In this document: positions 1-64,000 of the stretch, piece after piece
How the letters are laid out: each line of letters starts with the position of its first letter
Numbering within the stretch: position 1 is the first letter of the stretch
Source: Phycisphaerae bacterium
GTDB taxonomy: Bacteria; Planctomycetota; Phycisphaerae; UBA1845; Fen-1342
NCBI GenBank assembly: GCA_050115495.1
Contig: JASFQK010000019.1
Coordinates: forward strand, 32,001 to 96,000
Reading direction: 5' to 3'
Length of the DNA stretch: 64,000 nt
Made by a program: the position numbers and the translations under genes
The notes under the pieces: generated by a model
The model's database searches: none
The model's input: only the letters and a program-made list of their open reading frames with translations
What the model was told of the DNA's origin: nothing

Positions 1-2293
1 GCTCGACGTGCATGAACACCTCGACGATGAGGTTGTCCGCGAAGCCGACCGGCGCCGTGTCGGCGTCGGCGGCCAACTCGAAAGCCGGCCCGTCGGTGGC
101 GTCCACAACCTCACGCAGCGTGATCCCCGGCGGCGGTGCATTCAGTTCGAACTCGACCTTTCGCGCCCCACCACGCCGCGGTACGGACAGCCGCACTTGC
201 GTTGCGCCGCCGGCGGGAATCCGCACCGGTCCCTCGTCGGCGAGCCCAAGACCCAGACCGAAGCGCTGTCCGCGCAGCACGGCGACCAGCAGTTCCTGTG
301 AAGGCGTTAGGTGCCGGTAGAGGAAGGCTTGCATCATGTCCTCGGCGGGCACCGCCGGCCGCGAGACCGCTTCGCCGCCGATCGTCGCCCGGCCGACCAC
401 GGTCAGCGGAACGGGATCGCGCGGCGGACCGGGAGGCACGCTCAACGTGACACGGGCGCTGTCCTGCCCGGCGGGCACGCGCGCTCCGCTCAACGTGAAC
501 CCCGGCGGCGCATCGACCAACTCCAACTCGATCTCGCCGGCGAAGCCGTCCTGCCGCAGGGCGTACACGCGCATCGGTACCGAGAAGCCGGCCCGCGCGT
601 TCAGGCTCGACGGCGTTACGCGCAGTTTGAAGTCCGGCTGCGGCGGGCTGACACGCAAACGATAGGCGTATTCTTCGCCGCTCTGCGACTGCACGTCGCT
701 CACCTGGACGTAGTAGGTGCCATCTGCCGGCAGCGTGGTCCGCAGGTACGAGTCGGCGTGGTGCGTGAGGACGCCCATGTCGGTGTGCAGGAACCCTTCC
801 TTGTGCTCGCTGTCGTCGTTCCAGTCGAGGACGTTGCCGGAGGCATCCAGCAGCCGCAGCAGCGAATCGAGCGGCGAGCGGGCCCGCCGGGCGATTACCT
901 CGGCGACGATCTCGCCGCCGGCCTTACCCTTGAACTGGAAGAGGTCCACGTCGCCCGGGCGGTCGATGCGGCCGTCGACGATGCGCGGCAGGTGGACGCG
1001 CTGAGCGTCGGCGACGGTGTCGTTGCTCTCGGTTTCCTTGTCGGCGGTGAGGTCGTTCACGTCGTAGGTGACGGGGTTGGACATGGCCTTGCCGCCGCCG
1101 AGCGGCTTCTGGCGGATGCCGGGGCTGCGCGGCGCGGCCTTACCGTCGAGAAAGAGGCGGTCGGTCGCGAGGTTCCAGCCGGCAACCGACACGTAGCGCT
1201 GCTGTCCCACGCGGCAGCCGAGCGGGAAGATGGACGTCACGAAGGGCCGGGCGCCGAGAGCGACTCGATAGACGAAGTCTTCGCGGCCACGGTAGATCGA
1301 GTCGCGGATCTCCAGTTCGTACTCGCCGTCGGCGGGAACGTCGTAGCAGAGGACGGGGTCGGGGCTGAAGCGGTAGTCGTCGACGAAGGCCAATTCGTTG
1401 CCGGCGGCGTCGTACAACGCCAGCGTCGCCTGGAACCAGCCCGGCACCGCGTCGGCGAGATACGGGATGAGCGACCGGGCGCTGGTCTCGATCACCAGCC
1501 GCTGTCCCGCCGTCGCCTGGAAGCGGAAGCGGTCGATGTCGCCGGGCATGATCTGGCCGTTGATCAGGACGGGCAGCTCAAGCGGCGGCTCGGCGGGCAG
1601 GAGATCCATGACGCGCTGCTCGCCCGGTTCCAGCTCCCGGGTTTCCCGCAGCGCGCCGACCTGGAACACCATCGGGTTCGTCAGGCCCTGCCGCGTGCCG
1701 ATGCGCAGTTCGCGGTCGCCGGGCGGGGCATCGCGGTCGATGGTGACCTCGACCAGCACGCTCTCGCCGATCTGGGCGTTGCGCTGACCCTGTCGCGCCT
1801 GTCGCATCACCTGGCGGATGTTCAGCAACTCGCGCAGGCTCTTGTGGTCGAGGTCGCACAAGAGCGGGTGCTCGGGTAGCTCGACCGGTTCCTCGGACGA
1901 TTCCGCTTCTTTGCCCCTCCGCCCGCCCCGGGCGGGCTGGACAAACCGCCGCCAGCCGAGGCGGTCGCGCACCACGCCCTCGTCGACGAGCTCGGCCCAG
2001 CGCTTCTGCGCGACTTCACGCATCTTCTCACCCAGCGCGTCGGCCTGCTCCCGGCTGATGTTCTGGAGCGGCGGGAAGTGACGCACGACGGTGGCCTGCA
2101 CGCCCTCACCCGTCACGTACACGTCGGACGCGCCGCGGAGGAACTGCCCGCCGGCGACGACCTGGAACGTCCTGCCGCGCTGGCCGCCGGCCGGGTAGAG
2201 ATAGCCGATGTGCGGCTCGCGCGCGGCCTGGCCCCAGGCGCTCGCGACGCCCAGCAGCAACAGCATCGGCACAGCCAGCCTCATCCGCATCAT
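1..2293 (-). CDS. Secreted PPC (pre-peptidase C-terminal)-repeat protein of planctomycete DUF1501/DUF1553 clusters; runs off the window edge
   Basis: Not in the ORF track (no stop in window). Manual translation from ATG 2293: MMRMRLAVPMLLLLGVASAWGQAAREPHIGYLYPAGGQRG..., with repeated PGD(I/V)D.F.F and DD..DP/DS motifs. Start overlaps the DUF1501 stop (ATGA). Confidence 0.85.
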   Translation of the reverse strand, partial: MMRMRLAVPMLLLLGVASAWGQAAREPHIGYLYPAGGQRGRTFQVVAGGQFLRGASDVYVTGEGVQATVVRHFPPLQNISREQADALGEKMREVAQKRWAELVDEGVVRDRLGWRRFVQPARGGRRGKEAESSEEPVELPEHPLLCDLDHKSLRELLNIRQVMRQARQGQRNAQIGESVLVEVTIDRDAPPGDRELRIGTRQGLTNPMVFQVGALRETRELEPGEQRVMDLLPAEPPLELPVLINGQIMPGDIDRFRFQATAGQRLVIETSARSLIPYLADAVPGWFQATLALYDAAGNELAFVDDYRFSPDPVLCYDVPADGEYELEIRDSIYRGREDFVYRVALGARPFVTSIFPLGCRVGQQRYVSVAGWNLATDRLFLDGKAAPRSPGIRQKPLGGGKAMSNPVTYDVNDLTADKETESNDTVADAQRVHLPRIVDGRIDRPGDVDLFQFKGKAGGEIVAEVIARRARSPLDSLLRLLDASGNVLDWNDDSEHKEGFLHTDMGVLTHHADSYLRTTLPADGTYYVQVSDVQSQSGEEYAYRLRVSPPQPDFKLRVTPSSLNARAGFSVPMRVYALRQDGFAGEIELELVDAPPGFTLSGARVPAGQDSARVTLSVPPGPPRDPVPLTVVGRATIGGEAVSRPAVPAEDMMQAFLYRHLTPSQELLVAVLRGQRFGLGLGLADEGPVRIPAGGATQVRLSVPRRGGARKVEFELNAPPPGITLREVVDATDGPAFELAADADTAPVGFADNLIVEVFMHVE

Positions 2294-3630
2294 GACGGCA
2301 TGATCTCCCGCAGTCGGCCGCCGCTGGGATTGTCCGCGTCGGCCACCGGCAACAGCCGCACGTCGAGGCCGCGAGCGTTCGGCAGCGTGCCCTCGGGGTC
2401 GATCCCCAGCAGCTCGTAGATGCTGCCGATCAGGTCGAGCGGATAGACCGGGCGCTCGGCGACGTCCTCGCCGGTGGCGTTCGACGCACCGACGACGCGA
2501 CCGCCCTGAAAACCGCCGCCGGCCACGACGGTGGAGAAACACTTGCCAAAGTGTCCGCGGCCGCCGTTCCAGGGCGGCTCCCACTGCACGCGGGGCGTAC
2601 GGCCGAATTCGCCGCCCCACCACACGATCGTGCTGGCCAACAGGTCGCGGCCGGCGAGATCCTGCAACAGTGTGGCCATGCCGCGGTCCATTTCGGGGAG
2701 CTTGCGGCTCATGGTCTGGAAGTGCTGCTTGTGCGTGTCCCAGCCCTTGTAGTTGATCGTCACGTAGGGCACGCCACTCTCGACCAGCCGCCGGGCCATG
2801 AGGCAGCACTGGCCGAATGTGTTGCGGCCGTAGCGTTCGCGCAGGTCGTCCGGCTCGCTGGACAAATCGAAGAGCTGGCGGACGTCGCCGAACATCATGT
2901 CGTAGGCGTGCTGCTCGCATTCGTCGAAGCGCGTGAGGCGGGCGTCGTAGGGTAGCGCCCGACCGAGCGAATCCAGTGCATGCAGCAGGTCGCGCCGCCG
3001 CATCTGACGCTGGTCCGAGATACCTTGGGCGATAATGCCCTCGACGGCGAAGCGGGCCTGGTTCGGGTCGCCGCCGGTGGCGAAGGGTTTGTATTGCTGG
3101 CCGAGGAAGCCGGCCTCGGAGAAACGGCCCTGCGGCTCGGTGAGCACGATGTACGGCGGGGCGAGGCCGCGGTAGCCATGGTCGTAGCCCTTGAACAGCG
3201 AGACGACCGCGCCGACGCAGGGATAGACGAGGCGGCCGGGCTGACGGCCGGTCTGCACGAGGTAGGACGCGGTCTCATGGGCGTTCACGCCGTGCGTCAT
3301 GCTGCGGATGATGGCGTACTTGTCGGCCTGCTGGGCGAGCAGCGGGAGCGACTCGCCGATTTCGATGCCGGGCACGTTCGTGGGGATGGTCTTGTTGAGC
3401 GGGCCACAGTAGTCGGAGCCGGCGCCCGGCTTCGGATCGAACGTGTCGATGTGCGACGGGCCGCCCCACATCCAGATCTGGATCATCGAGCGGGCTGGTG
3501 CCGCCGACGGCGCGGCTGGTTGTGCGCGAACGTCGCCGGGTCGCAACAGCGCGAGCCCCGCCGCCCCGAGCAGTCCGCGACGCAGTGCTTCGCGCCGAGT
3601 GATCGCCTTGTCCGGTCTTCGCTGGTTCAT
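2290..3630 (-). CDS. DUF1501 domain protein with Tat-like signal
   Basis: TRREALRRG twin-arginine leader; WMWGGPSHIDTFDPKP, GWDTH, GEFGRTP and GRGHF motifs. ORF extends to 3654; ATG 3630 preferred. Confidence 0.9.
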   Translation of the reverse strand: MNQRRPDKAITRREALRRGLLGAAGLALLRPGDVRAQPAAPSAAPARSMIQIWMWGGPSHIDTFDPKPGAGSDYCGPLNKTIPTNVPGIEIGESLPLLAQQADKYAIIRSMTHGVNAHETASYLVQTGRQPGRLVYPCVGAVVSLFKGYDHGYRGLAPPYIVLTEPQGRFSEAGFLGQQYKPFATGGDPNQARFAVEGIIAQGISDQRQMRRRDLLHALDSLGRALPYDARLTRFDECEQHAYDMMFGDVRQLFDLSSEPDDLRERYGRNTFGQCCLMARRLVESGVPYVTINYKGWDTHKQHFQTMSRKLPEMDRGMATLLQDLAGRDLLASTIVWWGGEFGRTPRVQWEPPWNGGRGHFGKCFSTVVAGGGFQGGRVVGASNATGEDVAERPVYPLDLIGSIYELLGIDPEGTLPNARGLDVRLLPVADADNPSGGRLREIMPS

Positions 3631-3657
3631 GCGTGCATCCTCGCGATCCGGCACGGC

Positions 3658-5262
3658 TCAATGCCGGAACACGAACTCCTTACTGTTGATCAGGGCCCAG
3701 ACCACGTCGTTGACGGCCTGTCGGCGGTCGACGCCGTCGGCATTGAGATAGGCGTCGACCGCCTCCAGCTCCGCTGGCGTGGGATAGCGCGACAGGATTG
3801 TGAGATAGAGCGCGCGAACCGCCTCGCGCAATCCGCCCCGGCCGGGGCGCAGCAGCGCCCGCAGGCGCTGACTGCCCTCGATCTTCTTCTGCACGTGGCT
3901 CGAATTCAGCAGGTGCAGGCGCTGGGCGTCGGTCGAGCGGCGATCGCGCTCGGATTCGAGGCCGGTGTCGCGGGCCGGGCGGCCGAACATCTCCAGGAAC
4001 GGGCTGCTGATGCTGCCGTCGGCGAGGGCGATCGTGCGTTGCTCCTGCGGAATGTGCGTGAAGGGCTCGGGGATGGCGCTCGTGTAGCGCTCGCCGCTGC
4101 CGCAGATCGCGTTCAGGGCGTCGACGAGCACCTCCGCATCCAGCCGGCGGACGGGGTAGTACGCGAACAGCGCCTCTGCGTCGGGATCGTCGCTGCGCGG
4201 CAGGCACGATTGCTGGTACGTGTGCGAGTTGAGGATCAGCCGGTAGATGTGCCGCAGGTCGTACTTGCTCGCGACGAGCTCTGCTTCGAGATAGGTGAGC
4301 AACTCCGGATTCACCGGCGGATTGTCGGGGCGGATATCGTCGGGCTCGTCGATGATGCCCCGGCCGAGCAGCCACGCCCAGATGCGGTTCACGACGTTGC
4401 GGGCGAACCACGGGTTCTCCGGCGAGGTGAGCCAGTCGGCGAAGGCGCGCCGCGGATCGTCGCCGGCGGCGATGTCGATTTCGCGGCCGTCGGGGAAGCG
4501 GGCGTGCAGCGGGGTCGTCGCCGACGGATCGACGTAGACGATCTCCTCCTTCCACTCGGCCGTGCCCTTGAACGCGACGCGGGAGAAGAAGGCGGCCATG
4601 TCCTGCCGGCGATCCTCGGGCCAGGCGTCGTAGCGCGTGCCCATGAAGGTGAGGGCGACTGCGGCGGCCAGCGTCGCCGGGTCGTGATCCTGCACGGCGC
4701 GATAGAAGTTCACGGGCGGCACACGGAAGTTGCTGCCGCTCGAAGTCAGCAGTTCGCGAACGAACGCGTCGTAGGGCTTATTCCGAGCCAGCGCATCGCG
4801 GACCCAGTGGTGATAGGCTTGGACGGCATTCGGCCAGAGGTTGATGGGGAACTCCGACTTCACGCGGAGCAGGTCGCACCATTTCAGGGCCCAGTAGTCG
4901 GCAAACTCGTCACGCTCCAGCAGCGCGTCGATCAGCCGGGCGCGTTTGTCCGGCCGCTTGTCGGCGAGGAAGTCGCGCACTTCGCGCGCCTCGGGCAGCG
5001 TTCCAATAACGTCGAGGTACACGCGGCGGACGAAAACCGTGTCCGAGCAGAGATAAGCGGGCTCGATCTTCTTCTGACAAAGTCTGGCGAGGATGTGCTC
5101 GTCGATCGGGTCGGTCGGCGTGAAGGCGGTGTCGGTCTCGAACGGCTGCACGGGCGGCGGATCGGCGGCCCAGGCCCCGGCCGGCACGGCGAGCAGTACA
5201 GCCGCAATCAGCATGACCGGCACGCGTTTCTCCGCCTGGCGACACAACACCATTTCACCCAA
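3658..5262 (-). CDS. DUF1549/DUF1553 (PSCyt2/PSD1) planctomycete protein
   Basis: FVRRVYLDVIGTLP, NKPYDAFVRELL, NPWFARNVVNRIWAWLLGRG, RRLDAEVLVDAL and C-terminal WALINSKEFVFRH; start uncertain. Confidence 0.9.
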   Translation of the reverse strand: MGEMVLCRQAEKRVPVMLIAAVLLAVPAGAWAADPPPVQPFETDTAFTPTDPIDEHILARLCQKKIEPAYLCSDTVFVRRVYLDVIGTLPEAREVRDFLADKRPDKRARLIDALLERDEFADYWALKWCDLLRVKSEFPINLWPNAVQAYHHWVRDALARNKPYDAFVRELLTSSGSNFRVPPVNFYRAVQDHDPATLAAAVALTFMGTRYDAWPEDRRQDMAAFFSRVAFKGTAEWKEEIVYVDPSATTPLHARFPDGREIDIAAGDDPRRAFADWLTSPENPWFARNVVNRIWAWLLGRGIIDEPDDIRPDNPPVNPELLTYLEAELVASKYDLRHIYRLILNSHTYQQSCLPRSDDPDAEALFAYYPVRRLDAEVLVDALNAICGSGERYTSAIPEPFTHIPQEQRTIALADGSISSPFLEMFGRPARDTGLESERDRRSTDAQRLHLLNSSHVQKKIEGSQRLRALLRPGRGGLREAVRALYLTILSRYPTPAELEAVDAYLNADGVDRRQAVNDVVWALINSKEFVFRH

Positions 5263-5409
5263 TCGATCTATCGGCGTCCACAGAAATCGGCGGCAGGCGG
5301 CTTACAGCTCGCGATCACACGCCTCTGTAGCGGCCGGTCTCCGTGCCGGCCGTCCTGGTAGCGTCGGCCCCCCGTGGCCGACGTCGAACGCCGACAAACG
5401 TACGGCGCC

Positions 5410-6426
5410 TCACAACTCCCGATCGCACGCCGCCGCCAGTGGCTTCAGATTTGCCATCAGTTGGCGGAACTCGGTCACGTCCAGCGATTGCGGGCCGTCG
5501 CTCCAGGCCTGGGTCGGCGAGGGGTGGACCTCGATCAGCAGGCCGTCGGCGCCGCAGGCCAGGGCCGCCCGGCACATCGGCGCGACCAAGTGCGCGTGGC
5601 CCGTGCCGTGTGACGGGTCGACGAGGATCGGCAGGTCGCTGCGGCGCTTCACTTCCGGCACGACGGCCAGCGTTAACGTGTTCCGCACGTAATCCTCGAA
5701 CGTCCGGATGCCGCGCTCGCAGAGGATGACCGGGGCGCTGCCGCCCTGCCGGACGTATTCGGCCGCCAGGAGGAACTCTTCCAGCGTCGCGCTCCAGCCG
5801 CGTTTCAGCAATACGGGCTTGTCCTGCTCGCCGAGGGCGCGGAGCAACGGTGTGTTCTGCATGTTGCGCGAGCCGACCTGGAGGACGTCGGCGACGGCGC
5901 GGACGGGCTCGATCTGGGCGACGGACATCACCTCGGTCACGACGGCCAGGCCGGTCTGCTCGCGGACGCGGCCGAGCATCTCCAGGCCGTCCTCGCCGAG
6001 GCCCTGGAAGGAGTAGGGCGCCGTGCGCGGCTTGAACGCCCCGCCCCGCAGACCCACGGCTCCGGCCTCGGCCACGGCGTGTGCTGTTTCGAGCAGGCGC
6101 CCTTCGTCCTCGACACTGCACGGACCGGCGATGACGGCGACTCGCCGACCGCCGACCGTCGCCCGGGGTCCGAGCGGGACTTCGTGCAGCTCGTTCTCCG
6201 GGCCGCGGCAGATGGCGAAGACCTGCGTGGGGTCGTCGACGACGGCGGCGACCGCCGGCAGTTCGCCCAATTGGTCGCGGGGCACCTGCCGGCCGGCGCC
6301 GAGGACCTCGATGACGCAGTGCGGCGCTCCGGGGCACACATGTCCGATAGCATCGCAGCGGGCGAGCAGACGGACCACACGGTCGACATCTTCTCCCGAG
6401 CAGGCCGGCTGCATCACCACGAACAT
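5410..6426 (-). CDS. aroF: 3-deoxy-7-phosphoheptulonate (DAHP) synthase, type I-beta, with N-terminal regulatory domain
   Basis: IAGPCSVE, GGAFKPRTAPYSFQGLG, QVGSRNMQN, LLKRG, LCERGIRTF, DPSHGTG, EVHP, SDGPQSL; start MFVVMQP at 6426. Confidence 0.95.
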   Translation of the reverse strand: MFVVMQPACSGEDVDRVVRLLARCDAIGHVCPGAPHCVIEVLGAGRQVPRDQLGELPAVAAVVDDPTQVFAICRGPENELHEVPLGPRATVGGRRVAVIAGPCSVEDEGRLLETAHAVAEAGAVGLRGGAFKPRTAPYSFQGLGEDGLEMLGRVREQTGLAVVTEVMSVAQIEPVRAVADVLQVGSRNMQNTPLLRALGEQDKPVLLKRGWSATLEEFLLAAEYVRQGGSAPVILCERGIRTFEDYVRNTLTLAVVPEVKRRSDLPILVDPSHGTGHAHLVAPMCRAALACGADGLLIEVHPSPTQAWSDGPQSLDVTEFRQLMANLKPLAAACDREL

Positions 6427-6668
6427 GACGACCCTCGCGCGCGGTCCAAGACACTCCAGTCCGTCGCCCCGCGTAGCATAACGCGCCGAAACCGGTTCCA
6501 TTGCATCGGGACCGCCGGTGGCGTCTCCCAATTGCCCGGCTCGCTGGCGGAGCGGTACACTGGAGGGGAACAAAGGGGCAAAGGAGCAAAGGGACAGAGG
6601 GGCAAAGATGGGGCGGGGAGCGCCCCGCGCGAACGGGAGAGGTCCGGCTGCCTGGAGAGGGTCCTGCC

Positions 6669-7316
6669 ATGAAGACGTGGGGTATGCTTGTTGTTGCCGC
6701 GATGCTCGTCGTCGGCGCCGGCGGCGGATGTGCGAAGAAGGAGCCATTCTCCATCGACCCGAGCACACCGGCGCCAGGTGAAGCCCGGGCCGAGACTGAG
6801 TCCCAGCCGGCCACGTCGAAACCGTTCGGACGTTCGTCGATAACGTTGTTCCCAGACGGCACGTGCGTCGGCGAATCCGACCCGCCGGTGCGGCCGGGTG
6901 AGTACCGTCTCTTTTTCCGGCGAGTGCCGGACCGAGGCAACACGCCACGCTGGTCACGGTGTCCGCACCGCGCGGACAACTGGGGCCGGTATCTCTACCT
7001 CGACTTCGAGAGGAACATCAGCGTGCTCGTGATCGCGAACGTGCCGGACCTTCCGCACTGGACGAGGAACGAAACCGCCGACGCCGCGACCATCTGCCCT
7101 GGCTCCGCGTTCGAGATGCGCGTTCAGCCCGAGCCGAACACGCTGACGGTCGTGTTGCTGGACAAGACGCAGTGCGCGTTCCCGCTGTGCGAGGGCGCGG
7201 TCCAGGCGTTTTGGGACCACCGCGAGCAACCGTACTCCGTAGTGGACAGCGTCCTAAGGTGCCTGGGCGACAGCATCGACCCGGAACTGGAAACGTTGCT
7301 GAGGGCTCACCGATAG
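6669..7316 (+). CDS. Hypothetical lipoprotein/secreted protein
   Basis: MKTWGMLVVAAMLVVGAGGGC signal with lipobox-like Cys; GGAGAGG upstream. Confidence 0.7.
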   Translation: MKTWGMLVVAAMLVVGAGGGCAKKEPFSIDPSTPAPGEARAETESQPATSKPFGRSSITLFPDGTCVGESDPPVRPGEYRLFFRRVPDRGNTPRWSRCPHRADNWGRYLYLDFERNISVLVIANVPDLPHWTRNETADAATICPGSAFEMRVQPEPNTLTVVLLDKTQCAFPLCEGAVQAFWDHREQPYSVVDSVLRCLGDSIDPELETLLRAHR

Positions 7317-7379
7317 TGTGCTTTCTGGCAGCGGGGGCAAGCGCGCGATACGAGCCACGCGTGGGAGGCGCCCAGGCAG

Positions 7380-8159
7380 ATGACGACGACACCGGGCATG
7401 GACGACAGGGACACGGACGGCGGGTCGTATCAGCCGGGCGGCTTCTGTCCGCATTGCGGCTATGCGATGGATGCCGGCCGCTGCCCCGAGTGCGGCCGCC
7501 TCGTCAGCGCGAGGCAACTGGACACGGTGCCCTTCGCCAGACGGCAACGCCGGCGGCGAAGGAGAATCGTCCTCGCGGCCAGCCTCATCGCTCTGCCGCT
7601 TCTGGCGTGGTACTCGTGGGAAGGCGTCGTGCCCTCGTTGTGGCGGTGGGCACCGACGAGCATGGCGATCGGCTCGTTCGCCCGAGGCAGCTGGGACGCC
7701 GGAGTGGAGGTCGCCGAGCGTTTCGTCGCCGGCAAGCTCAGCCAGGCAGAGGCCAACGCGTTCTTCGACGCCGCCCTGCGCGTTGAAGGGCCGGCCACGC
7801 TCTCGATGCTCGGCGACGATTCCGCGGAGTGGCGGCTCTCGATCCAACTGACGCAGAGGCTGCCAGACGTCGCGAGGCCGGGGTGGTCGTTGCACCTGAC
7901 GCACTGGGAGTTGCGCGCCGACAACGGTGTCGTGGCGGGCGAGGACGACGAGGTCGCTTCGTGGAGCACCAGGGCATCTCATGTGGCCTTCGGCCTCCAT
8001 GGCGTGGAGAGACTACCCGCCGACAGACCGATGGTCGTTCGGTTCACGCTGGAACTGCACTGCTCCGGCATGGCGTACCGTGGGGGCGCGGCGCCTCTGC
8101 ACGTCTGGAATCTGGACGTGCCGGCGACCGTGCCCCATCCGGCGTCCACTCAGCCGTGA
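7380..8159 (+). CDS. Zinc-ribbon membrane-anchored hypothetical protein
   Basis: FCPHCGYAMDAGRCPECG, then an Arg-rich stretch and one TM helix. Confidence 0.75.
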   Translation: MTTTPGMDDRDTDGGSYQPGGFCPHCGYAMDAGRCPECGRLVSARQLDTVPFARRQRRRRRRIVLAASLIALPLLAWYSWEGVVPSLWRWAPTSMAIGSFARGSWDAGVEVAERFVAGKLSQAEANAFFDAALRVEGPATLSMLGDDSAEWRLSIQLTQRLPDVARPGWSLHLTHWELRADNGVVAGEDDEVASWSTRASHVAFGLHGVERLPADRPMVVRFTLELHCSGMAYRGGAAPLHVWNLDVPATVPHPASTQP

Positions 8160-8180
8160 GGGCGGGACGCCAGCCATCGT

Positions 8181-9722
8181 TCAGCGGTGGACGTCGATGG
8201 TCTTCTCCAGCTCGATTCGGCGGGACCAGGTGGCCGCTGAGGGGAGGGTGGCGGTTTCGTCGTCGTGCCACTCGCCTTTCCAGGCGGTGAGGTTGGGACC
8301 GACGGCGAAGTAGAGCACCGCGCGGACACGTAGCGGACCAGGCTGTGTGGGCGTGATGGAGGCCTGAATGCGCGATAGACCGCTGGCCACGAATTTGGCA
8401 TGCTCGCCGCGCTCCCGCTGCCCCAGCGGGGCAGGGTCGTCACCGAAGAAGAAGCCGCCGAAGTACACGGCCGGATCGAGGCCGAAGGGCGTGCGGCTGC
8501 GGCGGTAGGTTGAGCTAAGATGCACGTGCAGCGGCTCTCCCACCACGGCGGTCGCCGGAGCGTCGATCCGGACGTCGAGCATCTCGCCGTAGTAGCGCTC
8601 CGTAACGTCCGGAGGCAGCAGACTGGCGGACACCTGGCCCCACAACCAGCCGCCCTGGACCATATCGAGGTAGTCCTGTTCAAGTCGTTTGTCGAGCAGG
8701 CCGACCGCTAGCTGCCGTCGTTGCTCCGGCGACAGACGCCGGCCCAGCAGTTCGCTCCACTCTGCACGCGTGAAGCCGTCGTCGGCCACGGCGTCGTTGA
8801 TGAGCGCCCCGGTCGGAAGGGTGCGCAGCACCAAGCCGCGCACAGAAGCCGGTGACAGCATCATCAGGATCATCGGCAGCGCCGCCGCCGCCAGGAAGGC
8901 CACTGCCAACCACAGATGATGCGGCTGGCGGGATGGCTTCCCGATGATCATGCCGCCGGGGAGGCTCCAGTCCATGCCACACTCGGGGCAACGCCGGGGG
9001 TTCAGGCCGGAAGGCGCTTGCTGATAGCCGCAGGCCACGCAGTGCCGCGAGTTGCCGGTCCGGCGGCGATACCGGTTCAGGTAGATCAGCCCGGTGCACA
9101 GAAAGACCACCGCCAGCAACATCGGCCCATAGAGGAACAGCAGACCGGTGAGGCTGACACCGCCCAGCCAGTGCATCAGCAGAAACGCCACCGTGAAGAG
9201 GGCGACGCACAGGGCTACGGTGACCAGGATGTGCTCGCGGAGGATCGCCAGCAGACGCTGGAGACGCTGGTTCCATACCGGCGGCAACAGCGGCGGGGCC
9301 AGCCGCAACGGTGTGAACACGTAATTGAGCCAATAGGATGGTAGATCGGCCCGCACGTATGGGCGACGGCACTTGGGACACTTGCCCGCCGGCACGTCCT
9401 CCGGCACCGGTCGGCGGCAGCGGGGACAGATGTAGCCGTCGTGCTTCGGCACCTCACGCAACACGGTGCGCGCGATATGAAGGCGGCGTCCGAGCTGCGC
9501 GAAGATGATCGCCGGCACGACGACGCCCGTCGCGACTAACAGGAAAAGGAGTTCGTCTCTGCACGCGGCGGCCAGTGCCCCGCCCTTCCACGTGATGCCC
9601 CACACGAAGATGCCAACGGGTACGATGGCCCCCAACACGCGCCCGATGTAGCCCAACCACAGACGACGTATCCGCCGCTGTAAGCTCTGGGCCCAGATGT
9701 TGTCCGGATCGTGCCAGTTCAT
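8181..9722 (-). CDS. Membrane protein with two zinc ribbons
   Basis: CPRC..CPKC and CVACGY..CPECG motifs between about 5 TM helices; start MNWHDPDN at 9722. Confidence 0.8.
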   Translation of the reverse strand: MNWHDPDNIWAQSLQRRIRRLWLGYIGRVLGAIVPVGIFVWGITWKGGALAAACRDELLFLLVATGVVVPAIIFAQLGRRLHIARTVLREVPKHDGYICPRCRRPVPEDVPAGKCPKCRRPYVRADLPSYWLNYVFTPLRLAPPLLPPVWNQRLQRLLAILREHILVTVALCVALFTVAFLLMHWLGGVSLTGLLFLYGPMLLAVVFLCTGLIYLNRYRRRTGNSRHCVACGYQQAPSGLNPRRCPECGMDWSLPGGMIIGKPSRQPHHLWLAVAFLAAAALPMILMMLSPASVRGLVLRTLPTGALINDAVADDGFTRAEWSELLGRRLSPEQRRQLAVGLLDKRLEQDYLDMVQGGWLWGQVSASLLPPDVTERYYGEMLDVRIDAPATAVVGEPLHVHLSSTYRRSRTPFGLDPAVYFGGFFFGDDPAPLGQRERGEHAKFVASGLSRIQASITPTQPGPLRVRAVLYFAVGPNLTAWKGEWHDDETATLPSAATWSRRIELEKTIDVHR

Positions 9723-9956
9723 ACGTCTATCCCCCTGGAGACCCGGTGTACCCACGGGCCGCGGCACCGCCCCGCGTTCCCCAGAGGCCGTCATCCTACT
9801 CGTTTGCCGGCTGCCCCGCCGCCCCGCAAGTCGCCCCCGGCAGAAAGCGTGCCCGACCGCCGGCCCGCCGGTACAGCCCCCCCGGCCCGTCCCGGAGAAC
9901 TTCGTCGGGTTCGACGTTTCGCGGCTTGGTGTGGCCTGGGGCGGTCGGCTACGCGG

Positions 9957-10367
9957 TCACAACGGCAATTCGGGCTCGATGCGTTGCTGGCCCAGCAACT
10001 CCTTGACGGTGTCCACCAGCCGCGCCGTATCCACCGGTTTGTCCAGGAACACATCCACCGGCAAGTACGTGGCGTCCACGGCGAACCGGTACGGCACGTG
10101 CTTCTGCTCATGAATCGCCGACAGGATCACCAGCGGCAGCTTCGTCAGCTTCAACTCCTCCCGTATCGCCCGCGCGACTGCGAACCCCTCGTAGTCACTC
10201 GGCATCATCACGTCCAGAACCACCAGGTCCGGCGAGGTCGACTTCACCTTGGCCAACCCCTCATCCGCGTTCGAGGCCACTTCCACCTCGAACTGCGCCT
10301 TCTCCAACATGAGCCGGACCGCATCCTGAAAGTCCGGATCGTCATCGATCACGAGTACCTTCGCCAT
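9957..10367 (-). CDS. Single-domain response regulator (REC)
   Basis: KVLVIDDDPD, PDLVVLDVMMP, ILSA, LDKP. Confidence 0.9.
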   Translation of the reverse strand: MAKVLVIDDDPDFQDAVRLMLEKAQFEVEVASNADEGLAKVKSTSPDLVVLDVMMPSDYEGFAVARAIREELKLTKLPLVILSAIHEQKHVPYRFAVDATYLPVDVFLDKPVDTARLVDTVKELLGQQRIEPELPL

Positions 10368-10392
10368 GGTGCTGCTCCCATCGAACGACTGG

Positions 10393-11739
10393 TCAGCCGT
10401 GCTGTCGCATCTGGCTGATGGCCATTTCCGCCAGGTTGACCAGCGGATAAGCGACCGGGGACGCCGTCAACGCCGGATGTGTGCCGATCTGGAACGTGGC
10501 GATGTCTTCCACGGTCATGCGCATCTGTACACAGGCGGAGGCGGCGTTGATCATCTCCCCGATGGCGGGATCGCCGCGCACCTGGGCGCCCAGAATCACG
10601 CCGGAGTTCCGCTCGAAGACGGCCTTCATCTTCACCTGCGTGGCGCCGGGCATGCCGCCGGGATGGCGGTTCGGGCCCTGGATGGTCGCCGTCACGACGT
10701 CGTAGCCGCGCTGGCGGGCCATGGCCTCGGTCAGGCCGGCGGTTCCCAGGGCCAAGTCGCCGACGCACGTCGACCATACGCCGACGGTCCCGTTGTTCTG
10801 CCGCTTGATCCCGAAGAGGTTCGCCCCGGCGATGCGGGCCTCCGTTTGCGCGATGGAGGCCAGCTTCAACGTCGAGTGCCGACCGCCGAAGAAGGAGATC
10901 TTCTCCGCGCAATCCCCGCAGGCGAACACGGCGGCGTCGGAGGTCATCATTGTCTGGTCCACGGCGATGCCCCCGGTCAGACCGATGCGCAGGCCGGCCT
11001 TCCGGGCCAGGTCGACGTTCGGCACGGCGCCGATGCCGACGATGACCGTGTCGGCCTCGATCCGCGATCCGTCGGACAGCAGCACGGCCTCGGCCCGGCC
11101 CTGCCCCTCGATCGACTCGACGCGGGCGGAGGTCCTGATGGCGATGCCGCGCTTCGTCAGCAGCTCCTCCATCTCGACGCAGAACTCGTCATCGTACGCC
11201 AAGCTGAGGCAATGGGGCATCATCTCCACGACCGTGATGCGGGCCTTACCCAGCTTGTGGATCTCATCGGCGAACTCGATGCCGATGAAGCCACCGCCGA
11301 TGATCACGACGTTCTCGGCCGTCTTCAGGCGGGTCAGCAGGCTCCCGAGGTACGCCATGTCCTTCTGAATGGCGAATACGCCGTCCTTCTCGAAGCCCGG
11401 TACGGGGGGCATCGCCGGCAACGACCCGCTGGCCAGGATCAAGCGCTCGTACCGCACGTCTCCCTCAGAGGTGTGCAGCGTCTTGTCCGCCACGTTGAGC
11501 TGCTCGACCTCGGCCAGGAGCAGGTCGATGCGATTGGCCTGGTATGGGGCGTCGGGCATCACGTTCTTCGCCGGGTCTCCGAGCGTCCCGAATACGTAGG
11601 GAATCCCGCAGGGGACCGGTACCTGCTTCTCTCGCCGGATTACCAGCACGCGTTTGTCGGGGTGATGACGACGCGCCGTGACCGCCGCCGTCAGGCCAGC
11701 CGCACTGCCGCCGAGAACCACCACGTCTGTTTCTTTCAT
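10393..11739 (-). CDS. FAD-dependent NADH oxidase/CoA-disulfide reductase family oxidoreductase
   Basis: GGSAAG FAD motif, single redox Cys in VPCGIPY, ASGS, IIGGGFIGIE, FACGDC, C-terminal dimerisation domain (THPALT). Confidence 0.9.
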   Translation of the reverse strand: MKETDVVVLGGSAAGLTAAVTARRHHPDKRVLVIRREKQVPVPCGIPYVFGTLGDPAKNVMPDAPYQANRIDLLLAEVEQLNVADKTLHTSEGDVRYERLILASGSLPAMPPVPGFEKDGVFAIQKDMAYLGSLLTRLKTAENVVIIGGGFIGIEFADEIHKLGKARITVVEMMPHCLSLAYDDEFCVEMEELLTKRGIAIRTSARVESIEGQGRAEAVLLSDGSRIEADTVIVGIGAVPNVDLARKAGLRIGLTGGIAVDQTMMTSDAAVFACGDCAEKISFFGGRHSTLKLASIAQTEARIAGANLFGIKRQNNGTVGVWSTCVGDLALGTAGLTEAMARQRGYDVVTATIQGPNRHPGGMPGATQVKMKAVFERNSGVILGAQVRGDPAIGEMINAASACVQMRMTVEDIATFQIGTHPALTASPVAYPLVNLAEMAISQMRQHG

Positions 11740-12506
11740 CCGCCTTGCTCCATACGGGTCCAATCGGTGTGATCAATCCTCACGTTCGCGTGCGGCTCAT
11801 CGTTGCGCACACTTCCACCCCTAACGTTGACCGACGAATCGCCCGTCAACGCGGCGGCGCTGCCCGCGGTGTCCCTCAATGGACGGACACACGCGTGTTG
11901 CGCACGCGCTGCAGCGCTGCCTGGCCTCTCATACGCGACGACGACTCTCGCCCCGCCTAGCGCCAGCCGGCGCGCCCGGTCGACGAGGCAGGTGTTCCGT
12001 GAGTGGCTGTCGCCATTCGCGGGATTTCGCCTCGTACGCATCCGAGCACGCGCCACCTTAGCAGCGATGCCATGCCGCAGTCAAGGGCGCGGTTTCCCCT
12101 GATAGGGCGTGTTGCGACCACCGCCGCCGTTCTGTGGCGTGCACAACTGCCCGCGCGTGACCGTACGCGGCGACGATCGTATCGTGTCCCGGTTGCACCG
12201 AGCGCGGCCAGCGGTCGGGGATAAGAGCCGTCCAGCCGGTTGGACAGCGGTTGCGGGAGTTGTACAATGCTACAGTCGTTGTCACCGGGAGGGTTCGGGC
12301 CATGTCTCGGCGACGCCCCAACTTGATGACTTCGCGCGGTGCGCAGCACCATGACCAGCCACGCCGCGCCACGAGGGGCACCGGCGGAATCGGGGAAGTA
12401 CCAGTCCGGGTGTAGATCCGCACGCCGCAGCCGCGGCCTCGCCCTCCATGACGCAGTTTGCCGGCAATGCGAACACGGCCACACGCGCCGTGCGGAGGAT
12501 GCACGC

Positions 12507-14117
12507 ATGCCAGACGCAACGGAAGAGAAGAAACTGCTGACGGAGCCGATCGGGGTGGCCATGTCCGGTGGCGGATACCGGGCGGCCGCGTTTCACTTGG
12601 GCACGCTGTCGTACTTGCACGATCTGCGCGACGCCGACCTGCTGCCCCCCGTCGCCATGATCTCGACCGTCTCGGGCGGAACGTTCACCGGCGTGCGCTA
12701 CGCCCTGGCCCTGGCGAAAAGCGAGCCGTTCCCGGCGTTCTTCACCAGCTTCTACACGTACCTCCAGGGGTCGAACCTGTTCAGGAAAGCCATGGACCGG
12801 CTGAGTCGCGGAGACCTCGGCCCGGGCGAGAAGCGCCGCGACATCATCGTTGCCCTGGCCGAAGTCTATTCGACCGACTTCCTCGCCGACGAGCACGGAC
12901 AGCCGTACCAGTTCGAGAAGATCCAGACCGCCCAGACCGCGTTGCGGGCGGCGATCTTCAATGCGACCGAGTTCCGCCAGGGCGGCGCGTTCCGTTTCCA
13001 GAGCGCGCCCGGAACACAGGCCCGCATCGGCAACCGCTACGTCAACATTCCGAAGGATGAGGCGGGCCACATTCGCCTGGGCGACATCGTGGCCGCCTCA
13101 TCGTGCTTCCCCGGCGGGTTCGAGCCAATCGCCTTTCCGGATGACTTCGGCTGGCCCGAAGGGAAGATTCCGCCCGCCGTGCGCCAGCGTTTCCCGAAAC
13201 CCGTCGCGCTGATGGATGGCGGCATCTACGACAACCAGGGCATCGAGAGTCTCCTGTACGCCGACGACCGTGACCCCGCGGATCTCGGTCTGTTCATCAT
13301 CTCCGACGTGGATCGGCAACCGGAGGACATCTACCCGATGCCACCCGACGTGCAGCTCGGCAAGCTGGGGGACACGCCCCTCGGTAGGCTCCACCGGCTG
13401 GCGTGGGTCTGGATGCTCGCCTGCCTGATAACGGCGTGCGTCGTGGGCGTGCAGTTGGCAACAGCCGAGCACTTCACCGTCTGGAACTACTTCTCGCACG
13501 TGGTGCCGCTGATCCTCGCCCTCGCCACCGCGGGGCTGCTCATCGCCGGTCTGTGGGTCTCCCGCCGGATCGGCGAGCGGATGCGGACGAGCGTCAAGCT
13601 GGAGTGGCGTGATTTCCGAAAGATCACGCTGGGCCAGGCCGTCACGATGCTCTACCTCCGCGGCACGTCGCTCCTGGCCATGGCCCAGGCCGTGTTCATG
13701 CACCGCATCCGTCAACTCGTCTACGGGCTCGTGTACAAGGACGATCGCTACAAGGACAAGCGCGTGTCCTGCCTGGTGTACGGCTTGCAGAAGCCGGCGA
13801 AAGAGCTGGCGGGCCTGGTGCCGCCGCCGTCGGAGAAGCTCGGCCGGGTCGTCAAAGCGGCGGTTGAGATGCCGACGACGTTGTGGTTCTGCGATCCGCA
13901 TGAGCTGCCGTGCCTGGTCGCCTGCGGGCAAGCTACGTTGTGCTACAACCTGATGAAGTGGGTCGTGCGGCAATATGGCGGCGACCCGGCGGCGCTCGCC
14001 GATCCGCCGGTCGGACCGCTGTTGGAGCGACTGAAGACGGACTGGCAGGCGCTGAACGCCGACCCGTACGCCCTGCTCCGCCGGCAGATGCCCGACGCCA
14101 CGCTGGCGGAGCCTTAA
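12507..14117 (+). CDS. Patatin-like phospholipase with two internal TM helices
   Basis: SGGGYRAA oxyanion loop, STVSGG nucleophile motif, ASSCFPGGF, DGGIYDNQG; start MPDATEEK. Confidence 0.85.
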   Translation: MPDATEEKKLLTEPIGVAMSGGGYRAAAFHLGTLSYLHDLRDADLLPPVAMISTVSGGTFTGVRYALALAKSEPFPAFFTSFYTYLQGSNLFRKAMDRLSRGDLGPGEKRRDIIVALAEVYSTDFLADEHGQPYQFEKIQTAQTALRAAIFNATEFRQGGAFRFQSAPGTQARIGNRYVNIPKDEAGHIRLGDIVAASSCFPGGFEPIAFPDDFGWPEGKIPPAVRQRFPKPVALMDGGIYDNQGIESLLYADDRDPADLGLFIISDVDRQPEDIYPMPPDVQLGKLGDTPLGRLHRLAWVWMLACLITACVVGVQLATAEHFTVWNYFSHVVPLILALATAGLLIAGLWVSRRIGERMRTSVKLEWRDFRKITLGQAVTMLYLRGTSLLAMAQAVFMHRIRQLVYGLVYKDDRYKDKRVSCLVYGLQKPAKELAGLVPPPSEKLGRVVKAAVEMPTTLWFCDPHELPCLVACGQATLCYNLMKWVVRQYGGDPAALADPPVGPLLERLKTDWQALNADPYALLRRQMPDATLAEP

Positions 14118-14162
14118 GCCGCCCGTCCACTGGTAACCACACGCCGTGAAGGAGATATACGC

Positions 14163-14738
14163 ATGGCACTGGGGCTTTTCAGCGACATGATTGACGCTCT
14201 CGGCAACGTCGTGGGCAAGTTGAAGTCCATCGCCACGTTTCCGAAGGCACAGCGCGAGGCGATCCGCCAGCCGTTGGACGAGACCTGCCGTCTGATCGAT
14301 ACAACGCTCAACATGGTGATCATCCGGCTGGGCGACATCCTGCTGGAAAGCCAGGACGAAGTCCTGCTCAAGGAGGCCGCCCGGCTAGACAACTTCGAGG
14401 CGTGGATGAACGCCGAACGCGAGTTCCGGCTGTGCCGCAGCCTGCGTGTGGCGGAGCGTGAGATGACAACGCTGGCCGGCAAAGTCGGCGGCGCGATCAG
14501 CACGAAGGACTGGGAAGCGTTACTGGAGCACGTGCGGACCGTCCTCGCCGCCGAGGACCACGTCGCGGTGTTCATCTGCCGGCAGTTCGAGCGGTTGGCT
14601 GGTGACGCCGGTGACGCCAACCCGGGGACCCAGGCAGCGCGGGAGGTGCGCGACACGCTGACCGCGTTCCGCGCCGCCCTGGTCAGCGAGCGGCAAGCGC
14701 TCATCCAGCATGAACGGGCCCTCTACGACGTCATCTGA
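14163..14738 (+). CDS. Hypothetical, apparently all-helical protein
   Basis: 191 aa ORF with strong RBS (AAGGAG) and coding-like composition. Confidence 0.75.
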   Translation: MALGLFSDMIDALGNVVGKLKSIATFPKAQREAIRQPLDETCRLIDTTLNMVIIRLGDILLESQDEVLLKEAARLDNFEAWMNAEREFRLCRSLRVAEREMTTLAGKVGGAISTKDWEALLEHVRTVLAAEDHVAVFICRQFERLAGDAGDANPGTQAAREVRDTLTAFRAALVSERQALIQHERALYDVI

Positions 14739-14867
14739 CCGCCGGCTCGGCGGCCGATCATCCAGGGGGAGCGCGTGACCCGACCGGGCCCCCGCCCGCC
14801 AGCGGCCAGCCACGTCAGCAGTCCCCGAAAACCGCGCCGCCCCTGCACCGGCCGCCCGGGTCATCCG

Positions 14868-14873
14868 TATAAT
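14868..14873 (+). promoter_or_regulatory. Putative -10 box (TATAAT) upstream of the paralog/radical SAM operon
   Basis: Perfect TATAAT in GC-rich intergenic DNA 45 nt before the first paralog; no convincing -35. Confidence 0.4.
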
Positions 14874-14917
14874 GGGACATACCGGCTGAGGGGTCGTCGC
14901 TGCATACATACGGAGAC

Positions 14918-15841
14918 GTGCGGATGGCGAGCTTGGACTGCAAACGGTCGCTTAACGCCCGCCAGCCGGGGTACCCCACCAAACTCCAAGTGCTCGGCCG
15001 CCCCCAACTCCTGGCGAGGCACGTACCGCGGACATGGTTGTCTCGCCATGAGATCACGGCGGCGATGGGTCTGCTATTGGCCGGTAGCTCCGGCGGATGC
15101 CGGGATGGCGCGGGGCCGCCGACCGGAGATAATCCCGCCAAACAGCCGGCGGTCGCCTCGCCGATCTGGCCACACGGCGACGGCCTTGCGGAGCTGTACG
15201 CCGGCTGGCTCGGCGCTCCCCCCATCGCGGTGTACCTGACCGAGGATCAGAGCCTGGAGATCATCCGCGAGGAACTGGCCCGCGGCGGAGTACATCTGGC
15301 GCCGCCGGGAACCTCGCCGCCCACGATTCACGTTCCCTATGTTCGCTGGACGACCGAGCACGAGTGGGTGTCCGAGGACTTCAGATGCGTACCGGCCGAG
15401 GCGCGCTTGCCCTTTGCGCTGGATCTGGCCAGCGAGCAACCGGCGATCTACGTGGAATACATCTCCCAGGAGGACTACCTGCCACAAAACGAGAACGCGG
15501 CGTTAGGGTATGTTGGGCAGGATCTCCAAGGCTTCGCCGGGATCGTGGCTCGCGAGGTCGAACGCCAGTGTAGCGGCGCGTACTGCGGCGTCTTCTACGA
15601 CCCGGTGATCTATCGCGACGACCGCTTCTTCTCCGGTCGCGAGCCGCCGGAGGAGCTTCTCCAGGCGATGAAGGAAGCTCAGACGGAGGCGCAGCGCGAG
15701 GAAGTCTACGAGATGGCCTGCGAGTATACCGACCGTGCCAACAAAGCCGACGAAGAGCGTGCCCGTGGCGAGTCCGCGGAGCTCCTCCGTCAACAAGTCC
15801 GTGACTTCGTCGAGTGGCTCAAGGGGCAGGGGGTGATCTAG
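14918..15841 (+). CDS. Paralog 1 of tandem lipoprotein-like family (QVRDFxEWL-GQGVI C-terminus)
   Basis: PGYPTKLQV leader, LLAGSSGGC, HGDG..YLTED, GVFYDP, LLRQQVRDFVEWLKGQGVI*. Confidence 0.85.
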   Translation: MRMASLDCKRSLNARQPGYPTKLQVLGRPQLLARHVPRTWLSRHEITAAMGLLLAGSSGGCRDGAGPPTGDNPAKQPAVASPIWPHGDGLAELYAGWLGAPPIAVYLTEDQSLEIIREELARGGVHLAPPGTSPPTIHVPYVRWTTEHEWVSEDFRCVPAEARLPFALDLASEQPAIYVEYISQEDYLPQNENAALGYVGQDLQGFAGIVAREVERQCSGAYCGVFYDPVIYRDDRFFSGREPPEELLQAMKEAQTEAQREEVYEMACEYTDRANKADEERARGESAELLRQQVRDFVEWLKGQGVI

Positions 15842-16617
15842 TGGCGTGCACGCTTCCATGTCGGCCACAACAGCGTGCGGCGCCGTGGGCGCGGAAGGTG
15901 ATCGGTGCGCTCCTGGCGGCGGCGAGCGTCGCTCTGGTCGCCGGTTGCGGGGATTCGGACTCGGCGACGCACAAGGCAGCAGTGGTGGCCCCGGTTTTCA
16001 AGCATGGGGAGGGCTTGGACGTTTGCCGCTGCTCACCTTTCACTGCGTCCATCGTCCTCTCCGAGGACGATGCCCTTCTCATCATCGCCGAAGAACTGCG
16101 GCTGCACGGCGTCGCGCTGTCCAAGCGCAGCGTCGAGATGCCGTCCGTCATTGTGTCGCGGCGCGAGCGTCGACCAGGATACGAGTGGACGTCCGGCCGT
16201 GCAAGCGGCCACTTCGTCCGCTTCGACGCACCCCTGGAATTCGATGGCGTAGACGCTGAGCGGCGTGTGGCAGTTGAGTTCGTCTCCTGTGGCGACTACG
16301 ACGGTCTAGCCGGCCCCTGGTTCAACGAAGACCCCTATGTCTGGACCGGGCCGGGCGAACTGCAGCGGGCCGCCGGCTACGTCGCGGACTGCGTGCGCGG
16401 GCAACCGGAGACCGTCTACTTCGGCGTGTTCTACGACCCGCTGGAGTGCCCGCTGGACTATGACGAGTTCTCGCGCCGCCACGGTACCGCCGGCCCCGGC
16501 CGCCCCGAGCCGTCGTGGGACGAGGTCGAACAGGAAGCCAGGGAACGGTCTGTGGAGCTCCTGCGCCAGCAGGTACGCGACTTCGTCGAGTGGCTCCAGG
16601 GTCAGGGGGTGATCTAG
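15841..16617 (+). CDS. Paralog 2 of tandem lipoprotein-like family
   Basis: GTG start overlaps previous TAG; LVAGC lipobox; HGEG..LSED; YFGVFYDP; LLRQQVRDFVEWLQGQGVI*. Confidence 0.85.
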   Translation: MACTLPCRPQQRAAPWARKVIGALLAAASVALVAGCGDSDSATHKAAVVAPVFKHGEGLDVCRCSPFTASIVLSEDDALLIIAEELRLHGVALSKRSVEMPSVIVSRRERRPGYEWTSGRASGHFVRFDAPLEFDGVDAERRVAVEFVSCGDYDGLAGPWFNEDPYVWTGPGELQRAAGYVADCVRGQPETVYFGVFYDPLECPLDYDEFSRRHGTAGPGRPEPSWDEVEQEARERSVELLRQQVRDFVEWLQGQGVI

Positions 16618-17411
16618 TGGCTTATGCCCTTTCATGCCGGCCGCAACGATACGCGGCGCCGTGGGTGCGGAAGATGATCGGTGCGCTCCTGGCGGCGGCG
16701 AGCGCCGCTCTGGTCGCCGGTTGCGGCGATTCGGGCTCGGCGACGCGTGCCGCGACGCAGCCGGCGACGAACCACGCGGCGGTGGTGGCTCCGCTGTTCG
16801 AGCATGGCGAAGGTCGCACCATCGACCTATCGGCCCCCCTATCAGAAGATGAGGCCTTCCAAATCATCAGCGAGGAGTTGCGGCAGCACGGTGTCTTCCT
16901 CACTGCGCGTAACATCGAGTTGCCGTCGATCCTCGTGGAGCGGCGTGAGTACCAGGAGAAGTATGACTGGATCTCCGGGCTGTCCTCGACCGGGTACGTG
17001 TATTTCAACACGCCTTTGAGCGCCGATGGAATGGACCCGAATCGACGGGTGGCGGTCGAGTTCGCATCGGCCGACGATGTCTATGGACTTGCCGGTCCCT
17101 GGCGGCAGCAGATGGCGCGGTCCTCGGTGATCAGGTACGAACTGAAGCCAGTCGCCCGCTACGTGGCAGATCACGCCCGCGGGCGGCCGGCGGGGGTCTA
17201 CTTCGGCGTGTTCTACGACCCGTTGGAGGGCCACTTCGACTACGACGAGTTCGATCGACGCTGCAAGGCAATCGGCGCCCTGCCCTCCAGCATGCAGGCG
17301 ATGCAGATCCAGATGATGTTGGAGCGCGAAGTCAAGAACCGATCTGTGCCTTTCCTCCGTCAGCAGGTTCGCGATTTCGTTGAATGGCTCAAGGGCCAGG
17401 GGGTGATCTGA
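16617..17411 (+). CDS. Paralog 3 of tandem lipoprotein-like family
   Basis: GTG start overlaps previous TAG; LVAGC lipobox; HGEG..LSED; FLRQQVRDFVEWLKGQGVI*. Confidence 0.85.
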   Translation: MAYALSCRPQRYAAPWVRKMIGALLAAASAALVAGCGDSGSATRAATQPATNHAAVVAPLFEHGEGRTIDLSAPLSEDEAFQIISEELRQHGVFLTARNIELPSILVERREYQEKYDWISGLSSTGYVYFNTPLSADGMDPNRRVAVEFASADDVYGLAGPWRQQMARSSVIRYELKPVARYVADHARGRPAGVYFGVFYDPLEGHFDYDEFDRRCKAIGALPSSMQAMQIQMMLEREVKNRSVPFLRQQVRDFVEWLKGQGVI

Positions 17412-18289
17412 TGACCGACCGCGCCCGGTGCCGGCTGCGGCGATGTGCCAGGCCGCCGGCGTATCCCACGAAGCTCGAAGTTCTGGCATTGCCGAGGCTG
17501 CTCAAAGCGCACCAGCCGCCGGCGTGGATGGCGAATGGTACGATTCTGGCGGCCACGAGCGCCTTTCTGGCGGCCAATGTCGCCGGCTGTCACAGTCCGG
17601 CGCCGACATCCGGAACGCAACCACCGCCACCGAGCAAGGCCCCCGCTATCGTCGCTCCGCTCTTCGAGCACGGCGACGGCCGCGGCTCCGCCGGCTGCGT
17701 CGCGGTCAGCCCGCCGGTGTTCCTTTCCGAGGAAGAGGCGCTCCAAATCATCGTCGAGGAGCTTCAGCCGCACGGGATTGAGCTGTCGGGCCACGACGTC
17801 GAGTTGCCGTCCGTCATCGTGAAGCACAAGGAGTTTCGGCAGGAACAGGATGGCCGGCGCCAGGGTGGCCGATGGGTGCAGTTCGAGGCTCCCTTGCATG
17901 CCGACGGCGTGGATTCCGAGCACCACATCGCCGTCGAGTTCGCCTCCCGGGACGACTTCGACGACCTAGCGGGCCCGTGGTACGCGGAGGGCGTGTACTG
18001 CACGGCGACGTTCTTCGACATGAGGGAGGTCGCCGGCTATGTAGCAGATCAGGCGCGCGGGCGGCCGGAGGGCGTGTACTTCGGCGTGTTCTACGACCCG
18101 CTGGAGGGACGACTGGACTTCGCCGAGTTCCGCCGGCGTTCGCTCGCTGCTAACGGCACGTTGGACCGGCAGCGACATCGGCAGGTCCATGAAGAACTGA
18201 GCGAACAAGGCAAGAACAAGTCCGCGGAACTCCTTCGCCAGCAGGTTCGGGACTTCGTCGAATGGCTCAAGGGACAGGGGGTGATCTGA
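17411..18289 (+). CDS. Paralog 4 of tandem lipoprotein-like family
   Basis: ATG overlaps previous TGA; PAYPTKLEV leader; NVAGC lipobox; HGDGRGSAGCVAVSPPVFLSEE; same C-terminus. Confidence 0.9.
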   Translation: MTDRARCRLRRCARPPAYPTKLEVLALPRLLKAHQPPAWMANGTILAATSAFLAANVAGCHSPAPTSGTQPPPPSKAPAIVAPLFEHGDGRGSAGCVAVSPPVFLSEEEALQIIVEELQPHGIELSGHDVELPSVIVKHKEFRQEQDGRRQGGRWVQFEAPLHADGVDSEHHIAVEFASRDDFDDLAGPWYAEGVYCTATFFDMREVAGYVADQARGRPEGVYFGVFYDPLEGRLDFAEFRRRSLAANGTLDRQRHRQVHEELSEQGKNKSAELLRQQVRDFVEWLKGQGVI

Positions 18290-18291
18290 TT

Positions 18292-19170
18292 GTGGCGAGG
18301 CTGGGGGTGAGACCGATTCGACGTTCGTCGTGGCCGGCGTATCCGACGGCGCTGCAGGTCAGGGCCCGGCCCGGCCTGCGGCGGCGGCACCAGCCGGCGG
18401 CGGGGCGGGCGAATCGCGAACTGGCCGTGGCCGCCGGCCTGCTCGCTTCGGCCCAACTCGCCGGCTGCGACCGGTCGGCGGCGACCCCACGCTCCGCCAC
18501 GCTCGGTCCCGAAGCGCCCGCCGTGGTCGCTCCGCTCTTCCTCCATGGCAAGGGCCGCGGGGCGGAGGGCTGCGTCGTCATGACGCCGCCGACCTTCCTG
18601 TCCGAAGAAGAGGCGCGACAGATCATTAGTGAAGAGCTGGCCCGTAGCGGCATAGAAGCCACGCAAGAGGATGTCGAATTCGCGGAGGTTCGCGTGCCGC
18701 GGCGGTACATCCGGTACTCGTGTGATGAGGACCGGAGCAACCTGCAGAGAAACATCGTTGAGAGCGTCGAGGAAGCTCAAGTCCTCTCCGTGGACTTCGT
18801 GGACGTAGAGCATCAAGTCGCAGTTGAGTTCGTTTCCTTCGACGATTTCCACGGCGTCGGCGGTCCCATCGACGGCTCGACGCTCGTTGTATACGACTTG
18901 AGAGAAACGGCGTCCTACCTGCGCTCGCAGGTGGAGAGTACCACCACCGGTACCTACATCGGCATCTTCTACGATCCGGCGACAGACCCGAGCCAGTTTA
19001 CCAGGTGGGCCGAACTCGACGGTCCACCCAGCGTAACCACTGCCCTCAAACGGACCTTCCAGAGACACGACGACGAGCGCGAGCAACTGGCGGCAGAAGA
19101 GGCCGAGCGGCTTCTCCGCCAGCAGGTTCGGGATTTCATCGAATGGCTCAAGGGCCAGGGGGTGATTTGA
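18292..19170 (+). CDS. Paralog 5 of tandem lipoprotein-like family
   Basis: GTG 2 nt after previous TGA; PAYPTALQV leader; QLAGC lipobox; HGKGRGAEGCVVMTPPTFLSEE; LLRQQVRDFIEWLKGQGVI*. Confidence 0.9.
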   Translation: MARLGVRPIRRSSWPAYPTALQVRARPGLRRRHQPAAGRANRELAVAAGLLASAQLAGCDRSAATPRSATLGPEAPAVVAPLFLHGKGRGAEGCVVMTPPTFLSEEEARQIISEELARSGIEATQEDVEFAEVRVPRRYIRYSCDEDRSNLQRNIVESVEEAQVLSVDFVDVEHQVAVEFVSFDDFHGVGGPIDGSTLVVYDLRETASYLRSQVESTTTGTYIGIFYDPATDPSQFTRWAELDGPPSVTTALKRTFQRHDDEREQLAAEEAERLLRQQVRDFIEWLKGQGVI

Positions 19171-19172
19171 AT

Positions 19173-20306
19173 ATGCACCTGACGCTGCACCTGACGACGG
19201 CCTGCAACATGCGGTGCTCGTACTGCTATGCGCCGCCCAGGGACGGGGCGCCCATGAGCGAGGACGTCGCCCGCGCCGCCGTCGATCTCGGGGCCCGCCT
19301 GTCCACCGGCTCGTGCGGCATCGTCTTCTTCGGCGGCGAGCCGCTGCTGTGCAAGGAGCGCATCGCCGACACCGTCGCCTACGCCCGCCGGCGGGAACGC
19401 GACGGTGACCAGCGCTACCACTTCAAGATCACGACGAACGGCCTGGCCCTTGACGATGACTGGCTGGATTACGCCATCCGCAACGACATCCTCGTCGCCA
19501 TGAGCTTCGACGGCGTGCGGGCGGCACACGACGCGCACCGGCGATTGCCGAACGGCCGCAGCTCGTACGATGTGCTGCTCGCCCGGCTCAAGGCTCTGCT
19601 GGCCGTTCGCCCGTACGCCAGCGTGCTGACCACGGTGAACCCGGACACGGCCCAGTACCTGGCCGAGTCGATCGAGCTGCTCATCGACCTCGACGTGCGC
19701 TACCCCATCGTCTCGCCGAACTACGCCGGCGACTGGACCGAAGCCGACTTCCGCGTGCTCCAGAAGCAGTACCAGCGGCTCGGCCGGCGTTACATCGAGT
19801 GGACGCGGGCTGGGCGCAAGTTCTACCTCAGCCCGTTCGAGGTGAAGCTGTCGTCGCACATCAACCGGCACTGCTGGCAGAAGGAGCGCTGCGAACTGGC
19901 CCAGCGGCAGATCTCCGTCGACCCGCAGGGCTACCTGTTCCCGTGCGTGCAATTCCCGCGGGCCGGGAAGGACAGCCGCTGGTGCATCGGCCACGTCTCG
20001 ACCGGGATCGACGAAACGGCGCGCCAGGCGCTGCACGATGAATCGGAGGCGGAGAAGGAAACCTGTCGCGGCTGCGCTCTAGCCGACCGTTGCCACAACA
20101 CCTGCGGCTGCCTGAACTGGCAGACGACCGGCACGGTCAACGGCATCTCGCCGGTGCTCTGCCGCCACGAGCAGATGCTGATCCCCATCGCCGACCGCGT
20201 GGGCGAGAAGCTGTACAAGAAGCGGGACCCGCTGTTCCTGCACAAGCACTACAACTCGGCGTACCCGGTACTGTCGCTGCTGGAAGATGTGCTGGTGAAG
20301 AAATGA
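19173..20306 (+). CDS. Radical SAM/SPASM domain protein (anSME/peptide-maturase-like)
   Basis: CNMRCSYC, FFGGEPLL, ITTNG, MSFDG..HD..R; SPASM cysteines in CELAQRQISVDPQGYLFPC and CRGCALADRCHNTCGC...LC. Confidence 0.95.
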   Translation: MHLTLHLTTACNMRCSYCYAPPRDGAPMSEDVARAAVDLGARLSTGSCGIVFFGGEPLLCKERIADTVAYARRRERDGDQRYHFKITTNGLALDDDWLDYAIRNDILVAMSFDGVRAAHDAHRRLPNGRSSYDVLLARLKALLAVRPYASVLTTVNPDTAQYLAESIELLIDLDVRYPIVSPNYAGDWTEADFRVLQKQYQRLGRRYIEWTRAGRKFYLSPFEVKLSSHINRHCWQKERCELAQRQISVDPQGYLFPCVQFPRAGKDSRWCIGHVSTGIDETARQALHDESEAEKETCRGCALADRCHNTCGCLNWQTTGTVNGISPVLCRHEQMLIPIADRVGEKLYKKRDPLFLHKHYNSAYPVLSLLEDVLVKK

Positions 20307-20821
20307 GCGTGCACACGGTGGTGGGGACGGCGCTGCGGCTGACCCGCCGGACGGTCATCGTGCTGCTGTTCCTGGCTGCGCTGGCGACGCTGGGGACGGG
20401 CATCGTCAGCTACTGGCAGGGCATTCCCGGCGACACGTTGTGGATCAACACCGAGGATGAACAGCCCCGCGTATACGTGGCGATGATCCGCGGCGACCTG
20501 CACGCCGTGTACTCCCGGCCGAGCAACGCCGGGGCGTCGCGGTACCGGCAGGATCTCGGGCCGTTCATGTACAAGCACGTGGGCATCGGCAGCATCGACG
20601 CGGTCGGCGTGAGTCTGCCGTTCTGGTCGCTGTTCGCCGTGCTGCTCTTCATCCCCCTGCTGGCCTTTGTCAGCGGCCCGGTCCGCCGGTGGCGATGGCG
20701 CCGGCAGGGCCGCTGCCTCCACTGCGGCTACAACCTGACCGGCCTGGCGGAGCTGCGCTGCCCGGAGTGCGGGCAGCCGTTCAAGCCGCGGTCGGCTTCC
20801 GCAACAGCCGATAAGCAGTAG
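20303..20821 (+). CDS. Membrane protein with C-terminal zinc ribbon
   Basis: ATGA overlap with rSAM stop; two hydrophobic segments; RRWRWRRQGRCLHCGYNLTGLAELRCPECG. Confidence 0.8.
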   Translation: MSVHTVVGTALRLTRRTVIVLLFLAALATLGTGIVSYWQGIPGDTLWINTEDEQPRVYVAMIRGDLHAVYSRPSNAGASRYRQDLGPFMYKHVGIGSIDAVGVSLPFWSLFAVLLFIPLLAFVSGPVRRWRWRRQGRCLHCGYNLTGLAELRCPECGQPFKPRSASATADKQ

Positions 20822-21042
20822 ATCCGCCGGCCGGGGCATCGTCCGCGGCACTCCGGGCGCGAGCGACTTCGGACCCGGCGTGCTTGTCGGCGGCGGGGGG
20901 CGGTAGAATAGTGCGGCTCGTCCGAGCCTCTCGACGCCGAGGGGGCGGCGGCGGCTGAAGAGTCGATGACGCCGGGAGTCGGCGTCCGGACGATGAACCT
21001 GCCTGAGTACAGCTACATCCTGAACGAGAAAGGGAAGTCGTA

Positions 21043-21591
21043 GTGACCCTGCAACTGCTCGCCATATGCGTGCTCATTGTCATCGCGCGCATCGCCGACG
21101 TTTCGCTCGGCACCATTCGCACCATCTGCGTCGTCCAGGGACGGGCGGCGCTCGCCTGGGTGCTGGCTTTCATGGAGATCCTCATCTGGATCTTCGTCGT
21201 GTCGAGAGTGATCACGAACCTGGATACGCCGGCCTACGCCATCGCCTATGCGCTCGGCTACGCCACGGGCAACTTCGTCGGCATCACGCTGGAGAAACGC
21301 CTCGCCTTCGGCCGGCAGGTGGTACGCATCTTCACGCGGGCGGCCGGGACCGTGCCCCGGCTGCGCGAGCTGGGCTATCGCGTCACCGAATTCACGGGCC
21401 GCGGCCGCGACGGCGCGGTCGAACTGCTGTTCATCGAGACCACCCGGCGGGAGGCACCGCGCCTGCTGGAATGCGCCGCCGAAGCTGACCCGCAGTGCTA
21501 CTACCTGGTGGACGACATCCGCCTGGCGGCCAACCCGGCGGCCCTGCGCCAGCGCTCCACCGGCTGGTGGGGCGTGTTCAAGAAGAAGTAG
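21043..21591 (+). CDS. UPF0316 (DUF5698/DUF2179) membrane protein
   Basis: IARIADVSLGTIRTI, FMEILIW, AYALGYATGNFVG, GYRVTEFTGRGRDG. Confidence 0.85.
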   Translation: MTLQLLAICVLIVIARIADVSLGTIRTICVVQGRAALAWVLAFMEILIWIFVVSRVITNLDTPAYAIAYALGYATGNFVGITLEKRLAFGRQVVRIFTRAAGTVPRLRELGYRVTEFTGRGRDGAVELLFIETTRREAPRLLECAAEADPQCYYLVDDIRLAANPAALRQRSTGWWGVFKKK

Positions 21592-21672
21592 ACATAACGT
21601 GTGGCGAACGATGGCGGCGTCCCCCCGGAGGCAAACCGGCTCCGGGGGACCGGGTGCGCGCGGGCAACGGTC

Positions 21673-22575
21673 TCACCGCCACCGACAATGCACGATGGTC
21701 ATGACCCGTAGCAGACGGTTCGCCCAGATCATGAGCCGCGTCGACGTGGGGATCTTTCCCAAACGCAGGCCGCGGAAGTACTCGAACTGCTCAACCAACG
21801 TGAGGTTCGCCCCCCACTGATCGAGAGCGCGTGCATCCTTCAACGCCCACTGAATGACCGCGGCTTCCATGCCCGCCTGGCGGAGCATCGCGTTGGCCTT
21901 TTCGGCACCGCGCGGCGATATCGCATCGAAGACGATCTCCGCGCCCGGGAAAGCCGTCCCCATCCGGCGTAGCAGCGACATTGCCTCGTCCTGCCGGAAG
22001 TAGCACAGCACGCCCCCCGCCACGAACAACAGCGCCGTGCGATCGCCCAGGTCCTGCCCCATCCACGCATCGTCCAGCAGGGAAGCCGCCAGGCAACGGG
22101 ACCGCTCCGTCTCCGGAATCACGTGTCGCCGAAGCGCGATAACTTCCGGCAGGTCCAGATCGATCCACCGTACGCGGCCGTTGTCGACCCTGGCGAACGT
22201 CGTGTCCAGGCCCGCTCCGAGATTCACCACGGTGCCCGCCGGGTGGCGAGCCAGAAACGCCCGGATCTTCTCGTCGAACTGCCGCGCCCGCGCCGCCCAA
22301 CTGATGTTCTTCGAGTAGTCCAGTGTGGCCTGGAGCCGCGAGAAGTCGTACTTGAGCCGGCGAATGATCTCGACGGCCTGCTGGTCCGACAGGACGGGGC
22401 TGCCGGCCAGACACAACTGCGCCCGCCCCCACAGAGGAAGCAGCAGCGTCTCCGGAACGTCGCAGAGCGCGATCTCGACCCCGTCCACAGCCGTCTCCGT
22501 TGTCTTGTTACCGCCGAGTGTATTCACCGCGCTCTCGGCGGATTGTGCCTCGCCGAACGGGCGCAGGCGCCTCAC
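21673..22575 (-). CDS. Class I SAM-dependent methyltransferase (leucine carboxyl methyltransferase-like)
   Basis: VPETLLLPLWGRA, VVNLGAGLDT, WIDLDLPEVI, GVLCYF; true start may be downstream of 22575. Confidence 0.9.
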   Translation of the reverse strand: MRRLRPFGEAQSAESAVNTLGGNKTTETAVDGVEIALCDVPETLLLPLWGRAQLCLAGSPVLSDQQAVEIIRRLKYDFSRLQATLDYSKNISWAARARQFDEKIRAFLARHPAGTVVNLGAGLDTTFARVDNGRVRWIDLDLPEVIALRRHVIPETERSRCLAASLLDDAWMGQDLGDRTALLFVAGGVLCYFRQDEAMSLLRRMGTAFPGAEIVFDAISPRGAEKANAMLRQAGMEAAVIQWALKDARALDQWGANLTLVEQFEYFRGLRLGKIPTSTRLMIWANRLLRVMTIVHCRWR

Positions 22576-24758
22576 TCTCCGTGGTACTTCAACACCGTGT
22601 CCAGCACCCGGTAACGACTGTGCACGTCCGAGCGTAACGACTGTGGCGACACGTTCGAGCCCTGGCCGACGCGCCGGAGATTCTCCGCCGCCAGGTCGGC
22701 GGCCGCATGATAGAGCTCGAGCGCCCGCGCCTCGCAGTTCGTCGCTCCGAGCACGAGCAGTCGCTCCGCCAATTGCAGATGCACGTGGGCCGCGGCGCCC
22801 AGCGCGTACTTGGAGACCCAGGTGCCGTCCGACTGCTTGCGCTCGGCGTCGAGACGATGGCAGTCGATCAGCGCTCGCGCCGGTGCGTCCAGTGCCGCCG
22901 CGTCGGCCACGCCGTAGCAGGCGTTGAACAGCGCCTCGTACGCGCCGGTCCAGTACGGATGACCGGCCTCCAGCGACGAAGCACGCAGATACTCGATCGC
23001 CCGCTCGGCCGCGCGACGGGCGTCCTCATGGTGCTGGCAATGGCGAGAGAGCTTCTTCGCCAGCGAAGCGTGGTGGTCGCCAAGATTGCTCTGGTGTCTC
23101 CGTTGGGTGGCCGCGTCCGCCCGGTCCGACGAGTCGCCGAAGTAGCCGCCCGAGGCGCCCGTGCGCAGCGCGTTCTCAGTATTGCTGATAGCCTGCCGGT
23201 TCTTGTCGATCGCCTCGGTGTCCCGCTCGGTCACCGTGAACGTGCAGGTGACCTGCTGCGGGGCGACGCGCGGGATATCGACCGGCGTGAAGGTGATCGT
23301 GAACGTGCCCTGCTTCACCGGGATGGACGCCCGGAACTCCGCGGAGGTCGTGTCCGGCCGCACGTCGCCCCACAGGTAGAACGTCCGGCCGGCGGCCACT
23401 TCGGCCTTGATGTGATACAGCCCGGGCGGCAGATTCGACGGCAGCACCGGGATCTTCACGACACAAGCCAACCCTTCCCCATCCAGGTTGCGTTCGGTCA
23501 GCGCGCCCGCCTCGGGACGGTCCACCACAAGCTGGCAGACGGGTTCCTCGCGTCGCGCCGACGCACCGGCGGGGCTGAACGTTACGGCGGATGAGGTGAC
23601 CCGCTCGCCCCCCGGCAGCAACACGTCGTACGCGATCTCATACGTGCCGGCGAACCCCGCGTCCTCGCTGACCGTCAGATAGAACGGTCCTTCACGCTGC
23701 ACCGGCGGCGCTTCCTGCGCACCTTCCGGCTCCATCGCCGCGGCCATCCCGGGGTGCATCTCGAGCGTGACGTCGGGCCGGCGCAGGGCGATGTCGTATC
23801 CGGGCTCGATGTACGCCACCTGTCGCGGGCCCGGGAACCGGTCCCATGGCGAGCGCATCTGCTCGCTCGGGCCGACCGTGACGCGCGTCACGCGAACCGT
23901 TGCCGCCGCTCCGGCGGTCTCCTCGAACTCAACGTAGAACCGCCAGACGATACGGCGCGACGGCGCCAGGCCACTCGGCTCTGACGATTCCACGCCGACG
24001 ATCCGCGTAATCACTTCCGGCCGCGCATCGGTCGCTGGCGGCGTCGCCGGCGGCTGCGGGTCGGGCGGCTGGGCAGCTTCCGGCGATTGTGCCGCTTCCG
24101 CCGCGTCTTCCTGTCGACCGCGAGCCACGGCAATCCGCTCGACCAGCCGCGCTTTTTCGTCTGCCAGCCGCGCCGCGTACTCGGTCAACTGCGTCTGGTG
24201 CAGGGTCATCAGCCGGATCCCCGGGCGCAGGACGTTCTGCACGTGCATCCCCCACTGGTGCACGTTTCGCTGGACCGATTCCACGTCCTGGTAGTACCGG
24301 GGCGAGTCCTCGCCCTCGACCGGCAGTCCGTCCCGCAGCAACCGATCGTTCAACTCGTCGATGATGCGCTGACGCCGCCGCGGGTAGTTGTTCTGGAAAT
24401 CGAAGTAGTCATCAATGTTGGCCAACGCTCGGTCCAGCGGGTGCCACCCGCTCGGCTGGTTCTCGTAGTACCGCCGCCGCGCTTCTTCCAATTCCGTCAG
24501 CGGTTGCAGGAACCTGTTGCCGGCGGCGATAAGCGACTCGTCCGTCCTGGCCTCGTTCTTCGCGTTCTCCAGATTGGTGGCCAGATCGCGAAGAGACTGC
24601 TGAACCCGCTCCCGCTCCTTCTTCAGCAAGGCGAGCTCTTTCTGCAAAGCGTCGATCTGCTCCGGCGGCTGGCGGTCGTCCGCTGTGACGGCCATCGGCA
24701 TCGCCGCCGCCAGAACGGCCAGCGTGATCCAGGTGCGTGAACGTGCAAGGAACATCAT
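22572..24758 (-). CDS. Large secreted hypothetical protein (coiled-coil N-part, beta-rich middle, TPR-like helical C-part)
   Basis: Signal peptide MMFLARSRTWITLAVLAAAMPMAVTA at 24758, ATGA-coupled to the ankyrin gene stop. Confidence 0.75.
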   Translation of the reverse strand: MMFLARSRTWITLAVLAAAMPMAVTADDRQPPEQIDALQKELALLKKERERVQQSLRDLATNLENAKNEARTDESLIAAGNRFLQPLTELEEARRRYYENQPSGWHPLDRALANIDDYFDFQNNYPRRRQRIIDELNDRLLRDGLPVEGEDSPRYYQDVESVQRNVHQWGMHVQNVLRPGIRLMTLHQTQLTEYAARLADEKARLVERIAVARGRQEDAAEAAQSPEAAQPPDPQPPATPPATDARPEVITRIVGVESSEPSGLAPSRRIVWRFYVEFEETAGAAATVRVTRVTVGPSEQMRSPWDRFPGPRQVAYIEPGYDIALRRPDVTLEMHPGMAAAMEPEGAQEAPPVQREGPFYLTVSEDAGFAGTYEIAYDVLLPGGERVTSSAVTFSPAGASARREEPVCQLVVDRPEAGALTERNLDGEGLACVVKIPVLPSNLPPGLYHIKAEVAAGRTFYLWGDVRPDTTSAEFRASIPVKQGTFTITFTPVDIPRVAPQQVTCTFTVTERDTEAIDKNRQAISNTENALRTGASGGYFGDSSDRADAATQRRHQSNLGDHHASLAKKLSRHCQHHEDARRAAERAIEYLRASSLEAGHPYWTGAYEALFNACYGVADAAALDAPARALIDCHRLDAERKQSDGTWVSKYALGAAAHVHLQLAERLLVLGATNCEARALELYHAAADLAAENLRRVGQGSNVSPQSLRSDVHSRYRVLDTVLKYHGE

Positions 24759-25774
24759 GGCGTACCTCCCGTCGGCGCAGCGCCGCCGCGGATCGTCGTA
24801 ACGTCGGGCACGCGACGCACATCGTCGATCGCCCACGCCGTATCCGTGCGTTTGAACCGCCCTTCCAGAATGAACGTCACGTCGCCGACCAGCGAATCCG
24901 CGCCGTACCGGACCGCGGCGGTGGCCGTGGCGGTCAGGCCGCTGACGCTGATCTCTTTGACGGTGAATTCCACCCAGCGCGGAAAGCTCTCCGGCAACTG
25001 CTTGCACCGTTCGGGCGTCAACGTGGCCTTCATGGCCTCGTCCTGGCCGTCGCGGACCGCAGTCAGAAACTCGTTCCAACACTTCTGCACGGCGAGCGTG
25101 TCGCGCGGCGGCTTCGCCTTCTTCGCGGCGGCCTGGAGAATCGGCTGCAGCGGGCTGCCCTCGCTGAGATCGATGGGCGTGACGCCCTGCCGATCCCGTA
25201 GCGACGGATCCGCCCCGGCCCGCAACAGGGCCTGGATAGCGAAGTCCTCCTGGGCGAGCACGGTGAGGTGCAGCGGAGTCACCCCGTCGTTGCAGGTCGC
25301 GTTGACGTCGGCGCCGCACTCCACCAGCGCGTTCAGCGCCGCGACGCGCTGAACGGCCGCCAGATGGAGCGCCGTGCGTCCCTCGTGATCCCGCGCTTCC
25401 AGCAACCGCACATGCAGCGGCGTGGAAGGCGCGTCGAAGATCGACCCGCCCTGCATGACCCCCTTCTTCTCTGTCGTCTTGACCAGCAGGCGAATTACGT
25501 CCGCCTGATTGGCACCGGCGGCATGATGCAGCGCCGTCCACCCATCGCCGTCCCGGGCGAGCACATCGACGCTGCTCTCCAGCGGCATGTCGCCGCCAAG
25601 CAGCGTCCGAAGGGTCGCCATATCGCCGACGGCGGCCGCGGCGTGCAGCGGCGGAAGTTGAGCACTGGCCGGGTCACTCGCCGGCGTGGCGGCCGGCGGC
25701 TCGGCCAGGCTCACCGCTACGAGCCATGCCAGAGCGGCTGCGGCCGCGGTCCGGCACACATTCCGTTTACTCAT
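24755..25774 (-). CDS. Secreted ankyrin repeat protein
   Basis: Signal peptide; PPLHAAA, GWTALHHAA, GRTALHLAA, GADVNA..DGVTPLH, GADP..GVTP. Confidence 0.9.
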   Translation of the reverse strand: MSKRNVCRTAAAAALAWLVAVSLAEPPAATPASDPASAQLPPLHAAAAVGDMATLRTLLGGDMPLESSVDVLARDGDGWTALHHAAGANQADVIRLLVKTTEKKGVMQGGSIFDAPSTPLHVRLLEARDHEGRTALHLAAVQRVAALNALVECGADVNATCNDGVTPLHLTVLAQEDFAIQALLRAGADPSLRDRQGVTPIDLSEGSPLQPILQAAAKKAKPPRDTLAVQKCWNEFLTAVRDGQDEAMKATLTPERCKQLPESFPRWVEFTVKEISVSGLTATATAAVRYGADSLVGDVTFILEGRFKRTDTAWAIDDVRRVPDVTTIRGGAAPTGGTP

Positions 25775-25964
25775 GTTTTCACCTCGCTACGGAGGGGCGG
25801 GCCCGCCCCGAAGGACAGTGGTCATGCGACGTGGGCGGCGTAACGTCCGGTAACGGACACTGTCCGACATTGCCGCCACGCCGTGTCGGCATTGTACACC
25901 CTCGATACCCGCTAACAACGTCGCGATGCGTGCAGCGTCGTGGCGCGGGAGCGGAGCTGGACGG

Positions 25965-26810
25965 CTAGACAGCAGGCTTCCACTGCGGCCCCATCACCAG
26001 CAGTGGATTGGGCAGCGTGGACTGGACCTTCTCCAGGTTGCTGCCGAAGACCAGTTCCTGAATCAGCCGGTGGCCGGCGGCGCCGATCACGACCAGCGCA
26101 TCGTGCGGCACGGCCCACAGATTCTCTTCGAGCGTCCCATGTTCGAATTGCGTCCAGTGCACGTCGGGGCCGCCCACGCGGTCGGCGAGGCCGGCGTCCG
26201 CCAGCGACTTCTCGCACTCGGCCCGCGTTGTACCGTGCAACTGCGTGAAGACCGTGCACGGCACCCTGGCTTGGTCGGCGACGGACAGCGCCAGCTTGAT
26301 CGCGTTCGCTCCCAGCGGCGACCCGCCGAAGAACGCGGCCACGCTCTTCCACCGCTTGCAGGTCATGCTCGGAATCAGCACTGGGAACGGCGCATGCTTC
26401 ACAATGCTGCGCACCTTGGGCCCAATGTGCCCCAGCCCGATGCGCCCGGACTGCGCACTAACCACGCGCGGACAGCCCATGAACTGGAAGTCCGGCGGCA
26501 GCTCCGGCAGATCCCGGGCGGCGCACACCGCCGGCGTCACGAACTCGTATTTCACTCCCGTACCGTCGAGCACCTCTGCGGCGTGAGCGCGGGCTGTATC
26601 GGGACTGAACAGATACGACTGGTCCAGAAACACGATGACCTCGGTGGTCCCGAACCGCAGATTGAAGCGCGGGTGCATGGGAACGTAGACCGCCAGTGAC
26701 AGCCCGGTATGCTGCTGGCAGAAGTACGCCGACTGCAGGAGCGTCTCCCGCCCGAACGGGGTGTTCCGAAAAACATGAAGCATCTGATTCAGCATCGCAG
26801 CTCCCTGCAT
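25965..26810 (-). CDS. Universal stress protein (tandem USP-like)
   Basis: C-terminal VVIGAAGHRLIQELVFGSNLEKV..LPNPLLV and internal IGPKVRSIVKHAPFPVLI; start 26810, 26795 or 26783. Confidence 0.8.
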   Translation of the reverse strand: MQGAAMLNQMLHVFRNTPFGRETLLQSAYFCQQHTGLSLAVYVPMHPRFNLRFGTTEVIVFLDQSYLFSPDTARAHAAEVLDGTGVKYEFVTPAVCAARDLPELPPDFQFMGCPRVVSAQSGRIGLGHIGPKVRSIVKHAPFPVLIPSMTCKRWKSVAAFFGGSPLGANAIKLALSVADQARVPCTVFTQLHGTTRAECEKSLADAGLADRVGGPDVHWTQFEHGTLEENLWAVPHDALVVIGAAGHRLIQELVFGSNLEKVQSTLPNPLLVMGPQWKPAV

Positions 26811-27108
26811 AAGCGTGGAACTTGTGGATCGGCGCGGGCTGCGCGCGCCGAACTCCGCCCGGCGTGAGCGGGTCGAAGCCGCCGTACATGGCGAGCCACC
26901 AACCTAGTATAGCTGCGGCCCGTGGGCGCGCCACGTTCGTCACGCCGCGGGCCCGGGCGCGACGCCGGTGCCGTGCTGGCCGCCCGGCGCCCGTGTGGGT
27001 ACCCTGTTAGACCGCACGATCGGGTCCGACGTTGTGGACGAAATCGTCGGAATGGATCGGCGGCGAGCGTATCCGCGCCCCACTGAGCTTTGCCTGACCA
27101 GACCCCTG

Positions 27109-29220
27109 ATGCGTACTGCCCGGATCGGCACATTCCGACTGCCGCGATCAGCAACCCACTGGGCGCGCATGTTCGCACTGGCCGCCCTGGTCGGCATCGG
27201 CGGCGGAGCGGCGGCGGCGGGGCTCGAATGGGGGCTGCACCACGGCTCGGAGCTGCTGGTCGGGCGGTTCACCTATCTCGGCGGCCCCGGGACCTTCCAT
27301 TTCGAGTGGGGCGTCCTGCTGCTGCCGGCGGCGGGCGGACTGCTGTCCGGCTTGGTCGTACTTTGCCTCTGCCCGGGCGCGAAAGGCCACGGCACCGACG
27401 TCGTGACGCGGGCCTTCCACCGCAACCTGGGGGCCCTGCCGCTGCGAGCGCCGCTCGTGAAGGCGGCGGCCTCGGTGGGCGTCATTTCGTGCGGTGGATC
27501 CGCGGGCCCGGAAGGACCGATCGCAGCCCTCGGCGCCGCGCTGGGATCGACGGTCGGCCACCTCTTCGGCGTCACGCCTCGCGAACGGCGCCTGCTGCTG
27601 GTCGCCGGCTGCGCCGCGGGCATCGGCGCGATCTTCCGGTGTCCGCTCGGCGGTGCGTTATTCGCCGCCGCGATCCTCTATCGCGAGCCGGAATTCGAGT
27701 CGGAAGCCATCGTCCCTGGCTTCATCGCCTCGGTCGTCGGGTACTCGACGTTCATGGCCTTCCAGGGCTTCGGTACGCACCTGCTGCCGGATGCGGACCG
27801 GCTCGCCTTCGCCACACCCGTCGAGCTGGCTCCGTACGCCCTGCTCGGCCTGGCCTGCGGCGGACTGAGCATCTTCTTCTACATGTGCTTCCGCGGCGTG
27901 GAGCGACTGGTGCCGCTGTCGCGGCTGCCGGTCTGGCTGGCACCGGCTGTCGGCGGACTGGCGACGGGGGCACTGGCCTGCGTGCTGCCGCAGATCATGG
28001 ACGGCCGCTACCTGTTCGTCCGCAACGCCATGGACGGCTCTCTGTTCAGCGCGGGCCCGACGCACGATTGGTGGTGGTGGGCGCGCTTGTTCGCGGCCGT
28101 GGCCCTGTTCAAGTGCATGGCGACGGCATTCACCGTGGGCAGCGGTGCTTCCGGCGGCATGCTGGGACCGGGTGTGTTCATCGGGGGCGTGGTGGGCGCT
28201 TGCGTCGGCGCAGCTCTCGAGGCGCTGTACCCGGGCACGTTTCCCGAGTCGCTGCGCAAGTCGCTCATTCCGGTCGGGATGGGCGGCGTGCTGGCGGCCA
28301 GCATGCGCACGCCGCTGGCCGCGATCGTCATGGCCACCGAGATGGCCGGCAGCTACGGGCTGATCGTGCCGTCGATGCTGGTGTGCATCGTCGCCTACGT
28401 GATCGGCCGGCGATGGGGACTGAATCGCGAGCAGGTGCGCAGCGTGACCGAGTCTCCGGCACACGCCAGCGACGCCATCGTGCACGTGCTCGAATCACGC
28501 AGCGTGACCAGCGCGATGGAGAAGCACTGGTCGCTCGTCGTGCCGCCCAATGCCACGCTGAGCGAGATGGTCCGGCGGATGCTGCCCGGAACGCGGCCGG
28601 TCTTCGCCGTCGTGCGCGACCGGCGGCTGGAGGGCCTGATCCGCGTCCCCGATCTCGACCGCTTCATGCGTGAGCCCAACCTCGGCGAAGCCGTCATCGC
28701 CGCCGACATGATGGCCCCCGCACGAACGGCCGTGCACCCGGACGACGATCTGTATCACGCGATGCACGTCTTTCGCCGACATCCGTTCGACGTGATCCCC
28801 GTCGTGTCGCGGGATAACCAGAGCCAGTGGCTCGGCATGCTCTCGCGGCAGCGGGTTTTCGAGATCGTCGAGCGACACATCAACGATCTGTATCGCTCGG
28901 CGCTGGCGGAGCACAGCGGACTGGCCGCCATCGAACAGGAAGGGCAGCTCGCGCAACTGCTCATGGGCCTGCAAGCGGCACCGCGCGATCGCATCCAGCG
29001 GCTGCCCGTGCCGCCCGAGGTGGTCGGGCAGTCGTTGCGACAGGCCGATTTCGCCCAGCGCTTCGGCGCCCAGGTCATCGCCATCGAGAACCCCGATGGA
29101 GCCGTGCGCTCGCCGCCAGACCTCGATGCACCGCTGGCGGGCGACCAGACGCTGGTGGCCATCGTGCGGGATTCGGCCGAACCGGCGGAGGTCGAGCCTT
29201 CGCTGCAGCCCCCGCAGTGA
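27109..29220 (+). CDS. CLC chloride channel/antiporter with CBS pair and C-terminal TrkA-C-like domain
   Basis: GHGTD, GGSAGPEGP, AGIGAIFRCPLGGALF, GSGASGGMLGP; CBS pair; VGQSLRQADFAQRFGAQVIAI (RCK_C-like). Confidence 0.9.
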   Translation: MRTARIGTFRLPRSATHWARMFALAALVGIGGGAAAAGLEWGLHHGSELLVGRFTYLGGPGTFHFEWGVLLLPAAGGLLSGLVVLCLCPGAKGHGTDVVTRAFHRNLGALPLRAPLVKAAASVGVISCGGSAGPEGPIAALGAALGSTVGHLFGVTPRERRLLLVAGCAAGIGAIFRCPLGGALFAAAILYREPEFESEAIVPGFIASVVGYSTFMAFQGFGTHLLPDADRLAFATPVELAPYALLGLACGGLSIFFYMCFRGVERLVPLSRLPVWLAPAVGGLATGALACVLPQIMDGRYLFVRNAMDGSLFSAGPTHDWWWWARLFAAVALFKCMATAFTVGSGASGGMLGPGVFIGGVVGACVGAALEALYPGTFPESLRKSLIPVGMGGVLAASMRTPLAAIVMATEMAGSYGLIVPSMLVCIVAYVIGRRWGLNREQVRSVTESPAHASDAIVHVLESRSVTSAMEKHWSLVVPPNATLSEMVRRMLPGTRPVFAVVRDRRLEGLIRVPDLDRFMREPNLGEAVIAADMMAPARTAVHPDDDLYHAMHVFRRHPFDVIPVVSRDNQSQWLGMLSRQRVFEIVERHINDLYRSALAEHSGLAAIEQEGQLAQLLMGLQAAPRDRIQRLPVPPEVVGQSLRQADFAQRFGAQVIAIENPDGAVRSPPDLDAPLAGDQTLVAIVRDSAEPAEVEPSLQPPQ

Positions 29221-29899
29221 AGACATCAGATCTAAACCCTTGTCAGCAAAGCACTTAGCGGCAGCTCGCACGGGCGTCGATCGCGGCGTTTTGCGCAGCT
29301 CACCCGCGCTGACCGTGCCACCCGGGCACATTTTCGCGTTTTGTTGCCAATTATGGCGCATATTTTTGTGAATCTGCGGTGTCGCTCGACGCCGCCAGCT
29401 CGAGTGGAAGTGGAGCGGCCCGTGGCAGGTATCGAGAACCCGCGCCGGTGGCCGGGGCGAGTGAGGGCATTGCACCACCGGCGCCAGGCCGGGGAGGCGG
29501 GTCGCGATCGCTTGCAACCGCGGGCTGCCCGGACGGCGACCGTGCGTTTTCGTGCAAATTCCCGCGGCGCCGATGTCTTTCGGGCACTACCGCCCGTGGT
29601 CAACTCAGGCGGTTTAGCACCTGCTGTCCCACGGGGCCGCTACCGCGGTGCGCGCCGAGACTAGAGGGATTGGCAGAGTGAATGGACACACGGGCGCGTG
29701 GCCAGACCCCTCCGGCGGATGCTCGCTGGACGGACTGGGTCCCGGTGCGCTAAAATACGCACTGGGCGCCGGGGGGGCCGGGCAACACGCGCTCATGCTA
29801 TGATGGAGGACGGAAAAAAGCTTCCGCGCGCTCGCGGAAGCATTGCCCTAGTCGCCGCCCGGGGCAGACGGCAATGCAGTATCGGAAGGCGGGTGTTGC

Positions 29900-30529
29900 G
29901 TGACTCCTCAGGAACTGCAGGCAGCGCTGCTGCGACGTGCCGAGTCTCTGCATTACTACATCGAAAGCAGAATCCCGAAGCGGTACCGCAGCATCGTCAG
30001 TCCCGAGGATGTGCTCCAGGAAGTCTGGATCACGGCATACCAGACGTTCTCCGGAGACATCCGGGATGTCGATCGCTGGCTGACTACCGTTGCGAATTCC
30101 AAGGTCATTGATGCGCTGCGTACCGTTCTGGCGGTCAAACGCGGCGGCGGGCGGGCGGAGATATCGGAGCGCCCTGGCCGCACCTCGTCTTCAGACAGCC
30201 TCTTCGCTCGCGTGCACGGCGACGCCCTGACGCCCAGCCGCGACGTATCGACCCAGGAGGCACGCCACGCCGTGCAGGTGGCCCTGGCCAGCCTGCCGCA
30301 CGATGCGCGTCGTGCCGTGCAACTGCGATACATCGAAGGACTGTCGCACCAGGCCATCGCCAAGCTCATGCGCCGGAGCAAACCCGCAGTCAACAGCCTC
30401 CTCTTCCGCGGACTCCGGGAGCTGCGGGGGCGAATCGGACAGGCGACACTTTTCTTCAGTGACGCGCGATCATCGGACGAGCCAGGTCAGAACACTGCGA
30501 CCGCCTCTCAACCGGAGGACAGCAGATGA
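29900..30529 (+). CDS. ECF RNA polymerase sigma factor
   Basis: PEDVLQEVW, RWLTTVANSKVID, region 4 LP..RRAVQLRYIEGLSHQAIAKLM..AVNSLLFRG. Confidence 0.9.
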   Translation: MTPQELQAALLRRAESLHYYIESRIPKRYRSIVSPEDVLQEVWITAYQTFSGDIRDVDRWLTTVANSKVIDALRTVLAVKRGGGRAEISERPGRTSSSDSLFARVHGDALTPSRDVSTQEARHAVQVALASLPHDARRAVQLRYIEGLSHQAIAKLMRRSKPAVNSLLFRGLRELRGRIGQATLFFSDARSSDEPGQNTATASQPEDSR

Positions 30530-33375
30530 GACGCGACGGACCAGGCAACACCGCCACCTGTCATCACAGGCTCGACGCGGCTGAACCCCAGGTCGACCGT
30601 GCCGCCCGGCGTGATGTGGCCGGGAGGCCGCCGAGCGTCAAGCGACGCCTCCAGCAACGCCGCGAGCGCCCGCTCGAGGTGACCAGCGGCTTGCAAGCCC
30701 TCCGCGCCATTCAGGCCGCCCAGCGTGAAGCCGCCCGGCGAGCCCACGCGCTGGGCAGCGCCGTCCGACCGGCCGCGGACAACAGCCGGGAAGACCTGGC
30801 CTTTCTCCGGGCAGCGCTGACCGACTACGCGATTCTCGAGCCGATCCGCTACGGTGGGCAGGGCGCCGTCTATCGTGCCCGGCACCTGCTGACCAAGCGC
30901 GTGGTCGCCATCAAGATCCTGCGCGACGGCCCCCTGGCCACGGACCGCCAGCGGGCCCGCTTCGAACGCGAGGCGGAGCTCACGTCGCGTCTGCAGCACC
31001 CCAACATCGTCACGCTGTACGAATACGGTTTCTGCCACGGTCGGCCGTTTCTGGCGCTCGAGTGCATCGAGGGGCTACCGATCAACGACTACGTGCTGTT
31101 GAACGATCTGTCGCCCCGGCAGGTCGCCGCCATGTACGTGAAAGTCTGCCGCGCGGTGCACCATGCGCACCAGCACGGCATCATCCACCGCGACCTGAGC
31201 CCGGCCAACATCCTCGTGGACGAGAGCGGGGAGCCCCACATTCTCGACCTGGGCCTGGCCCAGGATACGTGGGCAGACGACGGCTCCAGCAGGATCTCCG
31301 GAATCGGGCAGATCGTCGGCACGCTGCCCTACCTCAGTCCGGAGCAGGTGGATGGGCTCGACAGTCTCGTCGACGTCCGCTCCGACGTGTACGCCCTCGG
31401 CGTCGTGCTGTACGAACTGCTGGTCGGCCGCCTCCCGTACACCGTCACCGGGAGCTGGGCGGCGGCGCGAAACACGATCTCCTCGGTCGAGCCGGTGCCT
31501 CTGCGGCAGGCGCTGAAGCAGGAGTCCCCGGACCGCCTGCCGGATTCGGGCAGCATCAACCGGGACCTGGAGATCGTCCTGCAGAAGGCCCTTGCGAAGA
31601 GTGCCGCCGAACGGTACCAGTCCGCGGCCGACCTCGCCGACGACGTGCAGCGTTATGCCGCTGGCGAAGCTGTGTCCGCGCGGGCCGGCCATCACCTGTA
31701 CATGCTCCGCAAGTCTCTCCGCCGCTATCGCGTCGCGGTCTTCGTGGTGTGCAGTCTGACGCTGGTGCTCATGGTGTCGAGCGCGGCGATCTGGCATGCC
31801 TGGCTGGTCGCCGTGGCGCAGCGTGATCGGGCACGCGAGGCAACCAGCGTCGCCTACAACCTGTTCGAGCACGCCCTCGAGGCGGATACGAACATGGGTC
31901 CGCTGGCCGGCAGCACGGCCTTCCGTGATCACCTTCTCGGCAGCCTCTCTCAGGCTGTGCCGCAACTCGCCACGCTGGTCGATGATGAGTCGTTGCGGAT
32001 GAGCGTGACGGAGCGCCAGGGCGATCTGGCGCTCGAACAGGGGCAACGGGCCGCCGCGGCGGGCTTTTACCGCGCGTTCCTGGACACCACACAGCGCCAG
32101 TATGACGCCGACCCGACCAACCCGGAGAGCCAGCTCCGCCTGCTGCGCGCCCATCGTAAGCTCGCGTCGGTGTCCGATAATCCCGAACTGTTGTACCGTT
32201 GCGGCATCGACCTGGGCGAACGGCTCGTCGCCCGCGAACTCGCGGATGACGACCTGCGTCAGGCGCTGGGGGAGCTACACATCAATCTGGGCGAGTCTCT
32301 GTTCCAGGCCGGCGATTATGTGCCGGCCCTCGAGCACTTCGAGCGCGTGTTCGACTACGCGCCGCTCGGCGTGCAGGATCCGGCGAAGAGCCTGTCCTCC
32401 GCTCGGTTGCAGGCGCAGGCGGCCAGCCGCCAGGGGCAGATCCAGCTCAAGCTCGGCGATCACGAGCAAGGACGCGAGTCGCTGCTGCGCTCGTTGCGGA
32501 TGCGCGAGCAACTCGTCCAGGACTACCCGGCCCACACCGGCGTTCGGCACGAATTGATGCTCGCCTACATGTACGTTTCGTCGTACCAGCGCGACACCGA
32601 CCGATCCGGAGAGGCTGTCGAGCTGCTGCGCAGCGCCATTGCCACGGGCCAGCTCCTGTGCGACCTGGATCCCACCGTCGTGGCATGGAAGCAGAATCTC
32701 TGCTCCACACGCCACCGCCTCGCGCGGATCTACCTAGATCAGCGGCAGGCCGACGAGAGTCTGGAGCAGTGTGACCTGACCGTGGCTCTGGCCGACGAAC
32801 TGGCCCAGATGACGCACGAAACACCCGAGGCGCTCACCACATTGGCACTCGCCCTGGTTTTGCAGGGGCGGGCACACCTGGCCCGTAGCACACTGGACGA
32901 AGCCTATGCGTCTTTCCGCCAATCCGCAGACATTTGTGAGACGCTGGTTGCGGCCAATCCCTCGACCAACAACGTGGATTATCTGGCCAGCAGCTATACT
33001 TGGCTGGCTTCCGCCCGACTGAAGCAGGGCAAGGTGGATGAGGCTATAGCTCACCGCGAACGAGCAATGGAACTGCGCGATCAACTCGCTGCGCAGAATC
33101 CAGAGGTCGTCGAGTTGGAACTCGACGCCATCGAGACACGCGTGAACCTCGGCGTCGCGTACCAGCAAAAACACCAGCCCCAGACCGACAGCGCTGCCGA
33201 ACGCGCCTTCACGATGGCGGATAATCGCCTTGCAGTGCTTTGGGCGAGCGGACGCCTGGCTGGCTACGAACGCCGATACCAAGTTGCGCGGAAGGCGATC
33301 GAACACAACCGCGGCCTGCTGCCCGGGCGATCCCTCACCGTCGACAGCGTGACGCAGGCGCTCACGTCCGATTAG
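30526..33375 (+). CDS. Ser/Thr protein kinase with TM and TPR-like repeats, ECF-associated
   Basis: GGQGAVY, VAIK, RFEREA, HPNIV, IIHRDLSPANIL, DLGLA, GTLPYLSPEQ, DVYALGV, ERYQSA; ATGA overlap with the sigma gene. Confidence 0.9.
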   Translation: MRRDGPGNTATCHHRLDAAEPQVDRAARRDVAGRPPSVKRRLQQRRERPLEVTSGLQALRAIQAAQREAARRAHALGSAVRPAADNSREDLAFLRAALTDYAILEPIRYGGQGAVYRARHLLTKRVVAIKILRDGPLATDRQRARFEREAELTSRLQHPNIVTLYEYGFCHGRPFLALECIEGLPINDYVLLNDLSPRQVAAMYVKVCRAVHHAHQHGIIHRDLSPANILVDESGEPHILDLGLAQDTWADDGSSRISGIGQIVGTLPYLSPEQVDGLDSLVDVRSDVYALGVVLYELLVGRLPYTVTGSWAAARNTISSVEPVPLRQALKQESPDRLPDSGSINRDLEIVLQKALAKSAAERYQSAADLADDVQRYAAGEAVSARAGHHLYMLRKSLRRYRVAVFVVCSLTLVLMVSSAAIWHAWLVAVAQRDRAREATSVAYNLFEHALEADTNMGPLAGSTAFRDHLLGSLSQAVPQLATLVDDESLRMSVTERQGDLALEQGQRAAAAGFYRAFLDTTQRQYDADPTNPESQLRLLRAHRKLASVSDNPELLYRCGIDLGERLVARELADDDLRQALGELHINLGESLFQAGDYVPALEHFERVFDYAPLGVQDPAKSLSSARLQAQAASRQGQIQLKLGDHEQGRESLLRSLRMREQLVQDYPAHTGVRHELMLAYMYVSSYQRDTDRSGEAVELLRSAIATGQLLCDLDPTVVAWKQNLCSTRHRLARIYLDQRQADESLEQCDLTVALADELAQMTHETPEALTTLALALVLQGRAHLARSTLDEAYASFRQSADICETLVAANPSTNNVDYLASSYTWLASARLKQGKVDEAIAHRERAMELRDQLAAQNPEVVELELDAIETRVNLGVAYQQKHQPQTDSAAERAFTMADNRLAVLWASGRLAGYERRYQVARKAIEHNRGLLPGRSLTVDSVTQALTSD

Positions 33376-33401
33376 TCACTGAACGCCGCCACACCAAGAC
33401 C

Positions 33402-33421
33402 CCGGCGGCCTGGCCCCGCCG
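33402..33421. terminator. Possible hairpin between convergent genes
   Basis: CGGCGG-N7-CCGCCG inverted repeat; no U tract. Confidence 0.25.
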
Positions 33422-33422
33422 A

Positions 33423-34007
33423 TCAACCCTGGGTGCCGGGAGGATCCGGTTCGTCGGGGATTTCCACCGGCTCGTCCTGGCCGTTGGTCACCGGGTCGGG
33501 ATCGCCGTCGTACGCCACGTAGAAATCCATCTTGGTGGTAACGGCATACGGCGCTTCGATGAGCGGCACGCTCCCCGGACCGTCGAAGGCATACTCGATG
33601 TCCTCGTTCAGCGATTCGAGTGCCTCGCCAACGCCCCAGAACATCGGCAATTGGTAGAACTCCGACCGCTGCGGGTACAGCATGTCGGCGTGCGACACCC
33701 ACCACAGTCCGTCCGGCGTGTCCACAACGGGCGCGCTATCCGCCCACACCAGGTCGTCACCGCCGCCCGTGCCGGGCTGGCGCAGCTCGACGCTGGCGAT
33801 CTTCCAACCGACGCTGCTGTCGTAGCTGGCGACGGCCTGGAGGGACAACGTGACGCTGAACGCCACGGGGCTCTCGGGATCCCCGGGCTGTTCGTGGATC
33901 CAGTAAGCGACGTACGTATCAGCCGGGAGTGTCTGTGCCACGGCCCCTGCTGACAGACCCAACAGGATGATGGCTGCGACCGCCATTGGCGCTAACGTGG
34001 TTTTCAT
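33423..34007 (-). CDS. Secreted acidic hypothetical protein
   Basis: MKTTLAPMAVAAIILLGLSAGAVA signal peptide; GGAGGA RBS before ATG 34007. Confidence 0.8.
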   Translation of the reverse strand: MKTTLAPMAVAAIILLGLSAGAVAQTLPADTYVAYWIHEQPGDPESPVAFSVTLSLQAVASYDSSVGWKIASVELRQPGTGGGDDLVWADSAPVVDTPDGLWWVSHADMLYPQRSEFYQLPMFWGVGEALESLNEDIEYAFDGPGSVPLIEAPYAVTTKMDFYVAYDGDPDPVTNGQDEPVEIPDEPDPPGTQG

Positions 34008-35039
34008 GGCATTCCTCCGCGCAGACGGCGTGGCAATGACCCCTGTCACCGGCGCGCACCCTGAGCCGGCCTGCAGCGTCGCTGCGCGGCTGGTAGAGGG
34101 AGCGCCGGGCCCCGCCGACTACGCTCGTAGGTAGGGACCGCCCGCCGCCGGGCATCGCACTGATGCGCCCATCGCCGCGGGGACGTCCAGAGTGTGTGAC
34201 GAAACGCGGACTCGGCGCGCTCCGCAGGGTCCGTGATAAAGTAGACTGCGCGCGCACATGTCAGCACTGCGCGCTACGCCAGCGCTTTTCCGCGGCGAAC
34301 GTGCGGCGTGCCAATCGGCGTCTTCATCTAGGGTGTTTACCGGAGGCGCGGCTGCGCCAGGACCTTCGGCCGAAGACCGTTGTCTTGTATCAGCAATCGC
34401 CGGCCGCTGCCCACAAACGGGCGAGATGGCATCCGCAGGCACGCATTCCTTCATGAAACACCTTCCTATCGGACGCTGCCGGCTAGCCCTTCTGCGGGGT
34501 TCTATGCCGCCCGTGGTGGAAACTTCAAGGTCCTCGTTTTTGTCTAGACATTGTAGGATCCGTCTCGTCGCCCGTTCGGGACTCTCTACACCTTGGTGGC
34601 AGGGAATCTCTGGTGTGTGGCAGGCGGGTTCGTTCCGGGAAACACCAACACCAGAATGAGGCCGTCCGTCCCATAATGCCGGGCAAGACGATCTCTCCAA
34701 TCACATCCTGGTCGCCGGTGCTACCGAGTTCGCTGCCCCCGGTGCTGGCGAGACATGAAGCCGAACCGCGCGAAACCGGACTCAGGCTCCGGGCGGGACG
34801 GGGCGCCGCGGCAGCCGACCTGGTGCCGCCGCAAGCTGAGCTAATATGTCGGTTTTGTGGAAATCAGCGGCCCGGACGTGAATGGCTGCCGGCTCGATAC
34901 CCCTTCGATCGTCCAACCGAGCCAATGCCCGTGCGAGCACGCCGCCGGACGACCGCAGCGTTGCTCGCTCCCCGGACACAACCCCCCTCCCCCCACCCCT
35001 CCCCACACGGGAATATCTAACGACCGCCCCGGTCCGCAG

Positions 35040-35285
35040 TCACCACCGTCCGATGTCGTAGTGCCTTGCCCATCGGATCAGTGTCGCTCGATCAGCGGTT
35101 CCCAGCATGCTGTAGATCGACTCGCAGTGAGCCTCGATGGCCTCACGTTGCACGGCAAGTGCCGCGGCGATCGAGTCGGGCGAGCAGCCGGCGGCCAACA
35201 ACTTTGCGACTCGCAATTCTTCTGCCGACAGCATGTCCGGCGAGATTTGCGGCATGCGCGTCTCAGATTTCCAATCGTTCATCAC
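35040..35285 (-). CDS. Small LuxR/GerE-type HTH protein
   Basis: LSAEELRVAKLLAAGCSPDSIAAALAVQREAIEAHCESIYSMLG..DRATL pattern. Confidence 0.7.
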   Translation of the reverse strand: MMNDWKSETRMPQISPDMLSAEELRVAKLLAAGCSPDSIAAALAVQREAIEAHCESIYSMLGTADRATLIRWARHYDIGRW

Positions 35286-35899
35286 CGCCGCTTAACTACT
35301 GCGGACCACAGGTACCACGCCGACGCGCGGTGCCCGCCGCACGCACGGCCATCAGCGCCACATACTCCGCAGGCGGCGCGGATTCTGCCGGCGCAATCCC
35401 AATCAATCACCGGGCCGCGGCTCACCCTGCGCATACGCGCCGACGGCGCCAGTTCTCATAGGACTTAAGACGGGATTCCCGGTCCGCGCGCTCTGGAAAA
35501 GAAAAATAAGATCCGCGAAAAACCGCCGGCGCGCAGGCCCCGCCCGCGACACGGCAGGTCGCGTCTGCGCCGACGAGTCACCTCACCCCTTCCTCGCCAA
35601 CCTGGAGACCGGCCAATGCCCGCCGCAAACAAAGCCGCGGTCGGGAGTGGCCGATGCCTGCAAGGGCGAGCCCGTCGCGCCGCGAGCAGAAGCAATCGGA
35701 CTCAACGTATCCAAAGGCTCGCCCAAATGGGCCAACGCTCATGCTGCACGGGTGGTGTCTGGCGGCATGGGAGTTGTGGGAGTGTCGGGCCGCGGACACG
35801 TTGTTCGCCTCTTCGCAGACCACCAGCACCCTGCAACTCGGTGACCGTGCCATCGCACTTGCCGCCCCGTCCCGAGCGCACGCCCGGAGAGTGCCAGCG

Positions 35900-36388
35900 A
35901 TGCAACCCACCATTCTGATCGTCGACGACGATCCCGCCCAGCTGGCCGCGATTGCGCGGGTCCTGAGGCGTTCACGGTATGAGGTGGTTACGGCCAGGAG
36001 CGGTCGAATCGGACTGCGCATGGCGGTGAAGAGCCCTCCCGCCCTGATTCTGCTGGACATTTCGATGCCGACCATGTCGGGACACGAATTCCTGCGCCGG
36101 CTGCGTCGGCTGGAGGCCGCCGGCCGGCTGGCCAAGCAGCCTGGGGATAACTGCCCCGGGCGAATGGACATTCCGGTGATCTTCGTGACGGCGCTGGCTG
36201 CACCTCGACAACGCGTCGACGGTCTCGACGCCGGCGCGGTCGACTACATCGTCAAGCCGTTCCATCCGGACGAGTTGCGGGCGAGAGTGCGCCGGCAGTT
36301 GCGACTCGCCGCCCGGCAGCACCAGGCCCTGTCGACGCTGCAAGCGGAGTTGCGGCACGCGGCACCGCGACGCCGCCGGAGGAGATAA
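35900..36388 (+). CDS. Response regulator (REC only)
   Basis: ILIVDDDP, LILLDISMP, VIFVTA, GAVDYIVKPF; start MQPTIL. Confidence 0.9.
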   Translation: MQPTILIVDDDPAQLAAIARVLRRSRYEVVTARSGRIGLRMAVKSPPALILLDISMPTMSGHEFLRRLRRLEAAGRLAKQPGDNCPGRMDIPVIFVTALAAPRQRVDGLDAGAVDYIVKPFHPDELRARVRRQLRLAARQHQALSTLQAELRHAAPRRRRRR

Positions 36389-36392
36389 CCGC

Positions 36393-36908
36393 ATGAACGA
36401 ATCCAGTGGATTGGACGAGCGCCCCACCATTCTGTGCGTCGACGATGAGCCGAACGTGCTGCACGCGTTGGAGCGACTCTTGCGCGTCGACGGCTGGCGC
36501 GTGTTGCTGGCCACCGACGGCCGGGCGGCGCTCGACACGCTGCAGCGCGAGCACGTCGACGTCCTGATCTGCGACCAGGCCATGCCCGGCCTGTCCGGCA
36601 CGGAGGTTTTGCGGCAGGCCAAGGCGGCGTCGCCAGAGACGGTGCGGATCCTGCTCACGGCGCATTGGAGCGAAGGAGAGGTGGTGCTGCCGGCGATCAA
36701 CGAGGCCGAAGTGTTCCGGGTGTTTCCCAAGCCCTGGCACGACGAGCAGGTACGCGGCGCCGCGGTCGAGGCGTTGGGGGCGGACCCGCGCACCTGGGCC
36801 GGATTGCGCCGTCGGCTGCTGGACCGGATGCGAGGCGAGTCAGGGCCGTGCCCAGACGGCCTGACGCCGGCGGCGCCAGGCGAGCGGGCCGGTGATCCGA
36901 CGGAGTAG
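36393..36908 (+). CDS. Response regulator (REC only)
   Basis: ILCVDDEP, LICDQAMP, RILLTA, FPKPW. Confidence 0.9.
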   Translation: MNESSGLDERPTILCVDDEPNVLHALERLLRVDGWRVLLATDGRAALDTLQREHVDVLICDQAMPGLSGTEVLRQAKAASPETVRILLTAHWSEGEVVLPAINEAEVFRVFPKPWHDEQVRGAAVEALGADPRTWAGLRRRLLDRMRGESGPCPDGLTPAAPGERAGDPTE

Positions 36909-36911
36909 GTT

Positions 36912-39900
36912 GTGGTGCGGAACGAGGATCAGCCGAAGACCGCTGCCGCCGGGCACGCTGCCACCTCACGCGGCGGGCGCATGGGTCCTTATTTCGTAGG
37001 GGCCCTGACGCTGTTCGCAGGCCTGGTGATCACGGCCTCGGCGTTCGTCTGGGTGCGGAATTGGGAGTCCGTGCGGATCTCGGCGGACTTTCAGCGCGAC
37101 GCCGCGAGCATGATCGTCAGTCTCCGCACCGAACTCCGCAGCCACCTGGAAACGCTTCACTTTCTGCGCGAGTTTTACGCCAGAGTCCCGCGCGTCGAGC
37201 GGGCCGACTTCGAGACCTTCGTCAGTGGCGCGCTGCGCCGGCACCACGGCTTCCAGGCGATAGAGTGGATACCGCGCGTTCCCGCTGGGCAGCGCGAGGC
37301 GTTTGAGCGGGCCGTTCGTGCAGACGGCTTCCCGGACTTCCGCATCCATCCGCCAACGAATCGAGACGAGTGCTTCCCGGTTAACTTCGTCGTTCCATTC
37401 GCGGGAAACGAAAAGGCGCACGGCTACGACGTGGCCTCCCAGCCGCAGCGTCTGGCGGCGCTTGAGACGGCTCGTGCTTCGGGGGAGATGACGGCGACGG
37501 CGCCGATCCGTCTGATCCAGGAGGCCGGCGAGCAGGCGGGCTTTCTGGCCTTCATGCCCATTTACGCGGGAGGCGAGTTCCCGGCCACGGTCGAGCAGCG
37601 GCGCGAACGCCTGGCCGGCTTCGTCCTGGGTGTCTTTCGGGCCGGCGATTTGATCGACGGTTCTGTTCAAGGGCTGGACACGGAGGGAATCGCCTACTCC
37701 GTCGACGACGTGACCGATCCGCAGCAGGCGGCCGCCATCTATCGCCATCCGGCCGAGGTCGCCGGCACCGAGGCGGCGGCGACAGCCGGCGAACCCGGCG
37801 CGCTCCGTTTCGACGATACGCTGGAAGTGGCCGGACGCCGGTGGATGCTGGTGTGTCAGCCCATCGCCGGTCACGCGGCCTTTCGAGTGTCGCGGCTGCC
37901 CTACGTAGTGCTGGCCGGGGGCGCGTTGTTCTCGTTTCTGCTGGCCGGTTACCTCAGGGCCATCGTCGGCCGGTCGGCCCGCACAGCCCGCGACGTGCGG
38001 GAGCGCACAGCCGAGCTGTCTGCGACCAACGCGCAATTGAAGAAGGAGGCGCGGGAGCGCCAGCTGGCCGATGAGCTGCTCCAACGGAACCTCGCCCGGC
38101 AGGTGCGTCTGAACCGCCTGCTCCAGGACGATTTGCCGCGTGCACCGGAGCTGGAGGACAAGCTGCAGAGGATCACGGACGCGATCGCCGAGATCTTCCA
38201 CACAGATCTCTGCCGCATCTGGTTCATCGCGGCCGGCGACCGCTGCGACTCCGGCTGCGTGCACGGGAGCGCGGTGGACGGGCGGCAGGTGTGCCAACGC
38301 CGCGACCGGTGCTTGCACCTGGTCGCCAACGCCGGCCATGGGGCCCACGCCGACCGTGGCATGCAGGATCGCGTGCCGTTCGGCCAGTGTCGGATTGGTA
38401 AGGTTGCGGCGACGGAGGAAGCCAAGTTCCTTACGAATGACCTGCAACACGATCCGTGCATGCCCAAACAGGGCTGGGCAAGCGACCTGGGCCTGATGTC
38501 CTTCGCCGGCTACCGGCTGTGCGCCGCCGACGGTGAGTCGATCGGCGTCCTGGCGGTCTTCTCGCAGCGAGCGCTCGCCCCGGATGAGGACAGCCTGCTC
38601 GAGGCCATGGCCACCCACGCCAGCCACATCATCCAGGCGTCCCGCGCCGAGGACGAGCTGAAGCGGGCGCGCGACGGGCTGGAGAGCCGGGTCGAACAGC
38701 GTACGGCGGATCTGGCGCAGGCCAACCGCGCGCTGGCCAAGGAGATCGAGAGCCACTCGCGTGCCGAAGAAGCGCTGCGGGAGAGCGAGACCAAGTATCG
38801 CCAGCTCTTCGAGAGCCTCAACGATGCGGCGTTCCTGGCGGACGTGGAGACCGGGCGTATCCTCGAAACGAACCGGTGCGGCGAGGAGTTGCTGGGGCGC
38901 ACCCGTGACGAGATTATCGGGATGCACCAACGCGACCTGCACCCGCCGGAGCTGGCAGCCGATTACGAAGTCACATTCGCGTCGCACTTCGCCCAGGGCA
39001 AGGTGGTCGACTACGACGGTGAGATCGGCCGGGCGGACGGCACGGTCGTCCCCGTACGTATCAGCGCTGCGCCGCTCACGCTGAACGGGCGGCCTGCCCT
39101 GCTGGGACTCTTCCACAACATCGCCGAGCAGAAGCGCGCGGACGAAACCGCCCTGGCCTTCAGCCGACAGCAGAGCGTGGTGGATGCGCTCCTACGGATG
39201 GGGCTGGAGGATACTCCGCTGGACGAGGTCCTGGAGCATTGCCTGAGTGAGATTGTCTTCAACACCTGGATGGACCTGGTGCCTCAGGGGGCGATCTACC
39301 TGGTGGAGGACGAGCCGGGTGTGCTCGTGCTGCGTGCGCGGGCCGCCGCGGGCCCCACGGAAACGGCCTGGCACCGCCGTATCCCGGCTGGACAGGGTCT
39401 GTGCGGGGAGGCGGTGACGTCGGGCGAGACACAGTTTTCCGACGGCACGGAGGCGTCTGACACGACCGGGGCGATCAGCTCCGAGGAACCGCCGCCGCAC
39501 GGCCACTACTGCGTGCCGCTGCGGTCGATGCAGGGTCCGCTGGGCATGCTGGTGCTCGGCACGCCGCCGGGCTACGAGCGTTCGGTCGTGCAGGAGGACT
39601 GTCTTGATGCCGTGTCGGTGACCATCGGCGACATCATCCAGCGCAAGCGGATGGAGGAGAAGCTGCGCGAGTCGGAGGCCCGTCACCGGGCGATCACGGA
39701 GGCGGCCCAGGACGCCATCATCACCGCCGACGCCAACGGCCGCATTCGCTTCTGGAATCCCGCGGCGGAGAGGATCTTCGGATTCACCGCCGACGAGATC
39801 GTCGGCCAACCCGTGATCGAAGCGCTCGTGTCGCCCCAGGCCCGAGAGGACCGGCGACGTGATCTGGACCGGCGGGCCCGCGAGGGCGCGTCCCCCGGTC

Positions 39901-40913
39901 GCACGCTGGAGTTCAACGGACTGCGAAAGGACGGCGCCGAGTTCCCGATGCAGGTCTCCCTCTCCGGTTATACCGATCACGAAGGTCCCGTGACCGTAGC
40001 CCTGGTGAAGGACATCACGGACCGCAAGCGGGCTGAAGTGGAGCTGGAAACCGCCAATCGCGAATTGCAGGATGCCTCCCGGCGGGCCGGGATGGCCGAG
40101 GTAGCCTCCGGCGTGCTCCACAACGTGGGCAACGTGCTGAACACGGCGAACGTCTCGGCGCAACTGGCCACCGACCGCGCTCGCCAGTTGCAGGTGGCCA
40201 AGCTGACCCGGGTCGTGCCGTTGCTGGAAGAGCAGGCTGCGGCCGATGAAGCGTCGCCAGCCGCCGCCAAGAACCGTCAGATCGCGCTGTATCTGCGCCA
40301 GTTGGCGGAACATCTCACCGATGAGCAGGCGAACATGCTCCAGGAACTCGGCGCCCTGCAGGGCAGCATCCGGCACGTCGCCGACATTGTGAGCATGCAG
40401 CAGACGTACGCGCGAGATTCGGGCGTGGTCGAGACCTTCTCGGTCAACAGCGTGATCAGGGACGCCCTGCGCATGAGCGCGACGTCGTTCGAGCAGCTCG
40501 GCATCGCCGTGGTTGTGCAGTGCCCCGAGCGGCTGAAGCTGACGACCGATCGGCAGAAGCTCCTGCAGATCCTGGTCAACCTGATTCGCAATGCCAACCA
40601 CGCCCTGCAGGAGCGGGACGAGCCCGGCCGGCAACTGACCGTCGCCGCGACGCAGACCGACGGCGGTCGCGTACGGACCGCGGTGATCGACAACGGCGTG
40701 GGTATCGCCCCGGAACACGTGGCCCGCCTGTTCGCCTTCGGGTTCACGACCAAGAAAGACGGCCACGGGTTCGGGCTGCACAGCAGTGCGCTGGCGGTGA
40801 AGGCCATGGGCGGTTCGCTGACAGCGCACAGTGACGGACGCGGTCACGGAGCGACCTTCACGCTGGAATTGCCGGCGGAGCCAGAGAGGACGGACGATGC
40901 AAACGGCGATTGA
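36912..40913 (+). CDS. Sensor histidine kinase, CHASE-GAF-PAS-GAF-PAS-HisKA-HATPase
   Basis: TM-flanked CHASE (AIEWIPRV, GNEKAHGYD, TAPIRLIQE); two PAS; H-box GMAEVASGVLHNVGNVLN; QILVNLIRNA, DNGVG, FTTK..GHGFGLH. Confidence 0.92.
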   Translation: MVRNEDQPKTAAAGHAATSRGGRMGPYFVGALTLFAGLVITASAFVWVRNWESVRISADFQRDAASMIVSLRTELRSHLETLHFLREFYARVPRVERADFETFVSGALRRHHGFQAIEWIPRVPAGQREAFERAVRADGFPDFRIHPPTNRDECFPVNFVVPFAGNEKAHGYDVASQPQRLAALETARASGEMTATAPIRLIQEAGEQAGFLAFMPIYAGGEFPATVEQRRERLAGFVLGVFRAGDLIDGSVQGLDTEGIAYSVDDVTDPQQAAAIYRHPAEVAGTEAAATAGEPGALRFDDTLEVAGRRWMLVCQPIAGHAAFRVSRLPYVVLAGGALFSFLLAGYLRAIVGRSARTARDVRERTAELSATNAQLKKEARERQLADELLQRNLARQVRLNRLLQDDLPRAPELEDKLQRITDAIAEIFHTDLCRIWFIAAGDRCDSGCVHGSAVDGRQVCQRRDRCLHLVANAGHGAHADRGMQDRVPFGQCRIGKVAATEEAKFLTNDLQHDPCMPKQGWASDLGLMSFAGYRLCAADGESIGVLAVFSQRALAPDEDSLLEAMATHASHIIQASRAEDELKRARDGLESRVEQRTADLAQANRALAKEIESHSRAEEALRESETKYRQLFESLNDAAFLADVETGRILETNRCGEELLGRTRDEIIGMHQRDLHPPELAADYEVTFASHFAQGKVVDYDGEIGRADGTVVPVRISAAPLTLNGRPALLGLFHNIAEQKRADETALAFSRQQSVVDALLRMGLEDTPLDEVLEHCLSEIVFNTWMDLVPQGAIYLVEDEPGVLVLRARAAAGPTETAWHRRIPAGQGLCGEAVTSGETQFSDGTEASDTTGAISSEEPPPHGHYCVPLRSMQGPLGMLVLGTPPGYERSVVQEDCLDAVSVTIGDIIQRKRMEEKLRESEARHRAITEAAQDAIITADANGRIRFWNPAAERIFGFTADEIVGQPVIEALVSPQAREDRRRDLDRRAREGASPGRTLEFNGLRKDGAEFPMQVSLSGYTDHEGPVTVALVKDITDRKRAEVELETANRELQDASRRAGMAEVASGVLHNVGNVLNTANVSAQLATDRARQLQVAKLTRVVPLLEEQAAADEASPAAAKNRQIALYLRQLAEHLTDEQANMLQELGALQGSIRHVADIVSMQQTYARDSGVVETFSVNSVIRDALRMSATSFEQLGIAVVVQCPERLKLTTDRQKLLQILVNLIRNANHALQERDEPGRQLTVAATQTDGGRVRTAVIDNGVGIAPEHVARLFAFGFTTKKDGHGFGLHSSALAVKAMGGSLTAHSDGRGHGATFTLELPAEPERTDDANGD

Positions 40914-42351
40914 AGTAGAAATCGGACGGATTCTGGTCATCGACGACCTGCCGACGATCCACGAGGACTTTCGCAAGATCCTCATTCCCGAGCGTGGCAC
41001 AGCCGCCGCCCTGGCGGAGACGGAGGCGGCCCTCTTCGGCTCGGCATCGGACCAGTCGAGCACCGAGGTGCCGTGCCAGGTCGATTCGGCGGGGCAGGGA
41101 CAGGAGGGGCTGGAGTACGTGCAGCGCGCCGTCGCCAACGGGCGGCCCTACTCCGTCGCCTTCGTCGACGTCCGCATGCCGCCGGGCTGGGACGGCATCG
41201 AGACCACGCAGCGTTTGTGGCAGGCCGATCCGCAGTTGCAGATCGTGATCTGCACGGCGCACTCGGACTACTCGTGGGAGGACATGGTCGCCCGGCTCGG
41301 CCGGACCGATCAATTGCTGATCCTCAAGAAGCCGTTCGACACGATGGAGGTCCGGCAGCTCGTCGCCGCTCTCATGTCCAAGTGGACGCTCGCCCAGCAG
41401 GCCCGACAACGCCTGGAGGACCTGGAACGGCGGGTGGCCGAACGCACCGACGAGTTGCAGCGGCGGAAGGACTCCCTCGAAGACGCCCTGGCCCGCCTGC
41501 AGGAAGCCCATGCCCAGCTCTTGCAGGCCGACAAGATGGCCAGCATCGGCCAGTTGGCCGCGGGCGTGGCCCACGAGATCAACAATCCGATCGGGTTCAT
41601 CTCCAGCAACCTGAACTCCCTGGGGCGCTACGTCGCCGATCTGACCCGCGTCCTGAAGGCGGATGATGAGCTGGTGCAGGTGGCGCTGCAGGGCGCACCC
41701 GCCATCCAGGAGCAGGCGGTGAAGCTCCAGACGCTGCGCGAGGAGGTGGACGTGGCCTACCTGCTCACGGACATCGAGGCGCTGATCGGCGAATCGGTGG
41801 AGGGCACACAGCGCGTCCGGCAGATCGTGTCGGACCTGCGTGACTTCTCGCACATCGACAGCCCCGATCTGACGGACGAGGACATCAACCACCTGCTGGA
41901 CAAAACGATCAACGTTTGCTGGAACGAGCTGAAGTACAAGACGGAGGTTGTCCGCGAATATGGCACGCTCCCGATCACGCGTTGCTACGGCGGCAAGCTC
42001 GGCCAGGTCTTCCTGAACCTCCTCGTCAACGCCGCCCAGGCCATCGCCGAGCGCGGCAAGATCACCGTACGAACCGGTCACGAAGGCCAGCGGGTCTGGG
42101 TCGAGATCGCCGACACCGGGTGCGGTATACGGCCCGAGAACCTCAAGCGCATCTTCGAACCGTTCTTCACCACGAAGGACGTCGGTAAGGGGACCGGGAT
42201 GGGTCTACACCTGGCCTACAAGATCGTCGAGGCGCACGACGGCAACATCCACGTCGACAGCAAGATCGGCGAGGGCACCACGTTCCGCGTCGAGCTTCCG
42301 GTGGCCGGACCGGAAGACGTCAAGGAGTTCCTCGATGAGCGCATCGCCTGA
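40897..42351 (+). CDS. REC-histidine kinase hybrid (NtrB-like transmitter)
   Basis: [64 protein letters not shown]; start MQTAIE. Confidence 0.92.
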
Positions 42352-43246
42352 GACCACACCGGCCGCATCGACGGCGGCCATGGGCCGCGATGCGTCCGCG
42401 ATGCCATGGGCCGCCGGCGCCTGCTCGACAAGCGTCGGCCCGCCCTGGCGCGTGCTCATCGTGGACGACGAGGAGAATGTGCTGTCGTCCCTGCGGCGTC
42501 TGCTGCGCCGGGAGCCCTATGAGATCGTCACTGCCGACTCGGCCGAGGAGGGTCTGCGCAACCTCGCCGCGCAGCCGGCCCAACTGGTGATTTCCGACGA
42601 GCGCATGCCGGACATGACCGGCACGGTGTTCCTGCGCGAGGTGCGACGGCGCTGGCCGAACACGATCCGCATCATCCTGAGCGGCTACTCGGCGGTCGAC
42701 ACGATTCTCGCGGCGATCAACGAAGGCGCCGTGTACAAGTTCCTGACCAAGCCGTGGAACGACGAGGAGCTCAAGCTCAACATCCGCCGGGCACTCGAGC
42801 AGTACGCACTCGAGGCGGAAAACCGGCGGATGGCCTGCGAAATCGCCGAGCAGAACGCCCTGCTGTCCGAGCTCAATGCCGAGCTCGCCCAGCGGGCCGA
42901 CGATGCGGTGATCGGTCTGGACATCGCCCAGGAGCTGCTCGACTTCGCCGACGTCGGCATCCTGGCGATGGATGAGTCCGGATTGATGGTCGGCGCCAAC
43001 CGCCGGGCGCGGGAGAGCTTTGCCACGACCGCCGGGTGCGTACTGGGTCTTTCGGCGGCCGAGGTTCTTCCGCCGGAGCTTCATGCCGCGGTCTGCGGCC
43101 CCGCCTCGACCGGGAGTCCGGCACGCGCCGGTGAACTGCGGCTTGGGGATCGAGTGCTGCAATGGCGGGCGCGCCCGGTGAGAGCGCGGGCATCGAGGGG
43201 CAGTGGCCGGGGAATGATTGTCACTATCTGGGAGGTCATCGTGTGA
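42335..43246 (+). CDS. Response regulator with C-terminal PAS-like domain
   Basis: VLIVDDEE, VISDERMP, LSGY, LTKPW, coiled coil, then VGILAMDESGLMVGAN. Confidence 0.88.
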   Translation: MSASPETTPAASTAAMGRDASAMPWAAGACSTSVGPPWRVLIVDDEENVLSSLRRLLRREPYEIVTADSAEEGLRNLAAQPAQLVISDERMPDMTGTVFLREVRRRWPNTIRIILSGYSAVDTILAAINEGAVYKFLTKPWNDEELKLNIRRALEQYALEAENRRMACEIAEQNALLSELNAELAQRADDAVIGLDIAQELLDFADVGILAMDESGLMVGANRRARESFATTAGCVLGLSAAEVLPPELHAAVCGPASTGSPARAGELRLGDRVLQWRARPVRARASRGSGRGMIVTIWEVIV

Positions 43247-44478
43247 GCGCGACAACGGTCACCAGTTTCCTCGACCATCTGGAGGCCCTGCCGCCCATGC
43301 CCGTGGCGGCACAACGCATCCTGGCCATCAGCGGGGCGCCGAACACCTCGGCCCAGGACGTGGGCCGCACCCTCAGCCAGGACCCCGCCATCGCGGCGCG
43401 CATTCTGCGGATCGCCAACTCGCCGTTCTACGGCGTGAGTCGGGAAATCGCCCAGGTCAGCCGCGCTGTCGTCATCCTCGGCAGCCGCGCCGTACGCAGC
43501 TTCGTGGTGGCGATCTGCGCGCGGCAGGCCCTGATGGACAAGGGACCGACCACGCCCGAACACACCGCGGCCTGGAACCACGCCCTGGCGGTCGCCACGG
43601 CTTCCGAGCTGATCGCCCGGCACGTGGGGTACAAGCCCCTGGAAGAGGCCTTCGTCGCCGGCCTGCTGCATGACGTCGGGCAACTGGCCATGATCGGCTT
43701 CAAGCCCGCCCTCATGCGCGACGTGCTGCGCGGAAGACCGAGCGAAGCCTGCCGCCTGCAACGGGAACGGGACAACTTCGGCCTGGATCATACCGAAGCC
43801 GGCTTTCGCATCCTGGCGGCGTGGAAGTTGCCCGAGGCCCTCTGCGAGGCCGCCCGATGCCATCACCACCCGCCGGAGCGATTCCAGACGGAGACCGAGC
43901 GGCTTTGCGGCGTCACGCTGATCGCCAATATCTTCGCCCACCTGCTGGGGATCGGTTTCGACATCCCCGCTGGTGAGGCCGGTCATCTGGCGGAGACCGC
44001 CAAGGGGTTGGGCCTGTCCGATGCCGACCAGATGCGCGTTCTGGCGACACTGGAGCACCGTCTGGCCGAAACCCGCGAGGCCATGGAGTGCATCAGCGGC
44101 GACTCCGCGGACGGCGACGCCACGCCCGCCAGAATGGTGGCGCTCTGGATCGGCAGCGCCCACGGCCACGAACCCCAACCGGGACGGTTCCTGCTCGAAC
44201 GGGCCGGCTACGACGTCGAACAGGTTCCGGCCGGCCGGGAGTGCGACCCCCAGCGATACAGTCTCGTCGTCGCCGACTGCGGCACGGCATCTCGCGCCGA
44301 CGCCGAGCGCCGCGCCGCCGATCTGGTCAGCGGGGGCTGCCGACGGCTGATCATCCTGCACGAACCGCCCGAGGGCACACACGGTCGCGAGTACGACTCC
44401 GCCATGGGCGTCTGTTTCCTTTCCCCGTTGTTCACGGCCCTGGATCTCGAGTGGGCCCGGCGACACCTGGAGCCATGA
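43243..44478 (+). CDS. HDOD domain protein
   Basis: LPPMP, DPAIAARILRIANSPFYG, WNHALAVA, AGLLHDVGQL, DHTEAG, WKLP, HHHP; GTG start overlaps previous stop. Confidence 0.9.
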   Translation: MSATTVTSFLDHLEALPPMPVAAQRILAISGAPNTSAQDVGRTLSQDPAIAARILRIANSPFYGVSREIAQVSRAVVILGSRAVRSFVVAICARQALMDKGPTTPEHTAAWNHALAVATASELIARHVGYKPLEEAFVAGLLHDVGQLAMIGFKPALMRDVLRGRPSEACRLQRERDNFGLDHTEAGFRILAAWKLPEALCEAARCHHHPPERFQTETERLCGVTLIANIFAHLLGIGFDIPAGEAGHLAETAKGLGLSDADQMRVLATLEHRLAETREAMECISGDSADGDATPARMVALWIGSAHGHEPQPGRFLLERAGYDVEQVPAGRECDPQRYSLVVADCGTASRADAERRAADLVSGGCRRLIILHEPPEGTHGREYDSAMGVCFLSPLFTALDLEWARRHLEP

Positions 44479-46241
44479 ACCCGGCGATTCTCATCATCGA
44501 CGACGAGCCGCACATCACTGCGGCGATTCAACGCCTCCTGCGGCCGCAGGAGTACGAGCTGTTCGTCGCTCACGACGGCCCGTCGGGTCTGAGTATCCTG
44601 GCGGAGAAGGACGTCGCCGTGGTGGTGTGTGACCAGCGCATGCCCGGCATGACGGGCGCGGAGGTGCTGGCCCAGGCGGCGCAGAGGCGTCCGGACACCT
44701 ACCGGATCACCCTAACCGGGTACACCGACGTGCAGTCGCTGCAGGCCTCGGTCAACGAGGGGCATGTGCAACGCCTGCTGCTCAAGCCGTGGGATGATGA
44801 GCAGTTGCGGGAGGCGGTTCAGGAGGGGGTCCGGCAGTATGAGCTGCTGCGGGAGAATCGCCGCCTGCTGGAGCTGACTCAGAAACAGGCCGCCGAACTG
44901 GCGGAGTGGAACGAACGACTCACCGGCGAGGTCGAGCAGCGCACGCAGGAGCTCGCCCTCCGAAACCGGGAGCTGCTCCAGGCGCAGCATCGCGTCGCGG
45001 AATCACTGCACGACGTCGTCGGTGTGCTGTCGTCGCTGATCGAAGCCAGCGTGCCGAACGTGGCCCTGCACTCGAAGCGCGTGACCCACCTGGCCCGCAT
45101 GCTCGGCGAGCGGCTGGAGCTCGATCCCGACGTCCTGCGCGACATCGAGTACACCGCCCGCCTGCACGAGATCGGCGGCATCGTGCGACACGCTCCCGCC
45201 CACGGTTATGGCCGGCCTGTGCCCCACTCGCAGCGCGCCGATACGGACCGGCGGCGCGCCGAGGCCGGTTGCGCCATCGTGAGCCGCGTCCGCGGCTTCG
45301 AGCAAGTCGCTCACGCGGTGCAATGCCAATGCGAACACTACGACGGCACCGGCGTGCCCCAGGGCCTGCGCGCTGAGGATATCCCGCTCGCGGCACGCAT
45401 CGTCACCATCGCGAACGCCTACGACGCAGCCGCCCACGCCGACGGGCCGGCGGCACGGGTTTCCGACGAAGCGGGCCGCCGCGCCCTGATCAACGGCATG
45501 AGCCGCGTGTATGACCCGCTGCTCGTGAGGGAGTTCCTGGAGGGCCTCGACGCGCTCGGCAGCGCCAACACCGACGACCAGGAGGTCGAACTGCCCCCCG
45601 AGCAGGTCCGGCCGGGCATGGTGCTGTCGCGCGACCTGCGTAACGTCCACGGCGTCCTCGTCCTGCGACGCGCCACCCGCCTCACCGAGGAGCAGGTCGG
45701 CCACATTCGCGACATGAGCGCCGCCGACCCCCTGCTGTCCGGCGTGTTCGTGAGGTGCGAGACCGAAGCGGCGGCCGAGCACCCGTCGCGACCAGCCAAG
45801 CTCCCGCCGGCGACTCCGCCCCCGCCGCCGCCGCGGCAGTCCGCCATGTCGGCGCGGATACTGGTCGTCGATGACGATGATCTCGTGCGCCGTGCCCTGG
45901 CGCGCGAGCTGCGCAGCATGGGCTGGCAGGTGACGTACGCCCGGGACGGCCGGGAAGCCCAGGACATTCTGGAAGACAACGAGTTCGACATGCTCATCGT
46001 GGACGTGGCGATGCCCGTCATGACCGGCCCGGCCCTGGTGGCCCACGTCCAGCAGTGCTGGCCGGACCAGCCGTGCCTGGTCCTCACCGGCCATGCCACC
46101 CGCGAGCAGCTCGAACGGCTCACCCAGGCCACCAACGTCATTGGGATCCTGGCCAAGCCCTGGGATCACGACCGACTGGTCAAGCTGATTCGCGAAGGCA
46201 TCGCCCAGAGTAAACGCAAAGCCGGCGGGGACACAGACTGA
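44475..46241 (+). CDS. REC - degenerate HD-GYP - REC protein
   Basis: Two REC domains flanking HSKRV..RLHEIG..QCEHYDGTGVPQGL..IPLAARIV; start MNPAILII. Confidence 0.88.
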   Translation: MNPAILIIDDEPHITAAIQRLLRPQEYELFVAHDGPSGLSILAEKDVAVVVCDQRMPGMTGAEVLAQAAQRRPDTYRITLTGYTDVQSLQASVNEGHVQRLLLKPWDDEQLREAVQEGVRQYELLRENRRLLELTQKQAAELAEWNERLTGEVEQRTQELALRNRELLQAQHRVAESLHDVVGVLSSLIEASVPNVALHSKRVTHLARMLGERLELDPDVLRDIEYTARLHEIGGIVRHAPAHGYGRPVPHSQRADTDRRRAEAGCAIVSRVRGFEQVAHAVQCQCEHYDGTGVPQGLRAEDIPLAARIVTIANAYDAAAHADGPAARVSDEAGRRALINGMSRVYDPLLVREFLEGLDALGSANTDDQEVELPPEQVRPGMVLSRDLRNVHGVLVLRRATRLTEEQVGHIRDMSAADPLLSGVFVRCETEAAAEHPSRPAKLPPATPPPPPPRQSAMSARILVVDDDDLVRRALARELRSMGWQVTYARDGREAQDILEDNEFDMLIVDVAMPVMTGPALVAHVQQCWPDQPCLVLTGHATREQLERLTQATNVIGILAKPWDHDRLVKLIREGIAQSKRKAGGDTD

Positions 46242-46883
46242 CCGCGACCAGCGGTCCACCCGCATCCATGTCGTGCGCCGGTCGGCCGCACACGTGCTCC
46301 ACACGGACCGGACCGGCTGCACCGTTACCGGCGCGCGTCTGGAAGTGCACATGAAGCACACTGTCACCTCTGCCAGGCACATTCATCAGGGGACCCGTCA
46401 TAGCGTCCGAACGCCTGTCCCTCCGCCGGTTGATACATGGATTGGGGCCGGCCCGCGTGGTCTCTTCACTACACTGTCTGCCAGCTGCATCCTCAGACGA
46501 ACCACGTTGTGATTCTGTATACACCGACGTCGGTCCGCCATTGTCGTCGGGCTCGCGCGCGTATTCGTCGTTCAGTTTCTTCTGGCACACACTGCTGTTG
46601 CGCAAACACAAAATCACCAAGTACAGATAACCGCTGGATTGTGTCGATGCGCATATCACCATGCGAAGGCGAGAGATATGAGATGCGTCTCCGAGCCACG
46701 TGGTTCGGCGCCGCATTTCCCGCTTGACACCTTCCGTGGCGTGAGTTACTTACTCTAATAAGGAGTCCCACTCGAGGGGATCGGTGTGGGTCGCGTTTGC
46801 TGCAGTAGCTAATACGTATATCCGTGCCTTGGACGGGTCTCGTACATTTCCAGGGAGGTAGAGGTGTGCGCTGTCCAGGAACG

Positions 46884-47201
46884 ATGTTCTTTCTGCGCCT
46901 GTCTCGCCACGCGCCGATCAGATCGCTGGCATTGTGTGTTCTGCTAGCGCTATCTGGGGCAGGAACGTTACCTGCGGCGCACACTAATCTCTCTCTAAGC
47001 TGGGTGGCTCCACCTGCGGATGTGAATGGAGCGTACGTGCGGATCGACGGGGACCTTCGGTCGGCCGCACACGCACGTTCGCTGGATTGTGATGCACTGT
47101 CCTTGAAGCAACATACGGCCGGCATTGCGCTTTCCCCGCCGGCTGTTACGGGGATACGCATATACACGGGTTCGCACGATCGTCATCTGTACTGCCTGTG
47201 A
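46884..47201 (+). pseudogene. Short secreted ORF ending in a single PQQ-like beta-propeller repeat (possible remnant)
   Basis: Signal-like SLALCVLLALSGAG; C-terminus SPPAVTGIRIYTGSHDRHLYCL resembles one PQQ/BamB blade. Confidence 0.4.
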
Positions 47202-47209
47202 GGTCAAAC

Positions 47210-48520
47210 ATGAAGCCTGCAACCACAACAAAGCGAAGTGCGGCGTTCGTTGCCATCGTGCATGGCATCCTCGGTCTCGGGCTGGCCCTGAGTGGTCTCG
47301 CCGCTCCAGCCAGTGCCAACGTTCGCGACCTATGGAACTCCGCCAATCATGGGGCGGCCATTGTTCTGTCGGCCGGTGAACGCGTGCTGGTCGATCTATT
47401 CCTGACCAACGATGCTGACGGTCCGGAACAGGTGCCCGGCCCGACCGCAGACCAGGTGAGCTCCCCGCTCAGCACGACGGGCGCGTGCTGCGTTGATGGT
47501 GTCTGTTACGACAACCTAACAGAGGCCCAGTGCATCGCGCTTTGTGGGTCGTGGCGAGGTGCTGGGACATTCTGCAGGAATCTGCCCTTGGGTTGTCCCC
47601 AGCACATCAGCGGCGAGTGCTGCATTCTGGGTGTGTGCTACGACACGTATGACGGGCCGGATTCCTGCAGGTGTGCCGGCGGGCACTGGGTGCCACTGCC
47701 GATCGGAGGAGAGTGCGACGAGACCAACTGCCCGCCGGTGGGGGCCTGCTGCGTCGATGGCGTCTGCTACGACGACCTGACCGAGGCGGAATGCCTGGAT
47801 CTCTGCGGTTCGTGGCAAGGCGCCTGGACACGCTGCGTGGACCTGCCCTTGGGTTGCCCACTTCACCTTAGCGGTGAGTGCTGCATCCTCGGCGTGTGCT
47901 ATGACACGTATGATGGCCCAGACTCGTGCAGGTGTGCCGGCGGTCACTGGGTACCACTGCCGATCGGCGGAGAATGCGACGAGACCAACTGCCCGCCGGT
48001 GGGGGCCTGCTGCGTTGATGGCGTCTGCTACGACGACCTGACGGAGGCGGAATGCCTGGATCTCTGCGGGTCATGGCAAGGCGCCTGGACACGCTGCGTG
48101 GACCTGCCCTTGGGCTGCCCAGCTTTCATCAGCGGCGAGTGCTGCATCCTCGGTGTGTGCTACGACACGTTCGCGGGTCCGGACTCGTGCGCGTGTGCCG
48201 GTGGCTACTGGGTGCAACTGGGCATTGGTCAGGAATGTGATGAGACCAATTGCCCGCCGGTGGGCGCCTGCTGTATCGATGGCCTGTGCTACGACGATCT
48301 GACGGAGGCGGAATGCGTCGAGCTGTGCGGGTCGTGGCAAGGGGCCTGGACACATTGTGATGATCCGTTCCTGGATTGCCCGGATTACCTCTACGGCAGG
48401 TGCTGCATCGAGGGTATCTGCTACGACACGTACGCTGGCCCGAATTCGTGTGGGTGTGACGGCGGCACCTGGATCCCGCTGCTGCCGGGACAAACCTGCC
48501 TGGACGTGACGTGCCCGTAA
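47210..48520 (+). CDS. Secreted cysteine-rich tandem repeat protein (GACC-type repeats)
   Basis: Signal peptide ..LGLALSGLAAPASA; four ~87-aa units with 14 Cys each; GAGG RBS before ATG 47210. Confidence 0.88.
   Translation: MKPATTTKRSAAFVAIVHGILGLGLALSGLAAPASANVRDLWNSANHGAAIVLSAGERVLVDLFLTNDADGPEQVPGPTADQVSSPLSTTGACCVDGVCYDNLTEAQCIALCGSWRGAGTFCRNLPLGCPQHISGECCILGVCYDTYDGPDSCRCAGGHWVPLPIGGECDETNCPPVGACCVDGVCYDDLTEAECLDLCGSWQGAWTRCVDLPLGCPLHLSGECCILGVCYDTYDGPDSCRCAGGHWVPLPIGGECDETNCPPVGACCVDGVCYDDLTEAECLDLCGSWQGAWTRCVDLPLGCPAFISGECCILGVCYDTFAGPDSCACAGGYWVQLGIGQECDETNCPPVGACCIDGLCYDDLTEAECVELCGSWQGAWTHCDDPFLDCPDYLYGRCCIEGICYDTYAGPNSCGCDGGTWIPLLPGQTCLDVTCP
47480..48517 (+). repeat. Four tandem 261-nt coding repeats
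   Basis: Units start at 47480, 47741, 48002 and 48263; units 2 and 3 are nearly identical in their first half. Confidence 0.95.
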
Positions 48521-48652
48521 AGGCAGGAGTATCGCTCCGTCTGCTGACCGCAGCGGTCCGGACAACGTCGTTTGGTAACTGATCGCTCTGGACCACTGTG
48601 TTGATGGCCGCCGTGGCGAGGGTATCCCGCCGGTGGCGCGCATCGTCGCGAA

Positions 48653-48803
48653 CGCCTGCGACGCTGCCGCTCACGCCCTCGCCGCGGCGGTCCGCTTTGT
48701 CACCGTGGATGGTCGTCGTAGCTGACGATGATCTCGTGCGTCATGCCCCGACACGCGAACTGCGCAGCATGGGTGGGCAAACCGCGCGGGTGACGGCCGA
48801 GAC
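48653..48803 (+). pseudogene. Degraded duplicate of the linker and second REC start of gene 44475-46241
   Basis: PATLPLTPSPRRSALSPWMVVVADDDLVRHAPTRELRSMGGQ versus PATPPPPPPRQSAMSARILVVDDDDLVRRALARELRSMGWQ (about 45805-45955). Confidence 0.8.
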
Positions 48804-48872
48804 GTTCGCCCGCCGCCGCTCTTAACAGGGCGGCCCCCCTGGCCGAGGTGCGGAAGATTGGCAAATCAACGC

Positions 48873-48901
48873 TTGACAATCGAGACGACCGGTCTAATAA
48901 T
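48873..48901 (+). promoter_or_regulatory. Sigma70-type promoter with TetR operator in the spacer
   Basis: TTGACA (48873-48878), 17 nt, AATAAT (48896-48901); operator GAGACGACCGGTCTA at 48882-48896. Confidence 0.75.
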
Positions 48902-49500
48902 TGGGCGCAGTGATTGAGACCAGTCGAGACACAAAGGAACGCATCCTCGAAGCCGGGTTGGCGACCATCGCGGCCAAGAGCTTCCACGGCTGCGGCCTGA
49001 CCGAGATCCTCAAACAGGCCGGCGTACCGAAAGGGTCGTTCTATCACCACTTCCAGTCGAAGGAAGACCTCGGCGTAGCCGTAATCGAACGGGCAGCGGA
49101 GGCGCACGTCACGTTCATGCGCGAACACCTGGGCAACCGGGAGCTCTCCCCCCTGACCCGCGTCAAGCGGTTGTTCCGCGCCATGCGAGATCGTTACGCG
49201 GGCAGCGGGACAACGCCGGAATGTATCGTCGCCAAGCTCGCCCTCGAGGTCGCCCAACTGAGCGAACCGATGCGCTCGACGATCAAATACGCGTACGATC
49301 ACTGGTCATCTGTGCTGGCGCGAACGCTGCGTGAGGCCCGCGCTGCGGGTGAACTGGGGGATGATCAGGACCCGGATGAGATGGCGGACTTCATGATCGC
49401 TGCCTGGGAAGGAGTCGCCGTGCGAATGCGGATCGATCGCACGATCAGGCCGTTGGACCAATACCTGGACCGCATGAACCGGATGCTGCCGGGAACCTAG
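48901..49500 (+). CDS. TetR family regulator, NemR-like
   Basis: GLTEILKQAGVPKGSFYHHFQSKEDLG HTH and ECIVAKLALEV..LSEPMR; start TTG 48901 or GTG 48910. Confidence 0.9.
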   Translation: MGAVIETSRDTKERILEAGLATIAAKSFHGCGLTEILKQAGVPKGSFYHHFQSKEDLGVAVIERAAEAHVTFMREHLGNRELSPLTRVKRLFRAMRDRYAGSGTTPECIVAKLALEVAQLSEPMRSTIKYAYDHWSSVLARTLREARAAGELGDDQDPDEMADFMIAAWEGVAVRMRIDRTIRPLDQYLDRMNRMLPGT

Positions 49501-49515
49501 GTGAGCTTCTCTTTT

Positions 49516-49546
49516 TTGACATCGGTAGAGACGACCGGTCTACTTA
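49516..49546 (+). promoter_or_regulatory. Second promoter/operator upstream of the RND operon
   Basis: TTGACA (49516-49521) followed by an identical GAGACGACCGGTCTA (49528-49542). Confidence 0.75.
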
Positions 49547-49560
49547 ACAGGAGCGGTGCG

Positions 49561-50685
49561 ATGAGAACGAAGATCGCCATTCTTGCCACGCTCGCCGCGG
49601 TTGGTGTCGCCGCTACGGCGGTCTGGTTGGGGGCGGCACACAAGGAGGCCAGCGCCGACGAGCTGGCGGCCCCCGCGCAGCCGACGTCGCGCCCGGTGCC
49701 GACGGCCGTCGTCCGGCGGTTGTCGGGTGACCGGGTCTACACGTTCCCCGGAACCGTACGGGCGACGCGGCGTGTGCAGTTGGCGTTCTCGGTTGCCGGC
49801 TTGCTGGTCGAGCTGCACGCGCAAGAGGGGTTGAAGCTGCGCCAAGGTGAGGTGCTGGCCAGGCTGGACCCGCGTGACTACCAGCACGCGCGGGACGCGG
49901 CCGCGGCGAGGTACGCCGACAGCAAGCAGGACTTCCGCCGACTGAAGGCGCTGCGCGATCAAAAGGCTGCCGCCGAGGCGGAGTATGACGAGGCCGAGGC
50001 GGCCCACGCGGTCGCCGAGGCTGAACTCCGCGTCTGCGAGAAGGCGCTGGACGACACCGTGCTATTGGCTCCGTTCGACGGCATCGTCGCCAGGCGGTAC
50101 GTCGAAAACTACGAGCACGTCGCCGCCAAGCAACCCGTCCTTTCCTTTCAGGATATCTCCGTGCTGGAGGTAGTCGTAGCCGTACCGGAGCGGCTGATCG
50201 CTCGCGGCGGCGTGGCAGCGCTCGGTGAGCTCCACGTTCGCTTCGACGCGGATGAAGAGCGGTGGCTGGACGCCGACATTCGCGAGTTCAGCGTGCAATC
50301 CGACCCCGTCACGCGGACATTCGACGTGGTGGTCGGGCTGACTCCGCCGGCGAACATGGAAGTCCTGCCTGGCATGACCGCCACAGTACGGGCGCGGACC
50401 CCGGGTGACGTGGGCGAGTGCGACGCCGGAGCGCAGCGTGCACTGGTGCCCGTCGAGGCAATCGTCCGCGGTCCTGACGGGGCGTCCTATGTCTGGGTGA
50501 TCGAGCCGGCGGGCGGAACGCCATACAGGCAGTCGGTCGAGCTCGGCATCCTGCACGAGGACGGCGTCGAGATTGTCGGCGGTTTGCGGCCGGGGCAGCA
50601 CGTCGCGGTCGCCGGACTGCACACGTTGCGGGAAGACATGCATGCCCGCCCGATGGCCGAAGGTGGCGAGGGGCTGGACGGATGA
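49561..50685 (+). CDS. RND efflux periplasmic adaptor (MFP)
   Basis: N-terminal anchor, LAFSVAG, GEVLARLDP, LLAPFDGIV, DPVTRTF, LPGMTA, GLRPGQHVAVAG; AGGAG RBS. Confidence 0.93.
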   Translation: MRTKIAILATLAAVGVAATAVWLGAAHKEASADELAAPAQPTSRPVPTAVVRRLSGDRVYTFPGTVRATRRVQLAFSVAGLLVELHAQEGLKLRQGEVLARLDPRDYQHARDAAAARYADSKQDFRRLKALRDQKAAAEAEYDEAEAAHAVAEAELRVCEKALDDTVLLAPFDGIVARRYVENYEHVAAKQPVLSFQDISVLEVVVAVPERLIARGGVAALGELHVRFDADEERWLDADIREFSVQSDPVTRTFDVVVGLTPPANMEVLPGMTATVRARTPGDVGECDAGAQRALVPVEAIVRGPDGASYVWVIEPAGGTPYRQSVELGILHEDGVEIVGGLRPGQHVAVAGLHTLREDMHARPMAEGGEGLDG

Positions 50686-53600
50686 ACCTGGCTGGCTACG
50701 CCATTCGTCACAAGGCCGTGACCCTGGTCTTCACGCTGGCGCTCGCCCTCGGCGGCGTGCTGGCGTATGGCTGGCTGGGGCGTCTGGAGGATCCGGAGTT
50801 CACCATTAAGGAAGCGGTGATCTTCACGAACTACCCCGGAGCGACCGCCGAGGAAGTCGAACTCGAAGTGACCGAACCACTGGAGACCGCCATTCAACAG
50901 CTCAAGCAGTTGAAGGAGGTGCGGTCTATCTCGCGTGCCGGCGTTTCGATCGTCTTCGCCGAGATGCAGGAAGTCTACGACAAGCACACACTGCCGCAGA
51001 TCTGGGACGAACTGCGGCGCAAAGTCGCCGCAGCGGCGAGCGAGTTGCCGCCCGGTTGCCAGCCGCCGCAGGTCAACGACGACTTCGGCGACGTGTATGG
51101 CGTCTTCTACGCACTGACGGGCGACGGCTACTCCCAGCACGACCTGAAGGAAGTCGCCGAGGATCTCCGCCGCGAGCTGCTGCTGTGCGAGGACGTGGGA
51201 CGCATCGACTTCTGGGGGTTGCAGCCGGAACGAATCTATATCGAGATCGATCGCGCCAAGCTGGCCCGCCTCGGCCTGCAGCCCACAGCCATCTTCAACA
51301 CACTCAGCCAACAGAACACGGTCACGGAAGCCGGCGCCGTCCGGGTGGGCACGGAGTACGTTCGCGTACGTGTGACGGGGGATTACGCCTGCGTCGAGGA
51401 TCTGGGCGAGCAGTTGATCGAGGGTAGCGCGGAACGTCGCCTGATCCGCCTCAAGGACGTCGCATGTATCGAACGCGGATATCTCGATCCGCCGGTGGAG
51501 ATGCTGGGCTGGAACGGACGCCCGGCCGTCGGCCTCGGCATCTCCACGATCGCCGGCGGCAACGTCATCGCCATGGGGCACTCCTTGAAGGAGCGGCTGG
51601 CGCAATTGGAAGCGCGCATTCCCGTCGGCATCGAGGTTGAGGCGATAACGGACCAGGCCGCGACCGTGCAAACCGCGGTGCGCGGCTTCGTCATGAACCT
51701 GGGCGCAGCCGTGGCCATCGTGATCCTACTGCTGGTGATTTTCATGGGATTGCGGGAAGGCTTCATCATCGCGGCGGTGCTCGTGCTCACCATCGCGGGC
51801 ACGTTCATGTGCATGCAGATTCTTGGCATCACGTTGCAGCGCATCTCGCTCGGCGCCCTGATCATTTCCCTCGGGATGCTCGTGGACAATGCGATCGTCG
51901 TGGCCGAGGGCATCGTCGTCCACACGCACCGGGGCCTGTCTCGCGCGGAGGCCGCCGAGCGAACGGTGCGCGAGACGCAGTGGCCACTGCTGGGTGCGAC
52001 CGGTATTGCGATACTCGCGTTCGCGGCCATCACCCTGTCCAAGGACATGACCGGAGAATGGCTGAAGAGCCTGTTTCAGGTGATCTGTCTGTCGCTCGGC
52101 CTAAGCTGGGTGCTGGCCATCACGGTGGCGCCTTATCTGTGCGTGGCCCTCCTGCCGGAGAAACATGGTGGTCAGAAGCCGTCGCACACCAATCGGTTCT
52201 TCCGCCTGTACCGCAACCTGGTCGGAGCGTGCATCGATCATCGCCGCATCTTTCTGGCCGCGATCGCCGTCGTGCTCGGCGTGGCCCTGTGGGGCTTCAG
52301 CTTCGTGAAGCAGGACTTCATGCCGGACATGAACCGCCCGCAGTTCACCGTCGACGTGTGGCTGCCGGAAGGCACACACATCGAGGACACGTCGCGGGAG
52401 ATGGCCGCCATCGAGCAACACATCCGCGAACTGGACGGTGTCACCACCGTGGCGAGCTTCGTCGGCAGCGGGCCACTGCGGTTCCTGCTGATCTACGAAC
52501 CCGAGATGCCCAACCCCGCCTACGGCCAACTCCTGGTGAATGTAGATGATTTCCGGCGGCTCAGGACCCTGATCCCGACACTCCGCAACTACCTGGAAAC
52601 GCACCACACCAACGCCGTCACCAGCGTCGATGCGTTCAAGCTCGGTCCCGGCGGCGGAGCGGTCGAGGTGCGATTGAGCGGGCCCGATCCCGGCGTCCTG
52701 CGTGAGATGGCTGAGCGCGTAAAGGCTGTCATGTGGAGGCACGACAACACGCGCAGCATCCGCACAGACTGGGGTGAACCGGTGAAGACCGACTGCGTGC
52801 GCATGGCCAACGCCCGGGCACGCGAGGTGGGCGTCACCCGGCCTGAGATCGCCCAATCGCTGGCCATGAACCTCTCCGGTGCGATTGCCGGGCTGTACCG
52901 TCACGGTGACGATCTGCTGCCGGTGGTGCTGCGCCCGCCTGCGGCGCAGCGACTGGGCATCGACAACCGCGACAACGTTCAGGTGTGGAGTGCGGCGTGC
53001 GCCCGTTGGATTCCCCTGCAACAGGTCACCGATGGGGTCACCACGCAGTGGGAAGACCCGGCGATCCACCGGCTGAATCGCATCCGCACGCTGTCGGTCT
53101 CATGCAAGCAGAAGACCGGCACGACGGATGCGCTCTACCGGCAGTTGTGCGAACCCATCGACCGCGTCGCGGTACCGGAGGGATACGCCCTCGAATGGGG
53201 CGGGGAGCACGAGGAGCAGGTCGAGGCCAATCAGAAGCTCATGTCGAACGTGCCCATCGCATTCACCGCGATGTTCCTCATCACGGTGCTGCTCTTCAAC
53301 ACGTTACGCCACCCGTTGATTATCTTCCTCGGACTACCCCTCGCTGTCGTCGGCGTGTCCTGCGGCATGCTTCTGGCGGACAAGCCCTTCGGCTTCATGG
53401 CCATGCTCGGATTCCTCAGCCTGTTCGGCATGCTGATGAAGAACGAAATCGTCCTGCTCGATCAGATCAACATCGAGCTGGCGGCAGGAAAAAGGCCCTT
53501 CGAAGCGGTCGTCGATTCGGCGGTCAGTCGCGTGCGTCCGGTCACCATGGCCGCCTTCACCACCGTGCTCGGCATGACGCCCCTGCTCTGGGACGCCTTC

Positions 53601-53729
53601 TTCTCGCCGATGGCGGTGACCATCATGGGCGGCCTCACCTTCGCCACCGTGCTCACGCTGGTCGTCGTCCCAGTGCTCTACAGCACGCTCTTCGGCGTGC
53701 GTCGGGAGGATCGCTGCAACTCGAACTGA
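50682..53729 (+). CDS. RND efflux permease (AcrB/AcrD/AcrF family)
   Basis: EDPEFTIK, YPGATAEEVE, SLGMLVDNAIVVAE, RVRPVTM..TTVLGMTPL; 1015 aa. Confidence 0.95.
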   Translation: MNLAGYAIRHKAVTLVFTLALALGGVLAYGWLGRLEDPEFTIKEAVIFTNYPGATAEEVELEVTEPLETAIQQLKQLKEVRSISRAGVSIVFAEMQEVYDKHTLPQIWDELRRKVAAAASELPPGCQPPQVNDDFGDVYGVFYALTGDGYSQHDLKEVAEDLRRELLLCEDVGRIDFWGLQPERIYIEIDRAKLARLGLQPTAIFNTLSQQNTVTEAGAVRVGTEYVRVRVTGDYACVEDLGEQLIEGSAERRLIRLKDVACIERGYLDPPVEMLGWNGRPAVGLGISTIAGGNVIAMGHSLKERLAQLEARIPVGIEVEAITDQAATVQTAVRGFVMNLGAAVAIVILLLVIFMGLREGFIIAAVLVLTIAGTFMCMQILGITLQRISLGALIISLGMLVDNAIVVAEGIVVHTHRGLSRAEAAERTVRETQWPLLGATGIAILAFAAITLSKDMTGEWLKSLFQVICLSLGLSWVLAITVAPYLCVALLPEKHGGQKPSHTNRFFRLYRNLVGACIDHRRIFLAAIAVVLGVALWGFSFVKQDFMPDMNRPQFTVDVWLPEGTHIEDTSREMAAIEQHIRELDGVTTVASFVGSGPLRFLLIYEPEMPNPAYGQLLVNVDDFRRLRTLIPTLRNYLETHHTNAVTSVDAFKLGPGGGAVEVRLSGPDPGVLREMAERVKAVMWRHDNTRSIRTDWGEPVKTDCVRMANARAREVGVTRPEIAQSLAMNLSGAIAGLYRHGDDLLPVVLRPPAAQRLGIDNRDNVQVWSAACARWIPLQQVTDGVTTQWEDPAIHRLNRIRTLSVSCKQKTGTTDALYRQLCEPIDRVAVPEGYALEWGGEHEEQVEANQKLMSNVPIAFTAMFLITVLLFNTLRHPLIIFLGLPLAVVGVSCGMLLADKPFGFMAMLGFLSLFGMLMKNEIVLLDQINIELAAGKRPFEAVVDSAVSRVRPVTMAAFTTVLGMTPLLWDAFFSPMAVTIMGGLTFATVLTLVVVPVLYSTLFGVRREDRCNSN

Positions 53730-53764
53730 CGCTCTCGGGGACGACTGACCGACCTGAGTTCGTG

Positions 53765-54916
53765 TCAGACCTCTTCGAGCACAACAAGCTTGCCCCGCCG
53801 GCGGAGCTTCTCCGCGAGCAGCGGCATCACCGAGGTACGTTGCAGAATGCCCTGCTGGCGAAAACTGATGTCACCTGAGGCCGGGTTCGGCGCCTTCCCG
53901 AGGAAGATGTTCACGCGGTCCGCGTCACGCAGCAACTCGCACAACTGCGTCACGCCGGATTGTTCCTCATAACCGGCGGGGTCCTCATCGAGGATGTTGT
54001 ACGCCTGGTTCAGCGTAACGGCACCTTCGGTGACGAGATCGATGCCCTGCAACCGATACGCCGGCGGCGCGATCAGGCTCGTGGTCTGCTCGACCTGCAC
54101 GACTGATCCGTTGTACCGGCCGACGATCTTCGCCGTCGTCGCCCCGCACACGACCTTCACACCGTCGTTGCGCAGGAAACGGGCGATCACCGCGCGGTCA
54201 TGCTCGCGGCTGGCCGGCGGACCGCTGAGGATGTTCACCGTGCGTCCCGGCCGGCAACTCGCGACGATCGCCGTGCAGTCATCGCCGGCCTGACGTCGCC
54301 ATAGCCGGCGAGCCCGATCGTGCACTTCGTCCGCCAGTGCCGGGACCGCGACGCCGTCCGAGAGCAGGTCGTTCACGTACTGGCACACGCCCGCCGCCTC
54401 CCAGCCCAGGGCGAGGCCGGCCCCGAGTCCCGCCTGTGTGATCCCGTCGGAGCAGATCAGCAACCCCTCGCCCGTCTCCAGGTGACACTGCGCCTCCCCC
54501 ACCACGGCCCGTTCCAGGTTCAGCGTTCGCTGGTTCAGCACCTGCGCCCGCCGCCGGCCCACGAAGATCGGCGGCGGCGATTCGTATGAGAGCACGGTCG
54601 TGCGGCCGTCCGCGTGGATGCGGGCCACGTTGAACGCGACAAAGGGCAGGTCCGAACCCATGGCCGCCGTCATCGTCCGCGCCACCGCCGCGAACGCCTC
54701 GCGCAAGCTGAATTCGCATTCCAATAGCTCGAACAGGCGCGCGACACACATGACGGCCGCGACGTTCGCCTTCACGCCGGAGCCGATGCCGTCCGCGCAG
54801 ATGACGGTCGTCGCCAGCGGGCTGCGGTCGTGGCGGAAGAAGTCGCCGCAGGGATCGCCGGCGTGTTTCGAGCTCTGTGCGCTCGCTATTTCGACGTGTA
54901 GGTATCCTGGAGCCAA
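53765..54916 (-). CDS. SpoIIE/PP2C-like Ser/Thr phosphatase associated with sensory hydrogenase (HfsC-like)
   Basis: CGD, ADGIGSGVKAN, CSDGITQAG, GDDCT, then GPP, KVVCGATT and DLVTEGAVTL. Confidence 0.88.
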   Translation of the reverse strand: MAPGYLHVEIASAQSSKHAGDPCGDFFRHDRSPLATTVICADGIGSGVKANVAAVMCVARLFELLECEFSLREAFAAVARTMTAAMGSDLPFVAFNVARIHADGRTTVLSYESPPPIFVGRRRAQVLNQRTLNLERAVVGEAQCHLETGEGLLICSDGITQAGLGAGLALGWEAAGVCQYVNDLLSDGVAVPALADEVHDRARRLWRRQAGDDCTAIVASCRPGRTVNILSGPPASREHDRAVIARFLRNDGVKVVCGATTAKIVGRYNGSVVQVEQTTSLIAPPAYRLQGIDLVTEGAVTLNQAYNILDEDPAGYEEQSGVTQLCELLRDADRVNIFLGKAPNPASGDISFRQQGILQRTSVMPLLAEKLRRRGKLVVLEEV

Positions 54917-56661
54917 TCCGGTCCCTTGTCGTTGTGCTGAGCCCCCGCGAGCCTGAGCAGTGAGCGAACGAGCGCCTCGCCGCGGGCCGTCGTTTCGCCC
55001 AGCAGCTTGGCGATCTGCTGGGACATGTCGACCTGGTGCTCCATCAACTCCTTGGCCTGGGCCTGCGTCTGGGCCCGCAGGTCGGCGAGCTGCTTTGCGT
55101 TATCCGTGGTCGACGTGATGTTCGCGAAGATGCCGACGTACTGCCGGTCCTCGGGCAGCGCGTACAACATCTGATGGCAGACGAGGTTGTAGTTCGGATG
55201 CCGCGCCACCGTGTCGATCGTCTCGCCGCCGGCCGCCAAACGCTCGAACGGCTCGGGGTCCATCAGGTACGAGATCGGCTTGCCTAGAATCGCCTCGGAG
55301 CACACGAACATCCGCCGGAAGGACGGGTTCATGCCGATGATGCGCAGCTCGTGATCGAGGGTCACGATGCCGTTCGGGCTGGTTTCGATGATGCGATCGG
55401 TTCGCCGTTCGGCGAGCAGACGCATGTACGGAATGCACATGTCCGGCTCGGCCATGCCGCGCAGGACGGCGATGGCGTTGTCCCGGCAGCTCGCGTACCC
55501 GCAGGCACCGCAGTTGAGCTGATCGGCGGGATCGGCGCGGCCGGTCCGCTGGAGCGTCGCCCGGATCTGCTCTTCCGTGAAAGTTGCGTCACCGTTCACG
55601 GGCCGGGCTGCGAACGTCGTCCCCATTTCGGCTAGGCGGGCCGGCGTTGGATCGTCAATCGGCTCGGCAGCGGATGCGGTGTGCTCGGCGGCGTACTTCA
55701 GCAGCGCCGCCCGCAGCGTGAACGTGTTCGTGTGCTCTGCGGGCATCCCAGGACCGCGGATACAACCCTCGGCACAGAACAGCGGTTCGAACACCGCACC
55801 CGATCCGCCGGCCGGAACGTAGTCGAGCAAGGCGGCCAGCGCCTCATGGCCGTCGATCGCCTGGCACGTGCGGTTCAACACGTCTGTTTCGAGGCCGGCA
55901 GTGCGGGCCAGCCCGCCAGGAACCGGGAAGTACCGCGCGGCCGGCGGCGGGGCCTCGTCGAATTCGCTCTCTTCGAGGCGGGCCATGTCGACCTTCTCGC
56001 GCCGCAGCCACTCCTGGAGTTCCGCGAAAGTCAGCGCGCAGTAAACGAGGCTGGCGTGTTCCGGGCGATCGGCCTCCGCCTTCTTCGCGACGCACGGGCC
56101 GATGAAGATCGTCTTCACATGCGGACCGAGCTTCGCCCGGATGTGCTGGGCATGGGCCAGCATCGGCGAAACCACGGGCACGAGGGCGTCCACGTGCTGC
56201 GGCTGGTATTGCTCGACGTAGTTCACGACCGCCGGACAGGCGGTACAGATGTGCACCTTGTCCGGGTCGCGCTGGACGCAGGCGGCGGTGGCCTTCGCGA
56301 CCTCGAACGCTCCGATCGCCGTCTCCGCCACGTAGTTGAAGCCCAGCTTGCGCAGCGCGGACGGCAACCGCCGGCGTTCCCACTCGCCGAACACCGCGGC
56401 GAACGACGGGGCCACGGACGCGGCGACGACGTAGCCGTCGCGGATGACGGCCATGGCCCGCTCGAGGTCGTTGCGATAGGACTTGGCATGCTGCGGGCAT
56501 TCGCGGATGCACGTGCCACACGCGATGCAGCGCTCGGCCACAACGCGCGCCTGCCCATCGTGCAACTCGATCGCCTTCACCGGGCAGACGCGCAGGCAGC
56601 GGTAACAGTCCCGGCAACGAGCCTTGTCCGTGAAAACGACCTGGGTGAGCTTGTCCGTCAT
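54886..56661 (-). CDS. hydS: Putative sensory [FeFe]-hydrogenase (group C, HydS/HfsB-like) with FeS and PAS domains
   Basis: 2x[4Fe-4S] N-terminus; variant H-cluster motifs CTACPAVV, GPCVAKKAE, EPLFCAEGCIRG; NCGACGY..C FeS domain; PAS (SPNGIV..NPSF). Confidence 0.85.
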   Translation of the reverse strand: MTDKLTQVVFTDKARCRDCYRCLRVCPVKAIELHDGQARVVAERCIACGTCIRECPQHAKSYRNDLERAMAVIRDGYVVAASVAPSFAAVFGEWERRRLPSALRKLGFNYVAETAIGAFEVAKATAACVQRDPDKVHICTACPAVVNYVEQYQPQHVDALVPVVSPMLAHAQHIRAKLGPHVKTIFIGPCVAKKAEADRPEHASLVYCALTFAELQEWLRREKVDMARLEESEFDEAPPPAARYFPVPGGLARTAGLETDVLNRTCQAIDGHEALAALLDYVPAGGSGAVFEPLFCAEGCIRGPGMPAEHTNTFTLRAALLKYAAEHTASAAEPIDDPTPARLAEMGTTFAARPVNGDATFTEEQIRATLQRTGRADPADQLNCGACGYASCRDNAIAVLRGMAEPDMCIPYMRLLAERRTDRIIETSPNGIVTLDHELRIIGMNPSFRRMFVCSEAILGKPISYLMDPEPFERLAAGGETIDTVARHPNYNLVCHQMLYALPEDRQYVGIFANITSTTDNAKQLADLRAQTQAQAKELMEHQVDMSQQIAKLLGETTARGEALVRSLLRLAGAQHNDKGPDWLQDTYTSK

Positions 56662-56685
56662 CGGATCATCCCGGGCGATACCGCC

Positions 56686-58734
56686 CTACTCCGTCCCGCT
56701 CGCCACGCCGGCCGCCGTCTCGTCCGGCCGGAGCGTGTCCAGCTTCTGCCGCAAGGCGGCGATGGCCTGTTCCGGCGTGCAGCGGTTGATCGGCACGTCG
56801 CCGATCGTCACCGTCGGGCCGCGGTCGCATTGCTCGAAGCAGAACGTGGCCTGCACGTCGACCGCGTCCTGCAGGTTGTGCTCGTTCACGTACCGCAGCA
56901 CGTGCTGCAAGAGCTTCTGTGAGCCGCGGACGTGGCAGTTCGTGCCGACGCACACCTGTATCGCCAGCTTGCCGTCATTCGGGCCGCCGAGCACGGGCAG
57001 TGGCAGACCGTGGATGCGCCGGCGACTCTCGTAATGCCGGTGCAGCAGGTGGTGCGCCTTCTCGCCGCCCACCTCGCCGATGCACTGTTCGTAGCAGCGG
57101 GTGACGATGTGGTTGTCCTGCGACTTGTGGAGCTGGGACGTCTTGTCCGCCTCGTAGAGGCCACGGGCCCGCTGCTGGCGGACGACGGGATCGCGCGTGA
57201 CCGGCTGGCCGGCGCCGCCGACGCAACCGCCGGGGCAGGCCATCACTTCGATCAGATCGTAGTGAGCTTCGCCTGCGCGAACCTTGCGCACCAGCTCCTT
57301 CGCGTTGCGCAGGCCGTGGACGATGGCGAGTTTCACTTCGGTCCCGTTGACGCGGTACGACGCGCTGCGGATGCCCTCCTCGCCGCGCACCTCCTTGAAG
57401 TCGACGCTGTCGAGCTTCACGCCGCTGAGCTTCTCGACGGCGTACCGCAGCACCGCCTCGCTGACACCGCCGGACGCGCCGAAGATGATGCCCGCACCGG
57501 TCTTGAAACCGAGCGGCAGATCGAGGCTGTCCGGCTGGAGTTCGTGGAAGCAGATACCGGCCTGGTTGATCATCCGCACCAGCTCCTGCGTCGTGAGGAC
57601 GAAGTCGACGTCGCGCCGGCCGTGCTCGGTGAAGTCCGGCTGCGCGGCTTCGACCTTCTTCGCAACGCAGGGCATGATCGACACGACGACCAGGTTGTCG
57701 CGGTCAACGTCCAATTCGCGGGGCAACATGCTCTTCGCTACCGCGCCGAACATCTGCTGCGGCGAGCGACACGACGACAGGTTCGGCAGCAGATCGGCAC
57801 AGTACTGCTCGGCGTAGCGCACCCACGCCGGGCAGCAGGACGTGAACTGCGGTAGCCGCTCGCCCTTCTGCTTTCGCTGTATGAACTCGGTCGCTTCCTC
57901 GATAACCGTCATGTCGGCGGAGAAGCACGTGTCGTAGACCTTGCGAAAACCCATCAGGCGCAGGGCCGCGACGATCTGGCCGGTCGTCACCGCGCCCGGC
58001 GGCAGGCCGAACGCCTCACCCAGGGCGACGCGCACCGCCGGGGCGATCTGCGCGACGACGACCTCCTTCTTGTCATCGAGCGCCTTCCAGACGCCTTCGA
58101 CCTCGCTACGGACCGTGAGTGCACCGGTCGGGCAGACGCGCACGCACTGCCCGCAGTGCACGCATTCCACCTGGCCGAGGTCCTTGCCGAACGCCGGCAT
58201 GACGGCGGCCTTCGCGCCGCGGTGGACGAAGTCGATCGCGCCGATGCCCTGAATCTCGCGGCATGCCCGCACGCAATCGCCGCAGAGCACGCACTTGTTC
58301 GGGTCGCGTACCAGCGCCGCCGATGAGCGATCAACCGGGAAGTGTGGCTGTGTGGCCTTGAAACGCACGTGGTCGATGCCGAGCTGCCGCGCGATGCGCT
58401 GCAGCTGGCACGTTTCGCTGCGCGGACAGGTCGGGCAGCTCTGGTCGTGGCTCGCCAGCAGCAACTCGATGGCGATCCGGCGGATCTCGCGGATCTCCTC
58501 GGTCTGCGTGCGAACCTTCAGGCCCGGCTCGCACGGTGTGGAGCACGCCCCCACGATGCCGCGGCCTTCCACCTCCACGATGCACAGCCGGCACGCGCCG
58601 TACACGCTGAGTTCCGAATGGTAGCAGAACGTGGGCAGCTCGATGCCGGCCTTGCGCACCAGCTCCAGCAGGTTGCGCTCGCCGTTGATCTCGACCGTAC
58701 GCCCGTCAATCGTCAGAGTATTCATTGCAGACAT
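56686..58734 (-). CDS. hydA: [FeFe]-hydrogenase catalytic subunit (group A3) with C-terminal thioredoxin-like [2Fe-2S] domain
   Basis: FTSCCPAW, MPCVAKKVE, EVMACPGGCVGGAGQP; N-terminal 2Fe-2S, His-ligated and 2x4Fe-4S motifs; C-terminal CVGTNC..CFEQC. Confidence 0.95.
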   Translation of the reverse strand: MSAMNTLTIDGRTVEINGERNLLELVRKAGIELPTFCYHSELSVYGACRLCIVEVEGRGIVGACSTPCEPGLKVRTQTEEIREIRRIAIELLLASHDQSCPTCPRSETCQLQRIARQLGIDHVRFKATQPHFPVDRSSAALVRDPNKCVLCGDCVRACREIQGIGAIDFVHRGAKAAVMPAFGKDLGQVECVHCGQCVRVCPTGALTVRSEVEGVWKALDDKKEVVVAQIAPAVRVALGEAFGLPPGAVTTGQIVAALRLMGFRKVYDTCFSADMTVIEEATEFIQRKQKGERLPQFTSCCPAWVRYAEQYCADLLPNLSSCRSPQQMFGAVAKSMLPRELDVDRDNLVVVSIMPCVAKKVEAAQPDFTEHGRRDVDFVLTTQELVRMINQAGICFHELQPDSLDLPLGFKTGAGIIFGASGGVSEAVLRYAVEKLSGVKLDSVDFKEVRGEEGIRSASYRVNGTEVKLAIVHGLRNAKELVRKVRAGEAHYDLIEVMACPGGCVGGAGQPVTRDPVVRQQRARGLYEADKTSQLHKSQDNHIVTRCYEQCIGEVGGEKAHHLLHRHYESRRRIHGLPLPVLGGPNDGKLAIQVCVGTNCHVRGSQKLLQHVLRYVNEHNLQDAVDVQATFCFEQCDRGPTVTIGDVPINRCTPEQAIAALRQKLDTLRPDETAAGVASGTE

Positions 58735-58752
58735 CGTCTGGTATTCCTCGCA

Positions 58753-60657
58753 CTAGAACCCGACCACCGCACCGAGCCGGCACACCTTCACGCACTCGCC
58801 GCACTTGATGCACTTCTCCTCGTCGATGACGTGCACCTGCTTGCGCTCGCCCGTAATCGCCTGCACGGGGCACACCTTAGCGCACATCGTGCAACCCTTG
58901 CAGCGGGCCGGGTCGATCTCCGGCCGGGCCAGGGCCTTGCAGCGGTGCGTCGGGCAGCGCTTCTGGAAGACGTGGGCTTCGTACTCATCGCGGAAGTGCA
59001 GCATCGTGCTGAGCACAGGGTTGGGGGCGGTCTTGCCCAGACCGCAGAGCGAGGCTTTCTGCACGGCGCGCGCCAGACGCTCCAGCAGTTCGAGCGTCTC
59101 CGCCGTGCCGCGGCCCTCGATCACGTCGTCGAGCAGGGCGAGCAGTTGCTTCGTGCCTTCGCGGCACAGCACACACTTGCCGCACGACTCGTTCTGCGTG
59201 AACTGCATAAAGAAGCGGGCGACGCTGACCATGCAGGTCTGCTGGTTCATGACGACCAGCCCGCCGGAGCCGACCATCGCCCCGACGCCTTTCAGGCTGT
59301 CGAAGTCGAGCGGCAGATCGAGGTGCTCCTGCGTGAGGCAGCCGCCGGAGGGACCGCCGATCTGCACGGCTTTGAACAACTCGCCGGTCGGCTCGCCCGT
59401 ATCGTCGATGACGCCGCCGCCGATGTTCATGACGATCTCACGGAGCGTCGTGCCGAAGGGCACTTCGATCAGGCCGGTGTTGGCCACGTGGCCGGTCAGG
59501 GCGAACGTCTTGGTGCCGGGCGAGTTCTGCGTGCCGATGCCGCGGAAGTGCCGCGCACCCTTCGCGATCACGAGCGGAACCGTGCCGAGCGTTTCCACGT
59601 TGTTGATGACGGTTGGGTGGCCCCAGAGGCCGGACTGGGCCGGGAACGGCGGCTTCGGCATGGGCATGCCGCGCTGGCCCTGGATCGACGCGATCATCGC
59701 GGTCTCTTCGCCGCAGACGAACGCGCCGGCCCCTTCCATCACTTCCAGCGTCAGGCGGGTGCCGCTGCCGAGCGCGTTCGGCCCGAGGATGCTCATCGCG
59801 GTCGCGTCCTCGACCGCTTTCCGCATCCGCCGAACGGCCAGCGGGTACTCGGCCCGCACGTAGATGACGCCTTCATCCGCGCCGATCGCCCGGGCGGCGA
59901 TCATCATGCCTTCGATGACGCGGTGCGGATCGCCTTCCATGAGGCTGCGGTCCATGAACGCGCCGGGGTCACCCTCATCGCCGTTGCAGATGATGTACTT
60001 CTTGTTGCTCTGCTGCTTGCGGGCCACGTCCCACTTACGCCCCGTCGGGAATCCGCCGCCGCCGCGGCCACGCAGACCCGACAGCGTGACCTCTTCGCAT
60101 ACGGTCTCCGACGACAGGTCAAAGAACGCCGTCCGCGCTGCGCTGTAGCCGCCGCGGGCGATGTACTCGTGGATGTTCTCCGGATCGATCAGGCCGCACT
60201 CGGCGAGCACGGTGCGGGCCTGACGCTGGTAGAACGGAATCTCGCGCGGGCCCCGGCAATGCTTGCCGGATTGCGGCTCCTGGTATTGCAGGCGCTCGAT
60301 CGGTTGCCCGCCGATGAGCGTCGTCTCGATGATCTCCTGCACGTCGGCGGGCCGCACGCGGCGGTACAGCAGGCCCTCGGGCTCGATCGTCACGAGCGGT
60401 CCCTGCTGGCAGAAGCCCTGGCAGCCACTTTTCGAGACGAGCGTCGCCCCCTCGTTCTCGCCCGCTTCCGGCCGCAGTTCGACTTCGACCGCGATCCCGC
60501 GCTGCCGGCAGCCTTCCACCAGGGCCGCGTGCACCGCGAGGGCGCCGTTCGCGACGCAGCCGGTGCCGGCACAGATCACGACGCGCCGGGCGAGCTTCGC
60601 CGATGCGGCGTTGTAGTCCTGAGCGATCGCGTCCAGGTTGGTGGCGGTAGTGGTCAT
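58753..60657 (-). CDS. hydB: NuoF-like diaphorase subunit of bifurcating hydrogenase
   Basis: GRGGGGFPTG, NGDEGDPGAFMDR, GAFVCGEETA, GGPSGG, ESCGKCVLCREG, C-terminal 2x[4Fe-4S]. Confidence 0.95.
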   Translation of the reverse strand: MTTTATNLDAIAQDYNAASAKLARRVVICAGTGCVANGALAVHAALVEGCRQRGIAVEVELRPEAGENEGATLVSKSGCQGFCQQGPLVTIEPEGLLYRRVRPADVQEIIETTLIGGQPIERLQYQEPQSGKHCRGPREIPFYQRQARTVLAECGLIDPENIHEYIARGGYSAARTAFFDLSSETVCEEVTLSGLRGRGGGGFPTGRKWDVARKQQSNKKYIICNGDEGDPGAFMDRSLMEGDPHRVIEGMMIAARAIGADEGVIYVRAEYPLAVRRMRKAVEDATAMSILGPNALGSGTRLTLEVMEGAGAFVCGEETAMIASIQGQRGMPMPKPPFPAQSGLWGHPTVINNVETLGTVPLVIAKGARHFRGIGTQNSPGTKTFALTGHVANTGLIEVPFGTTLREIVMNIGGGVIDDTGEPTGELFKAVQIGGPSGGCLTQEHLDLPLDFDSLKGVGAMVGSGGLVVMNQQTCMVSVARFFMQFTQNESCGKCVLCREGTKQLLALLDDVIEGRGTAETLELLERLARAVQKASLCGLGKTAPNPVLSTMLHFRDEYEAHVFQKRCPTHRCKALARPEIDPARCKGCTMCAKVCPVQAITGERKQVHVIDEEKCIKCGECVKVCRLGAVVGF

Positions 60658-61166
60658 GCCGGCACCTCCCTCGCGGCGATCTCATCGACCACGGCGACCG
60701 CCTTCTCCGGCGTCATCTGGCCGTACACCTGCTCGTTGACCACCATCACCGGCGCCAGGCCGCACGCGCCGAGACACGAAACGGTCTCGACGGTGAACAG
60801 CATGTCCGGCGTCGTCTTCCGCTCTTCTGTCACGTTCAACCGCTTGCGCAGCGCTTCGAGAATCGGGATCGACTGCCGTACGTGGCAGGCCGTCCCGTCG
60901 CAAAGCCGAACGACGTACTTGCCCTTCGGCTCCAGCGCGAAGTGCGCGTAGAAGCTCGCCACGCCGAACACGTGGGCCGGCGGCAGATCGAGCGCTGTGG
61001 CCACGAAGGACAGCACCTCTTCGGGGAGGTAGCGATACTCCTCCTGCACGGCCTGAAGCACCGGGATCAGCCGGGCCGAATCGTGGCCGTGACGTTCCAG
61101 GATTTCGCAGACGCGTTCGAAGCGACGCGCCGTGTTCGAGGCAGGACCTGATACAACCGTGGACAT
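60654..61166 (-). CDS. hydC: NuoE-like [2Fe-2S] subunit
   Basis: LIPVLQAVQ, VASFY, CDGTAC, CLGACGLAP. Confidence 0.95.
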   Translation of the reverse strand: MSTVVSGPASNTARRFERVCEILERHGHDSARLIPVLQAVQEEYRYLPEEVLSFVATALDLPPAHVFGVASFYAHFALEPKGKYVVRLCDGTACHVRQSIPILEALRKRLNVTEERKTTPDMLFTVETVSCLGACGLAPVMVVNEQVYGQMTPEKAVAVVDEIAAREVPA

Positions 61167-61194
61167 TACTACTGAGACTCCGTGCTGTACGTGC

Positions 61195-61887
61195 CTATTC
61201 CGAGTCCAACGCCTGGGCCAGCCGACCAGACAGGCTGCCGGCGTGATCTGAGAGAGCGGCGATGCGGTTCGAGAGCACCGCCAGCCCCGGATAGAAATCT
61301 TCGTTCTGAACGATGATGCCCTCGGGCACCTTGAGGGTCGCCGGCGCGAAGTTCCAGATGGCCTTGATGCCGCTGTCGACGAGGAGGTCGGCGACGGACT
61401 GGGCGGCGGGCGCGGGCACCGTGATGATGCCCACGTGGACGTTCATGCGCCAGGCGAGGTCGGTGAGCTTCTCCATGTCGAAGACGCGTTTGCCGTGGAC
61501 TTCGGTGCCGACCTTCGCCGGGTCGGAATCAAAGGCGGCGAGAATGTTGATCCCGCAGTTGGCGATCTGCTCGTAGCCGAGCAAAGCCGAGCCCATATGT
61601 CCGACGCCGATGAGGAACGCGTCTTTGTGGTTGTTCCACCCGAGGAAGGTCACGATGGCGTCGAGGAGCTCGTGCAGGTTGTAGCCGACCTTGGGCCGCC
61701 CCACGATGCCGGTGGCCGCCAGGTCCTTCCGGACTTGCGTGGGGTCGAGCTGGAGGGCACGTCCGATATGGCTGCACGAGACGACGTCCCGCCCACGCTC
61801 CCGCAGGGCGCGGAGGAAGTGGAAGTACGCCGGCAAGCGCCGTAAGGTTGGCTCTGACACTGGCTTAGGGATGCGTTTGTCTGTCAT
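61195..61887 (-). CDS. rex: Redox-sensing transcriptional repressor Rex
   Basis: TLRRLPAY, QVRKDL, G.PKVGY, IGVGHMGSAL, AAFDSDP, AIWNFAP. Confidence 0.95.
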   Translation of the reverse strand: MTDKRIPKPVSEPTLRRLPAYFHFLRALRERGRDVVSCSHIGRALQLDPTQVRKDLAATGIVGRPKVGYNLHELLDAIVTFLGWNNHKDAFLIGVGHMGSALLGYEQIANCGINILAAFDSDPAKVGTEVHGKRVFDMEKLTDLAWRMNVHVGIITVPAPAAQSVADLLVDSGIKAIWNFAPATLKVPEGIIVQNEDFYPGLAVLSNRIAALSDHAGSLSGRLAQALDSE

Positions 61888-61933
61888 GTGTCACCTGCCG
61901 CCGAATCGAGAAGGTTTTATCGAGACATTTTTA

Positions 61934-61982
61934 CGGAGAAATCTTTCTCTATTAGTATGCGTCAGGTTCCAGCCCGGGTCAA
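61934..61982 (-). promoter_or_regulatory. Promoter of rex-hyd operon with Rex-like operator at the transcription start
   Basis: Minus strand TTGACC (61982-61977), 17 nt, CATACT (61959-61954), then palindrome TAGAGAA-AGAT-TTCTCCG (61951-61934). Confidence 0.6.
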
Positions 61983-62285
61983 GAAACGGGCAGGAAAACA
62001 GTGCTGCTAACTGCGAACAGGCGGCGTCAGAGATGCCCCCGCACCGGCGTCGGACGCCGAGAGATGGGGCAGGAAGTGACTTAACGTGGGCCGCATGCCA
62101 CTCGGGCCGGGCCGAGCCGCGGTCCTGCCAGGAAGACCCGATCGTAACGGCGTAAGCGTGCCGCCGACGAAGCCGGGAAGGACGGTGGCTACACCGCGCC
62201 TAGCCTGCGCCGATCCGTCAACGCCGGGCCAGACGCGAGCGTAGCCACAGATGCCCGCGGGTCGGGCTGAAGTACTCGACGTGGG

Positions 62286-63431
62286 TTAACGGCGTCTGAG
62301 AACCAGCACGCTAAGCCCCAGCAGCGTAAGCGAAGCGGGTTCCGGCAGGCGAATGATGAATCCGTCAGGAATGAAGCTGCCCTCGGCACGCCCCCAGCCC
62401 GCGATCGTCATTCCGTCTGCCGAAATGCTCAGCGGGAGCGCCAGCGTATACCCGGACGGCAACGGCACGCCGGCCTCCAGGGCGTACTCAGTCAGATTCA
62501 CCATCGTACCGTCCCGCCACAAGAACCCGTCGCCCCCAACCGGGCCGAACCAGCTGACCGGCGGGCGCTCGTAACCCACGATCGTATGTCCATCCGCGCT
62601 CACGCCGGTTGCACCCTGCTCGGTAATGTACTCCGGCGTGCCTGGCGTGAGCGTGCCGAGCAGCTCCGCGCCGCCGTCCTCCGTCCAGCGCCAAGCGCAC
62701 CGGATATTGTCGACCATCGTTGACCAGCCCCCGTATCCGGCCACGACGGAGCCATCGCCGCTGATCACGTTTCCCTCTCCCAGCGGCTGGCCGTCGTAGT
62801 ACAGCAGGGTCTCTGCGCCGCCACTCCAGATCGCGGCCTGGCGCGTCCCCCCGGGGCAGTCCTGCCAACCAACAATGGTCGAACCGTCGTGACTGACGGC
62901 GTTGGCGCGAGATGACCGGTCCTCGTGCAACGAACCGAGATCAACCAGGCCCGTCTCCGCCGTCCACTTGGTGGCGTGCACCTTGGTGACATCCACCCAC
63001 GCGCTCCCGACAAGCGTCCCGCCGTCGCCCGAAATCCCCCAGGAGTTGCTCGCCTCCGACCCCGGTGCCCCGCCAGACCACAGGCAACCAACCGGCGTCC
63101 AGGAACCGGCGACGACATCGTAGTAGGCCATCTCGCTCAGATCCGAGTTCGGATTCGTCGCATTGCCGCAGATGACGGTGCCATCGGCGGAGACCGCCGT
63201 AGAGCCGCCGTACCCCGAGCCGAAGTTGCCACCGATACTGACAAGCCCGTCGGACTCCGTCCACGTGAAGAACCCAGACCCAGAGAGCCTGGCTGCGACC
63301 ATACCGCCGTCGGCGGAAATGCCCGACGGTGTGACATTCGTCCCCAGGCTGTAGAACGCGGGACCGCTGTAGGCCTGCAGGACACACAAGCCGAGCACCG
63401 CGACAACACTGACCAGTTTCGTGCTTCTCAT
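62286..63431 (-). CDS. PEP-CTERM protein with HAF-like extracellular repeats
   Basis: Signal peptide; repeated (G/A)(I/V)SxDGxx(I/V)xG units; C-terminal LPEPASLTLLGLSVLVLRRR. Confidence 0.92.
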   Translation of the reverse strand: MRSTKLVSVVAVLGLCVLQAYSGPAFYSLGTNVTPSGISADGGMVAARLSGSGFFTWTESDGLVSIGGNFGSGYGGSTAVSADGTVICGNATNPNSDLSEMAYYDVVAGSWTPVGCLWSGGAPGSEASNSWGISGDGGTLVGSAWVDVTKVHATKWTAETGLVDLGSLHEDRSSRANAVSHDGSTIVGWQDCPGGTRQAAIWSGGAETLLYYDGQPLGEGNVISGDGSVVAGYGGWSTMVDNIRCAWRWTEDGGAELLGTLTPGTPEYITEQGATGVSADGHTIVGYERPPVSWFGPVGGDGFLWRDGTMVNLTEYALEAGVPLPSGYTLALPLSISADGMTIAGWGRAEGSFIPDGFIIRLPEPASLTLLGLSVLVLRRR

Positions 63432-63532
63432 GAGTTTCTCCTCATCCTCTCGAGAACCGCGCGAACTAACGCGGACCTGACTCTCCAGTGTATCGTCCGC
63501 GGATCTTTATTCAAGTATTTCCCTGGGGAAGA

Positions 63533-63550
63533 TTGTGAATCACTTTACAG
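63533..63550. promoter_or_regulatory. Rex-box-like palindrome between divergent genes
   Basis: TTGTGAA-TCAC-TTTACAG; 2 mismatches to TTGTGAA-N4-TTCACAA. Confidence 0.45.
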
Positions 63551-63610
63551 GGGGACACCTCATCGGCTAGACTGCGGTTGGTAGAGGTAATCACGAGACT
63601 TGGACTGGCG

Positions 63611-64000
63611 ATGGCACGTACGAAGAAAGCACCGCAATCCAGCACGCCGGCGCGGGCTCAGTCCTTCGAGGCTCAGTTGGCCGCCGCCTTTCAGCAGTTC
63701 CGCGGGGCACTGACGGAGCTTCTGACCGCTGTCCATGCCGACCCGGATCGCCCGCAGGACGTCGCACGTAAGTTCAAGCTGGATAAGAACCTTACGTGGA
63801 AAGTCAGCCGGATTGTGAACACGCCGGACAGCTTCTCCGCCGTACAGCACATGCCCGGTACGAATGGCTTGAACATCCTTCTGCACGCCTTCGAAGCCAA
63901 CGGCGCCCCGGCCGCCACCGTTGCGCGTGCGCGCACGAGTTTCGGCACCGTTCACCAGATGGTCACCAAGCACCTCGGCGACCGTGGCACGCTCGAGATC
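63611..64000 (+). CDS. Hypothetical protein with HTH-like N-terminus, truncated by window end
   Basis: Not in ORF track. Manual translation MARTKKAPQSS..FRGALTELL..RPQDVARKFKLDKNLTWKVSRIV..HMPGTNGL.. is open to the window end. Confidence 0.75.
   Translation, partial: MARTKKAPQSSTPARAQSFEAQLAAAFQQFRGALTELLTAVHADPDRPQDVARKFKLDKNLTWKVSRIVNTPDSFSAVQHMPGTNGLNILLHAFEANGAPAATVARARTSFGTVHQMVTKHLGDRGTLEI

Follow-up and report, generated by a model that had tools for sequence, protein, structure and literature searches.

Few radical SAM enzymes are, to our knowledge, known to modify full-size proteins. anSME acts on its protein before export, the sulfatase substrate motif being CxPxR/CxAxR; PapB-type substrates carry a CX3D/E motif; and TIGR04133/TIGR04134 represent an rSAM-lipoprotein system. 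Closest by profile and fold to the enzyme described here are the PapB/CteB maturases, QhpD and CrpC, with which it would share leader-guided modification of a gene-encoded neighbor; the ranthisynthase substrates QhpC and CrpA are themselves proteins (PMC13692751). The present system differs from these in a PapB-family score below 340 bits, the lack of an RRE, an extra CxC, the lack of CX3D/E, at most one core Cys, and a leader followed by an export signal. The DAG-RiPPs, or RiPP-lipoprotein hybrids (DybA/DybH, MelA1), range from peptides to proteins of >30 kDa and are modified in the cytoplasm before lipidation or secretion (PMC13056109). Our family shares with them a signal-peptide-bearing precursor and, by pattern, a lipobox Cys, its modification being proposed here; they rely on MNIO enzymes together with a motif at the C terminus, whereas this locus combines a radical SAM enzyme with a conserved leader before the signal, and lipidated RiPPs are expected to be leader-independent or follower-guided (PMC13056109). 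Finally, spliceases (XYG; PMC11414181) and the cyclopropyl synthases TvgB/TigE (PMC10878394) are radical SAM enzymes that read short, sometimes repeated Gly motifs, and binary spliceases have been modelled to bind a leader helix even though no separate RRE is present (PMC11414181).

Here, we analyzed a 64,000-nucleotide stretch of a Phycisphaerae genome (the window), in which tandem genes for exported proteins precede a radical SAM gene. This pairing, found in numerous bacteria, points to a putative, undescribed route of chemical modification for surface proteins, in which a tag N-terminal to the signal peptide would serve as the guide.

Gene organization and the exported-protein family

Six ORFs on the plus strand make up the locus, five paralogs and, directly downstream, the radical SAM gene (19173-20306). 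As the initial annotation had described, the genes are tightly packed, with overlaps of TAGTG, TAGTG and TGATG followed by two 2-nt gaps, and the paralogs share one scaffold: they are 29-55% identical in pairwise comparisons (E 1e-22 to 1e-84), and their alignment holds 44 invariant columns, including those of LRQQVRDFxEWLxGQGVI. A scan of 14000-21700 found neither a sigma-70 promoter nor a terminator, and the 5.97-Mb, 92%-complete genome contains no sixth paralog or second clade enzyme.

The five copies are unequal: a leader precedes the signal in paralogs 1, 4, and 5 only, a GC core is present in 4 and 5 only, and paralogs 2 and 3 have neither. Paralog 1 (14918..15841; 307 aa from GTG) has a likelier start at the ATG at 14924, 8 nt downstream of GGAG; its leader (14939..15037; PGYPT...PQLL...P..W; leader HMM 48 bits) stands ahead of a hydrophobic segment with a weak signal/lipobox (SSGGC), a degenerate core (YAGWLGAPP) without GC, and a nuclease-like domain. 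Paralog 2 (15841..16617; 258 aa; lipoprotein signal LVAGC) has lost about 24 leader residues and the core GC while keeping the nuclease-like domain, and its sister, paralog 3 (16617..17411; 264 aa; 55% identical to it), has the same leader deletion and lacks the core motif altogether. Paralog 4 (17411..18289; 292 aa) is canonical, with a leader at residues 5-41 (17423..17533; leader HMM 46 bits), the signal NVAGC, a HGDGRGSAGCVAVSPP core (17669..17716) and a nuclease-like domain (E107, D165, E176); its Gly95-Cys96 (17693-17698) is the proposed modification site. Paralog 5 (18292..19170; 292 aa) combines a leader without the conserved Trp, the signal QLAGC, a HGKGRGAEGCVVMTPP core with its Gly-Cys at 18568-18573, and a nuclease-like domain. 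Both the pre-signal leader and this inequality had gone unnoticed in the initial annotation.

The term lipoprotein, applied earlier to all five paralogs, is a judgment by eye and pattern. It holds insofar as each has a hydrophobic segment followed by GC, weakest in paralog 1 (SSGGC, hydropathy 1.29), and does not extend to the family, in which 193 of 312 members have a lipobox-like Cys and the remainder look like signal peptidase I substrates. A Tat export route was considered and rejected, since many leaders carry KK or another residue pair where RR would be required. The paralogs have no Pfam match, 88 family members gave zero NCBIfam matches at E≤0.01, and a search of mostly open-access literature found no publication on this pairing of leader, export, and radical SAM enzyme. 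Neither the exported protein nor the enzyme is covered by a curated family or reaches a specific family cut-off, in line with the earlier view of an uncharacterized family; the system itself occurs widely, forming 1,885 clusters at 50% identity.

Model-based comparisons show a weak resemblance between the mature domain and PD-(D/E)xK nucleases. I-Bth0305I (3R3P) and NGO0050 (3HRL) lead the structural matches to paralog 4 residues 102-292 (Z 6.6, rmsd 3.3, 95 aligned), and nucleases fill 8 of the top 10 rows, with the best Z remaining below 8; the paralog model gave zero Foldseek matches at E≤0.001, and all Atlas matches of the domain were below threshold. The PD-(D/E)xK catalytic motif is E...D...(D/E)xK, and besides the top matches the family shares with the PD-(D/E)xK/Vsr/DUF559 fold a conserved acidic triad (E107 in 311/315, D165 in 279/315, and E176 in 269/315, with V/I/L at E+2); it differs in being exported and, in paralog 4, in having no Lys after E176.

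The radical SAM/SPASM enzyme and its coupling to the family

The enzyme (19173..20306, plus strand; 377 aa) matches PF04055 with 63 bits (cut-off 29.5) and, in agreement with the initial reading of its motifs, carries CxxxCxxC at C11/15/18 and seven SPASM cysteines (C240, 258, 298, 301, 307, 311, 330), all of which align with those of CteB. It lacks an N-terminal RRE: CxxxCxxC begins at residue 11, and the model opens with the first barrel strand. Its best curated match is the PapB family (NF047865), at 219.4 bits against a cut-off of 340, and TIGR04133 is not among the best 25 of its 73 family matches. Structurally, it is closest to CteB (PDB 5WGG) and anSME (PDB 4K37), each with TM 0.80, whereas EpeE is distant (TM 0.46). 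With anSME it shares an RRE-less SPASM architecture, the clusters of anSME being fully ligated (PMC6231123), but it scores only 95.7 bits on TIGR03942 (cut-off 349.45), its partners lack CxPxR, and its proposed substrate is no sulfatase.

Beyond the SPASM set, an invariant C313 completes a PqqE-like CxC (C311-x-C313; 20103..20111) that marks the whole clade in alignment; in PqqE the CxC is used in AuxI ligation, and the sactisynthase SkfB likewise carries one (PMC6231123). Because C313 is missing along with C240, C258, and C311 in one enzyme (L111), we read it as probably the fourth AuxI ligand. An anSME-like upstream C234 was rejected for this role, being not fixed and missing from many enzymes.

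Coupling to the family is tight in both directions, bearing out the expectation that homologs would neighbor this enzyme clade. Starting from the family, an enzyme (≥385 bits) is present at 51 of the 53 informative loci, those whose downstream sequence extends for 1 kb or more (33 distinct at 90% identity). Starting from the enzyme (≥520 bits) in 15 genomes, a set that excludes the search centres and the genome of this locus, a family member lies within 1.5 kb in 14 and a leader-bearing short protein in the 15th. Weaker enzymes (270-450 bits) adjoin a leader-bearing exported protein at 34 of 36 loci retrieved, and in one Clostridial family 77 out of 121 genomes encode a related enzyme. At one locus (L005/G305), the domain lacks both leader and motif and is fused to a beta-galactosidase, in a genome without an enzyme-profile match; at another (L023), the family gene is split and the enzyme missing.

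Leader, core motif, and proposed maturation route

The conserved leader, KPVxxYxxPxYP...PxLL...PxxW, precedes the signal peptide, and in paralog 4 its P16, Y18, P19, L31, P36, and W39 are 93-96% conserved (315 sequences). All 74 scorable members retrieved through core and tail DNA patterns alone carry it (three others were unscorable). Unrelated passengers also begin with this leader start, namely copper amine oxidase N-terminal-like domains, short acidic lipoproteins, and tiny lipopeptides; no larger protein bearing the leader emerged among 31 candidates, though this is weak evidence. The last helix of the enzyme (YNxxYPxxS..ED; 20253..20297) tends to be present when the leader on the partner has its second half: the state of the helix matches that of the long leader in 59/60 enzymes, five leader calls having been set by hand, although this reflects only 3-4 independent tree changes and three independent pairs (sign test p 0.5). 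In quick trees of the enzymes, a joint loss of both falls within an Armatimonadota branch that has 100% support.

The core consensus HGxGRGxxGCxxxxPP is kept in paralogs 4 and 5, and G95 and C96 of paralog 4 are each 92% conserved in the family alignment. Partners of related clade enzymes lack such a Cys and bear repeated hydrophobic-x-Gly motifs. Among 34 non-redundant non-nuclease partners, L/I/Y/T/M/V (a set picked by eye on the same data) occupies position -2 of a mature Gly in 139/241 cases, against 0.35 ± 0.03 in 2000 shuffles, with about four motifs per protein. Some Cys-less nuclease-type partners place hydrophobic-x-Gly exactly at the GC position (LAGDVAVP, LMGDVAMP, LAGDAYV). Held-out motif tests back a Gly-centred site only in part. 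The first, with Cys heavily penalised, ranked G95 top in 0/283 proteins; with a Clostridial-repeat matrix and neutral Cys scoring chosen after that test, G95 ranked top in 65/283 (chance 18), a match owed entirely to the downstream half, as the upstream half gave 0/283. Among 27 Cys-less nuclease-type proteins, the best-scoring Gly fell inside the core in 6 (4.8 expected). Paralog 1, with a score of 0.3 and rank 5, fits the matrix poorly, as do the two partners in G233, the genome with the closest enzyme (77% identical).

The reading we favor, at a probability of about 0.48, is a two-component, RiPP-like maturation of exported proteins by a leader-reading radical SAM enzyme, acting on a Gly-centred site through C-alpha chemistry. 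That the enzyme acts on these exported proteins is likely, substrate status being the simplest reading of the family; the Gly-centred core is the modification site with slightly better than even odds; and oxidation at the Gly C-alpha is a tentative assignment. Counting against this reading are the 92% conservation of Cys96 in the main family, the CxC of SkfB, the enzyme-less locus L023, and one tiny lipopeptide partner (L177) whose mature part is free of Gly. A substrate would consist of a leader, a Sec signal of lipoprotein or signal peptidase I type, a short linker, the core motif, and a passenger domain. The RRE-less enzyme would bind the leader in the cytoplasm, its C-terminal helices perhaps holding the second half, as co-occurrence suggests, and would abstract hydrogen at the Gly-centred site of the unfolded core, presumably Gly95 of G-C-hydrophobic-x-hydrophobic in paralog 4. 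The likeliest chemistry would be Gly C-alpha abstraction and one-electron oxidation via auxiliary clusters ligated entirely by Cys, yielding an N-acyl iminium. Where the substrate has Gly-Cys, the adjacent thiol could then close a six-membered thiomorpholinone (-2 Da), in a manner recalling enteropeptins with their thiomorpholine rings between adjacent residues (PMC12973295); for Cys-free substrates, addition of water or another side chain is a guess. On export, the leader would come off along with the signal, and a modified protein would remain at the surface or in the periplasm. At this locus, we expect paralogs 4 and 5 to be substrates and regard paralog 1 as a doubtful one; paralogs 2 and 3, lacking leader core and motif, are probably unmodified derivatives. 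The earlier proposal that all five are substrates is not supported in that form.

By a bolder extension, which we advance only tentatively, a large CxC-type, RRE-less radical SAM clade would read a portable pre-signal leader and install an undescribed Gly backbone modification on lipoproteins and secreted proteins across many phyla, with one site in each nuclease-fold protein and about four in each short acidic surface lipoprotein. The position of the leader ahead of the signal peptide appears to solve the conflict with the leaderless expectation for RiPP-lipoprotein hybrids; if so, signal peptidase would remove the leader for free, making it a natural tag for modifying exported proteins. With its interchangeable passengers, it would offer a ready tool for secreted-protein modification in a system of merely two genes without a curated name, and a new reaction at Gly, if real, would widen known radical SAM chemistry.

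Competing readings of the modification

An improbable alternative is a Cys-directed thioether, as in PapB, QhpD, and CrpC, in which a bond from Cys96 to a more distant position, for example an upstream Gly of the HGxGRG loop or an acidic side chain, would staple the domain ahead of export. The PapB and CteB matches are to thioether-forming enzymes, C96 is strongly conserved with GC in 71/74 metagenome members, and protein ranthionines have precedent (PMC13692751). Against it, Cys+4 is Asp in 8/267 and Glu in none, a mature Cys is missing from 14 of the 34 short partners, and five genomes (G233, G957, G898, G822, G838) encode a nested clade enzyme without a GC-type partner genome-wide; moreover, C313 probably fills the AuxI site that binds substrate sulfur in PapB and Tte1186 (PMC10177961). 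A search of the domain found no second conserved Cys or disulfide partner, 169/315 members having no Cys after residue 100. Since the clade has the extra CxC and related enzymes have Cys-free hydrophobic-x-Gly partners, both PapB-type thioether and formylglycine are unlikely, and the chemistries suggested initially find little footing, CxPxR/CxAxR occurring in 1/315 members.

Equally improbable is a target in the leader or lipobox region, whereby YxxPxY(P) would be cross-linked or oxidised, licensing export or releasing a modified peptide once the signal is cleaved, with the mature motifs conserved for other reasons. YxxPxY is the sole element common to all partner types, both G233 partners retain the leader without a core, and two Armatimonadota partners (L177, L178) consist of leader, signal, Cys, and merely 4-6 further residues. 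Such tiny partners belong, however, to a distant enzyme branch (273-288 bits), and a leader target leaves unexplained both the hydrophobic-x-Gly repeats of otherwise featureless partners and hydrophobic-x-Gly at the GC position of Cys-less domain proteins.

Mass-silent or aliphatic chemistry on the Gly-flanking hydrophobics, either C-alpha epimerisation of the PoyD/EpeE kind, in which C313 would donate H, or a C-C bond, is slightly less probable still. Hydrophobic residues do alternate at -4, -2, +2, and +4 of the repeat, and TVGG and TIGSVS are precedents for repeated Gly cores in which Val/Ile is modified (PMC10878394), but the cyclopropyl-synthase GYW motif is found in 0/82 enzymes, C313 is co-lost with AuxI ligands in L111, and EpeE is structurally remote. 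Splicease-type recognition departs similarly, with YG in the core of only 25/315 members and an XYG site in none of the five paralog cores.

Least probable of all, the exported proteins would not be substrates and the enzyme would make a small molecule or cofactor that they use or bind, the pre-signal segment serving, for example, export timing: gene coupling by itself is compatible with other relations and the retained acidic triad could bind metal or ligand, but the loci have no other biosynthetic gene in common, the radical SAM enzyme being the only conserved partner, the leader is kept across partners from folded domains to 5-residue lipopeptides, and every close structural match acts on peptides or proteins.

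Among the flanking genes, the patatin-like gene, a 191-aa ORF, and the DUF5698 gene have no counterparts at other loci. A small membrane protein ending in a zinc ribbon (20303..20821, plus strand), whose start overlaps the enzyme stop, has homologs only at L001 and G233 among all loci compared and is a local passenger outside the system core.

The tandem array and its exported-protein family

Five exported-protein genes (paralogs 1–5) lie at 14918/14924-15841 (two candidate starts), 15841-16617, 16617-17411, 17411-18289 and 18292-19170, and are followed directly by the radical SAM/SPASM enzyme gene at 19173-20306, with neighbouring genes overlapping by 1 nt at three junctions and standing 2 nt apart at the other two; these ORF coordinates bear out the positions that the initial annotation had assigned to all six genes. 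Pairwise identity among the paralogs is 29–55%, and the GC content of the array is similar to that of its flanks. A genome-wide search for a sixth copy found none, the paralogs returned zero matches against Pfam and NCBIfam, and none of 88 family members matched NCBIfam at E<=0.01.

Paralog 4 recovered 672 homologs at E<=0.001, and a profile search with the family reached 1,885 clusters at 50% identity. An alignment of 315 sequences, a set biased to full-length matches, displays three conserved blocks: (i) a leader, KPVxxYxxPxYPT...PxLL...PxxW, N-terminal of the hydrophobic signal, with P16, Y18, P19, L31, P36 and W39 conserved at 93–96%; (ii) a core, APxFxHGxGRGxxGCxxxxPPxFLSEEEA, containing Gly95-Cys96 in paralog 4 numbering (the GC core); and (iii) a tail, LRxQVxDFxxWLKxQG. 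As a cross-check, members found only by core and tail DNA patterns carried the leader in 74/74 scorable cases and GC in 71 (3 more were not scorable). By pattern and eye only, 193 of 312 members have a lipobox-like Cys and the remainder resemble signal peptidase I substrates. At one locus (L042, 1533-3029 (+)), right behind a family gene, the start of the leader adjoins a PD40 beta-propeller protein in one ORF, which may be a genuine fusion or an assembly artefact.

Within the array, the leader model scores paralogs 1, 4 and 5 at 44–48 bits, and only paralogs 4 and 5 retain the GC core. Paralogs 2 and 3 share a ~24-residue internal deletion and do not score with the leader model; since the two are sisters, leader and core were lost together in a single event. 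The QGVI tail is encoded by CAGGGGGTGAT(C/T) in all five genes (15826-15841, 16602-16617, 17396-17411, 18274-18289 and 19155-19170), itself a near-complete Shine-Dalgarno sequence shortly ahead of the next start. The tail Gly codon is GGG/GGA in 51/82 tails versus 418/1066 elsewhere in the same ORFs. Tail conservation may in part reflect a ribosome-binding site.

Foldseek found no match for paralog 4 as modelled by AlphaFold2 (pLDDT 87). Of the ten highest-ranking rows in a wide structural search, 8 were nucleases of the PD-(D/E)xK type, with Z reaching 6.6, and an Atlas search returned the same clan below its bar. E107, D165 and E176 are conserved and the catalytic Lys is missing; the modelled mature domain suggests a nuclease-like fold with possible metal binding, and nuclease activity is doubtful.

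Elsewhere in the window, three membrane-type ORFs (7380-8159 (+), 8181-9794 (-) and 20303-20821 (+)) carry zinc ribbons (CxxC...CPECG) with only weak Pfam zinc-ribbon matches, and a 989-aa ORF without a Pfam match (22572-25541 (-)) contains a signal-like segment, its true start probably lying later.

Association with a CxC-type radical SAM enzyme

The initial annotation had proposed checking if homologs regularly neighbour this radical SAM clade, and they do so at 51 of 53 informative loci (enzyme at >=385 bits; 33 distinct at 90% identity), informative meaning at least 1 kb beyond the last family gene in a family-first sample of 85 loci (5 from genomes and 80 from metagenomes, the best 80 of 214 confirmed). 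The exceptions are a split family gene (L023) and a bare domain without leader or GC at the end of a beta-galactosidase (L005), whose genome gave no match to the enzyme profile. A survey of the host's class (301 genomes) placed both the family and the tight enzyme clade in the same two genomes only, and the enzyme was found in 0/6 same-genus genomes searched (84–93% complete). An enzyme-first sample covered the host's class, Clostridia, Armatimonadota and Acidobacteriota. Here, with the host's own genome and the search centres excluded, 15 enzymes reached >=520 bits; a family member lay no more than 1.5 kb from 14 of them, and the remaining one had a short protein with the leader. At 270–450 bits, with only the best 30 of one set included, all but two (L117 and L144) of 36 fetched loci held an exported protein bearing the leader. 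Related genomes in these coupling counts cannot be taken as independent.

In Pfam, the enzyme clears no more than the general cut-offs for Radical_SAM and Fer4_12, its best specific match being the PapB family at 219 bits versus a cut-off of 340. The enzymes closest to it come from G233, a genome of the same family, and from L001, a Phycisphaeraceae record, which suggests a host in Planctomycetota. Among solved structures, CteB and anSME lie nearest (TM 0.80). Only 10 residues precede CxxxCxxC, and the enzyme is therefore without an RRE. C313, two residues past C311, is additional to the seven SPASM cysteines, clade-wide and missing in SCIFF-type outgroups; PMC6231123 describes a CxC of this sort as ligating the auxiliary Fe-S cluster AuxI in PqqE and SkfB. 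One clade enzyme (L111, 1492-2607 (+)) has lost C240, C258, C311 and C313, the four putative AuxI cysteines, and kept the other four and AuxII; HHGG replaces the GC core in its partners.

A last helix, YNxxYPxxS..ED, is present in 29/30 enzymes with a long-leader partner and 0/30 with a first-half-only partner, counts in which five leader calls were assigned by hand from sequences and 19 rows without a call were omitted. On a tail-free tree these amount to 3–4 changes and three independent pairs (p 0.5), and the co-occurrence hints at direct leader binding, short of proof.

Partner range and the candidate site

Across the partner sequences, the Cys is not universal. The G233 enzyme is 77% identical to that of the window and has two partners only, neither with the GC core; another genome (G957) encodes a single, Cys-less partner. 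Three enzymes nested inside the main clade with 100% support (G822, G838 and G898) adjoin proteins in which the leader precedes either a copper amine oxidase N-terminal-like domain or a low-complexity tail, and genome-wide searches there found no family member. The Clostridial sister branch pairs with short acidic lipoproteins.

Among 34 non-redundant partners without the nuclease-type domain (drawn from 41), mature Cys is missing in 14. In the same set, L/I/Y/T/M/V, picked by eye, occupies -2 at 139/241 mature glycines (~4 per protein; shuffled control 0.35 +/- 0.03), and the repeat-motif Gly is flanked by V/P at -4 and I/V at +4. Several Cys-less domain proteins place a hydrophobic-x-Gly motif at the GC position. 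Held-out testing gave mixed results. A matrix trained on Clostridial repeats and applied to 283 proteins ranked G95 top in 0/283 with Cys penalised and in 65/283 (chance 18) with Cys neutral, the signal coming from the downstream half only. When 27 domain proteins lacking Cys were scored, the top-ranked Gly lay inside the core in 6, against an expected 4.8; scores were poor for paralog 1 and for the partners in G233. The partners of two distant Armatimonadota enzymes stop 4–6 residues past the lipobox Cys, one without Gly. Given the Cys-free partners, mixed held-out tests and tiny partners, no other single candidate for modification is as good as a Gly-centred site, which is not established, and the leader or the lipobox itself is a possible target.

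Proposed maturation and related systems

We regard the exported proteins as likely substrates of the enzyme (probability about 0.8). Most likely, the enzyme would grip the leader in the cytoplasm and modify the core while unfolded, export then removing leader and signal. The chemistry is a guess with the odds against it: Gly C-alpha abstraction would be followed by oxidation to an iminium, captured in Gly-Cys substrates by the adjacent Cys. In enteropeptins, a six-membered thiomorpholine joins neighbouring residues (PMC12973295).

Alternatively, the core Cys could be thioether-linked to a distant residue. SkfB shows that CxC is compatible with thioether formation; however, substrate sulfur is bound by an auxiliary cluster in both PapB and Tte1186 (PMC10177961), so a filled AuxI would speak against their mechanism here. 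Epimerisation or C-C chemistry is a further rival to the Gly-centred iminium route. That enzyme and exported proteins have no substrate relation is the less probable reading of their pairing.

Leader-guided maturation of exported proteins would resemble DAG-RiPPs (PMC13056109) and QhpD, CrpC and anSME (PMC13692751), yet array and enzyme lack the defining features of anSME, as well as those of ranthipeptide, splicease (PMC11414181) and cyclopropyl synthase (PMC10878394) systems. A literature search covering few subscription journals and no supplements found no description of the protein/enzyme pair, which we consider real and, within that coverage, undescribed: a variant of leader-guided protein maturation, new as far as searched. 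The present analysis adds that the range of partners does not depend on Cys, that the enzymes share a CxC signature, that leader and last helix co-occur, that the exported domain has a nuclease-like predicted fold, and that the five copies differ in state.

Several related loci were also observed. In one Clostridial family (L113-L151), 77/121 genomes carry a related enzyme, with one to three short acidic lipoproteins per system, each with ~4 hydrophobic-x-Gly repeats (NCBIfam match in 0 of three tested); certain genomes hold both this and the nuclease-fold system. Tiny, unannotated-size lipoprotein ORFs of 53–55 aa (L177, 2503-2697 (-); L178, 5480-5752 (+)), comprising a short leader, lipoprotein signal, Cys and 4–6 residues, each lie directly upstream of a CxC-type radical SAM enzyme and are candidate modified lipopeptides. 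In the host's class, judged by eye, more distant CxC-type enzymes (L097, L099 and L100) are followed by a small exported Gly-motif protein and a signal peptidase I-like gene. At two further loci (L101, 149-1426 (-); L102, 2615-3805 (+)), a very Cys-rich ~400-aa repeat protein with a twin-Arg signal adjoins paired radical SAM-like genes and looks like a CrpA-style protein substrate.
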